Positions 1-64,000 of a stretch of DNA of 64,000 bases are shown here, piece by piece. The notes under the pieces were generated by a model that worked only from the letters and a program-made list of their open reading frames with translations, was not told the origin of the DNA and did no database searches. Position numbers and translations under genes: made by a program. Origin of the DNA: Ranitomeya imitator (lineage: Eukaryota); assembly GCF_032444005.1 (NCBI RefSeq), contig NC_091289.1:161200001-161264000 (forward strand), written 5' to 3'. The stretch's first letter is position 1; each line of letters starts with the position of its first letter.

Positions 1-1561
1 TGCATGCCTGCTTAATTTGTGCCTCTAATGCGGTCTTACTATATTTGTTTACTTTATATTCCTTACTTGGGCATGTACTTATACTTAGTTTTTAACCTAC
101 GTATGCACCTCTTGCACTTTATGATCTTGTGGCTTGTATGTTTTAAGCATTTATTATATTTGGATCAATCATTTACATACTAGGTGCAAGCTTTTTTTGG
201 CTGCACCATGAAGTAGGACTTGGGGGTGTTGTTCGGCGGTTCCCCACCGTTTTGTTCCTGCATGTTTTGGGTTAGTTTGTGCTTTCTTATAAGAATAATA
301 TTAATAAAAATATATTTTTTCTAATACGTTGCCTTGTGTGAAGCTATTTTTTAGGTTTTGTTGTATGTTTCGCTTCATGGCCCCTTAGGGGATTTATTAG
401 GTGTTCCTTGATACATATACACACACACACATACATACATTCAGCCTTAAATATATATAGAAGTATCTATAGCTCAAGATCTGGTTTCTTGTAGCTGTGA
501 CATCTGCAAGGAGAGTTAGTGAGATCCAGGCTCTGGCTTCTAGTGAGTCTTATCTTATATTTTTATAGGATCAAGCCCTGTTAAGAACACTATTTTCTTC
601 TTAAAGTACCTTTCTTCTCTAGTTTAAACTGTTAAGACCAGGGATGGCGCAGAGTGAAAAAAAAAACACTTAAAAGAGGGATAGTGGATAAATTCCCAAC
701 TGCTGGGGGTCCGAGGGCTAAAACCCCTACCGATCCCAAGAGGTCGATTATGCACACTTCAGGTCAATTGACTTTTTGGTGTTACATGCAAAATAAAAAC
801 GGCGGCACTGCTCCAGTAATGTCAGCGCTGCTGTTACTGAAGGATGATGTGTCATTGTTGTAGTGTTATGTTCTACTGCAGCAATTGAGCTGCCGCTCAT
901 CAGCAGCAGCTTATACTCGCTCATCAGAGTGCACGTTCGCTTTGATGGATTATTGATGAGCCGCAGCCGATATATGACACAACAAATCATGTCACTCAGT
1001 GGAACCAGTGGTGCCGACATTGTTGGAATGGCTCCATTATGGGAAATGAGTATGCACTATTTACCGTATATATTATATAGGGTCCTGAATTAATTAAGCA
1101 GTGGTTATCCAGTCTTTTTTTATGGAGATCCATTGGAACTGTAGCAAGTTCTCAGAATTGCAATTTAATCTTAAATTCTTCATTAGACAGTAAAATTCTC
1201 TTTATGGAGTCTGTTAACTTTGCTCAACCATAACCAGAATAAAATAGCTTTTCCTTCATTGATCATGGACTGGACTTTCTTTGCAGTTCACCATTGACCA
1301 GTCTGTTATAATGCTGATTATTGACCATTTTTTTGTTGCATTGGATCTTGTTCTCAAATGAAGGGATTAATGGTAAAAATAACACTTTGATTTTAGTCCC
1401 TTGGAGAAAGGTGAGGAATTGGAACATTTCCCAGTGTGTATTTTTGTAAGTAATGCCAATAGTTGATAAAATTTAAATGTTAAAGGAGATTGTGGTTTTG
1501 GCACACGACAGTGCCAATATCCTCGTCTTTTTTCTTTGGTGATGTCAGCGCACATAAACAG

Positions 1562-1568
1562 TATAAAT
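1562..1568 (+). promoter_or_regulatory. TATA box of the ranaspumin-like gene
   Basis: TATAAAT about 60 nt upstream of a CACCATG start codon. Confidence 0.6.
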
Positions 1569-1624
1569 GAGGAGCAGCACCCAGTAGTCATCAGTAGCTT
1601 GAAGTGAACTCTCCAATCTGCACC

Positions 1625-1676
1625 ATGAAGAACATTGCCATCTTTTTGCTGGTTGGTCTCGGCCTCTTCAGCAGTG
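1625..1676 (+). CDS. Ranaspumin-like exon 1 (signal peptide)
   Basis: caccATG...AGTG|gtaaga; MKNIAIFLLVGLGLFSS+G, phase 1. Confidence 0.8.
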
Positions 1677-4600
1677 GTAAGATATCTGATAGATTTACTG
1701 TAAGCCACTTGTTGATATATTATACATATATTATGCATTAAATTAATATATTAAGGTGCTGAATTAATGACTTTACACTTATAACCACAGAGGAAAATGG
1801 GACCATATTTTATTCTTTTTTATTCCCTTTGTATCCCTGAGTAATGTATTTGTTTTAACCCTAGATATATAGTGCTTTTTAGTTTGTGCTAATTTATATG
1901 GTGTTTACCAAAACAGCGTGGCTTGCAGGATCCTCTGGGGTGTGTCTTTAGGCTTCTCTGCCTTATTACCCTGTGAGCTACGCCCCCTTGGTAAAGACCA
2001 TTAAAATTTTAATTAGATAAAAATGGCCATATCTGTCGGCCTATTTATAAAAAAACAAAACTATTGTCAGGGGAGCAGCAGGAATAATATAAGAGCAAAA
2101 ACTGGTGATTTCTTACATCCATTTGTGGTCTGGAAAGTTATATGTTGATTTCTATCTACCCACTATTTAGTGACATAATTGTTGGCGGCTTGGCTGATTG
2201 CTAGGTCTTGTATATTAGTTCATAGCCTTGAACAATGTCACCAGCAAACTGGCAAACACAGAAGAGGGCCCCTGTGCAGGAATGATATATGGGCCCTTTG
2301 CAGTCCAATAGCTCCTCATAATGCGGAATTCTACCTGTTTAGGAGGTGGAAATGGGCCCCCTTACCTTGTGGGCCGCTGTGTGGCCGCACAGGTTGCACC
2401 AATGATATGTCAGTCCCTGTGCTAGCCTCTGCTTAATTATAGGCAGCTGCTTTGCCTATAGTCCATACTTTACACTGCAGCTTTGCTTATGCAGATAGTT
2501 CAGCATGTTAAAATTTCAAGACCACCACAAACCTAACGGACAGTGATGTAACGTAAAGCTTCAGCAAAATTTCCAATAGAGTTCCCACTACCATTTGTTT
2601 TTGATAGTATTGGTGTTCTCATGTGGGCCAAGGAGAATAGAGAGTTGATTTTTCTTTAGAACAATTGTAAAAAATTTTGTAAACTACAATCTAACAACTA
2701 ATATTATCTAGTTAACAATGTATCAGCAAAATATTGTTTTTACAACAACTATTTGTTCAAGCGAGCAAGCATCATATAATGGTTTGTAAGCAGAAATGCG
2801 AAAGTTATGAATGTAACAAACTGGCATTTTTTTTGCTCACTATATTTATTAGGTCTTGTAATATATTTTTTTAAATTGTTATTTTTTTCATTTCAGGATA
2901 CAGCATTGACGTTAACGACGTGGCAGGTTTAGGTATAGACATAAATGATTGTCTAAACGCACTGTTCCAGGTATTTTTTCTTTTAACTCAACTTTAAATA
3001 GTGAAACTGAAGCTATAAGGCTATGTTCACACATTTTGTTTTTTCAGCTTCTTTTAATGCAAATTTTCACCTGAGTTTTATAATACCAGCATAGTCTATG
3101 AGATTTCAGAATTCTCATGCACACAGCTTGTTTATTTTTTTGTCTTCAGTATTTTGTGCAGAACCTTGGGTTTTACAGAATGGGCATGTTGCTTATTTCA
3201 GAGTTTTTTCCGAGTATTTCACCCATTGAAAGCAATGGTGGTGCAAGAAACGCTGAAAAAAAAGCAGGTAGCAATTTTTGCTGCGTTTATGTTGCCAAAA
3301 CCTGATGAAGTAGAAACAGATTTTTTTTATGCACTGAACTTTATCAGCATGCACAAGAAACAAATGTACCATGATAAAAACACCAAAAGCACAGGGAAAA
3401 ACGCAACAAAAACTAAGCAAAGCCTGCGTTTTGCTGCAAGTTTCCTACTGCCAAGAGAGCAGGTTTTGCCTGCAGAAAAAAAGCATAAAAAACGCAACGT
3501 GTCAATTTTTTTTAATAAAGAAACCCAACTGGAATAACAATTTTTAGCCCAAAATATATGCATTTATGTTTAAAAAAAAGTCCCTAATGTTGAAGCTTGT
3601 GCTTTTCTTCAAGGCATAACATTAAAAAATCTCCAAATATGTACTAATTTTACATTACTGTATAAATTACATACTGTAATATTGAACTGTATTATATTAA
3701 TCTTTGATCATTTTACATTTTAATAGAAAGGACCTGAGCTGCTTACTTCACTCGCTGGCATTGCCTGCAAGAAGCCTGACCAGGTAATTCACTTTATTTC
3801 CCACTACACAAGTTGTTAAATATGATGATACAATAATTACAATATAGAACATAATACAGTAATCTACTATATTCCGTGGATTAAACTGTAACTGCAAAGC
3901 TCAACTGCTAATGGAAGTCCCAGGTGGACAATGACCCATATGTGTGGGCAGGCTCGGACTGGCCCACAGGAAAACAGGAGAATCCTCCGGTGGGCCACTG
4001 TGCAAGAGTGGGCGATCAGTACTTGGCACAATATACTTGAATATATACTTGGCATCTTATTAATTTAACAATCTACTCAGTTTATTATTATATAAATTTG
4101 TGATTGAGGATAATGACACATTTGCATGTAGTTGAAAAGTAGGACCCTGGAATTAGTTACTGGTGAGCCCTTGGTACCCCAGTCTGACACTATGTGTGGG
4201 TGATATCCATAAATTGGTTGCTGTCCATGTCAATTTTCAGTCACTTTTCTATTATAATGTTAGATTAACACAAGACCTTTTACTGTTTCAATGGCATAAT
4301 GATGATCTGTGTTCTGCTGCCCGTAACAACCAATCACAACGCATCTTACATTTTTCAAGAGCAGAGTACAAAATCAATGCTGAGTTTTGATAGGTTGATA
4401 TTTTCGTTTCAACATTTTCATAAGTCACTCCAAATTGGATTTGATTCAAATTTCCTCAAATTTGAGTGAATATGAATATGTGGGAGGTCAAATTGTACAA
4501 ATCCATCAAAATGATGGCCAGCCAGCTGCCAATTTGCTGAGATAATATGGGCTTGGAAGCCATAAATATGCTCAGTAAGCCCCTCAGTTGTTCTGGTCAC

Positions 4601-7600
4601 CTCAGCTCCTCACCAGTCCTCCAATGGCTTCTCAAGGCACCCATCATCTCCAGTGCCAGTCTCACATTCACCCTTTGCCAGTGTTTCTGACGTTAGGTAA
4701 GCTTCAACGCATGTTCTGATGTTATGATGTCTTGACATTCTCTGTCTCACTTGAATGCATCAGACAACACATGAAATGACATCATGACTGATGAAGAGGA
4801 GACCGGTGGCGAAGTGGATCAGGTGCCTTTAGAAGCTAGTGGAGGGGTGAGGAGCTGAGGGGTAAGGGGCTATGTATGCTATGTTATTGATTTTTAACCC
4901 CTTCCCACCAATATGCTTATTATTCTCCAAGGTTGGGAGACTTCACAGCATAATAAAATTTTTTTCTCTTTTTACAATGTGAATTGAATTTCTTGGCTGA
5001 ATTTAAGCGAATTTGCTGAATTCAATTTTTATCAAATCACCAATTTAAATACTATATCTTCAATTCAATCATTTAAAACATAGTCTTTATTTCAATCATT
5101 AAAAAGTTATATATCAAATTAATTTCAAAATTTTCCCTAAAATATATTATCCGACTCAAGTCTTTTTTGTCTGTATTCAAAGAGGGAAAGGTTTCACCGT
5201 AATAGGTTTCTAATATACGTCACTCATACTATAATCACAAGAGCAAGTTAAATCTAGTCTAAATTAGATTTATGAAACACATAATGAATGATCATCGCTA
5301 AATAAGTATGAAAATTAGTAATACACAGCAGCATCGATAAATGCTTTAATATTATAGTCTACCTCTAGATATAATTGTACAGTTTGCATGAGATATTACA
5401 GCCAGGGTGCACAACCTTTTCTGATCCGATGGTCACAATGTCACATTGAATCACTTTGAAGGGCCAAAATAAAACCTATAAGTGTCTTTCCATCAGAGAG
5501 ATTTCTGGCAAATCAAAATTAATTGTCTCGTAGATAGGAATCTGAAAACCAGTAAAAGAGGAAGACCATGTGTGAACGTGGTTCTACCCATTGTAAACCT
5601 GAATGCCATAAACTACAAGGTGGAGAGCTACAAGTATAGATGGCCAGATGTAGAACTCATATACATCTTTTTGGAGTAACAAAGAGGGGTCAAGGGACCC
5701 CATACTCCTAAAATTTGTTTTGCATAAATGACTGCTAACCCTTTTTTTTCATGGAATCTACTGTACATGCAAAAATAGTTGCACGCAGGTCAAGCATTTC
5801 TGTAACCAGATGCTTGGGGGCTGCACGGAATGGTATAGTGGACCACATCTGAAGCTTGTGCACCTCTGATTTACATCAAAAGTTAAGCAGATAAATTGCT
5901 TGTATTGGCCCTGAGAAAGGTGGCATTCACAATAAATCTCTGGGCGAGGTTGCCATCTTTATGCCCTGAACAGTGGCATTCATACCATAGCTGAAGGGTG
6001 CATCCAATGGATCAAAGCCTCATCCATTGCGTGCTCACTAGCTCCTTATTCTGTGTCTTCAGAGAGGACAGCATTCAGGATATAAGCATTATTTTACTTA
6101 ATGTTTTGATAATATTTTCTTGAGTTTATTGTATCTACTTATAATTACTATGTGTGAATATTAAATTGGACCAATAATAAAATACACAATTGTTCTGATC
6201 ATGCAATATAAAATAAGAAGAGCATGGACAACAGAAATGCAAGTATTTTAATACATGTTAATAATTGAAATAATAACAGTCTAACAATACCTTGCTTCTT
6301 ATGGTTGTAGTCTGATATTGAAAAAGTGAAGAAATCAGTCCAAGCCACCACTGACTTTTTGGTAAGATTTGATTTTAAATGACGTGTTCTAAAATACTAT
6401 AGACTATAGTAGCTAAATTCGAAAATGTGCAACATCATAATTATTTAACTCATTTAATATAAGTGCAGTACTACATTAAATTACCTTATAGCTGGATCAG
6501 AAAACTTGACTTAGGCTATGCTCACACGATGCATTTATTTAGCGGATTTTTTATGTGTTATATTATATGAAATAAAAAAATTATTTCTGCAAATTTTCAG
6601 CTGCTTTTTACAGTACCAGCAAAGTCTATGAGATTTCAGATATGTTATGCACACAGCTTGGTTTTAGGTCCTCCGTATTTTGTGCAAAACCTTGGGTTTT
6701 GCAGAATGGAGCATGTCACTTCTTTCAGCGTTTTTTTCAGCATATTTCACTCATTGCAAGCAATGGTGGTGCAAAAAACGCTGTAGAAACGCTAAAAAGA
6801 TGCAGGTATCATCAGTTTTTGCTACATTTTTGGTGCCAAAACCTGATGAAGTAGAATCAGATTTTTTGTACCCTAAATTTTATAAGCATGCACAAGAGAC
6901 AAATGTACCATGACAAAAACACAGGAATAGAACGCACAAAAATGCAGCAAAAAATGCAACAGAGACTAAGCGAAACCTGCTTTTTTGCCACAAGTTTTTT
7001 ACTGCCAAGAAAGCAGGTTTTGCCTGCTGAAATAAATGCAACAAAAACACAACATGTGATCATAGCCCTAGCCATATTTCTAACATGCAATGAGAGGTCA
7101 AAAGTCAACAAATCTCTAGCCAGTCCAAGTAGTCGGTGTGTTTTATCTCAAGCAAAGCCTGATTTAAGTATATATATATATAATTTGCATATTTACATAA
7201 CATAAATACATATGTAGTAATCCTTTATTTGTCAGACGGCTCAATACTTTTTATTACTTTTACTGTTTATTAACAAATCCATGTATCAAGTTATCTGACA
7301 AGTTATGAATTGTTGCACGAGTACAGGATCAGAACAAATATCAGCACATGAATGCAGCGTCAGAACCACCATCAGTACAGAAATACAGCATCACAACCAT
7401 AATCAGTTCAGTAATACATCACTAGAACCATCATCAGTACATGAACACATTAATAAAGCTACCATAAGTATATGAAAATAGCACCATAATCACCATCAGT
7501 ACATGAATACATGACCAGTTCCACCATCAGTACATAAACACATCGCCAAACTTAGTACAATGATCAATTGCAATGTCAATTCAGTCCCATATACAATTGT

Positions 7601-10600
7601 ATCACATGAAACTACTACTCCCAGTGTGCTCTAAACAATGGTAAAGAGATACTGGGAGTTATTACCAGCCATTATCAGATGGCAGACCATACAGGAGCCA
7701 CAGTAGTAATGAGATGTAGTCAGCATCACAAATTAACATTTACATCCAGTTACTGGATGTCTCTTCTGATTGAAGTTGTTCTTTTTATTTTCTTCTACAT
7801 CTTGTCTAGATGCCATGATGACTTTTTATATCCAAAGCACTTCTCTGAAACCTTACATCTTCTCCGGTCTTCTGTAGCACACACCAACTCGGTACCCTTA
7901 AAAATAACAGCATGATTATAATGTTCCTGCATAAAAATAGTTGAAGAGAAGGAATATAAACCAGCTCACCCGTGATGCATAAGCTGAGTTTCGGGAACAC
8001 GGACCCGCTGTATCCAGGCGTGTAGAATCCAAGAGAAGAAAATGTCCAGCTTCACCGAATCCATGAAAAAAAGTTTTCTTTATTCACAAACTTAAACATG
8101 GAGGATACAAACTTCAGCACAAACCATATGGGTAAGAATCTCAATGCGTTTCTGGAGACTAAGCTCCCTTAATCATGACCATTCACGCGTTGAGATTCTT
8201 ACCCATATGGTTTGTGCTGAAGTTTGTATCCTCCATGTTTAAGTTTGTGAACAAAGAAAACTTTTTTTCACGGATTCAGTGAAGCTAGACATTTTCTTCT
8301 CATAAAAATAGTTGCCCTATGTTGTGCCCTTGAATAAATAATTGCCTCCAACTATGCCCCCTGCACAAAATGTGTTCCCCACACTGTCACATTTATTGAA
8401 CATGGCCTCCACACTGTCTTGTCCTATAAAATATTGCTTGCATACCATCCCCCTTATGAAATATAACTACTACACACTGCCCACCCTAAATTAGCTATAA
8501 CTGCCAGACTGCCCTTATTAGCTATATTCACCACAATGTCTGCCCTGGTGCTATAACAACTACATTATCCCTATCTTAAGTTTTCTTCCCCAAACTGAGG
8601 ACTCCCTTTTCACACTGTCCCCTCACACTGTATCCCCCATACAGCTCAGTCTCTATACTGTACCCACTGCTCACTTTTTCCCCTCTGCATGCTATCCCAT
8701 ATACTGTGCCATCATACGTACAGTCCCTCTTTGTTGCTCCCTCTCTATACTGTGCCCCATACTGTCTTCCCATATTGCCAAGTCTCTATAGTGTGACCCC
8801 ACCTCACACTCCCTCTTCTACATTTTGTCCCCTCCATACTTTGCTATCACGCTGCCCATCCATGCTGCCCCCTCTCTATACTGTGTCCCATACTGTGTCC
8901 CCTCACAGTGCCCAGATTCTATATTGTGTCCCATCTCTTACATTTTAACTGCTCTAAATACTATCTACTCCATACTGTGCCCTCATACCATTCTCCCATG
9001 CTGACGCCTTTCTACACTGTCTGTCATCTTGTCCTTTCATACTTTCCAGTCGCTATACTATGCCCCTTTCTCACAACTTCCCCCCCATATTGCCCATTTA
9101 CACTGTCCTTCACACTCCCACCTCTCTATATTGTCCACTCCCACATAGCTTAGTCTCCATACTGTACCCCCTCACACTCACCATCCCCCCAGACTGTCCC
9201 TCCCAAAAAAAACCTACCGTTTCTCATGCTCCATTTGTACGCTTAACTTACTGCCATCTTCTACTCCTCTGTAGCTCAGCAGTGACAACAGCAATGTGAT
9301 CTGATAACCTCATCACGCTGCTCACATTGCATTGACCCTGGAAGTGATCAGAGCTTTGACCGTACTGGTATCTGATGTGAGTGCGATTGAATTCAGGGAG
9401 TCGGCCTTTCACATGTTCTATGAGCGAGCTGTCAGTCTAACAACCGGCTCAAAGAATGACCAAATCCCACTGCCGGGGAACGGCAAAATGCCGCCTGGGA
9501 GACATCTCAGATGACCACATTGATGACCTTCTAGTTTCACTCCAGTAATAATTGTGCTGAGCTACTCATATTATTCTTGTTTGATTGGTTTATTGCCAAG
9601 AGCATAACGTTTGCAATTGCCGCTAACAGTCCTACTTTTCAATAGTGTTTTTGATTGAAATGTTAACAATTCAGTTTTCTTTTTTATAATTTTACAGATT
9701 AAAGCAAACTGTTTGCCTGGCGATTTAGTTGGCCTAGACGTAGTAAGTTTTTAATAGTTTTTTCATCAAGGAAAATAATTTGTATTAAAAAGAAAATGTG
9801 TTTTTTTACATTGTCATGGCAATTATTTTTTTTTTATAATTGACTATTTGTCCATATAGAATGGAATATCAGCAAGTAGGATAAGGGATAACTTATTGAT
9901 CAGTGAGAGTCCAATCTTTGAAACACTCATCAATCCCAAAAATGGGGTTCTATATAATTGTGTGGATAGAGGTGCACATGCTCGACCTCCACTTTGTTCA
10001 TTGTCTCTGAGTTTACTGGAAATAGAGGAGCTGTGTACTTGGCTTTCTCCTAAAGACTCACAGAGACTAATAAAACATGCACACCTCCACTCAATTCAGA
10101 AAGGGCTCTCCCATTGTCAGGATTGTTTGGGTATATACACTGATTCCAATGATGTGTCATTTATTGGACTGCTTGCTGTAGTTTTTGGCAAAATCACTGT
10201 TTTATCAACAGGACGTGATCAATAGAGGACTAGTAAACCTGCTGCCATGTAGTCCTCTATATTCATAAGCTCTGTATAACCCCAGCAGAGCGGAGCGTGC
10301 GGCCGCATAGCAACACATGGAGCCGCACGCTCCGCTCCGAAGTGCCGGCGCCAGAGCTTGCTGTTCATATGCGAGACACGGACGTGTTTCTCGCATGTGT
10401 GACTCCGGCCTATCAGTGGTGTGCGCGGAGTTAACCAGGGCTTAATATTCAAAGAAATGGTACATCTGCAGCAGATAAAACTGTGATTTTATTAAAACTG
10501 TAGCAAACAGCCTGGTAAGTGATACACTACTGGAATCAGGGTCACTTCTCCTATATTATGGTGCTCTCCAATGGTGTTACAAAAAACTGGTGACAGATTA

Positions 10601-13600
10601 CCTTTAAACTCATTGGAAATGTTGCCCATTCACTTCCCCCGTATTCCAGTCTTCTTCGTCCCCTGATAACTCTTAGAATCTGTCATTATGTGCCCCACAA
10701 AAACAGTCTATCAGGCAGAGAGCAACAGTTTTCTAAACAGGAGACTGGTCGCATATAAGATAAGGTTATTTTAGAGGATTTTTTCTATATATACTATCAG
10801 AAACTAAAGATGTTTTATGATCTACACTAAGTAATAAAAAGTAGTCCAAGTCCCAATCCAACAAAACGGTAGTTCTATGGTAGCACAACAGATGCTGATG
10901 TAAAGGTGCTATTATATGTATCAGTTTTCCACTGACAGCGCAGTTGATAGCATCGTACAAGAGGTGGAAAATTCTTTTTTTTCTAATTAAAGGTTTTTGA
11001 TTGGTTTTATAACAAAGGTATTCAACAATAAGAAAGCTGTTACAATTAAAGAGCAAGAGTTGTGGACATTTACCGTAAATATAAATTACTCAGCAAGATA
11101 GAGCCAAGACATATAATTTAAGAAACTTGGTGACGGTGTGACTAATAGCCAAGTAGTCTTATAAAATCTACAAACTTAAGAGAACAGTGGAGAAGGGATA
11201 TAACCGGGGTAGGAGAACGATAAAGGATGGGAGACTTAGCCCCCGTCACACATAGCGAGATCGCTAGCGAGATCGCTGCTGAGTCACAAGTTTTGTGACG
11301 CAACAGCGATCTCAGTAGCGATCTCGCTATGTGTGACACGTAGCAGCGACCAGGCCCCTGCTGTGAGATCGCTGGTCGTGTCGGAATGGCCTGGACCATT
11401 TTTTGATCGTTGAGGTCCCGCTGGGTAGCACACATCGCTGTGTTTGACACCTTACCAACGACCTCTTTGACAGGACGTCCCATTGAATCGTCATGAAATA
11501 GCATCGTTCTACAGGTCGCTACAGGTCGCCGCATCGCTACTGCGTCGTCGGGGAGATCGCACTGTTTGACATCTCACCAGCGATCACATAGCGACGCAGC
11601 AGCGATCCCTGACAGGTCGTATCGTTGTCGGGATCGCTGTTGCATCGCTAAGTGTGACGGGGCCTTTAGAAGAAGAGGTTTGGAATATGACCATGGGGAC
11701 TTGTCGAACAATAATCAGGCATACAATGCGCCAAAGTTGACGAGATATCTGAGAATAAAGGTGGATGATGAGATTCGTGGGCAGAATTAGGTGCAAAGGA
11801 TATAGATTATTTCAGGATATTTTAGTAAGCTGGGCAGGATAGGGTAATTTCCCAGTGAAACCATTTAGATGCTCCTTTCTGCTTGTCTTTGAGCTTCTCC
11901 AAACGGTGGGCCGCATCTACAGTTACTCTCAGAACCATTCTCCCATGGAGGGAGGGTCTACAGACTTCCGGTGACAGGGGATTATCGTTTCCACTGTTTG
12001 AAGGAGCAGGCGTAACAAGGTTTTCCTGTAGACATATCTGGACTTAGGGAGCATGTATAATAAGATCACTGCTGGAGTATTTAGGAATTATCACTCCTGC
12101 CACTTCCTAGATACAAATTCATATTTTCTTTATTTTCCCTGAGCTCTAAAACTACATGACCCTCTCATTAACCTAAGTTGCCATATATTAGAAGCCTAAA
12201 TTAAAATATTATATATACTGTTCCCACTCTATGTAATCAAAGACTGTTGGTTTTTTTCAGCAAAACGTCGCGGATGATGTACTTGATGAAGTGAACAAAA
12301 TGTATCTATCTATCGTAAGTTGTGTTTACTATTGCTATAAAACTAACTCAGTAATGTACATAATTACTAGATTAATTCACAGGCGCTAAGACATGGGCAT
12401 CACTTGATTGGATTACTTCACTCAGCTCATTAATATTTGTGAATGCATTTAAAGGTGTCCAGATTAATAGTGTTTACTACTCACTTTTAAAGGGATTGGC
12501 TCCATGGTTCAGGAGTGCACCGCTTTTCTGCATCCCAGTTTCCTGCTTTCCAGGGGGTGGTGCGCTTCTAATGATTGACAGCTTGGACCAGTAACATTGC
12601 CATGTTGCTGGTTATCAAACTCTACATTGTCCCATGCTGGAATCAGAGGCCACGTTGTTTCTGCAGCATTCGAGCACAGTGGCACTGGAGGATGATGGAT
12701 CCGGACAGCTTCAGAACTGTGCTGGCAAGCAGTGGGCAAGAGTGCCCTCTTTTCCTAGAAAATCAACCCCCTCTGATAGACTCCAGAGGTGTCCGGTAAC
12801 CTAAGCAATAAGCAGTGACCTGTAAAATTAAAAATCCTTCCAATCTTTAAAACGGAAAGGATTTTTAATAAGATATTAATTGTAAAGTTGCTTGTTTCTA
12901 CAAGCATTTTGAAATTTTACTCATGTAAAGCATTTTAACAATTCTATCTGCCCCTTTAAAACATTTTAACAATTTACACAGTCTAAATAATTTACATCTG
13001 TAATTTACTTCCTATTTTCTCCTTGGAGCTCGTGGAACAGACCCTCCCAAGTTTGCATCCTACATTGGATCTATGAGGCCTCATTCATACATCCAATTTT
13101 TTCACTTACGTGAAAATTGGATTGATTATTCTGATCAGACACTGATCAGAGTGTGCTATGAGTGTCATCCAATTTTCTCGTACGTGGAGAAATTTAAAAA
13201 AATCTATCTATCTGTATTTTTCTATTTCAAGTGTTACAATGGGGTCATGCCAAATGACCAAAGCTAAAGGGAATTTGCCATTGGTTTTATGTTGCCTGAG
13301 CAAGGAGCAGCATGAACCTGAGACTGGCTGTGTAATTGCAGTCAGGCATTATTTACTCAGCCTGCATTTTGATAAGCCATCTGGGAACTATAAAGAGAGA
13401 CAAGACCAGTCTGAAGATGCCCCTGATTGTCTTCTCCCCGCCCTGCTCCAGTACATTGACAGGTCTTTCTCATATGTGTATATAGGGAGGGACCTGTCAA
13501 TCAACTTGGACAATGAGGGAAGCAGCAGGCCGGGGACCGCACCGGACTAGTCAGATCTCTCCCTTATAGTCTTTGGCTGACGTTTCTGTTGTTTATGAAG

Positions 13601-16600
13601 CACTATAGTGTTCCGAATCCAGAGTGAAACATACTTTGCTGTTATCATGTCAGGCTCTGATTCTTACTGCCCGTGGTTCAGGTAGAATGAATCTCATGAC
13701 AGATTCCCTTAGAAAAACAAAATGAAAGAAAGGAATGGGAATTTTTATTAAGCAAAAACATTTGTCTTTTAGTTTACACTTATTTGCTACGCTGATTATA
13801 TGTGTGATAGTAAAAACGTTATCTTTTCTATACCTCTAGGTCTCTGATCATTTAGAGCCCCTCAAAGTCGTGATGCCTACAGTATGCACACTAGTAAGTT
13901 CATTGTCTAATAATTACTTTATCAGGAACTAATAACATACGTTTTACGCTTCTCTCACAATGGATTCAATGTGCATAAATTGTGCTGCTGCTGCGTGGAC
14001 GCTCCATATTCTGCACAACATTGGAATTTTATAGGAACCAAGTGCGTTGGAAGAATGAATCTAAGTAGTGATCAGACTTTAAACTAATACATGACAAAAC
14101 AATGTGCTATGAAAAGATCCAGCAAATCGTGAGTCTTGATTACTAGTGAAACCACTATTAGTGTCATACTTCATGCCAGTAACAATTTTCCTATCCACTT
14201 TTTGACATTTTTTTTATGGTGCTTCATCCCAAATGAGATGTTCTCCAACAAAAATGGACTGTGTAATGGTAGGATGGATCCCACTGCTCTGCTTCTTATA
14301 GATGCAATGCATCCCAATAGCTGCCACATAAGATAAGTCCTACAAAAGGAAGGATAAGGTGTTTTCTAGGAAAGAGCAGTAGCAGCACTAATGGTCACAT
14401 ATTACATGTGATTATGAACATTTCTGTGTAAATCCAAATGCTACCTGCCTGGGACCAGCACTGGCTCTCCACAGTGTTGATATCATGACTACAGAATACA
14501 TTACCACTGCAGCCAATCACTGAGCTCAGTGATTGGCTGCAGCGTGGATGTGTACTGTAATAGTGATAACAGCAGTACAGTCAAAATACAGAGACCGGAG
14601 CATCAGCGAAGACATGGCTCTGGACCCCGGGTAGATGAGTGTCCTCTGATTTCATTATTTTTACGCAGCGCTGGTCATTAAGAGGGTGAACTTGAAAGTG
14701 GAAAACCATTTGATAAAATACAAGTTACTCTCAAATTCTTCATCAGCCAGAAAGTTTTAAAAGAGGAACTTCTATTATTCTTCCATTACTAATAATGAAC
14801 TCACCTTAACAAAATGTAAAATAAATACCTCATGTTATTAAAAATATTGAACTATGTAGTATGTTTCCATATTTTTTCCTGCAGTACTTGTCTCCTACAG
14901 TGGATTATTTTCTTTTTATTTTCTTTACAGTTAAGTCCAGCTTTGACATCAAATTGTGTGCATGAGCTCCTCCAGGTAAGAAGGAATTTCTACTGTAATA
15001 GTCTGAATTTTACCATGGAATTATAATTTGCTGCAAACGACCATGATCCACATAACTAATTCCATGTATATCCGACCATGTTGTACCCAATGTCCTAGTC
15101 ATTACATAACATTTTTACTGACTAGACAACCCTTTTAAGACATAACATAACTTAAAGGGAACCTGTCTCCATGGAAAACTCTGTTTTCCTTCAGATATAG
15201 GGTTAATCTTTTAGGTAATTAGTGTTACAATGCTCCCTAGCCACCTTAATGAAAGCGCAACTAATGGGAGGAAATTAGCTTATTTCGTCCCAGGAGCCGC
15301 TGGCTTTCAGTCATGGGGCATGTACGAAGCGGCTACAGTTATCGCTCACTATTCATTTTACTGTGATTTGCGGCTGTAAGCATGTCCTGGCGTTTTGATT
15401 GACAGCTAACGGTGCAGCACATTTGAGCAGAGCAAGCTGTGAGTTGAGAAACCAGCCTCAGCTCACAGTATAATCAGCATGAGCAATGAACCCCATGACT
15501 GAAAGCCGGTGGCTCCCAGGAGAAAATTAATTATTTTTTTTTTCCAGGAAGCTGCACTTTTGGATAGGCTAGGGGCACACAACCGTTTTTCTCTTATCTG
15601 GGAAACTCAATCCTGTTATGCTAATCACACTCTGGTCAGAGTTTGATCAGAGTGTGATCCAATTTTTTTCTATATGGAGAAGGAAAAACAAAAATTCTTT
15701 ATCTTCTCTATTCTGTCAGTCCGTGAAAATCAGACCGCACTCGGTTTGTCATCCGAGTGTAGTCCAATTTGTTCCTCAGATCCATACACATGAATGGCTG
15801 AGTATGATCTGACAATCAGATGCATCTTGTGCATGCTGCAATTTTTTTCCTCGGACCGACACGCTATTTTTTGTATTTTCTACTAATAAAACAGAAAAAT
15901 GGCTTAAAATTATTATAGGTCTTTGTTGCTTCATTCTTCTGTGCACGGTGAGAGGTGTCATTCTTAAATCAAATGTTAATGTGAATTTACACAAATGTAT
16001 AAGGCGACATAATTACATAGGCTGAAACGACCTAGGTCCATCAAGTCCAACCTTTCTCCACCAATTGTGCATTTTGTCACTAAATTAACTATAACCCGCA
16101 ATGTTATGTGTATCAAGGAAATCATCAAGCCCTTTTTTAAAAGCTGTTAACGATGCAAACTTATCTGCCTTTTCTTCTGCTCTTTCAGACTGTAGGTCAC
16201 TTGACTGACAAGGTGAATATTTGCAAATACAATGTCATCTATTATAATTTTCCATTTAATGTAATAAATCTTGGCATAGCCAAAAGTTTCAAAAGTTTCT
16301 GCACTCGACTGGTCAAGAAAACAAGATTCAAAACAGCAATACAATCACTATGTGCTAAAACTTTTCACAGAGGGAAAAAGTAGAGAACCGTATATAAAAA
16401 CTCTTGTGTTCTGTCGTTATTCCTACAAGCATTTTAACCTGTTGTTATAATGATTACACCCTTTCATGCAACATAATGTAAAAATGTCCAAACTGTGTGT
16501 GTGGAGAAGGACTGAGATGATCGTGGTATTTAAACCATTATTAGGAACTTTGACATTTAAATGGTTACGTAGAAAATCAGGCCCCATTCTGTCACTCCAT

Positions 16601-18525
16601 CAGGTCACCTGATGTTAATGTGGGGTGCAAATTGGGCTGTCGTGATATCTGAAAGGCTTAGTGAAGACACCAAGTTCTGTTTCGATCAAGGCTAAATAGA
16701 CATTTGCTGACAGCTCAGTATACTACAATACCAAGTATTACAGTGTACTGTAACAAAAAACTAAAAGGCTTAAATTCCCACTGTGAAATCAAGAAGATCC
16801 CGGCAATCACATAGGTTTTTTCTTGGTTCCTTTATTCAAAAAAGCTGGCCGGGTTTCAGCACAATGACTGTTAATGATATCTTTGGATGGGCTGAAACGC
16901 GTGAGGGCTGGGACCTTCTCGATTCCCCATTAACTACTCTATCCACGTGCCTCACTGGAGCGAGTCTTCGCATTGGCACAGGATGACAGAATTTGGAATC
17001 CTTAAATAGTTCTTATAACTGGGTGTATGCAGAGTGTTCTCCATATTTGTTTTCTTTACTTTAAGGGAAGCTATCACCTGAAAGAGACCAATTGTTTAAA
17101 TCATGTTCTTGTTTTAAAAGTATTAGGAAAAAAATTGGCTTTTTTAATATTTCTCAATCTGTAATAAAAACAAAAACAATATAAAATCTTGCAGTTCATA
17201 TATTGACCGCTGGGATCTTTTTTAGACTCAGACTTTCCATAGTTTCAGGAAACAGCACATGTATGTACCCTTGAAGGTCAGAACCCGCCCCTATCTTTTG
17301 CATTGAAGTGTCTGATGAGCATGTGCAAAAGTAATTGTGAAGGGATGGGAAGCAGGGTCTGCTGTGACATCGCCTATTATGATTGGTGGATCCTGTGTTA
17401 TCAGCTGTGTACACAGGAGTTACCTGTCTTTCTAATCCTGTCTCTGATGGTAAGGACCATGCTTTTTTTTTAATGAGTTTCCATTGCGTAAAAACACTAA
17501 AAACGCATGTGCATTTTTTACCTGTGGATTTTCTGCATCTAATGCAAGTCTATGGGGGAAATCTGCATAGAAAACTCAGCGTACTTGCAAGAGAAATTGA
17601 CATGTTGCAGATTAGAAAAACACACCAGCGGTCAGTTTATGCTGAGCAAAATAGAAGCACAGTGGCCAGGAGATTTTTATAAATCTCATCATCTTTGCTG
17701 GAACTGGAAGACACTGTGTTTTTAGTGAAGCAAAAAAAAGCAGCTTCAAAGAAAGCGCTAAAATCTCATGGTGGGAATGGAGCCTTAATGTTAGAGAACA
17801 CAACTGTAAAGCTCACGTGAAGCATATACCTGCTAAAATACAGTGCAGACTTTGAGGCTAAGTGACTAATATTTGCATTTTTTGTTTCAGCTTGGAATCA
17901 AGTTATTATCGGGTCTTAAATGTCAGGTAATGAAAAAAAATGTGTTCCTTATACTGATTTGGCTTTTATCCTAAGTCATATTGCAAGACTCATTAAAGGG
18001 TTGGTTGTGACTTGTAGGATCGCTACTTCCAATAGGTGGCGCTATAGTGTTCAAGTTCTCTTTTTCTCTGAAGAGGCGATTTGCATATTATAGTCCTTAT
18101 TTTGTCGAATTTCTTACTTGAAAATTATGAACAAGACCAGTAATGTAAATGACACATCGCCATTCTAGGCCACTCGGGGCTGAAGAGGTTTAGTACAAGT
18201 GACCCACAGATGAGTCCTCTATTACCTTTTCTTCAATTCGGTTTTCAAGAATATTCTAGCATAATCTTTGACTGACCATAATTCACATCAGAACCACTGG
18301 ACACATCGCACAAACCATCAATATCCAAGAAGATCAATAAGAAAAACAAATAGTAATTGAAATGAAATCGCTGTCTTAATAAAAAGTCTTATTAACATTC
18401 ATATTTTGTTTTGTTTTTTCATAGAATACAGACCCGAACAGCATTAATTTAGAAACAGTAAAAAAAGTCTGGGTAAGATTGAAATACAAACATCTATCTC
18501 GTTTTAGTATTGGGTTCATAAATAC

Positions 18526-18575
<50 letters not shown>

Positions 18576-18716
18576 GTATATATATATATACACATAAGCA
18601 CATGAAATGCACAAGATATACATATTATACATGTATATTATAAGTATATGCATATATACAATAGCTTTGGGTTGGTTCACATATATCTAAGCAGTTCTAG
18701 TACTGAGGTTCATACA

Positions 18717-18769
<53 letters not shown>

Positions 18770-21700
18770 CATATTTACGCATATGATAAACAGAGTATAG
18801 ATATACACATTTTATACATATGATATATAATATTTATGATATAATGATATGATGATATTCCTTTATAGGTATATACATATATATATAATGTGCCATGTCA
18901 GTAGCTAATTTACTTTTTATGTATACTGTTTAGTCTTACCAATCATCAACTTGCCTAAATGTAGAACATACTAAAATCTTTGCTTTATTTGTGTTTAAGA
19001 GTAAACTAGAATGTGGCTTGGGTCAAGCTTTGGATATAAAAGGATTGGTAAGAAACTATAGTTATATACTATAAAAATAGTAAGTGCACTTTGTCTTTGG
19101 TACCATGAGTTACTTTCTTTCTTTAACACTCACTGCCAATGTCTGGTGACGGCCAAGAAAACTAAACAAAAAAAAATTCATAAAAGTCCCAGAGATCTCT
19201 CCCTTCTTGTCCTTTTCTTGTTCATATTCTGACTTCTATTGCATTAAAATGAAAGCTCTGTTGAACATCTCGCTGTGTACATCCTACTTCATCTATTGAC
19301 ATTTTTCGTCTTTGCACAAGCCTATCTTTGCCTGCTTAAGACGCTGCAGTTCTCTTCTATTTGTACCACTGGCGGACACGGACAGAACAGGATGGGACCT
19401 TTGACATCCGACAGTTCAACATAATGCACAATTCCACCTGCTTTGGTAGCGGAAAGGGGTCCCCTTACCTTTAGGGCCCCTGTGTGGCTACACGGGTTGC
19501 ACCAATGATATGTCCGCTCCTTATGTGTACAATAGAAGACACAGAAATTAAAGCGCTGCATTTTTGATAGAGGAAAATGGCAAGAGATAAATGCTTGAGA
19601 AATGCTAGAGAAAAACATTTACGGTATTTCAGGAAAATGCAGAAAATCAAGTGCTAATGCACATTTGACATTTACATAATTGTTTTCTTTTTTATATGTG
19701 TATTCAGTATATATGAACATGTTACTTAACCTTCTAAAAAAAAATGATTTGTATCCCAATAATATTTTTCAGGAATTAGTTACTGGTCCAGCCAAGTCTG
19801 TTGTCAATAATGTTGTATCGAAAACCGTTAATGAAATTCTGGTAATTAATATCAACATTCCTTATCTACGTTTCCTCTTGGGTCAGTTTCACACATTCGA
19901 CATTCCCGATCTTATATATGAGACTGCTGAGTGCAGGTCAGTAGCCTGGAAAGCCGGTCTGGACATTGCGGTCCGTTGTTAGACCATGAATGTCAGATGT
20001 ATGAAACCAGCCTTTGTCTCAGGCCTCGTTCAAACATCTGTTTTTCTCATGTACAAAAAAAATTGGACCAATAATTTTGATCAGAGTTTGACCAGAGTGT
20101 CATCTGTTTTTCACATATGAGGATAAAAGAAAAAAGTTTCTCTACCTTTACACCGGTCCGTAAAAATCGGACTGCACTTGGAAGTTATCCGAGTATGGTC
20201 CGGTTTTTTTCACGAACCCTTAGACTTGCATTACCGATTTTCATCAAATCAAATTACGGTAAGCATGTCTCCTTGATTTTCCACACACCACTCGGTCTGC
20301 GAAAAATCATGGACATATAAAAACCACAGATGGCACTCATACGCTAATATCAGACATACGAACAAGGCCTTAAAAGTATTTCTTATTGAATATGAACGCC
20401 AAGCATTATTAATGACAGGTTGCATGAGATCCTAATAATGAATACCTTCATTGTTTTTGTCGCTGCCCAACTAAAGCGCAATGACTTTAAACATTGAAAT
20501 CAACCATTTTTTCAGATTCTCTATTTGCAGAACTATGGAAGATTTCAGATGTGATATTGGGGATACAGCTACAGTTGTGGCCAAAAGTATTGACACCCCT
20601 GCAATTCTGTCAGATAATACTCATTTTCTTGCTGAAAATGATTGCAAACACAAATTCTTTGGTATTATTATCTTCATTTAATTTGTCTTAAATTAAAAAA
20701 ACACAAAAGAGAATGAAGCAAAAAGCAAAACATTGATCATTTCACACACAACTCCAAAAATGGGCCAGACAAAAGTATTGGCACCCTCAGCCTAATACTT
20801 GGTTGCACAACCTTTAGCCTAAATAACTGCGACCAACAGCTTCCGGTAACCATCAATGAGTTTCTTACAATGCTCTGCTGGAATTTTAGACCATTCTTCT
20901 TTGGCAAACTGCTCCAGGTCCCTGATATTTGAAGGGTGCCTTCTCCAAACTGCCATTTTTAGATCTCTCCACAGGTGTTCTATGGGATTCAGGTCTGGAC
21001 TCATTGCTGGCCACCTTAGAAGTCGCCAGTGCTTTCTCTCAAACCATTTTCTAGTGCTTTTTGAAGTGTGTTTTGGGTCATTGTCCTGCTGGAAGACCCA
21101 TGACCTCTGAGGGAGACCCAGCTTTCTCACACTGGGCCCTACATTATGCTGCAAAATTTGTTGGTAGTCTTCAGACTTCATAATGCCATGCACACGGTCA
21201 AGCAGGCCAGTGCCAGAGGCAGCAAAGCAACCCCAAAACATCAGGGAACCTCAGCCATGTTTGACTGTAGGGACTGTGTTCTTTTCTTTGAATGCCTCTT
21301 TTTTTTCTCCTGTAAACTCTATGTTGATGCATTTGCTCAAAAAGCTCTATTTTTGTCTCATCTGACCAGAGAACATTCTTCCAAAACGTTTTAGGCTATT
21401 TCAGGTAAGTTTTGGCAAACTCCAGCCTGGCTTTTTTATGTCTCGGGGTAAGAAGTGGGGTCTTCCTGGGTCTCCTACCATACAGTCCCTTTTCATTCAG
21501 ACGCCGATGGATAGTACGGGTTGACACTGTTGTACCCTCGGACTGCAGGGCAGCTTGAACTTGTTTGGATGTTAGTCGAGGTTCTTTATCCAACATCCGC
21601 ACAATCTTGCGTTGAAATCTCTTGTCAATTTTTCTTTTCCGTCCACATCTAGGGAGGTTACCCACAGTGCCATGGGCTTTAAACTTCTTGATGACACTGC

Positions 21701-23842
21701 GTACGGTAGACACAGGAACATTCAGGTCTTTGGAGATGGACTTGTAGCCTTGAGATTGCTCTTGCTTCCTCACAATTTGGTTTCTCAAGTCCTCAGACAG
21801 TTCTTTGGTCTTCTTTCTTTTCCCAATGCTCAATGTGGTACACACAAGGACACAGGACAGAGGTTGAGTCAACTTTAATCCGTGTCAACTGGCTGCAAGT
21901 GTGATTTAGTTATTGCCAACACCTGTTAGGTGCCACAGGTAAGTTACAGGTGCTGTTAAGTACACAAATTAGAGAAGCATCACATGATTTTTCGAACAGT
22001 GCCAATACTTTTGTCCACCCCCTTTTTTATGTTTGGTGTGGAATTATATCCAATTTGGCTTTAGGACAATTCTTTTTGTGTTTTTTCATTTAAGACAAAT
22101 TAAATGAAGATAATAATAACAAAGAATTTGTGTTTGCAATCATTTTCAGGAAGAAACTGACTATTATCTGACAGAATTGCAGGGGTGTCAATACTTTTGG
22201 CCACAACTGTATATGAAATTTAGGTTTCAGACTTTTTACATGGTTTGTTTGCTCAATATGATTACAAATATACTTTTTATTTTTAATTTTTACAGAATAA
22301 TAAGCAACTTGAATCAGTCATGACTGGCGTTACCTGTCTTGTGGTGAGATTAAGAATTCCTATCTTAGTTACTTTTTGTCATTTAGATTTCATGTACTGT
22401 TAATTTTATCGTTCTTTTATATTTAACGTTGGATTTGAGAGTTGTCTTCTTTTGAAATTCACTTGAAATAACATATGCTAAGCTAGTAGAAGAAGGGTCC
22501 TCTTCCGACCTGTCAGTAAAACTAAAGAAATGAACCGGAGCATAAGGTGGTTTACATAAAACGAATAAGGGCACGTTCACACTGTGGCCATTTAACATGC
22601 TTAACCCTAGGATAGAAACAAAATGAGCAAATACCCTGCTGTAAGTAAAGAGTAATACTATATAATAGTAATAGTGTATAAATATCATAGGGTACTTAAT
22701 AAACATTGTTTTTGAAAAAAGCACAAAAGCGATCCACCCGTGTCAAAGTGAACCCCAATTGTGATGCTAGAAACAGGGGTGTGGTCCCTATTTTTGAGGT
22801 AGGCATTTCATTTATATAACTACCAATGACTGGGTGCCTGAACAGTCAGACCTCAGACCTCTGCCCCTATCTACATTGAGGTCGTTTGACACAAGGTGAG
22901 GTTTTAACACTAGAGGATAGGACCATCCCGATTGGGTTCACCTTGTCGCGGTGGGATGGCTTTTACAGTTTTTTTCTATCAAAAGCAGTGTTTACTAAGT
23001 ATCCTATGTTATTTATATGTAGAATTACTGCTTGCTAACAACTGGGATATGCTCATTTTGTTTCTATCTTAGATTTTATCTCATATACTTCTATCAGTAT
23101 TGTATCAGGTTGAAGAGCCTGTACTTGCTTTGAAAATGCATGCAACGCATTTAATTTTGTCACTCGCTCATTTCCATAATGTAAATACAGTTACTTTCCA
23201 TCTTCATGCACGATTAATGTTTTGATGTCAAAATCTTCAAAGTTCTATGTGGCAATTAAACTGCTAATTTAGACAAGTGTCTTGTAAGCTGCCTCTAGTT
23301 GGCCACTCAGTAGCCCTTTGTCTTAGCTTTTGAAATGATGGACTGTATGTATGGAGGCGCTCTATCAGCGACACTGTTTGGGGGCAGTCTTTAACTTGTA
23401 ATGCAAATCCAACACTAGATATATAAATTAACATGGTATAAGGCTGGGGTCACACTTGCGAGTTCAATGTGAGAAACTCGCATCAATTCCCGGCACTGCC
23501 GCCATCACTCGGGACCGGAGTTTGCAGCTGCATGTATTTCTATGCAGCCGCATGCTCCGGTCCGAACCGCCGGCGGCAGTGCCGGGACTTGATGCGAGAC
23601 ACTCACGCGAGTTTTTCGCATTGAACTCGCAAGTGTGACTCCGGCCTAAGAAATGAAATGTTTCAAAGAACTGCCATACAATATCATTGTAAAATACTAA
23701 AAAATGTTTTGGAATTAGTGTTGGATGCAGTGAAGGTAATTTATGTCATTTTTTTTCCATCGCTCACATAAATCATATTGAAATATATCTATTTTTTTCT
23801 CTTTCCGAACAGAATAACGTACTCGGGGTGGTCAAATTGTAG
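1625..23842 (+). CDS. Ranaspumin (Lv-RSN-1)/ranasmurfin-like secreted protein, 236 aa, 14 coding exons
   Basis: Exons: 1625-1676, 2897-2970, 3727-3783, 6311-6361, 9698-9742, 12261-12314, 13840-13893, 14931-14975, 17891-17926, 18425-18472, 19000-19047, 19773-19841, 22296-22343, 23813-23842. All have AG/GT boundaries and join in frame (711 nt): MKNIAIFLLVGLGLFSSG YSIDVNDVAGLGIDINDCLNALFQ KGPELLTSLAGIACKKPDQ SDIEKVKKSVQATTDFL IKANCLPGDLVGLDV QNVADDVLDEVNKMYLSI VSDHLEPLKVVMPTVCTL LSPALTSNCVHELLQ LGIKLLSGLKCQ NTDPNSINLETVKKVW SKLECGLGQALDIKGL ELVTGPAKSVVNNVVSKTVNEIL NNKQLESVMTGVTCLV NNVLGVVKL*. It has a signal peptide and 8 Cys. The family call rests on my recollection of the Lv-RSN-1 sequence, not a search. 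Confidence 0.8.
2897..2970 (+). CDS. Ranaspumin-like exon 2
   Basis: tttcag|GATAC...TTCCAG|gtattt; YSIDVNDVAGLGIDINDCLNALFQ. Confidence 0.8.
3727..3783 (+). CDS. Ranaspumin-like exon 3
   Basis: taatag|...|gtaatt; KGPELLTSLAGIACKKPDQ. Confidence 0.8.
6311..6361 (+). CDS. Ranaspumin-like exon 4
   Basis: ttgtag|...|gtaaga; SDIEKVKKSVQATTDFL. Confidence 0.75.
6514..7067. mobile_element. Harbinger/Tourist-like MITE (related truncated copy at ~3019-3503)
   Basis: Termini ggctatgctcacac...gtgatcatagcc with TTA/CTA flanks; internal sequence shared with 3019-3503. Confidence 0.65.
7944..8300. mobile_element. Penelope-like hairpin insertion with 14-bp target-site duplication
   Basis: cataaaaatagttg is duplicated at 7930-7943 and 8301-8314; ~117-bp inverted arms at 8033-8149 and 8185-8301. 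Confidence 0.6.
9698..9742 (+). CDS. Ranaspumin-like exon 5
   Basis: ttacag|...|gtaagt; IKANCLPGDLVGLDV. Confidence 0.8.
11239..11664. mobile_element. Harbinger-like MITE
   Basis: TIR g(g/c)ccccgtcacac...gtgtgacggggcc; internal gatcgct subrepeats. Confidence 0.7.
12261..12314 (+). CDS. Ranaspumin-like exon 6
   Basis: tttcag|...|gtaagt; QNVADDVLDEVNKMYLSI. Confidence 0.8.
13840..13893 (+). CDS. Ranaspumin-like exon 7
   Basis: ctctag|...|gtaagt; VSDHLEPLKVVMPTVCTL. Confidence 0.75.
14931..14975 (+). CDS. Ranaspumin-like exon 8
   Basis: ttacag|...|gtaaga; LSPALTSNCVHELLQ. Confidence 0.8.
16006..16148 (-). mobile_element. CR1 LINE 3' end remnant
   Basis: acatag...ggtccatcaagtccaacc...aagccctttt resembles the CR1 3' end at 56443-57370. 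Confidence 0.5.
17891..17926 (+). CDS. Ranaspumin-like exon 9
   Basis: tttcag|...|gtaatg; LGIKLLSGLKCQ. Confidence 0.75.
18425..18472 (+). CDS. Ranaspumin-like exon 10
   Basis: tcatag|...|gtaaga; NTDPNSINLETVKKVW. Confidence 0.75.
18529..18765. repeat. Two (TA)n microsatellites
   Basis: TA runs at ~18529-18590 and ~18718-18765. Confidence 0.95.
19000..19047 (+). CDS. Ranaspumin-like exon 11
   Basis: tttaag|...|gtaaga; SKLECGLGQALDIKGL. Confidence 0.75.
19773..19841 (+). CDS. Ranaspumin-like exon 12
   Basis: tttcag|...|gtaatt; ELVTGPAKSVVNNVVSKTVNEIL. Confidence 0.75.
20572..22209 (-). mobile_element. Tc1 transposon with decayed transposase, IR/DR-type ends, in intron 12 of the ranaspumin-like gene
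   Basis: TIRs cagttgtggccaaaagtattgacacc, TA TSD, inner direct repeats near 20770 and 22000. The transposase is split into ORFs 21396-21872 (HTH, GRRPRK) and 20819-21241 (QQDNDPKH...SPDLNPIE), with a frameshift and a premature TAG. Confidence 0.95.
22296..22343 (+). CDS. Ranaspumin-like exon 13
   Basis: ttacag|...|gtgaga; NNKQLESVMTGVTCLV. Confidence 0.8.
22590..23060. repeat. Inverted pair of a ~190-bp dispersed repeat (other copies at 42940-43340 as a tandem pair, and ~63690-63800)
   Basis: Shared motifs such as aaaagccatcccacc.cgacaaggtgaaccc and atgagcaaatacc.tgc.gtaagtaaa; family unassigned. Confidence 0.55.
23442..23646. mobile_element. Harbinger/Tourist-like MITE
   Basis: TIR ggctggggtcacacttgcgag...ctcgcaagtgtgactccggcc, TAA TSD. 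Confidence 0.85.
23813..23842 (+). CDS. Ranaspumin-like exon 14 (stop codon)
   Basis: gaacag|AAT...TTG TAG; NNVLGVVKL*. The exon probably continues to a gtaagt donor after 23871. Confidence 0.7.
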   Translation, partial: NNVLGVVKL

Positions 23843-24423
23843 CCATTTAAGAGAAAATTTAAAAAAGAAATGTAAGTATTAAAGCATCAAATGAAAATAG
23901 GTCTTTGACATGAGAACAAGGAGTGTTGCTAGTTGTGTTTGAAAGAGGTCTCAATGCTAAAAGTCGTTCAGCGATGTCTGAAAAGGCACTGTCAGCTTTA
24001 TTCCACCGTCCTCAGAAAGTTGAGTGCAAGTAATATAATGTCTATGACCAACATACACCTTTATCAGGGAAGTGTCGGGGGTCTTAGCCTCCACACTCTT
24101 ACCCTAAGCTCAACTTCTGACATGACTTTATGAAATGTGATATTTTTAGAATTATGGCTGCCCTCCAAAAATGGGTCGCTCTTCCCCTCAAATGAGAGAC
24201 ATATAACGTGGAACTGTCAGTCAGGAGTTTAAAAGTGGCCAGTATTTTTCTTTCTTTTTATATCTACTACTCCTCTAAATATTCCTTTGTTGTCTTCTTT
24301 TAAATCCACCATACGTTTCCAGAGATATAAATAAGGATTTTATTTTGTGCTAATTTTTATGATACTTACCCCCCTTTGCTCATTGGGTAATAATGCAGAG
24401 CAGCCTAAGGTCACACCCTAGAG

Positions 24424-24609
24424 CAGTGGTCCCCAACTCCAGTCCTCAAGAGCCACCAACAGGTCATGTTTTCAGGATTTCCTTAGTATTGCCCAGGTGA
24501 TAATTGCATCACCTTCACAGGCAATAATTCCATCACCTCTAATATACTAAGGAAATCCTGAAAACATGACCTGTTGGTGACTCTTGAGGACTGGAGTTGG
24601 GGAACACTG
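24424..24609. mobile_element. hAT (Charlie-like) MITE
   Basis: Near-palindromic, TIR cagtggtccccaactccagtcctc, exact 8-bp TSD ccctagag. Confidence 0.9.
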
Positions 24610-25661
24610 CCCTAGAGGATCCTGTCAGCCACACCCCCTTTTCAAGACCATTAAATTGACCTTTAAATAAAAAGGCCTGTATCGTTAAAAAATATATGGC
24701 AGATATTATCAAACCAAAGATATATTCAGGACAGGGAAATTGAAATAAGAACAAAAACTTGCCAAATAGGTCTTCTTCAACCACGAGGATCCCTAATAAC
24801 TTTTTTTGTCATGGGATTTTTCAGTGTGAAAAGACATAAACTTCTTTTTTTTCATCCTCCTTTATCATCTCCCAACCTTTTCTAAGAGGTCTAAGACTTT
24901 CTATTTTTTTTACTATTATTATTTATGTAGCTAAAATATATTTTGCATTTTTTCATAATTTCTTTAGCAAAGAATCTCTCCATTTCACGTTGAATTTTCT
25001 TGGTTGTTTTTTCACTTTTTTTGTTTCTTTTATTTCCTCACCACTGCTTTCTTGCTTTACTATTTGTATCCCTTTTTTGTCACTTATTATACAGTTACAA
25101 TTTAAATTTAACCACATTGGTTTTCTACTGTTTTTATCTTGTTTGTTTACATAAGATAAATAATAATGATAAAAAAAATGTGACATATCTTTTTTCTTAA
25201 CATTACAGGCATCAAAATCAATGAAGGATGCAAAGAAAATCTTCACTTTCAAATCAACGACTATCTTTAGATTACCTTTCAGCATAAAAAAGTATAAAAA
25301 AAAATAACCTTACCTAATCTTTCCTCACTGTTATACCCCTGGAATGATTACCAGATAAATCTACTGCAAACCAATATCCTGTGTGTGTGTTTTATTTTTC
25401 ATACTTAAAAGCCTTAGTATAAATACTCAAGGAATCTGTAGCTGGTTGGGGTCAAAAGGTCTGAATTTTTGTACTTACAAAACAGCAAATGTGGATGCAT
25501 GGATAGGGGAAATAAACTTTAGGATCGAGGCTGTCATCAACTAAATGTAGGCTAGAAAAAAACATGATGTGCATATAGTTTCCTACCAAGGCAGTTAAAA
25601 ATATGACATCTTACTAATAATTATAGACATTAGAATTTGTGATACATTACAGATAGATTAA

Positions 25662-26093
25662 AGGGAATCTATCACCAGGTTTTTGTTATGTAATCCGAGT
25701 TCAGCAAGATGTAGGGGCAGTCTCCCTGATTCCAGTGATGTGTCAGTTACTAGTCTGTGTTTTACTGTTTCAATAAAATTAGTGTTTTATCAGCAGGAGA
25801 TTATAACTACAGGACTAGACGTACTCGTGCCTCCTGGTCCATCCACACCTCCACAACTGATTAGCAGCTTTTTGTCAATATACAGTGTACACAAAAAGCT
25901 GCCAATCTGTGGTGTGCGCAGGGTTATAGAAAGCTCAGCAATCAGAGCTCTGCTAGATCTGCAGCAGAGAAAACTGTGATTCTATCACAACTTCTGAAGC
26001 CAGTAAACTAGATACATCACCGGAATCAGGGTCTCTGGCCCTACATCATGATGCTGTCAGATTACATAGCAAATACTTGTAGACAGATTCCCT
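25662..26093. mobile_element. Kolobok/T2-type MITE (related partial copies at ~10460-10607 and ~55800-56232)
   Basis: TTAA|agggaatct...agattccct|TTAA. Confidence 0.75.
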
Positions 26094-26949
26094 TTAAATA
26101 TTTTTGGTGTAAATTTGGTTCGATCTTAAGCCGATACATCTATCTAAGATTAGAACACATGCACTACTGTATAGTTTTAGAAATCTACAAGGTTGTCCCA
26201 TAGACCGGTTCACAGAATACTCCATAGAATATTTGATAAATATATGATCAGTGGGTGTCTGATTGGTGGGATCCCTAACAATCGCAAGAAGGGGCTCACA
26301 AAGTCCCCTTAGTGATTGGAATCAATGTCACTTGGAGTGCCCTTGGTATCCATTGGATGGAGGTGCAAGTAAATTGAAGATGAATTGGGAGCTAGGGAGA
26401 GATTTCATAGTGGCCCTAGGGTTGCAGCTCAAATAGTGCATCAAACCATTTTTGTCTTTGGGTTTAGAGTAGACTATACATCAGTGGTGAAGATACCCTG
26501 TGTATTTTTCATTGAGTATCAAGGTTCAATTAGCTGTGAAGATGGTGGGGTCTTACACTGGAGTGAAGAAAGACACGAAAGATAGAAGGGAATCCTCTGA
26601 ACTTGGGATGGGCAATTTATTTTCTCAAGGGGCCACATGACAGACCGTGATTGTTGTGGAGGACCAAACTAACCATCCAAACTAAATTCTGTTCATTATT
26701 ATTGTTTATACTAATTTTTATTACTTAATATTAAGCAGAATTAAGTATGCATACTGTTTTTTTTATCATGTTTATAATCATACTGCTTTGGTTATTCAGA
26801 CCTTGTACCTTGATGAACAGCTTCCAACACAATTTACTACATCCATAATCCCCCACACAGCTCTGAACATAGTATGATGCCCCCATATAGCTCCTCAAAC
26901 AATATAATGTCCTCACAAACCCCCACAGAGTATATTGTACCCACAACCA

Positions 26950-29370
26950 TCCACACAGTATGATCATGTCCCCACACAGTATGATCATGTCCCCACACAG
27001 TATGATCATGTCCCCACACAGTATGATCATGTCCCCACACAGTATGATCATGTCCCCACACAGTATGATCATGTCCCCACACAGTATGATCATGTCCCCA
27101 CACAGTACGATCATGTCCCCACACAGTACGATCATGTAGCTACACAGTACGATCATGTCCCCACACAGTATGATCATGTCCCCACACAGTACGATCATGT
27201 CCCCACACAGTATGATCATGTCCCCACACAGTACGATCATGTCCCCACACAGTACGATCATGTAGCTACACAGTACGATCATGTCCCCACACAGTATGAT
27301 CATGTCCCCACACAGTACGATCATGTCCCCACACAGTACGATCATGTAGCTACACAGTACGATCATGTCCCCACACAGTATGATCATGTCCCCACACAGT
27401 ACGATCATGTCCCCACACAGTATGATCATGTCCCCACACAGTATGATCATGTCCCCACACAGTATGATCATGTCCCCACACAGTATGATCATGTCCCCAC
27501 ACAGTACGATCATGTCCCCACACAGTATGATCATGTCCCCACACAGTATGATCATGTCCCCACACAGTATGATATCCCCACACAGTATGATCATGTCCCC
27601 ACACAGTACGATCTTGTCCCCACACAGTATGATCATGTCCCCACACAGTACGATCTTGTCCCCACACAGTATGATCATGTCCCCACACAGTACGATCTTG
27701 TCCCCACACAGTATGATCATGTCCCCACACAGTATGATCATGTCCCCACACAGTATGATCATGTCCCCACACAGTATGATCATGTAGCTACACAGTATGA
27801 TCATGTCCCCACACAGTATGATCATGTAGCTACACAGTATGATATCCCCACACAGTATGATCATGTCGCCACACAGTATGATCATGTAGCCACACAGTAT
27901 GATCATGTAGCCACACAGTATGATCATGTCCCCACACAGTATGATCATGTAGCTACACAGTATGATCATGTCCCCACACAGTATGATCATGTAGCTACAC
28001 AGTATGATCATGTCCCCACACAGTATGATCATGTAGCTACACAGTATGATATCCCCACACAGTATGATCATGTCCCCACACAGTATGATCATGTCCCCAC
28101 ACAGTATGATCATGTAGCCACACAGTATGATCATGTCCCCACACAGTATGATCATGTCCCCACACAGTATGATCATGTAGCTACACAGTATGATCATGTA
28201 GCTACACAGTATGATATCCCCACACAGTATGATCATGTCCCCACACAGTACGATCATGTCCCCACACAGTATGATCATGTCCCCACACAGTATGATCATG
28301 TCCCCACACAGTATGATCATGTCCCCACACAGTATGATCATGTAGCCACACAGTATGATCATGTCCCCACACAGTATGATCATGTCCCCACACAGTATGA
28401 TCATGTAGCTACACAGTATGATCATGTAGCTACACAGTATGATATCCCCACACAGTATGATCATGTCCCCACACAGTATGATCATGTCCCCACACAGTAT
28501 GATCATGTAGCCACACAGTATGATCATGTCCCCACACAGTATGATCATGTCCCCACACAGTATGATCATGTAGCTACACAGTATGATCATGTAGCTACAC
28601 AGTATGATATCCCCACACAGTATGATCATGTCCCCACACAGTACGATCTTGTCCCCACACAGTATGATCATGTCCCCACACAGTATGATCATGTCCCCAC
28701 ACAGTATGATCATGTCCCCACACAGTATGATCATGTCCCCACACAGTATGATCATGTAGCTACACAGTATGATCATGTAGCTACACAGTATGATATCCCC
28801 ACACAGTATGATCATGTCCCCACACAGTACGATCATGTCCCCACACAGTACGATCATGTCCCCACACAGTATGATCATGTAGCTACACAGTATGATCATG
28901 TCCCCACACAGTACGATCATGTCCCCACACAGTATGATCATGTCACCACACAGTATGATCATGTCCCCACACAGTATGATCATGTCACCACACAGTATGA
29001 TCATGTCCCCACACAGTATGATCATGTAGCCACACAGTATGATCATGTCCCCACACAGTATGATCATGTAGCTACACAGTATGATCATGTCCCCACACAG
29101 TATGATCATGTAGCTACACAGTATGATCATGTCCCCACACAGTACGATCATGTCCCCACACAGTATGATCATGTCACCACACAGTATGATCATGTCCCCA
29201 CACAGTATGATCATGTCACCACACAGTATGATCATGTCCCCACACAGTATGATCATGTAGCTACACAGTATGATCATGTCACCACACAGTATGATCATGT
29301 AGCTACACAGTATGATCATGTCCCCACACAGTATGATCATGTAGCTACACAGTATGATATCCCCACACAA
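26950..29370. repeat. 21-bp minisatellite (cccacacagtatgatcatgtc)n, ~115 units
   Basis: Direct reading; gtagct and 18-bp gatatc variants; source of the spurious 826-aa and 902-aa ORFs. Confidence 0.97.
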
Positions 29371-29849
29371 CTCCTTCCAGTACGATTTTTCTACACAGCC
29401 CTCCACTCGGTGTGACTTTCCCACACAGCCCTCAAACATTTTAATGCCCCCACAAACAGTATCATGTCCCTAGACATGAAGAATGGAGAGGTCTGTAATG
29501 TTTATCATAGGGACACTTCAACCGTGAGAGACAGAATCTTAAAAATAAAAAAATAAATAAAATGAAAAACAGAAATTCACATTGTATGATTTTTAAATAA
29601 TGAATTTTCATTTTATTGCATGAAATAAGTATTTGATTACCGACCAACCAGCAAGAATTCTGGCCATCACAGACCTGTTAGATTTTCTTTAAGAAGTCTC
29701 CTACTCTGCACTCATTACCTGTACTAATTGCACCTGATTGAACTCGTCACCTGTATAAAAGACACCTGTCCACACACTCAATCAATTACGCTCCAACATC
29801 TCCACCATGGCCAATGCCAAAGGCCTGTCTATGGACACCAGAGACAAAA

Positions 29850-31967
29850 ATAATAACAATAATAATAATTTTATTTCTATAGCACCAACATATTCCGCAA
29901 CAGTTTACATCTTAGAAGGGACTTGTACATAAAATTAGACATTACAGCATAACAATAAACATAAAGAACAAAACAGACACTAAGAGGAATGAGGGCCCTG
30001 CTCACAATCTATGAGGAAAAGGGGAGACACGAGATGTGGATGGTAACAATTGCTTTAGTTATTCGGACCATCCATAGTGTAAGGATCTGGTGTTCATATA
30101 ATGCTGCATGAACCAGTTATCAGCCTAAGTATGTAGCAGTACAGACACAGAGGGCTAATACTGCATAAAGTGTATGAGAACATGATGCGAGGAACCTGAT
30201 TATGGTAAAAAATTTTGAATGAGCAACACAGGGATAGTTAGGTAAATGCATTGAGATGGTAGGGCAGTCTGAAGAAATGTGTTTTTAGGGCACGCTTAGA
30301 ACTGTGGGGATTGGGGATTAATCATATTAACCTGGGTAGTGCATTCCAAAGAATTGGCGAAGCACGTGAAAACTCTTGGAGACCGGAGTGGGAGGTTCTG
30401 ATTATTAAGGTATTAACCTCAGGTCATTAGCAGAATGGAGGGCACGGGTAGGGTGGTAGACTGAGACGAGGGAGGAGATGTAGGGTGGTGCTGAGCCATG
30501 GAGTGCTTTGTGGGTGATGGTAATAAGTTTGTACTGGATTCTGGAGTGGATGGGTAACCAGTGTAATGACTGGCACAAGGTAGAGGCATCGGTGTAACAA
30601 TTGGTGAGGAATATGATCCTGGCTGCAGCATTCAAGACAGATTAGCGAGGGGAGAGTTTGGTAAGAGGGAGACCGATTAGTAGAGAGTTACAATAGTCCA
30701 GACAAGAATAAATAAGAGAAACAGTAAGAGTTTTTGCCAAGTCGAAAGTAAGAAAGGGTCGAATTCTACAAATGTTTTTGAGGTGCAGATAACAAAAGCG
30801 AGCCAGTGATCGGATGTAGGGGGTGAATGAAAGCTTGGTATCAGGTATGACCCCAAGACAGTGGGCCTGTTGCTGTGGAGTAATGGTGGAGCCACCCACG
30901 GAAATTGCAATATTATATATTATTAAATAAACTGCCCCCAAAACCAAAGTCATCGAAATGGCATCTGTGCCTATGTGAAGGATCTTGCTGATTTCTAAAA
31001 TGGGCATTGTCAAATTGTCTCTTTGATCTAGTGTTTTGGCTCTCCCCGATAAATTCTTAGTCTTTGAACAGATCATCAAAATTAAAATTGAAATGTTGGT
31101 GGAAATTCTTTTCCTTGCCCCCTCTTCCTCCAGACGTGAAAGCATCATGGCAAAACCCGTCATATTCCTTGCGCTTATTTTCATCAGACAGAATCTCATA
31201 CGCTTCAGCTATTTCTCTAAACTTTGCTTCAGCATCAGGACTTTTATTTTTTTCTGGATGATACTTCATGGCAAGTTTGTGGAAGGCCTTTTTGATCTGT
31301 CGCTCTGAGGCATTTTTTGGAACACCCAAGATGTCATAATGTCTTTTTGCCAATATGACTTCAGCTATTAATAATATACAAACTGCAAATGTGAGCACAG
31401 ACTGAGCTGAAGCCATCGCTGAAGATCCAGCCTTCCGCCGACATTACATTATAACATTAATAGAGGGAGGAAAAACAAGTTCAGTTTTTGACAGGTTCAG
31501 TTTCAGATAGAGGGAGGACATGATGTTTGAGACAGCGGTAAGACAATCACTGATGTTTTCTAAAAAGGCAGGCGTGATATCAGGAGAAGAAGTGTATAAT
31601 TGGGTGTCATCAGCATAGCGATAGTACTAGAAACCAAATCTACTAATTGTTTGACCAATAGGGACAGTATACAAAGAGAATAGGAGAGGGCCTAGAACCG
31701 ATCCTTGAGGAACCCCAACAGTAAGGGGAAGATGAGAGGAGGAGCCAGCAAAAGATACAGTGAAGGAGTAGTCAGAGAGATAGGAGGAGAACCAGGAGAG
31801 CACGGTGTCCTTGAGGCCGATGGAGCAGAGCATAGTAAGGAGGAGCTGATGATCCACAGTGTTGAATGCTGCAGAGAGATCCAAGAGAATTAGCATGGAG
31901 TAGTGACCATTAGATTTAGCTGTTAGTAGATCATTAGAGACTTTAGTGAGGGCAGTTTCAGTAGAGT
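29850..31967 (-). mobile_element. L2 LINE, 5'-truncated, interrupted by a DNAJB9 retrocopy
   Basis: RT motifs [26 protein letters not shown] and YADD, plus C-terminal CLGVIPD...LDYCNSLL; (TAA)n tail at 29850; 8-bp TSD. Confidence 0.9.
30922..31440 (-). pseudogene. DNAJB9: DNAJB9 (ERdj4) processed pseudogene, 3'-truncated
   Basis: ORF 31057-31416 has a signal peptide and J-domain ([47 protein letters not shown]). HPD is changed to HPE, there is an in-frame TAA, and homology continues past it to FDDFGFGGSLFN. No intron. Confidence 0.9.
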
Positions 31968-32018
31968 AGACAAAATTGTAGACCTGCACAAGGCTGGGAT
32001 GGGCTACAGGACAATAGG

Positions 32019-32409
32019 CGGTTCCCTGAAAAATGCCCACAAGAAAATTGCCCACATGAAAAATGCCCACAGGAAAATTGCCCACATGAAAAATGCCCAC
32101 AGGAAAAATGCCCACAGGAAAATTCCCCACACGGAAAATTCCCCACACGCAAACCACAGATCATCATTTTTGCAGGTTTGCACTAGGTCAACTGTAAATC
32201 ACAAGTTGATCACATATTATGTGAACATCCTCACCTTGCACCTGAAATATCATAGATCAGAAAGTTTTGTGATGCTGTTATTGGCAATTTTCTGTGTGGG
32301 GAGTTTTCCGTGTGGGGAATTCTCCATGTGGGGAATTTTCCTGTGGGCATTTTTCATGTGGGCAATTTTCCTGTGGGCATTTTTCCTGTGGGCATTTTTC
32401 AGGGAACCG
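32019..32409. mobile_element. Foldback-like MITE with 15-bp tandem subterminal repeats
   Basis: cggttccctgaaaaatgcccac...gtgggcatttttcagggaaccg; both arms are made of gaaaa(a/t)t(g/c)cccaca repeats. Confidence 0.7.
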
Positions 32410-32434
32410 GTCTATGGTTTGCTTATGTCAGTTA

Positions 32435-33795
32435 GGCCGGCGTCAGACAACCGTGTTTTACCGACGTAAGAGAGGTGCTGAAAATACAGATTGCATACAG
32501 TACAATGCTTCTCTATGCCCCAGCTCCTATCAGCGGTATTTTACTGATCCGTATTATACGGTGTTCTACGGTCGTAGAAAATCGCAGCATGCTGCGTTTG
32601 TCACCGTATTGCACAAAAAATACGCCAATGAAAGTCTATGGGGGCCAGAAAAATACGGATTACACACGGACCAGCAGTGTGACTTGCGAGAAATACGCAG
32701 CGGTGTTCTATAGAAAAGCCGGCAATTCAGTGCGGTGTACGGTAAAATCACACTGGCAAGTTACAATAGAATAGCTGAAATAAATGTCTACACATAGCAT
32801 AGGGGTATATATATATATATATATATGTCAGTGAGACACACATATATATATATATATTAATATTTCATCCAGCGCTAGATAGCTTAAAAGCCGGTAATTT
32901 AATTGCCGGCTTTTCCTATCTCCTTCCCAAACCCGACATGATGTGAGACATGGTTTACATACAGTAAACCATCTCATATCACTTTTGTTTGCATATTCCA
33001 CACTACTAATGTTAGTAATGTGTATGTGCAAAATTTGGGCGCTGTAGCTATTAATTTAAAAGGGTTAAATCGCTGAAAAAATTGGCGTGGGCTCCAGTGC
33101 AATTTTCTCCGCCAGAATGGTAAAGCCAGTGACTGAGGGCAGATATTAATAGCCTTGAGAGGGTCCATGGTTATTGGCCACCCCTGGCTAAAAACATCTG
33201 CCCCCAGCCACCCCAGAAAAGGCACATCTGTAAGATGCGCCTATTCTGGCACTTGGCCACTCTCTTCCCATTCCCGTGTAGCGGTGGGAAATGGGGTAAT
33301 GAAGGGTTAATGACACCTTGCTATTGTAAGGTGACATTAAGCCAGATTAATAATGGAGAGGCGTCAATTATGACACCTATCCATTATTAATCCAATAGTA
33401 GGAAATTCTTAAAAAACACACACACATTATTACAAAGTCTTTTAAAGAAATAAAAACACAGGTTGTTGGAATAGTTTATTAGACTGGTAATCCACCTGAA
33501 GACCCTCGCTCTGTAAAAAAGGTAAAATAAAAAAACAACAATATCCCATACCTTCCGATGATCAGTCTCATCCCACGCTGTAAATCCATCTGAAGGGGTT
33601 AACTAATTTTACAAGCAGGAGCTCTGCTAATGCAGCTGTGCTCATGCCAGTAAAACCCCAGCAAATTAATGGAAAGTAGGTCAAAGACCTGTAGCTACCT
33701 TTAGTTGCGGTAAGGCGCCCTCTGCTGGATGTCCTCATATGAACTCGAGCCTGGGAAAATATTCTGAAAAGTTCCCAGGCTCGAGTTCATATGCG
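32435..33795. mobile_element. Non-autonomous Harbinger-like element, right end missing
   Basis: Left end taggccggcgtca(g)ac; internal hairpin at 33737-33793. Confidence 0.5.
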
Positions 33796-33799
33796 GACA

Positions 33800-34693
33800 T
33801 AAAACAATAAAACAAAATACACATATTTGGTGTCACCACGTTCAGAATCGCCCGCTCTATCAATATATAACAATAATTAATCCAATCGGTAAATGGCGTA
33901 GCGAGAAAAAAAATCAAAGGGCCAGAATCAGGGCTCTTTTTCATTTGCGAGAAACACATCCGTGTCTCGCATGTGAAAACCAAGCTCTGGCACCGACACT
34001 CCAGAGCGGAGCGTGCGGCTCCATGTGTTGCTATGCGGCCACACGCTCCGCTCTGGAGTGCCGGCGCCACAACTTGGTTTTCACATGTGAGACACGGACA
34101 TGTTTCTCACAAATGGAAAAGAGCCCTAAGGGTTTTTTGTTGCTGCAACATTGCAATAAAATACAATAATGGGCGATCAAAAGATCGTATCTGCCCCAAA
34201 ATGATATCAATAAAAATGTCAGCTTGGCACGCAAAAAGTAAGCCCTCACCAAACCCCAGATCATGAAAAATTGAGACACTACAGGTGTCAGAAAATTGCA
34301 ACCTTATTTTTTCTACAAACTTTGGATTTTTTTTTCACCACTTAGATAAAAAAGAACTTAGACATATTTTGGTATCTACAAACTTGTAATGGCCTGGAGA
34401 ATCATAATGGCAGGTGAGTTTTAGCATTCGGTGAACAAGACAAAAACAAACAAAAAAAACAAAATTGTGAAATTGCACTTATTTTGCAATTTCAATGCAC
34501 TTTGAATTTTTTTCCCATTTTCAGTACACAATATGGTAAAACCAATGGTGTCGTTCAAAAGTACAACTCGTCCCGCAATAAACAAGCCCTCACATGGCCA
34601 TATTGACAGAAAAAAAAAAGTTATGGCTCTGGGAAGGAGGGGAGCAAAAAAGAAAAACTCATAAAAGTGAAACAACCCAAGGTGGTGAAGGGG
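33800..34693. mobile_element. Right end of a piggyBac-like non-autonomous element carrying a palindromic MITE (33948-34109)
   Basis: Ends in gaagggg|TTAA; related sequence at ~51255-51920. Confidence 0.5.
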
Positions 34694-34699
34694 TTAACC

Positions 34700-37040
34700 A
34701 TCAGATACCCACTATAGGATAGTTACTATCTGTTTCTGCCAGCAGGTGGTGCTCTATGAGCTCTAAACTATTATAAGTATAATTACTATTTGGTTTCTAC
34801 CAGCAGGTGGCACTCTATGAGCTACAAAATATTATAAATACAGTTACTATTCAGTTTCTGCCTGCAGGTGGCGCTCTATAAGATATAAAATATAAGTATA
34901 ACTAATATAAAGTTTCTGCCAGTAAGGGGCACTCTATGAGCTTTAAAATGTTCTAAGTATAGTTACAATTCAGTTTCTGCCAGCAGGTGGCACTCTATGA
35001 GCTATAAAATATTATAAATATAGTTAATATTAGATTTCCTTAAGCAGGTGGCGCATTATTTCTAAAATATTATTAATATCTGTTTCTGTCAGTAGGTGGC
35101 GCTCTATGAGCAATTAAATATTATAAATATACTTAATATTAGGTTTCCGCAAGCAGGTGGCGCACTAGCTCTAAAATATTAATATCTGTTTTTGCCAGCA
35201 GGTGGCGTACTAGCTCTAAAATATAATTAATATCTGTTTCTACCAGCAGATGGTGCTCTATAAGTTATAAAATATAAGTATTACTAATATTCGACTTCTG
35301 TCAGCAGGTGACGCTCTGTGAGCTTTAAAATATTATAGGTATAGTTACTATTTGGTTTCTGCCAGCAAGTGGCGCATGTCCAAAATATTATTAATATCTG
35401 TTTCTACCAGCAGGTGGCGCTCTATAAGCTATAAAATATTATGAGAATAGCTAATATTCAGTTTCTGTCAGCAGGTGGCGCACTATTTCCAAAATATTAT
35501 TATTATCTGTTTCTGCCAGCAGGTGGTGCATGTCCAAAATATTATTAATATCTCTTTCAGTCAGTAGGTGGTGCACTGTCTCTAAAATATTATTAATATC
35601 TGTTTCTGCCAGAAGGTGGCGCACTATCTCTAAAATATTATTAATATCTGCTTCTGCCAGCAGGTGGTGTTCTATGAGCTTTAAAATATAAGAATTACTA
35701 ATGTTCGATTTCTGCCAGCAGGTGGCACTCTATGAGCTATAAAATAATATAAGTGTAGTTACTATTCGGCTTCTTCCAGCAGCTGGTGCACTATCACTAA
35801 AATATTATTAATGTCTGTTTCTGTCAGTAGGTTGCGCACTATCTCTAAAATATTAATAATATCTGTTTCTGCCACATGTTTCTATAAGCTATAAAATATA
35901 AGTATTACTAATATTCAATTTCTGCCAGCAGGTGGCGCTCTATGAGCTATAAAATAATATAAAGCTACTATTAAGTTTCTGCCAGCAGGTGGCGCCCTAT
36001 AAGCTATATTATAAGTATATTTACTATTTGGTATCTCTCAGCAGGTGGCGCACTATCTCTAAAATATTATTAATATCTGTTTCTGCCAGCAGGTGGCGCT
36101 CTATGAGCTGTAAAATATAAATAAAGTTACTATTCAGTTTCTGCCAGCAGGTGGCGCTCTATGAGCTGTGAAATATTATAAATAAAGTTACCATTCAGTT
36201 TCTGCCAGGAGGTGGCGCTCTATGAGCTGTAAAATATAAATATAGTTACTATTCAGTTTCTGCCAGCAGGTGGCGATCTATGAGCTGTAAAATATTATAA
36301 AGTTACTACATAGTGGATGCTTTCCTGAAACGGAAAGTACTTGAAAGCAGCATAATACAAAGAATAGCAGGTTTACCCAGAATCCTTTGCAGTAGGCGGA
36401 GCTATGCAAATCATGCGCTGTGGATTAGACAGGGGTGGAAAGAGATGATTTGCATAGCTCCGCCTACTGCAAAGGATTCTGGGTAAACCTGCCATTCTTT
36501 GTATTATGCTGCTTGCAAGTACTTTCCGTTTCAGGAAAGCATCCACTATGTATTTCCTTTAAGTAGAGGGCTTTTCGGTCTCTTTCGTCCCGCTACATTT
36601 AGCCCAACTTGGGTCTCTCCCTAAGGTGGCTAGCATATATGTATAAAGTTACTATTCAGTTTCTGCCAGCAGGTGGCGATCTATGACCTGTAAAATATTA
36701 GAAATAAAGTTACTATTCAGTTTCTGCCAGCAGGTGGCGATCTATGAGCTGTAAAATATAAATATAGTTAATATTCAGTTTCTGCCAGCAGGTGGCACTC
36801 TATGAGCTGTAAAATATTATAAAGTTACTATTCAGTTTCTGCCAGCAGGTGGCGTTCTATGAGCAGTAAAATATAAATATAGTTACTATTCAGGTTCTGC
36901 CAGCAGGTGGCGATCTATGAGCTGTAAAATATTATAAATAAAGTTACTATTCAGTTTCTGCCAGCAGGTGGCGATCTGAGAACATATAATATGCAGCATG
37001 CACGTAAATATCCGTCCTCCGCCAGCAGGTGCCGCTCTTG
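34700..37040 (+). repeat. Tandem array of 45-62 bp units, each with a CTCF-consensus core (tgccagcaggtggcgctc), ~35 copies
   Basis: Counted by eye; conserved GC core alternating with AT-rich linkers. Confidence 0.9.
36309..36641. mobile_element. Hairpin insertion inside the array, 13-bp target duplication
   Basis: 108-bp arms at 36307-36414 and 36445-36552 (2 mismatches); tataaagttacta is duplicated at 36296-36308 and 36642-36654. Confidence 0.7.
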
Positions 37041-37199
37041 CACAGTTTCTGCAGGGATCGCCCCCTATACTTTGTGCTCCAGTTATTTATAAAGGAATTA
37101 TTGGGCTGGAATATTCGGAGGATAATAATGTTCATCCGGGTGCGGATAGTCAGATGTAGCAGCAGTGTGAAGCGCTTCCTGAGTGAGCTGCTTGTTGTG

Positions 37200-37227
37200 G
37201 TAACTATGACAACGTTGTCATGGAGAC
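37200..37227. promoter_or_regulatory. Two back-to-back RFX X-boxes in the AXDND1 promoter
   Basis: GTAACTATGACAAC and GTTGTCATGGAGAC match the X-box consensus GTTGCCATGGCAAC; about 85 nt upstream of the ATG. Confidence 0.7.
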
Positions 37228-37309
37228 TGTAGCGTTGGAGGAGTTGTCAGTGAGTTGTGTGCTGGAATCTGGGTGCTGATGTGCACATGCAGGAGAGCTG
37301 CAGCCCACC

Positions 37310-37412
37310 ATGTCATTGTCTGAGAGACCCCCACTATCTGTGGGGCCGGGGCCCGCAGGACACAGAGAGGTTGGAGGTGACAATCTGGAGGCAGCCATGG
37401 GCCGCCGTGCAG
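37310..37412 (+). CDS. AXDND1: AXDND1 exon 1
   Basis: ccacc[11 protein letters not shown]...GRRA+G|gtaccg; phase 1 matches the next exon. Confidence 0.7.
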
Positions 37413-40400
37413 GTACCGTAACGGCGCCATTCACACCACTGCGTAACGTAGCAGGGTTTAACCTGATAAATATAATAAATATATTACCTTTTTGTGTTTT
37501 TTTACATCATTATTCACCAGTTATATCAGTCAATATAAAATGCAGGTTGTTACAATCGCTACTTTGTAGCCATTATTTAATTAAATGTATGAGTTTTTTT
37601 TTTTCCTTTTTTACTATTTTTCTTTTTCTTTTTTTTTTACTTTTTTCTCAGTGTTTGTCATATGTAAAGTCCATATAAATACACAGATATAATTCTTGCT
37701 CAGGTGCAACATGCCCTAGGAATCCTGAACTGCCGGCGCTGCTGACAGAGGACGCCCCTGTGATGTAGTCCTGTCCCGGATCCCTCCTTTGCTTCCATCT
37801 TGTACAATGTGATTTGCTTTTATTGTCGCATACAAGGGGTTAAATGCTGGAGATCACGGGGATCTCTAGTTTTATTACAGCAGCGCCGTGACTTTGTATT
37901 ACAGCAGGACCGTGACTTTGTGTTACAGCAGCGCCGTGACTTTGTGTTACAGCAGGGCCGTGACTTTGTATTACAGCAGAGCCGTGACTTTGTATTACAG
38001 CAGCGCCGTGACTTTGTGTTACAGCAGAGCCGCGACTTTGTATTACAGCAGCGCCGTGACTTTGTATTACAGCAGCGCCGTGACTTTGTGTTACAGCAGA
38101 GCCGTGACTTTGTATTACAGCAGGGCCGTGACTTTGTATTACAGCAGCGCCGTGACTTTGTATTACAGCAGCGCCGTGACTTTGTGTTACAGCAGCGCCG
38201 TGACTTTGTGTTACAGCAGGACCGTGACTTTGTGTTACAGCAGCGCCGTGACTTTGTGTTACAGCAGGGCCGTGACTTTGTGTTATAGCAGCGCCGTGAC
38301 TTTGTGTTACAGCAGCTCCGTGACTTTGTATTACAGCAGCGCCGTGACTTTGTATTACAGCAGCGCCGTGACTTTGTATTACAGCAGCGCCGTGACTTTG
38401 TATTACAGCAGCGCCGTGACTTTGTATTACAGCAGCGCCGTGACTTTGTATTACAGCAGCGCCGTGACTTTGTGTTACAGCAGCGCCGTGACTTTGTGTT
38501 ACAGCAGAGCCGTGACTTTGTGTTACAGCAGAGCCGTGACTTCGTGTTACAGCAGCGCCGTAACTTCGTGTTACAGCAGCGCCGTGACTTTGTGTTACAG
38601 CAGCGCAGTGACTTTGTATTACAGCAGCGCCGTGACTTTGTATTACAGCAGCGCCGTGACTTTGTATTACAGCAGCGCTGTGACTTTGTATTACAGCAGC
38701 GCCGTGACTTTGTATTACAGCAGCGTCGTGACTTTGTATTACAGCAGCGCCGTGATTTTGTATTACAGCAGAGCCGTGACTGTGTTACAGCAGCGCCGTG
38801 ACTTTGTGTTACAGCAACGCCGTGACTTTGTATTACAGCAGAGCCGTGACTGTGTTACAGCAGCGCCGTGACTTTGTGTTACAGCAGCGCCGTGACTTTG
38901 TGTTACAGCAGCGCCGTGACTTTGTATTACAGCAGAGCCGTGACTTTGTGTTACAGCAGCGCCGTGACTTTGTGTTACAGCAGAGCCGTGACTTTGTATT
39001 ACAGCAGCGCTGTGACTTCGTATTATAGCAGGGCCGTGACTTTGTGTTACAGCAGAGCTGTGACTTTGTGCTACAGCAGAGCCGTGACTTTTCGTTACAG
39101 CAGCGCCGTGACTTTGTATTACAGCCGGGCCGTGACTTTGTGTTATAGCCGGGCTGTGACTTCGTGTTACAGCAGGGCCGTGACTTTGTATTACAGCCGG
39201 GCCGTGATTTTGTGTTATAGCCGGGCTGTGACTTCGTGTTACAGCAGGGCCGTGACTTTGTATTACAGCAGAGCTGTGATTTCGTGTTACAGCAGCGCCG
39301 TGACTCTTTTCCATAAGGCTAAATTGGTGTGCCCACAGCCCACGCAATTAAAACACCATAATTGTGTGGCACAGGCTCTCTGTAGACCCAGACGCTGTCA
39401 TACTATTACGTCGTGGCCTGTCAGGGTCAGGGAGGCTACAATCAGCTACATCACTTAGCTCCCTGACACTGTATAGGTGCCATGACTAGAGATGAGTAGA
39501 GATGAGTGAACATTGTCGGCTCCTTCCTTACCCGAACAGCTATAGCGTTTACCGAAGAAGCTTCACGGGGAACCTGGATACCTGTAACGATCCCAATAAT
39601 CATCTGTTCAGCGCGGTTGTGTCACAGTCACCGCACATGCACAGAGAGCCTGTGTGTTTGGCTTTCCATGCATGTGACTGTCACACAACCGCGACGCGAA
39701 CAGCTGATTATCAGGAGCGCTCCAGGTATCCGGGTTCCCCATGCAGCTTCTTCGGTAAGTGCTATAGCTGTTCGGATATGGAGGGAGCCGACGGTGTTCG
39801 CTCATCTCTAGCCATGACGGGTCCCATTGTGCACCTGTGTCTTGTAATTAATTTGTGCATCTCTTTGATAAACTGTTGCAATATGTCCGGGTATTAAAAC
39901 AAGACTCTTCCCAAAGAAATGCCAGAGTTGTCAGCCATTGTAGAGTTTTATAGGAAAACTTATTTTTCCAACGTTATCTAAACCTTCTATGTAATGCATC
40001 GCGGACCTCATGCACACGACGGTCAGAACTGTGGTTCCCGTGGGTAGAACATGTAGCCATTTTAGACAATTTATGGGTCTGTGAAAATCACAAACAGCAC
40101 TGATGGCAGCAGTTTGCAATCCCTCATTAACTTTGCAATGAATAGAAGTTTTCGAATTTGTTTTTTCATACGTGAAAATCACTGATAAAAACTGACCAAA
40201 CACTATTGGTAAAAATGGACGCACCGACCAGACACTGATAAACCTTGAGCCATTTTTCGCATATGTAAAGAATCACTGACTTCTGAATAAGCCATTACTA
40301 GTGGCCCTGATCCTTCGTATCACGATGAGATGTCACTTTATAAGTCTTATAGCATAGCATTTACAGCACCACCAGTAATATAGCTGGATAGCAACTGAGA

Positions 40401-43400
40401 ACAGGGACAGATAAATATGAATGGGGGTCCTAGTGGCCGAACTGTCAGTGTCTTTGTCCCGCTGCTGCTGCATGGTTGCGGTAGGAGGTTGGAAGGGGGA
40501 AGGGAATGTCAGGGTTCTGCTGCATCGTGGTGGCGGAGCGAAAGGCCATGACAGGGTCCTGCTGCTGCATGGTGGTGTCAGTGGATCCGGTCCAAGCAGG
40601 AGCAGCAGTTGTCATGGTGGTGGTGGTGGGCTGTCCTACAGCACTCGGCTTGGTGGTGGTTCTGTAGTGGTGTCCGGCAGTGCTTGGGATGGAAGTGGCT
40701 GTGCAGTGGTATGCAGCAGAGCTCAGCATTGAGGTCAAGCTTGACAGTGTAGGCACAGGCGGATACGCCGCCACTCTCTGCTGAAAATACCGACTCTGCT
40801 GCATAGCCTGCAAGTAAGCAGCATTGCAGGCCTGCATGACACTCAGCTGGAGATCAGGAGTAAGGTGTTCCGACATGCCCTCTTCAATTTGATTAAAAAA
40901 ATGATGTGCTGGCCTCTGGAGGTCGGCTTTTACTTGGTCAAGGCTTTTGGTGACCTCCTGGATACGTGTATTCATATGGCTAAGGGCAGTATCCAGTTGG
41001 TCACCCAAAGCCTTGAGTCCATCGTGAAAAACCGATCTCAAGTGCAAAAACTCGGGCATGAGTGACCTGTCCGATGCCCTCTGCCGCTGCCGGGAGGAGC
41101 CCCCAAAAAAGGGGCAGAGGACTGGGAAAGAGGAACACCTGATGGACCAGCTTCCTGGTCTCCAGTTTGTGTGGCAGGCCCACTTGCTGCAGCGCTGCTG
41201 GATGGCTGGGATGGGTCCGTGGCTGTCTGATAAAGGACCGCTCCAGAACCTGGGTCAACAGTGCTGCTCCATGTGCTGTGAAAAAAGGAAAAAAAAATAA
41301 CACCAAAAACTTAAAAAACGCCAACTCCTGTTGAATAGAAACATACAAATTATGGCAATACAACACAACCTAATACACCGGAAAAATACTTATGTTCTCT
41401 GGGCAAGGACCGGTCTTAAAAATGCCAGAATGCGGTGGTATTTATACTTTCAGATCCTTGCTCCAGAACCACTGGGAACACGGCTCTCTTGAAGCAGGTC
41501 CTTGTTGAAGCGATCCTTCATCAAACGCCATCGTGTTTTGACTTTGAGCACTGTTGAAAAAACAAAAAATAATGGTTAGACAATGGACTTTTGGCCGTGC
41601 TCACACAACTGTGTGTGATGAGAGAAACTCTCTCATCACACACAGTTGAGTGAGCACGGCCAAGGTCTCTGCTGCATCACACGGCATTGCAATACTTACA
41701 AAATGCATTTCGGACCCGAGTCGGGGCGTTGTCCCAGCCATCCCACATCGCATTGGCCACCTCATTCCATAGCCGCCAGATCGTCACGTTGTCCGAGTGC
41801 TGTGGAACCCGGGTGTCCCACAACGGGACTCGCTCATGGACCAGGGAGATGAGGATATCGTTGTCAATGAGGTCCTCTTCCTGTTCTGGAACCTAAAAAA
41901 TAAATGAAGACATTAATGTTGGATACATTAACATAAGGAAAAGAAAGAAAATAGAGGCTGAGAAATGGCATGAATAATGAAAGTCAAGATAAAAAAGTAG
42001 TCCAGAAGAAAAATGTAAAGAAAGAGGAAAGTAAAGAAAGGAAGATTCAAGAATACTAAAGTGAGGATACAGTAAACAGTCAGCCAGGTATACTTACATG
42101 CTGCCGCCTTGCCACCTGACCGTGACCCCGCTGCTCCTGCTCAGCCTCTGCCGCAGTGGAAGAAGTGCTCTAAAAAAAGGGAAAAAAAATTGTCACATGT
42201 GTAGATGTGACAGTGAATACTTACCAATCTGAGGAGGTGAGTACTCACTTCACTGACATGTTTGGCTTGAGAAGGCCCATGACGTTGCTCCTCATCAGAA
42301 GAAGATGACATTCTGATGCATGCAGAAAGAAAGAAAGAAATGGCAGAAATTAGGACATGTGGAGACAGAAAATAGAAAATAAAGGCATTGGCTAGGATAT
42401 ACTCACATTGTTCTGAGTGTAGACTCCTTCCTGTGTCTGCTCTGCTGTGTCTGGAAAGCTTCTCTGTCTGCTGAGTAGTGGCCTGCAAATGTCCACTCCC
42501 TCCCTTTATCACCTTGTATGAGGGGGTGGCTAATCAGTGTCTAGACATGTTTTTCTGTGGTGTAACGCATGCGTTCATAAACGCAAGCAAATGCATGTGC
42601 TTGCGCCCGCATGCGTTCACATAGACAGCAATGCCTTTTTTGCCACATTCCATCCGCTAACAACCGCATACATTTCTAGGAGGCAAATTGACGCCTCTAA
42701 AATTACTACATGTAAACTGCAGACGACGAAGCAACGCATGCGTTGTGAAACGCAGCAAAACGCAACCGATCGCAGACACATGCGTCTCTAATGTTAAATA
42801 TAGGAATACACAACGCATGCGGATAATTGAGGAAGAAACGCTGTGGACACAACCGCAAATGTGAAACCGGCCTTAGAGATGTGTTTTCTGTAAGTAAAGC
42901 AGTCAAGTTGCAGAGAATTTAAAAAAAAAACAAGAAAAAAAAGCATTTACCCTGTAGTAAGCAAAAAGGTAAATAGTAAAAGTAGAAGTAAATATCATAG
43001 GCTAAATAATTGTCGCTATTTTGATTTAAAAAAAGCATAAAAGCCATCCCACCGCAACAAGGTGAACCCATCGGGACGTCCTATCCTGTCTCTAATATTA
43101 AAATCTCACCTTGTGTTAACCGACCTCAATATAGAAAAGAAAAGAAAAAATAAAATGAGCATATATCCTATAGTAAGTAAAAGGTAAATAGTAATAGGAC
43201 ATGTAAATAACATACAGTGCTTAATACTATTTTGATCAAAAAAGTATAAAAGCCATCCCACCACGACAAGGTGAACCCATCGGGACGTCTTATTCTGTCT
43301 CTAGGATTAAAACAAACATTGTGTCAGCTGACCTCAATGTGAATAAGGGCAGAGCAGGATCGGGCCCGTCTGGTCAGACACCGGTCCAGGTGAAGCTATG

Positions 43401-46400
43401 TAGATGAATTGCCAGCTCAAAAAGGGGGTCCACGCCCCTGTATGTACAAAGTACAAGGAACCCAGTGGTAAAGCATTGAGTAGATATAGAGGTCACACCA
43501 CATTCTTCTATGTCCACTGCTTGTTGTGCAGCTGGGTTCCTTCTTCTTTGGGTAATAGTCATTTTCACGTTCTCTGAATTCCTAGACAGCCCAGTGATTC
43601 CATCCCTTCATATTCTGGTACAAGTAGATTTTTTTTCTTTTGCCCAAGAAAGAGATTCCACACATGCCCTATTCACAACTGATGAAGGGTGCATTACCCG
43701 GAACGTTGCTGTACGTCACCCTGAGGAGTAATAACGTTATGTGGGAATAAGGGAAGAAAATTAAAATCATCCAAAAACCATTCCATGTTGTGCCTAGTCT
43801 CGGAGTCTTATTCCTTTATAGAATATTATTTTCTGATGAAGCAGTGAGTAATGCGGTCTGCTCCATTGGAATAAGCACCTAATTGCTTCTTTGCAGCAGT
43901 AATTGGAGCTTTTGTCTGTTGTGAACCTATTTCAAAAGTCTTGTTAAGTTGAATTTTCCCCCGGATCTCACTAAAATACAAAATCTGCAGATTCACCAAG
44001 AATTCCACTGGGCTACACTGAAAGAGGAGAAATCTGCTTTGAAAATCTGTCACATAAGCCGCATGGTGCTGATTGTTAAATCTTCATTTTGCATATATAT
44101 TTCTTTCCTTCCTGACGTCCTCAGCTCGCAGGTGAGATTATGTAATATCACATTCTCTGCTCCAGGAACCTGATGCGGATTTTGCAGGTAAAATCTGATG
44201 AACTTTTTATGATAAATAATATTTTCTAACCTGTTTGTGTTTTTCTGTAGATTTAGTCCATGTCCAGAACAAATGTGACACCCTGGAACTATATGAACAG
44301 AGTGACTTTGTCCCTGAAGAAATTATTCAAGCTCTTACTTCAGCGGCACGAGGAATAGAGAAGCCTGAAATGGTTCAAGTAAAGAAAACCCGACATCTTA
44401 AAGAGGCCAAGGTGCATATTCCCCCAATATATTGCATTGCTGGGCAAAAATACGTTGTTTTTTTACATAATAAAAGCTGCATCTTGAGGGTCAGTCTTCA
44501 AAATTGATCAGACATAGAGATGAGTGGATTGAGTTGCAGGACCCTCAGTGTTCCATGTCCGCCGGACGTGGCAGCTCTGCAAATTACCTTCTACCTGCCG
44601 GCATCCATGGCTCCTCTGTTGATTAGCCGGCCAGGCTTGATGTCATCATTGTGGTGTGTAACACATGGCAACTAACCCAGAGTTGAGCTGAGGATCACAG
44701 CAAGTAAGAGGTGTTTTGTAAGGGTCTCGTCTGGTGGCCACAAAACACGGATGTGACCTCTGGACCAGGGTCCTGCGAATCGACTTGCTCATCTCTAGAA
44801 GACTTGCGTTTTGTCCGTTTCATCATTTTATCTGCAGCACTTAAAGCGACTCTTGTCCGCACAGAATGACTGTTCACACCAATTACAGGCGCTCGGTGCA
44901 CCACGGCGCAGCACCTTTCTACCTGCTTGTTTTCCCTCTATCTCCACCCTCCTCTTTGATTGACAGCTCTAGCTTTATAGGTCCATCGAAGGGTGTAGAT
45001 AGAGGGAAAACAAGTAGGTGTGAAGTTGTATTTGAAAGGTTGGCCTGATGGTACACCGAGCGCCTGTGCTTGGTTTGAACAGTCGTTCTGTGCTGACAGT
45101 CCCTTTAATGAGCTCTGCTTGTACAACGTAGTAAAGATAGTAAGAGCTTGCAGATCTTCCTAGAGATAGAACGTTTTTGTTTTTTTTTGCTAAAAGCATC
45201 TTCAAACTCATTGTATAGCATGGGCAACCAGTAGTTGTCACCCCACCTCTATTGGTGCGGGTACGGTATGGGCCTGGGAGCTGTGCCCAAACCATCTGTA
45301 ACAGATACTTATAGATTATAACTTACAGCTGTCAATTTGCTCCAACAGCCAGGATCGAGGATCACGCTGCTGTACTAAAGCTCCTATAGATTTGTTTTTA
45401 TGGTTTCCATAGGTGGAGAGAGGGAGAGTTCACATCTCCAGTACCTCTGATGCAGACGACGCACTGTATTCTGTATATGGAAGTTTATAACTTCATTGTC
45501 GGCTGCTAAAATCGATGCTGATTTGTGTTTGCTTTAGGTTTGTGTCCGCGGCATAGATCATGTCTGGCATCATCCTCTACGTAGGAACAGGTTCAAGCAT
45601 CTGACTGACCAACCAGTCTGTCTGACAGGTGCTGGGAGGTAAGAGAGCCGGAAAATGATTGTTTTATCTGCAACGATTATTCACATTTAAAAGGAACATT
45701 GTCTATGAACACAACAGTCATGTAAAAATCTGCATCTCATGAATGTACCAAGAAACATGGAAGGAAGAACATACAAGAGATGGGGCTCTGGAAAATAGAC
45801 CTCGAAAATAAAATAGTGCCCCCTATCTGTCTTCCATGAACACGGTGCATGTTTTGTTCCGCAGTCCATAGTAAGTGGCCAAATAATAGTTTCAGCTGAT
45901 GGTTTGGCTGGCAGCTATCTCTCCCGATTCCTCTATTCACAGGGCGTTATGAAGTCTTAACGAAGCGCTCACTGGGTACAGTCACCTGATGAATTAAGTG
46001 GCACGTGCCATCTAATGAATCAGACACATTCATTACACAGCCTGTGCCCCCAAGCGGGGGCTGATGTACATTTCTTGAGTAAGTTACTCCATTTTAGTGA
46101 TGTATGGTCTGATGATTTTCATGTGCAGGTGTTTCCACGCCCCGTAGTATAGAAGAGGGTTGGTATCTGCCAATACTAACCTTTATCATGTAGTCATTGG
46201 CTGTGGTTTCCAAAACATGGTACATTACCGCATGAAAATAGTGGACTGAGATAGAATTTGTTACTAATCTTTGTGGTGAAATGAGATTTTGGCACAATAA
46301 AGCCTTCTGTGTTGACATTTCAGGGATATTTCATTCCTCTGTGATGCTTTAGTTACGGAGAAAAAGAACACAGCAGTTATACCATCGACAAGTCGAAGTG

Positions 46401-49400
46401 ATAAGACACCAAGAACAATGGTATGTCTGTGCCCACACGCCCCATGCAAAAGCATTTGTTTCCCTTGTCAGCAGTGATCGATCTCACAAGTCCAGTGATC
46501 ATCTCTTTGAAACGGATCCAGTGAATGAAAATCCTAACTCTGTTTAAAACTTGATGAAAAACTGATCCTTTCATAAGGATCCAGCAGCGATCAGTTTAGT
46601 TTTATTTTTTTTAGCCAGACACAGAAGTGCAACCTTTTCTGTCCGGCTAAAATAATTGACAAAAAATAACATGACACTTTGTCATATATGTATTTCCAGC
46701 GGCAAATATGTGAAATATATAAAATATATGAAGCTCATAGGCTTAAGTGCAAAATTTCCTACAGGGCCCCAACTATCGCTTGTCTTCTCATATGGATCAA
46801 AGAGACTTTTGGGACCTACCAAAGCTTTAGGACCCTGGTGTGACTGCAGCCCCAGTACACTCTACAGTTACACCCCTGTGTATTTGGGGATCAGGTTCTG
46901 TTTTGCCTACATAAAGCTGTAGTGACTTATTGCCCTTCACACATAGTAAAATGTCAGGAGCTTGTATAATATAAGCTTTTCAGGAGAAACCATCTCACCA
47001 GTCACCGACTTCCAGGTAAGATGGTTGATATGTGAAGAATTTAAGCTCCCACAGCTGACGTTGTTCTCTTCCATCTCATGTGTTTAAAGGCTTTTCCACA
47101 TTTTAAAAAATGTCTGTCCCCAGCCATTAACACACATACAGTAAAAATAAAAAAAACTTAATCATCCATATAACCCTTGCTGTTCCAGCTCCACATTCCC
47201 TTTCCACCCTGATGGTCTTTTGTTAATCTGGCTGCAGGGGTCATTCCATGTACCCCATATGACCGCTGCAGGCAATCACTGGCCTTAGCAGTATATGGCA
47301 GAAATCCACTAGAACTGGTGATTGGGTCAGTAAATGAGTGAGCATTCTTTTTATTTTTTACTTATTTTATGTGTATTGGCAGCTGAGGGCAGATTTGTTA
47401 ATAAATGGGCAAAATGCCTCTAAAGCAATTTTCGCATGATCATGGTAGAAAATAAATCCTAGAGCAGCTGGTCACTACCTAAAAATAATAACACCTTTTG
47501 TTATCAGGCTCTAGACCTACTGCCCAGCACCTCTACACAATTATGGCCTGAATCATCAAGACCGGCGTTGCTCATGCCAGTCTAGATGAGGGGTCAGATG
47601 CTCCCAATTCATGAAGAGGTGCACGCTACATGAATCTGGAATCACATCAAACAAAGCGGCTGGCAGCATTCACTGTGTAGGGAGCACGTCCATCTTGACC
47701 AACGAACCCATTTGGAAATATTGCAGCAAACACAAAAGTGTAGTCAACGTCCAATCCAGGGTGTTGAATTTAAAAAGATGAAGTTTATTCCACCATAAAA
47801 AAAAACAATGTTTTGACCCAGAATGTACTTGAAAAAGACCCATTTTAGCTCGAAATGTTATTTTTATGGCAGAATAAACTCAACATCCTACCTCTGATGC
47901 TGTCTACACTTTGTGTTTCATGAATCTGGTGTGTCTGAGAAGTAGTGTGCGCCTCCATGCGCTACGCCAGAAATCTCACTCCAGGACGTGGCGTAGAGAA
48001 CACCACAGCTCATCATGAATACTTTTATGGCAGAATTCTGGCGTGAAAGCTGTGATGAATGAGGCCCAGTGTCTATTCTACACATAACATTGGAACATGC
48101 ATGCTGGCAAATCGTGTCTTTCCGATACTTACAGCACTGAGCTGCTAACATCTTATTTAGGGTAAGGCCCTTCAGAGCGGCTGCATCATGTCTGCATGTA
48201 GTATGTAGCATATTTTAAGTTGGTGTGCAGTTTACAAAAGAATGCACAATCATTAACCATGAAAATGCGGCCTACAACCCAACCTTTTATTCACACAGTG
48301 GTACTTACCTGTTTACTGGTTTCTGCTTTCCTTTTTTCAGATTCTCTTATTATTTTCTTACTAATTTTTTCTCCTTTGTTAGGTCATCTGTTCAGCCACA
48401 TTTCTTTTTTTTTTTTTTAAATTTTTTTCCATGATGATGATATGGATTGCTTATTGTTGTTTTTTTCTTTGCATAGACTTCCTTGAGAAAGGCAGATTCT
48501 GCCGAAACGTTGGAATTTATGATATCTGTTGTTCTGTAGTCAGCTGTTCATTAATAAACCTACCTTTTCTAAGCATAAGACATTGTGGACTTACTGAGTG
48601 CCAAAGGTTATCCTTTTCTAGTGTTTGCTCATTCCTTTGGGCACCTCCTTACGTTACTGAGTGCGCCATTTCTGACCCTATTATTATTGCATTTAGTATG
48701 TAGCATATTTTAAGTTGGTGTGCAGTTTACAAAAGAATGCACAATCATTAACCATGAACATGCGGCCTACAATCCAACCTTTAAAGAGCTTTCCAATCTG
48801 GCTCTTAGACAGCTCAAGCCAGAAATATTTGGAAAAAGTGAGCGCCGACTGTTCTTTCCCCCCTCCAGCAGCCGGGCCTTATTGCAAACTATCTTTTATC
48901 TACTACACACTTCCTAATTTTCTGAAAAATCACTTACAGGGATTGTCCATGCATATGATACTAATGTCTTATCCTTAGCTCTTGGCTATCCTTAAGAAAA
49001 TATGAGATGATCTGCAGTGCCCAACAGCTGTTCAGCTCCGTTCAGTGTTAAATTTTGGCCGCCACAAAAGCTAATAGCAACAGATTGGTGGGCCTACCAG
49101 ATATCAAACCCCTCACTAATCTGTTATGAATGAAAAATCTCTAGAATAGTCACCTTATAGCTCTAAAATAGCTAACATGGACAGGCTTAGCACATGCCAC
49201 TCCGCCTACCAGATCCCAAGGGTTGCCTTGGCCTTCACCCTTTAACCCCCTGTACAGGGATCTGGGCTTCAACATGGGTCCATTGGGTGGGAGACACAGA
49301 AAACCCTGCTCTATGGTGGTACTGGCTGGCAAAAGTGGTCAGGTAGCTGGGTCAGAATCAAGAGGGCAGGAAAAGTACAAAATCAGAAGATGCAAGAATA

Positions 49401-52400
49401 GTCCGTAAAACTAGCCAAGGTCAAAACAGGAAACAAATACAGTACACAGGAACAGAAACAGACAGGACCTAACCAGAGGAGCACAAGGCTATATCTGTCT
49501 GCCTCCAGCAGTAAGCTGGAAGCTTTAGTAATGTGTAGTGTTTCCCAATTAGCTGAATCAAGGAGCTGAGAACTCCAGTTGGACAGATCACACTCATACT
49601 GTCAGACTGGACGGCACTGCAGGTCCCAGCCACCCTACACTAAGTGGACTGAGCCTGGGTGATCCACAGCTCCTGGTTTCTGATGTCTCTTCTATTAGCA
49701 ATGCTGCCTGTGGAGTGAATATGGCAGCGCCTGGTGACAGTAGCGGATGTCGCAGCAGGCCTGGTAGGTTATGGAGTGTTGGTGGCCTGCCTGTCACATC
49801 TCTAATTAATACTTGTATTATTCTAGGAGCGAAGCATTGAGGAAAGTCTTATTCCAAACGAGTTTTACATCGTGAAGAATAAAGGTGTTTTGGGACTTGA
49901 GTATTATGAAGAGTAAGTAAAATATTTTCTCTTTTTAACCCCTTACTGAAGCTGGATGTTCCGCTCCGTCCATTGTCAGCTGCCTGTGTATGGAGCGGGC
50001 TCAGAAGTCAGCACCTGCCTCTAACAGCAGTGATCAGAGCTCAGCTGCTAGACATTGACATCAGCATTTAAAGGGGTTGTTCACTTTTAAAAGTTCGTCC
50101 TTGGTTGCAGGATATTATGAAGAAACAAACCGCTTCTAGTGCCTGGCTTTGCCTGTGATGCGAGGCAGCCATTCAATGACTTCACTGGGTTTAAGCTTGG
50201 AGACTCACTGATGGATTCGGAAAAGGTGAGCACAGGGTGTTTTGTTTCTTTATAATAGCCTCCACCCAGGGATGAACTTGTCCTGAAAGGGAACAACCCC
50301 TTTAAGGGATTGTACCATAGCTGTAGAGAAAGACATGGATTGCACATCCAAAAATCATACTTTGATCTAATGCCGCTAGGCAAAAATTGACAAAACTGAA
50401 CAGTTTTTACAAGTTTCTCATTTTTTTTCACTACTTTAATTTTTTTTTTCTTACAAGTTAGTTATTACTGTCCGTCATGCTGACCTGAAGAATTATACTT
50501 CCAGTTGTTTCTTCAGAGAACTCCTCAGTAACAGCTAATGTTCTTATATTTCACACTTATATCCCCCATATATGACCAAATTTGTGGAAAGATTCCAGTG
50601 AAACATTAGGTGGTCACTGGCAGAGGCGTATTCAATATTAACATCTACTTTACTGTCTTAACATTTCACCTTTAGTAAGTACACCACCCTGCTAGAAGAT
50701 GATGAAAAGCTGCGCTTGTTTCCTTCCATGTAAGTATGTTGTTCCCTCATTATCCGACAATGATTGTAGAGCCATGTTAATAAATAGGTTTAATAACATT
50801 AATGCTATGTGCACACGTTCAGGATTTCTTGCAGAAATTTCCTGAGCAAAACTGGACATTTCCTGCAAGAAATCCGCATGCGTTTTTTACCGTGTTTTTG
50901 GTGCGGATTTTTCCGGAGGTTCCCAATGCAATAATATAATGGAAAATCCGCAAAAAATCCGCAAAATTAATGAACATGCTGTGTTTTTTTTTTGCGGAAA
51001 AAAGTCATCATGTGCACAAAAATTGCAGAATGCATTCTAAATGATGGGATGCATAATGTATGCGTTTTTATAGCGAAAAAACGCGAAAAATCTGCAACGT
51101 GTGCACACAGCCTAAATCTGCCGTACTGACTACAGGAAACCAAGTGGAAGAGCTGAGGTTATTCAGTTGATGAAGGTGATGGACACCATGCTAAAGCAAG
51201 CAGGTATCGATGAAGATGATGTAAAACTGGAAGGGCCAACACAGGTAAACATATCAGACCGAAATATCATCAAAAATGAAAAATAAAAAAAAAACATATT
51301 TGGTACAATTTTCACCCTTAAGTCCGATCTATAAAATTGCAAACAAAAAAATAATTAACCTATGTCAAAAGGTAAACAAACAGAAAAATAATCAAATTAC
51401 CATTTAATATCATTTCACTTCTCCCCAAAAATGCAATTTAATGTGATCAAAATGTCTACGTACCTCAAAATGGCACAATAAAAAAGAAAATGGTGATACA
51501 TTTTTTTTTTCTACAAAGTTCTGAATTATTCTTTTTAGCCACTAAAATGTAATGTTTTATAGCAGCGTAATCATACTGACCAGAAGAATCAGATTGTCAA
51601 GGCATTTTTACCACAAAATAAATACTGTAAAGATGAAGGAAAAAAAAAAGAGAAAACAATGGCGGAATTGTGTTTTTTTTCACCATTTTACGCCATTTGG
51701 ATTTTTTTTCCTATTTTTGCAGTACATGCTCTGGTAAAGAGAATGCTGGAATTGAAAACGATATCTTACTTATCAAAAATAAACCATCATATGGCTATGC
51801 TATTGAAAACATATCAAAGTTACAGTTTTTGGATGAAAAGGGAGAACAAAAACACACAAAAAAGGACGATCTTGAAGGGGATGGAATATAGTTTTAGTAT
51901 TATTCCTAGACTAAAGGGTTAGTTAAAAAAAGGAAAACCTGTTTAGTCTGGATCTCTTCCCCTTTTATAGTGAAATTTTGAGCACTTGGAGGAGAATTCC
52001 TTGGGCAGTAGTGGTATATACACAGGATCTGCCATACATGTCTGATAGTGCATGTCCCAACTCGGCAACCCTCACGTATCTCCAAAATGTGGGTCACCTG
52101 ATCATTGTCCATGTGTGAATGCAAAGGAGGACTCTTATGCTTGACTGTTTTTGTAAAGTCCATAGAAGTGACTGACGAGAGCCATGAATGCCGGACCACC
52201 TCTCCCTTCACAGTGGCCATGGGTTGGGGGTCAGGGGAACCCAGTTTTGGGGATAAATAATACATTTGATTGTACACCTGTTTTGATTAATTTGCTCCAA
52301 ATTTGTGTTATATGATGGGTATATGATTTATTTCCTCTCTGGTTACTTAGGTTCACAATCTGCTGGAATTGCTGAAGATAGAACAAAACATCTATAACAT

Positions 52401-55400
52401 CGTGTTTCATGAGTTGATTCGACAGGTCAGCGTAGAATGTGCGGAGAGAGGGGAACTACTAGCTAAGCTCAGGTCAACCTCAAATGCAATATCTCAATGT
52501 TTATTATTGATGATTTCATAATTACGTGCATTTTCTACCTTTAAAATTGAACGCTGGTTGACATGAGTGCCGTGTCTATCTGTCTATGTTACCCCCTGAT
52601 AAATGTGCGAAACCCAACAAGAGCTTTCATTTGTATGGAAGAATGAGGAAGATATTGGCAACAGAAACATAGTCAGAAATCTCTGTATAGAGGCTGGGAT
52701 AATGGCGTAGTCTCCCATCCAACACAGGCTGTTGTAGTGCTGCGAAAGCCCCCAGAGACTGACATATATGTATTTATCTGCTACAGACCAAGTATAGGAC
52801 AAATTTATATCCCTCCTCCGCAACATGTATGATGCATCCATTTCCACTGTAAAGTTGAAGACCTCATTTATGATCACAGTCCTCCATAGGACAACACAAA
52901 AATATCAGCCCATGATATAATTTACTATATTTTTAAAAGAAAAGTGGCGTAGCGGTGCAACCAGCAGAGTAAATGAGCCTTGAACACGCACTGTATGTCT
53001 AAGATTCTGTCACTTCTGGATTCATTTGTGAAGTCAAATATGTTCTATTATTATTTGGTTTTTTTTGCAGACAACGATATGTAATGTTGTTGAATAAGAT
53101 CCCACATCAAGTACTTAGCCTCTACAATGACTTGCTGGCTCAGCGGGCATTAGACCGAAGTCTCACCCAAGAGATCATTTATTTTAAGAATTCCATAGGA
53201 GAATTAACAGAGTGAGTACTTTTATATTTTAAGGAATGTATAAGCAGAACAATTGGACCGCCATTGATCGTGAATGGAGCTGTACTGCACATACATGATC
53301 ACTGCACCATCTGAATATAGGAATCTACTCTCCAGTATAGAAGATATGCTACGTTTGAAGATAAAGCAGCTGGATCTGGAAAATAATATCACCTTCAATC
53401 AGATCAGTCACCAGTTACTAATTAAGCTGCATACACTATTGAATAATTATCTTAGAGGCTGGTGTACTTACTTTGAAAATCCATGTTACAATGATATACA
53501 GGTCCTTCTCAAAAAATTAGCATATAGTGTTAAATTTCATTATTTACCATAATGTAATGATTACAATTAAACTTTCATATATTATAGATTCATTATCCAC
53601 CAACTGAAATTTGTCAGGTCTTTTATTGTTTTAATACTGATGATTTTGGCATACAACTCCTGATAACCCAAAAAACCTGTCTCAATAAATTAGCATATCA
53701 AGAAAAGGTTCTCTAAACGACCTATTACCCTAATCTTCTGAATCAACTAATTAACTCTAAACACATGCAAAAGATACCTGAGGCTTTTATAAACTCCCTG
53801 CCTGGTTCATTACTCAAAACCCCCATCATGGGTAAGACTAGCGACCTGACAGATGTCAAGAAGGCCATCATTGACACCCTCAAGCAGGAGGGTAAGACCC
53901 AGAAAGAAATTTCTCAACAAATAGGCTGTTCCCAGAGTGCTGTATCAAGGCACCTCAATGGTAAGTCTGTTGGAAGGAAACAATGTGGCAGAAAACGCTG
54001 TACAACGAGAAGAGGAGACCGGACCCTGAGGAAGATTGTGGAGAAGGACCGATTCCAGACCTTGGGGAACCTGAGGAAGCAGTGGACTGAGTCTGGTGTG
54101 GAAACATCCAGAGCCACCGTGCACAGGCGTGTGCAGGAAATGGGCTACAGGTGCCGCATTCCCCAGGTAAAGCCACTTTTGAACCATAAACAGCGGCAGA
54201 GGCGCCTGACCTGGGCTACAGAGAAGCAGCACTGGACTGTTGCTAAGTGGTCCCAAGTACTTTTTTCTGATGAAAGCAAATTTTGCATGTCATTCGGAAA
54301 TCAAGGTGCCAGAGTCTGGAGGAAGACTGGGGAGAAGGAAATGCCAAAATGCCTGAAGTCCAGTGTCAAGTACCCACAGTCAGTGATGGTGTGGGGTGCC
54401 ATGTCAGCTGCTGGTGTTGGTCCACTGTGTTTCATCAAGGGCAGGGTCAATGCAGCTAGCTATCAGGAGATTTTGGAGCACTTCATGCTTCCATCGGCTG
54501 AAATGCTTTATGGAGATGAAGATTTCATTTTTCAGCACGACCTGGCACCTGCTCACAGTGCCAAAACCACTGGTAAATGGTTTACTGACCATGGTATTAC
54601 TGTGCTCAATTGGCCTGCCAACTCTCCTGACCTGAACCCCATAGAGAATCTGTGGGATATTGTGAAGAGAAAGTTGAGAGACGCAAGACCCAACACTCTG
54701 GATGAGCTTAAGGCCGCTATTGAAGCATCCTGGGCCTCCATAACATCTCAGCAGTGTCACAGGCTGATTGCCTCCATGCCACGCCGCATTGAAGCAGTCA
54801 TTTCTGCCAAAGGATTCCCGACCAAGTATTGAGTGCATAACTGAACATTATTATTTGATGGTTTTTTTGTTTGTTATTAAAAAAAACACTTTTATTTGAT
54901 TGGATGGGTGAAATATGCTAATTTATTGAGACAGGTTTTTTGGGTTATCAGGAGTTGTATGCCAAAATCATCAGTATTAAAACAATAAAAGACCTGACAA
55001 ATTTCAGTTGGTGGATAATGAATCTATAATATATGAAAGTTTAATTGTAATCATTACATTATGGTAAATAATGAAATTTAACACTATATGCTAATTTTTT
55101 GAGAAGGACCTGTATAGAATCCTGATAGGCCTAAATCCGGACTCAGAAAATTATTAATCTAAAGTGTGGAAAACATTGAAACAATTATACTGCCATTCTA
55201 AAATGGATTTTCAAAGTAAGTAAACCAGTCTCATCAGGTCTAAGAGTTCTATATAAAAAATGTTTGCAGTTTCTATTTTGAAATTTTTTGAGAGACTTAC
55301 TTAAATAAATAATGGTACAGGACTGTCTTTTTGCATCTAAAGAAAAGTTTCAAGCAACTTCCTGCCTTTGACAATAGATGTCCCCTATAGTGTAGAAATA

Positions 55401-58400
55401 AAGATTTCCTTTTTTTACAATAATCTGATGATTGAGGTAGTTGGAATACATTTCAAACAATGATGTTTGTAAGACGCTGTGCAATCAATGGCTATATATA
55501 GGAGAGCAAAATAAAATTTCAATAAATACTTTGGATGAATTAGCCATGACACAGAGTTACATGTTCTCACTGCCATTCTGATGTAATATTTATACATTAT
55601 TGAGATTTAAAAATATAAATAACAGGAACGTTAATAAATACAATGCCAATAGCCCTAACAGGGTAGTTCCACTGACCTTTTAGCTATGGAAGTCAAGTAG
55701 ATCTAAATGACCGCTACACCCAATCACTAGCCTAAGCGGACTTGTTCTGTAAATGCAAGCATCCCCACTGAGACCACTGTCTGGCTGCAGCACTCATGTA
55801 CGTTTACGACACATCATCACTATATAATCTAAGATAATATAGGGCAAGAAAGCCTGATTCCAGTGATGTATCACTTACTGGACTGCCTGATGCAGTTTTG
55901 GCGGAATCCTTGTTTGTCTGATGTAAATGAAGCTGAGCTAAGAGTTTTGGGCTGTGTATAACCCCGCCCACACCCCTGACTGGCAGTGTCATGTGTGAGT
56001 TGTCAGCAAGCTGGCAATCAGTGGTGGGGGCGTGGTAACATAGATTAGACTGACTGCCTGGGACTCCAGATGTAGTCCTGTAGTGATAATCTCCTGCTGA
56101 TAAAATACTGATTGTATTGAAACTACAACACACAGCCTCATAAGTGACATATTCCTGTAATCAGGCTTTTGTGCCCTATATTATGCTGTTCTCAGATTAA
56201 ATAGCAAAATCCTGCTGACTGATTCTCTTTAAATTGGTTTTCCACTGCAAGGACAACCCCATCTCAATTACAATAGGTAGAATAAAAACACAGATGAAGT
56301 GAGAGCTGCCTCTCTCTGACTTCTCATGTTAGTTACGTCCAAAGGAAGCAATAGTAAAGCGGACCATTAGCGCTTGCTGATTGAAGCCCCAGGAGACCCG
56401 GCATCGATGACACTGAAACAGTGTCGGCATTTTAGGTCAGTATAACATAGTAACATAGTTATTAAGGTTGAAGGAAGACTTTAAAGGGAACCTGTCACCC
56501 CGTTTTTTCAAGATGATATAAAAATAGCGCTAAATAGGGGCAGAGCTGTGCTTTAAATTAGTGTATTTTTGGAGCCTTTATTCCCCACCTATGCTGCCGA
56601 AATACCTTTGTAAAGTCGCCGTTTTGGGCTGTCACTCACGCTGGTCTGGTCATATGGGCGTGGTGACAGCGCTGTTTCTCCCCCAGATCTCTGTTGGTGG
56701 CGTAGTGGTGTGCGCATGCCCAAGAGGCGAATCCAGTGCGCAGGTGAAGGAAAAGAGCACGATCTGCACTATTCCGCGGTTTATCGGTGGGCGCAGCCAT
56801 CTTTGTGAGGCCGCGCGTGCGCAGATGGTACTTCTTGGCTTCCCGGGGCTCCCGCGGAATAGCGCAGATCGCGCTCTTTTCCTTCACCTGCGCACTGGAT
56901 TCGCCTGTTGGGCATGCGCACACCACTACGCCACCAACGGAGATCTGGGGGAGAAACAGCGCTGTCACCACGCCCATATGACCTGACCAGCGTGAGTGAC
57001 AGCCCAAAACGGCGACTTTACAAAGGTATTTCGGCAGCATAGGTGGGGAATAAAGGCTCCAAAAATACACTAATTTAAAGCACAGCTCTGCCCCTATTTA
57101 GCGCTATTTTTATATCATCTTAAAAAACGGGGTGACAGGTTCCCTTTAAGTCCATCTAGTTAAACCCATAGCCTAACCTAACATGCCCTAACATGTTGAT
57201 CCAGAGGAAGGCAAAAAAAAACCCATGTGGCAAAGAGTAAGCTCCACATTGGGGAAAAAAATTCCTTCCCGACTCCACATACGGCAATCAGACTAGTTCC
57301 CTGGATCAACACCCTATCAAGGAATCTAGTGTATATACCCTGTAACATTATACTTTTCAAGAAAGGCATCCAGTCCCCTCTTAAATTTAAGTAATGAATC
57401 ACTCATTACAACATCATACGGCAGAGAGTTCCATAGTCTCACTGCTCTTACAGTAAAGAATCCGCGTCTGTTATTATGCTTAAACCTTTTTTCCTCCAGA
57501 CGTAGAGGATGCCCACTTGTCCCTGTCTCAGGTCTATGATTAAAAAGATCATCAGAAATGTCTCTGTACTGTCCCCTCATATATTTATACATTAACATAA
57601 GATCACCCCTTAGTCTTCGTTTCTCCAAACTAAACAGCCCCAAGTGTAATAACCTATCTTGGTATTGCAGACCCCCCAGTCCTCTAATAACCTTGGTCGC
57701 TCTTCTCTGCACCCGCTCCAGTTCAGCTATGTCTTTCTTATACACCGCAGACCAGAACTGTGCACAGTATTCTAAGTGTGGTCGAACTAGTGACTTGTAT
57801 AGAGGTATAAGATGTTTTTATTATACATGGGGAAATGTGGTAATTCAAAAGGGGTTGTCCGAGTACGGGACAATTCCCTTAAGTGTCTTTTTTTTCAGTT
57901 TCTATATTTAACCATGTCTGACTTTATGCTTAATTGTTAATTATAAAGTGTCAAAGGGCAATAATAAAGCTTCTTACTATGTTTCCTTGGTCTGGATTTC
58001 ATTTCATAGATATCAGAATCCATCAATAATTTTGAGCCAAGCCCTTTTTTCATTTAGAGCCCCCTCTATACACGCTCTGCACATAGTCTCCTTGGTCTGG
58101 GAATCATGAGCTGTACCTCCAGGTATCACTTTGGGATGTTTGCCTTATAGCTTCTTTGTAGTGACCTTATACCCAGGGATTGTGAAATCTGATGTTTGTG
58201 CAATCTGTATAACGCTGTAATGTTGTTGTATATTTCAGTGAGTTATACCAAGTACGAGAACATGACCTACGTGTGAGCAAAGACGCAAAGCAAGCACAGG
58301 CTGAACTGGCTAAGGCCTTGAACAATGCAAAGAAGAACGCCAAGTAAGAGTACAGCACCTAAATATTCTCTCTAAAGACAGTCGTACACAGCATTGTCCA

Positions 58401-61400
58401 CTGTAGCAATGGGGTCAACAATCTGAACCTGTAAAAAGCCAAGTTACGTCACAAGTTCTCAATGCAAGTTAATAATTTGTATTGCTTATTTCCCCTGTAA
58501 CTAAAGCTGGTATATTAGTCCCAGTTACAGTGAAAATGCAGCCTCCTGGCTAGGACCCAGCAGCTCCTATTCCCTCATTACACCCTGCAATCACATGACC
58601 TTGTTAATGCTTCTTAATCTGTATACACAAGCGCTACTTCAGCTTGTTTATAGAGCAATGTAGAAAGCAATCATGGTAATAAAACCTGTTTCTCTTCTCT
58701 GTGAGGAGTCTGGCTGTGTCTGACAATACTTACACTGCATTGACTACATACACTGCAAGCTGCTTACACTGCATTGACATTTTATAAAGTCAGTGCAGAG
58801 GAAAGTGTGGACTATTTTGCTTTGATAGTCTATGGGCACTCCATAACACATTAAAAATGAAAATTAGAAATTTGTGATTGCCACAGGTGCCTTTTTAGAC
58901 TCTTAATTTCCTGTTGTTTCAAAAAATCCACAGTCATTGTGACACGAGGGGGAGTAGGGGGAGCCGTGCCATCACCTATTGTGAACTATAGATTCTGTAT
59001 TATCAGCTGTCTACAGAGATATTACCAGTCATTGCAATGATACCTCTGATGATAATGAAACTGCTGAAAACTGTTCCTGAAAAGACAGGGAGAGTGAGTC
59101 TAAAACAACCCTAGTGGTCAGTGCAAAAATTAGACAATTACTAATTTAGTTTTTTAATAAAAATTGTAATATGAAAGGAAAAACAAACATTGCAAAATAT
59201 TATTTAAAAATACATGTAACATAAACAATGTTGTTTTTTCTTATGACACACTTTAACGATCAACTACACGCACTTGATGGAGAGCTTCCCATTTATTTTT
59301 TTTTTTATACAAGCAATAATCGTTATTCCGTAAAATATATTTACTATAACTCACGTGGACAAATGCCAGAAAAGAAAAACTAATAAATCTTGACATCGCT
59401 ATATAAACACATGTCTATAGTGTAATCAAATATTTGCTGACTTGTTCAGTCTTTTAGAAGAGTACCGTGAGTTGTATGAGTTGCAAAGATGTCGCCTGGA
59501 GAAACAATTAGTTCACCTCACTGAGGAAAGAGATATTTGGAATTCTGCAACCTACAGATTGGCAAGAAAGGTACGGCTTGTTAGCAAACGCTGCATGTTT
59601 TATGCAAATTTACTGAGTTGATTGCTGCTAATTACAAAACCATCAGCATTTCAGAAGGATTATTTCTTAATTTTAAAGGGAACATGTCATCTGATTCATG
59701 TTAATCAAACCATGGTCAGCATGAATCGGATTCTGGCTGCAGGACTACAGTCATGTATATATTTTTTTCCTGTGTCGCTCCGGGGTTTAGAAGAAAACAT
59801 AGTTTTCTATATACCATAGTTTTTAATTTAAGACCACCATTGGTCCATTTAAAAAAAATAAAACTAGTGGAATAGTTTTAAAATCCAGCAGGTGCTATAA
59901 AACTATATAAAAAGTAAAATGGGCGAACATAAAAGACATCCTTGTAATGTAGGATTGTACACCGGAGAAGAGCTGTTAATTCGATAACAAATCTTGTTAT
60001 GACCTTTCTATTAGGTTATAGAAGAGAATCAGTTGCAGCTGGCGCGCAGGTTGTACATCAGTGAGAAGACCTGGACCAAGATTGTCCGGCATTTCATTGT
60101 CCTCCTCGCATCAAATGTAAGTTTTATAGAATATGCAGAACATACTGCAATTAGTTTTAGGAAGTAAAACCATCTGAGCGATAAGAAGAGTACTGATATG
60201 GGGGCTTTTAGTTGTCCGATGACAACATGCAATCGCTTTGGGGTAGAAGGGGCAATGAGTGTCCGGAACAGAGATTTACAGTGGTATTTATGCAGATATC
60301 GGAACCTATCTCCAATTGCTGCTAACACTGATGCTGGCTGCATGGCACAGCCGGCATTTGCTGGGTATAGTGTGGGCTCAGCCCTTGAGCCCGATTCATT
60401 CACTCACACCAGCTGCATGATGTAATGGTAGTTTGTTTAGCGGGAAGAGGTTAACGTATGTTTTTTTTCTGAATTCCATTTGTCTAAAACTGCAGTTTTT
60501 ACAACCCCCCCTTTAATTTTTTGAGTCAAAACCAGAAGTAAATGTAAACAAGGGAGAAATACTTTATATGGACAAAAGTACTGGGACTCCTCCACATTAC
60601 ATGTACAAGAGCGATTATGACCTCCCATTCTCAATTCATAGGCATCACTGTAGACGTGCAGCTATTACATCTTCTTCTGGGAAGATTTTCTACAAGATTT
60701 TGAAGGAGTCTGTAGGAATTTTTGCCCCTTCATCCAAAAGGTCAAACATTGATTTTGAAGGAAAGGCCGGGCTCACAATCTGTGCTCTAGTTCAAGTTCT
60801 AGCTGTTGAATGGGATTGAGGTCAAGGCTCTCTGTGGCCGGTCATGTTCTTCTTCACCATAGTCACCCAACCATGTCTTTATGGACATGACTCTGGACTG
60901 AACACAGTCATGGGGAACAATAGAGGGTCTTCTTCAAACTCTTCTCATGAAGTTGGAAGCTCCATAATGTCTTATATGCCGATTTACCTTCACTGGAACT
61001 AAGGGGCTATGGTTGACTCCTGATCCTCAAAGCATTATTCCTTTTCCACCAAACTCTAGAGTTGGCACAAGCACAATGCAGTCTGGCCAGTAATGTTTTC
61101 CTGGTGGCTGTTGCCAAAACCAGTGCTTACTCTATCAGACTGTCAGGAAGATCTGTTACTCCATGACACATTTCCAATGCTCAACAGTCTAGTGGTGGCT
61201 TTATACCACTCCATCCGATGCTAGGCATTGTGCTTGGTGATATCAGGCTTGGTTGCAGTTGCCCAGCCATGGAAACCCCAGAACACAGTTATCCTCAGAG
61301 GAGGTTTGAACTATTTAGAAAGGAAGAAATGTCATGAACTGACTTGTTACCACGGTGACCTTCTGTTAAGGGCTGCACTGGTATCAGTGATTTTCTTAAT

Positions 61401-63033
61401 GGTCCTGGGGGCTTGATTTTATAAACCAGGAGAAATGGGACTGAATGAAAAACTTGAATGATTAAGACATGTGTCCCAATATTTCTTCGATGCACTGCAT
61501 AAAGGATGACATGCATTTTTTCATACCGGATCTACTTTGCAATTTTGGTTTAAAAAAAATTGCAATGTTTTCCCCAAAAAAATACTGCGTGTAATCACTT
61601 TACTATTAGAACAGAAACGTCATCGATTTCTACAATTCAGTTTTGCTTTCCTATTCTGTCTTTCATTTGCTATGTTACTAGAAGCTAGCATTGGACACTG
61701 GTTTCCAGCAGGCCGGCAGGCTATAAAATGAAAAGAGGGAAAAAAAATACACTGAAAAAAAAAAAGATCATAAGCCTCAGTAGAAATCATTTGTAAAATT
61801 TTCCTTCATTGTCATGTAAAATAATGTATCACATGGATTATCATCCCACTTTAGGACACAAAAGACCTCTCTGAAATCCAGCAGATTACGGAGCGATGGC
61901 GAGATCACATGTCTCGCTTTCACCTGGAGCTGCGGCGCAGTGAGGAGTCCAGCAGAGAGAAGCTGCAGATTATCCGCACAGACATGAAAAAGTGGCAGCT
62001 ACATTTTCAGGAAAACGTTTTGTATGTTTGTTTCTTATATACTGTTATCATTATATGCAAGCTATATCACATCTGGTACTTTATATCCAATCATATGGTA
62101 GATGTCAGCATACGGCTGACAACTATTGCATGTGTATGGCCAGCCTTACAGAGCCTCCATGATAGGGAACCATGAACAGCATACAGTATATCAGACACTA
62201 GATGATGCCGCAAGTTAAAAGGGCCAGTCCCCAGCTGTTTCACCCCACGCACTAGCCCAGAGTGGCAGGTCTTTCCCTATGTGTGAATAGAAAAATAATC
62301 AGAAGCATTGCATTAAAATGTTAAAGTCCAGATATCAATCATGCAAATCGGGTGCATGTGTCACGGTATCACGCTCCATCCCCAAAACAGCCTCAAGCAT
62401 ATACTCCAAAAAGAAAAGATTACCACAACATCCCAGAAGATAAAGCATTTTTTCTTTCATTTCATCAAAAAATAATTTCAATTCGGAGTCCTTCTCACAC
62501 AACGTGACATGATAAGTGCAGCACATTAACAAGACACCGGAACAACACATATGGACATCTATATAAAAAATGTTTGTGTTTAGGGAGAGACCTGTCACTC
62601 AAGAGGAGCGGGCGGGAGAAGCTTCGAGGGATCGTCCTCTTGGAGGACAGCTTTTACATTTACAATTTACTCTGAAATGTCGCAGTTTTTCAGAATAAAC
62701 CAAAACTGGCTGAAATGCTACAGCAAATATCTGATACATACTAACCCTGATTGGGGCAACATTAGTCAGCTCTCAGGTTCACTTTAATTAGAGAGAAACC
62801 TTTAACATTCAAATGCCCTAACTCCAATTTTGCAGAATTGGCCCTTTTTATAATCTTTACACCATTGCAGAAACCCTTCAGAAATTTTAGTAAAAATATG
62901 TAAAGCAGAAATAACCTAAGTAATTAATTTTGTAACTTTTCTTTTTATTTATACCAGTGTGGATTGCCATTACTATAAGCTGCAAGAAGAAGTCGCACTA
63001 GCGATACTACAGGACGTGAGGAACTGGGAAAAT
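37310..63033 (+). CDS. AXDND1: Axonemal dynein light chain domain-containing protein 1, 5' part (continues beyond the window)
   Basis: 14 phase-compatible exons. Diagnostic peptides: [103 protein letters not shown]. Confidence 0.93.
37871..39304. repeat. 24-bp CpG-containing minisatellite (ttacagcagcgccgtgactttgta)n, ~60 units, in AXDND1 intron 1
   Basis: Direct reading; source of the VLQQRRDF and TLYYSSAV ORFs. Confidence 0.97.
39487..39810. mobile_element. hAT-type MITE
   Basis: TIR tagagatgag(t/c)gaac; exact 8-bp TSD gccatgac; the left 10-bp terminus is doubled. Confidence 0.85.
40445..42311 (-). pseudogene. Harbinger Myb/MADF-type accessory gene, decayed; the element's end TIR is at 42872
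   Basis: Exons 42311-42249, 42169-42098, 41892-41700 ([13 protein letters not shown]...RLWNEVA), 41550-41394 ([13 protein letters not shown], with an in-frame TGA and donor changed to ataagt) and ~41275-40445 (frameshift). Terminus gtgaaaccggcc|tta. Confidence 0.75.
44251..44411 (+). CDS. AXDND1: AXDND1 exon 2
   Basis: ctgtag|...[16 protein letters not shown]...KEAK|gtgcat. Confidence 0.85.
45538..45638 (+). CDS. AXDND1: AXDND1 exon 3
   Basis: [33 protein letters not shown]|gtaaga. Confidence 0.92.
46324..46420 (+). CDS. AXDND1: AXDND1 exon 4
   Basis: DISFLCDAL...PRTM|gtatgt. Confidence 0.88.
48288..48693 (+). mobile_element. Penelope-like fragment with a hammerhead-like motif, between 89-bp direct repeats
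   Basis: cttgagaaa-ggcag-att-ctgcc-gaaac at 48482-48508, then aataaa; repeats at 48199-48287 and 48694-48782. Confidence 0.55.
49827..49912 (+). CDS. AXDND1: AXDND1 exon 5
   Basis: [28 protein letters not shown]|gtaagt. Confidence 0.92.
50676..50729 (+). CDS. AXDND1: AXDND1 exon 6
   Basis: [17 protein letters not shown]|gtaagt. Confidence 0.92.
50803..51112. mobile_element. Harbinger/Tourist-like MITE
   Basis: TIR (t/g)gct(a/g)tgtgcacacgtt, TAA TSD. Confidence 0.8.
51136..51244 (+). CDS. AXDND1: AXDND1 exon 7
   Basis: [19 protein letters not shown]...GPTQ|gtaaac. Confidence 0.92.
52351..52472 (+). CDS. AXDND1: AXDND1 exon 8
   Basis: [40 protein letters not shown]. Confidence 0.93.
53071..53211 (+). 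CDS. AXDND1: AXDND1 exon 9
   Basis: [13 protein letters not shown]...FKNSIGELT|gtgagt. Confidence 0.92.
53499..55112 (+). mobile_element. Intact Tc1 DNA transposon in AXDND1 intron 9
   Basis: 200-bp TIRs at 53499-53698 and 54913-55112, apparently identical; TA TSD. Confidence 0.97.
53828..54832 (+). CDS. Tc1 transposase, 334 aa, DD34E
   Basis: Uninterrupted ORF from MGKTSDL; GRKR motif; [16 protein letters not shown] and SPDLNPIE, with 34 residues between the second D and E. Confidence 0.95.
   Translation: MGKTSDLTDVKKAIIDTLKQEGKTQKEISQQIGCSQSAVSRHLNGKSVGRKQCGRKRCTTRRGDRTLRKIVEKDRFQTLGNLRKQWTESGVETSRATVHRRVQEMGYRCRIPQVKPLLNHKQRQRRLTWATEKQHWTVAKWSQVLFSDESKFCMSFGNQGARVWRKTGEKEMPKCLKSSVKYPQSVMVWGAMSAAGVGPLCFIKGRVNAASYQEILEHFMLPSAEMLYGDEDFIFQHDLAPAHSAKTTGKWFTDHGITVLNWPANSPDLNPIENLWDIVKRKLRDARPNTLDELKAAIEASWASITSQQCHRLIASMPRRIEAVISAKGFPTKY
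56443..57810 (-). mobile_element. CR1 LINE 3' fragment, interrupted by a MITE
   Basis: ORF 57326-57745 ([10 protein letters not shown]...LEKRRLRGD...[14 protein letters not shown]); (taacatag)2 tail. Confidence 0.92.
56485..57145. mobile_element. Kolobok/T2-type fully palindromic MITE
   Basis: TTAA TSD; ~295-bp arms at 56485-56779 and 56852-57145. Confidence 0.9.
58239..58343 (+). CDS. AXDND1: AXDND1 exon 10
   Basis: ELYQVREHD...ALNNAKKNA|gtaaga. Confidence 0.92.
59450..59570 (+). CDS. AXDND1: AXDND1 exon 11
   Basis: [13 protein letters not shown]...[15 protein letters not shown]|gtacgg. Confidence 0.92.
60015..60116 (+). CDS. AXDND1: AXDND1 exon 12
   Basis: [34 protein letters not shown]|gtaagt. 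Confidence 0.92.
60563..61497 (-). mobile_element. Old Tc1 relic
   Basis: Ends tatatggacaaaagtactgggac...gtgtcccaatatttc; degenerate GPLVPVK-like coding remnant. Confidence 0.6.
61855..62021 (+). CDS. AXDND1: AXDND1 exon 13
   Basis: [16 protein letters not shown]...[10 protein letters not shown]|gtatgt. Confidence 0.9.
62958..63033 (+). CDS. AXDND1: AXDND1 exon 14
   Basis: accag|[26 protein letters not shown]|gtacga; the donor position is less certain. Confidence 0.75.
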
Positions 63034-64000
63034 GTACGAAGGTTTGACCATTACATAAAATGTGTCTTAAAGTTATACAGTGTGTGTTTTTTTTTTTTTG
63101 TTGTTTAATGTTCTAAATGCCCAAATTAGTCATTATTATTAAATTGAATTTTAGATGTAATAATGTTAGATAAATTATTGTTAAAAAGTAGAAATTCTGC
63201 TCGGTTATTTCTGTGGGGAAAGGTGATGCTACAAAACCAGCTCTGAAGAAGTGAACTATATTTTGGGGTGTATGCTCTTAGATACTCAAACCAGACTCAG
63301 AAAGCCTATATTTTAGAGTATCCAGCTACTGTTAATTATTTTGTTGATTCTATTATGATCACTCATACTTACATATTCTGCAGGCTCACAATCTAAATGC
63401 CCCATCAGTATGTATTTGGACTGCTTGTATTTCTTCTAATGTGCATAAAACCTATCCAAAGAGAATGATATGAATTAACTAAATATATTTCATCTAGGCA
63501 AGTGTATTGTTTATGGCCATTAAGTTACTGTCACATTTAGAATATGTGGCACATTTAGCTGTGGATATTCGGAAAGCTCAGGATTTCTGCAGCAGATTTC
63601 TAATTGCAAATGTGGATTAGCTCCAGTGAAGTTCAGTGGAAATAAAGTGTGGCTTTCCAAAGTGGAATTTGCTGAAATTATGAACATACAAACCCTAGGA
63701 TAAAAACAATGAGCAAATACCTTGCAGTAAGTAAATATGTAATAGTACATGTGAATAACATGCGGTACTTAGTTGACAGTATTTTGATATAAAAAAGTGT
63801 ACCGGTCTATTTCTTCAGTTTTGCTTTAGTTCCTTGTACATACAGGGGTGTAGCTTCTCCTTTTTGGGCTGTGCATCTTGTCTACATGGCAAATGTAAAA
63901 TAATCAAGTCTGGGTCCTGATCTGCCACCCCAAACCTCAGTCTATATTGAGACCTGCTGGAACTTAGAGAAGTGAGATATTGAAGTCCCTAGACCAGTGG

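Follow-up and report, generated by a model that had tools for sequence, protein, structure and literature searches.

Our analysis showed that positions 1625–23842 of the analysed window (64,000 nt of Ranitomeya imitator DNA) contain a real, intact protein-coding gene, which has the same span of 22,218 nt in GCA_032444005.1 and had been annotated before but not named. The gene is predicted to encode a secreted protein of two units. This protein probably belongs, as a divergent relative, to the family of Lv-ranaspumin (Lv-RSN-1; UniProt P85507, PDB 4K82/4K83), the foam-nest surfactant of Leptodactylus vastus, and has a putative interface or ligand role outside the cell.

Gene structure and public annotation

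The first-pass annotation had proposed 14 micro-exons that join into a 236-aa ORF. Our splice-site scans, which were independent of its coordinates, rebuilt identical exons of 30–74 nt on the plus strand between 1625 and 23842, and their splice gives 711 nt, corresponding to 236 aa and a TAG stop codon. Every acceptor has a pyrimidine tract and an AG, the donors are GTAAG, GTAAT, GTATT, or GTGAG, and all introns are in phase 0 except intron 1, which is in phase 1. An intact ORF by itself is weak proof of a gene here, because any subset of open phase-0 exons yields an ORF. The splice-site evidence is stronger. All of the phase-0 internal exons (11/11) were within the top 26 of 661 candidates ranked by a simple splice-site score, and candidates with the same score were less than half as numerous on the opposite strand and in two further stretches of 22 kb.

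A phmmer search with the open frame around exon 2 recovered the NCBI RefSeq protein XP_069593800.1 ("uncharacterized protein [Ranitomeya imitator]", 244 aa), which covers the same span and is the exact splice of the 14 exons plus a 24-nt exon at 16189–16212. The 236-aa model thus differs from that of RefSeq only in lacking one in-frame micro-exon, which was either overlooked in the first-pass annotation or is skipped in one isoform. The gene had also been described as hidden. This does not hold with respect to public annotation, but the protein is indeed unnamed there.

All parts of the gene lie on the plus strand. A putative TATA box (TATAAAT, 1562–1568) could be read in the sequence 57 nt 5′ of the ATG. 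Coding exon 1 (1625–1676) contains the ATG and encodes the signal peptide, with residues 1–17 and the first base of codon 18 preceding the phase-1 intron. The mature protein begins in exon 2 (2897–2970, 74 nt) with C36, the first cysteine of unit 1, followed by the LLTSLAGIAC motif and C56 in exon 3 (3727–3783, 57 nt), C83 in exon 5 (9698–9742, 45 nt), and C127 in exon 7 (13840–13893, 54 nt), where unit 1 ends. Unit 2 begins in exon 8 (14931–14975, 45 nt) with C138, and the VC-x10-C motif crosses the exon 7/8 junction. The 24-nt micro-exon mentioned above comes next and encodes TVGHLTDK. The remaining cysteines, given in RefSeq numbering with that of the 14-exon model in parentheses, are C163 (C155) in exon 10 of the 15 (17891–17926, 36 nt), C185 (C177) in exon 12 (19000–19047, 48 nt), and C233 (C225) in exon 14 (22296–22343, 48 nt). 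Exon 4 (6311–6361, 51 nt), exon 6 (12261–12314, 54 nt), exon 11 (18425–18472, 48 nt), and exon 13 (19773–19841, 69 nt) were each identified by the splice-site scan and the RefSeq protein. The last coding exon (23813–23842, 30 nt) includes the TAG at 23840–23842, and 36 nt past this stop there is an ATTAAA (23878–23883), a likely polyadenylation signal. The eight cysteine positions claimed earlier (36, 56, 83, 127, 138, 155, 177, and 225) thus all match the rebuilt protein, and the claimed TATA box and signal peptide (residues 1–18) were found as well.

The introns are rich in repeats. The exon 13/14 intron harbours, on the minus strand at 20570–22211, a decayed transposon of the Tc1/mariner type. 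Its terminal inverted repeats are 141 nt long, and its ORF fragments carry DDE_3, HTH_Tnp_Tc3_2, and Sleeping Beauty HTH domains. No paralog was found elsewhere in the 64-kb window by tblastn.

The protein and its similarity to Lv-RSN-1

The encoded protein is acidic, about 23–24 kDa, rich in Leu and Val, and without Arg. Its mature form has 218 aa (23.3 kDa) in the 14-exon version, and 226 aa in the RefSeq version. It is composed of two tandem helical units of about 105 aa with four cysteines each, and each unit is encoded by 6–7 phase-0 micro-exons. The halves align to each other with z = 4.8, a score reached by 5 of 2000 shuffles, and their exon boundaries correspond. Comparison of unit 1 with unit 2 by hhalign gave an E value of 0.0017, and the first cysteine was invariant in the unit alignments. 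A BPI/PLUNC or latherin-like identity, prompted by the Leu/Val-rich composition, was rejected, as no fold or sequence search backed it.

Lv-RSN-1 is the closest known system. It has 217 aa, 23.5 kDa, two domains, and four disulfides (PMC4929970), and the agreement in mature length suggested by the first-pass annotation was borne out. Both proteins are secreted, with about 217–226 aa and about 23 kDa in the mature form, and both have eight cysteines, the first two at mature positions 18 and 38, and a VC-x10-C linking the halves; two helical domains are predicted for the R. imitator protein as in Lv-RSN-1. However, the two are only about 18–21% identical. They also differ in the second half, which in the R. 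imitator protein resembles a simple repetition of the first, whereas two short beta strands occur in the C-terminal domain of Lv-RSN-1 (PMC4929970).

Profile searches against the PDB sequence set (177,635 sequences) supported the relationship. With the unit-2 profile (A4), Lv-RSN-1 (4K82) was the best match with an E value of 0.0031, compared with 0.36 for the runner-up. With the all-unit profile (A6), it was again the best match (E 8.8e-5), and the unit cysteines fell on Lv-RSN-1 Cys 18, 38, 67, and 114. Lv-RSN-1 had been named beforehand as the relative, and its recovery needs profiles, a single-sequence search being blind to it: phmmer of XP_069593800.1 alone against the PDB returned only noise, with Lv-RSN-1 absent even at E 10. 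The full-length three-species profile (A1) likewise gave only noise against the PDB and no Lv-RSN-1 at E 10. Lv-RSN-1 was not recovered from the PDB with the N-part unit profile (A3) or the unit-1 profile (A5) either, and queries with exon 2 or the 69-nt exon 13 by themselves found nothing relevant among the PDB sequences. Pairwise comparison of XP_069593800.1 with Lv-RSN-1 fragments was marginal, as its scores were equalled in 13 of 3000 and 159 of 5000 shuffles. No Pfam family was matched by XP_069593800.1 or by its relative in R. variabilis, which is closer to Lv-RSN-1, and searches of the ESM Atlas, whether by features or by shape, yielded no lead above noise. The A4 and A6 profiles, and the alignment for the fold model, include rows of this R. 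variabilis model, so part of the Lv-RSN-1 signal is transitive, because the tail of that model is closer to Lv-RSN-1.

The HMMER alignments to 4K82 showed that the cysteine spacings and the LLxxLAxIxC motif named in the first-pass annotation are present in Lv-RSN-1. C18-x19-C38 with LLxxLAxIxC, VC114-x10-C125, and C146-x21-C168 of Lv-RSN-1 have their counterparts in C36-x19-C56, VC127-x10-C138, and C155-x21-C177 of the R. imitator protein, and LLTSLAGIAC is aligned to LLVELAVIIC. Starting at the mature N-terminus, the matches run colinearly, with seven cysteine positions and the VC-x10-C linker in correspondence. Among the second-half cysteines of Lv-RSN-1, Cys 125 and Cys 168 align, and Cys 146 is offset by one residue.

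AlphaFold prediction of the full-length protein from a three-sequence alignment was unusable (pLDDT 38.7). In structural searches with the unit model, Lv-RSN-1 ranked first against 48,161 chains, and among 550,129 Swiss-Prot models P85507 (Ranaspumin) had both the best probability (0.60) and the best TM-score (0.50).

The R. imitator protein would be expected to fold as two disulfide-locked helical bundles. By analogy with Lv-RSN-1, it may be active at interfaces or bind hydrophobic ligands in the extracellular space, and it is only a putative surfactant. Ranitomeya is not known to build foam nests, whereas the host of Lv-RSN-1 does. For this reason the likely site of the R. imitator protein would be skin or breeding-gland mucus, or an oviduct or egg-jelly secretion, and the non-foam role suggested in the first-pass annotation is a reasonable proposal.

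Dendrobatid relatives and alternative explanations

A word-indexed protein search found four dendrobatid clusters only, even at E 10. Among the relatives are Dendrobates tinctorius XP_073427480/XP_073427482 and Ranitomeya variabilis XP_077134822, uncharacterized RefSeq proteins which are orthologs or close paralogs of the R. imitator protein. They have the same cysteine framework and an identical or nearly identical signal peptide, and their mature regions are only 42–59% identical, which indicates fast evolution. The D. tinctorius ortholog, at 42% identity, has the same eight cysteines, and its signal peptide is 100% identical. Its gene is of similar length (22,960 nt), and its two isoforms are distinguished by 4 aa at the position of the R. 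imitator 24-nt exon. The R. variabilis model, which extends over 186 kb, is probably a fusion of neighbouring paralogs, and it has a tail that is much closer to Lv-RSN-1: residues 160–374 matched 4K82 with an E value of 1.1e-8, and the same residues matched mature XP_069593800.1 by BLASTP with an E value of 3e-6 and four cysteines in register. In other dendrobatids, "ranaspumin" transcripts have been reported to be upregulated in male finger glands (PMC12617036).

Three other explanations have to be weighed. A lineage-specific secreted helical cysteine protein unrelated to Lv-RSN-1 might resemble it through convergent Leu-rich amphipathic helices and chance cysteine spacing. We consider this improbable, since two profiles placed Lv-RSN-1 first in the whole PDB sequence set, the structural searches ranked it first among the chains and gave it the best TM-score in Swiss-Prot, and the matches are colinear with corresponding cysteines and linker. 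Moreover, the R. variabilis protein forms an intermediate that bridges Lv-RSN-1 and the R. imitator protein. It is slightly less probable still that the model arose as a computational artefact, or that the locus is a decaying pseudogene without a protein product. The evidence consists of gene predictions, and no record of the exact protein derives from a transcript; the introns are filled with repeats, and an older R. imitator model adds spurious exons. Against this, the ORF is intact over 15 exons with canonical splice sites throughout, and the TATA box and poly(A) signal are in place. D. tinctorius also retains the eight cysteines, the signal peptide, and the gene length at only 42% identity, as would be expected from selection on a secreted protein rather than from decay.

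The protein might instead act like ranasmurfin, as a cross-linking or chromophore-bearing structural protein and not as a surfactant. This seems very unlikely: the similarity values to ranasmurfin are not significant singly, the gene's own unit profiles miss it at E 10, and the protein has two units and the size of Lv-RSN-1, with only two Tyr and two His in its mature form. The ranasmurfin cross-link site involves Lys-Tyr-Tyr-Lys, His, and Zn (PMC2954283). A divergent member of the Lv-RSN-1 family therefore remains our preferred reading. We regard it as a solid family assignment, which alters no major concept.

Ranasmurfin and the wider family

Ranasmurfin of Polypedates leucomystax (UniProt P85511, PDB 2VH3) is a helical protein from frog foam nests, and its 113 aa correspond to about one helical unit of the R. 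imitator protein. It differs from the latter in being a single-unit dimer with a Lys-Tyr-Tyr-Lys/Zn chromophore (PMC2954283), while the R. imitator protein has two units. The similarity is colinear from residue ~13, with an E value of 0.12 and a TM-score of about 0.4, both below significance, and profiles made from the gene's own units did not reach ranasmurfin in the PDB at E 10. Of the kinship proposed in the first-pass annotation, the Lv-RSN-1 part is thus supported by profiles and fold, whereas the ranasmurfin part is weak and only suggestive.

Even so, it is conceivable, though somewhat less than an even chance, that Lv-RSN-1, ranasmurfin, and the dendrobatid proteins constitute one anuran family derived from a helical module of about 105 aa with four cysteines, encoded by a cassette of 6–7 micro-exons. 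One module would be present in ranasmurfin and two, by cassette duplication, in Lv-RSN-1 and the R. imitator gene. Recent literature calls the foam-nest proteins of distant frog lineages unrelated (PMC10146838), and an archaeal origin has been floated for ranasmurfin (PMC2954283). If there is one such family, foam-nest proteins were recruited from an older secretory family which persists in foamless frogs, and ranasmurfin is of ordinary frog origin, contrary to the archaeal idea. Two foam-nest proteins thought to be unrelated would then share an origin, provided that the weak ranasmurfin link holds.

The assignment to Lv-RSN-1 has implications of its own. On its publication, Lv-RSN-1 was presented as structurally unique (Hissa et al. 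2014, as described in a citing paper). Since a divergent homolog appears to be present in a poison frog that makes no foam, its family would be older and broader than foam nesting. The structure of the R. imitator gene suggests that the two domains of Lv-RSN-1 originated by duplication of a micro-exon cassette. The unnamed RefSeq gene of XP_069593800.1 gains a testable identity, and the "ranaspumin" of dendrobatid male breeding glands (PMC12617036) raises the possibility of a function in courtship or in skin secretions.

Exon structure and public annotation of the gene

The exon model of the gene at 1625-23842 (plus strand) was rebuilt by a splice-site scan and then a chain search under the proposed cysteine positions, the first-pass annotation having listed no exon coordinates. 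The rebuilt chain has 14 exons of 30-74 nt each (711 nt in total), which give 236 aa and a TAG stop at 23840-23842, with cysteines at 36, 56, 83, 127, 138, 155, 177, and 225. This agrees exactly with the exon number, exon sizes, intact ORF, and eight cysteines claimed earlier. The TATA box and signal peptide claimed with them were also read in the sequence: the ATG at 1625 lies 57 nt 3′ of TATAAAT (1562-1568), and a typical signal peptide starts at this ATG and has a GTAAG donor at its end. The splice sites are canonical and strong throughout, and the introns are in phase 0 from the second one on. An intact ORF alone is weak evidence, because any subset of open phase-0 exons yields one. Therefore, every open, in-phase AG..GT candidate of the region (661 of them) was scored. 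The top 26 included all 11 internal exons that the model has in phase 0; at that score, the number of candidates was less than half as large in the controls, namely on the opposite strand and in two other 22-kb stretches. The observation of a 14-exon gene is confirmed.

We used a 40-aa open frame around exon 2 (2875-2994) as a query for an exhaustive representative protein search, which returned two proteins. One is RefSeq XP_069593800.1, "uncharacterized protein [Ranitomeya imitator]" (244 aa), whose gene span of 22,218 nt is exactly 1625-23842. Letter for letter, it is the splice of the 14 exons plus a 24-nt exon (16189-16212, plus strand), which encodes TVGHLTDK and has a good acceptor and a GTGAA donor. 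The other is an R. imitator model of older date, whose extra exons are probably spurious. The gene is thus real in the sense of independent annotation. It had been described as hidden; this holds for a prokaryote-style ORF list, and no long ORF was found in 1625-23842, but the gene is already publicly annotated, though unnamed. The 236-aa form represents either an exon-skipping isoform or a missed exon. Alternative use at this site is plausible, because it is also here that the two D. tinctorius isoforms differ, by 4 aa.

In the intron between 16189-16212 and 17891-17926, a short open stretch (17398-17442, plus strand), LSAVYTGVTCLSNPV, is similar to the penultimate coding exon, LESVMTGVTCLVNNV (identity at 10 of 15 residues, tblastn E 0.59). 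It may be a duplicated-exon relic, or a chance likeness.

Repeat units and kinship with Lv-RSN-1

The mature protein of the 14-exon form has 218 aa (23.3 kDa, pI 4.9), is rich in Leu and Val, and lacks Arg. Its two halves are homologous: their alignment has a z of 4.8, a score reached in 5 of 2000 shuffles, their exon boundaries fall at corresponding positions, and an hhalign comparison of the two units has an E-value of 0.0017. Each unit has four cysteines, and the VC-x10-C linker runs from the fourth cysteine of unit 1 to the first one in unit 2. Among seven aligned units from three species, the first cysteine is invariant.

A word-indexed protein search matched dendrobatids only. The D. tinctorius proteins (231 and 235 aa; gene length 22,960 nt) are 42% identical and retain all eight cysteines, and the R. 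variabilis model XP_077134822 (374 aa) shares 59% identity. Signal peptides do not differ between genera, in contrast to the strongly diverged mature part. In the genome, the R. variabilis model extends over 186 kb, and its last residues, GVGIDIN, begin a further unit. Its tail (residues 160-374) is far nearer than its head to Lv-RSN-1, the foam-nest surfactant of Leptodactylus vastus (phmmer E 1.1e-8 over residues 8-130). We infer that several neighbouring tandem ranaspumin-like paralogs were probably fused in this model, which implies a ranaspumin-like gene cluster in Ranitomeya. No second family member was found within the window.

The first-pass annotation had proposed kinship with Lv-RSN-1 and ranasmurfin, with a sequence search against both. 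Single exons, XP_069593800.1 alone, and a three-species profile found neither among the PDB sequences, even at E 10, and no Pfam family matched the protein; unit profiles did reach Lv-RSN-1 (PDB 4K82). The seven-unit profile gave E 3.7, whereas 4K82 was the top match of both the unit-2 profile (E 0.0031; next match 0.36) and a cleaner all-unit profile (E 8.8e-5), the latter two containing rows of the R. variabilis model. In the unit-2 alignment, the unit cysteine motifs are paired with three elements of Lv-RSN-1: KCLPKILQ, the next cysteine (offset by one residue), and RLPCVLGG; AVC-x10-C of Lv-RSN-1 is also visible. The all-unit profile aligns the four cysteines with Lv Cys 18, 38, 67, and 114. 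The LLxxLAxIxC and C-x19-C likeness is present exactly as proposed: residues 18-38 of the printed Lv-RSN-1 sequence form a C-x19-C whose final residues, LLVELAVIIC, have the counterpart LLTSLAGIAC in this protein, and the mature positions are identical.

Since these profiles hold rows of a model whose tail is nearer Lv-RSN-1, the link is transitive. Both steps are significant, the R. variabilis tail matching mature XP_069593800.1 at BLASTP E 3e-6 (25% identity, four cysteines in register). Direct comparison with the printed Lv fragments is marginal alone, its scores being reached in 13 of 3000 and 159 of 5000 shuffles. The analysis as a whole supports the Lv-RSN-1 reading, and this gene, annotated already but without a name, is a divergent relative of Lv-RSN-1 and new to the family.

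Predicted fold, ranasmurfin, and putative function

In the AlphaFold and Foldseek check suggested earlier, the full-length model was unusable (pLDDT 38.7), but a model built on the unit alignment (target: XP_069593800.1 residues 19-137) showed four helices (pLDDT 74.5, pTM 0.67), and against 550,129 Swiss-Prot models, P85507 (Ranaspumin) was highest in probability (0.60) and TM-score (0.50). Further matches in the AlphaFold DB clusters were an unnamed 151-aa protein (TM 0.64, 27% identity) and Q5M8W8 (243 aa, probability 0.63).

The ranasmurfin link is suggestive only. Its structure, 2VH3, had the best TM-score (0.39/0.41) among the top 50 Foldseek PDB matches, with 21% identity and an E-value of 5.7, and was the second and third PDB match of the R. 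variabilis tail (E 0.12), but none of the unit profiles of this gene reached it in the PDB search. Literature up to 2023 regarded Lv-RSN-1 and ranasmurfin as unrelated (PMC10146838).

Lv-RSN-1 is a monomer of two domains with four disulfides that lowers surface tension, probably once a conformational change has exposed its hydrophobic core (PMC4929970). By homology, the poison-frog protein would be a secreted, disulfide-locked, two-bundle amphiphile; its cysteine framework and, at the level of the unit, its fold are supported, and surface activity may be shared. Ranitomeya clutches are small, terrestrial, and foamless, so a use other than foam is likely. Skin or breeding-gland secretion is a good candidate, because in Hyloxalus, another dendrobatid genus, transcripts called ranaspumin are reported to be upregulated in male finger glands (PMC12617036). 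These may derive from a closer paralog rather than this gene.

Transposons and tandem repeats in the window

The window, from Ranitomeya imitator, the mimic poison frog, has the character of vertebrate DNA: its GC content is about 38%, and it contains decayed transposons. The introns of the gene hold MITE-like hairpins besides a Tc1/mariner copy (20570-22211) with 141-nt inverted ends. Two near-perfect hairpins, at 8033-8301 (arms of 117 nt, 96% complementary) and 24418-24615 (84 nt, 90%), both with loops of 30-35 nt, look like MITE-type insertions. A better-kept Tc1/mariner transposase ORF than the intronic copy, 355 aa and intact-looking, lies at 53765-54832 (plus strand), with DDE_3 and HTH_Tnp_Tc3_2 domains.

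At 26951-29369, a 21-nt unit repeated 116 times (91% matches) forms a minisatellite. It reads open on either strand and so yields fake ORFs (826 and 902 aa). At 37875-39305, where GC content is higher, a 24-nt unit is repeated in tandem 60 times (91% matches); this array has open frames that overlap one another and a DUF3432 match that is spurious. Between them, 34719-36977 is an array of 48-154-nt repeats, each with CCAGCAGGTGGCGC, a CTCF-like motif.
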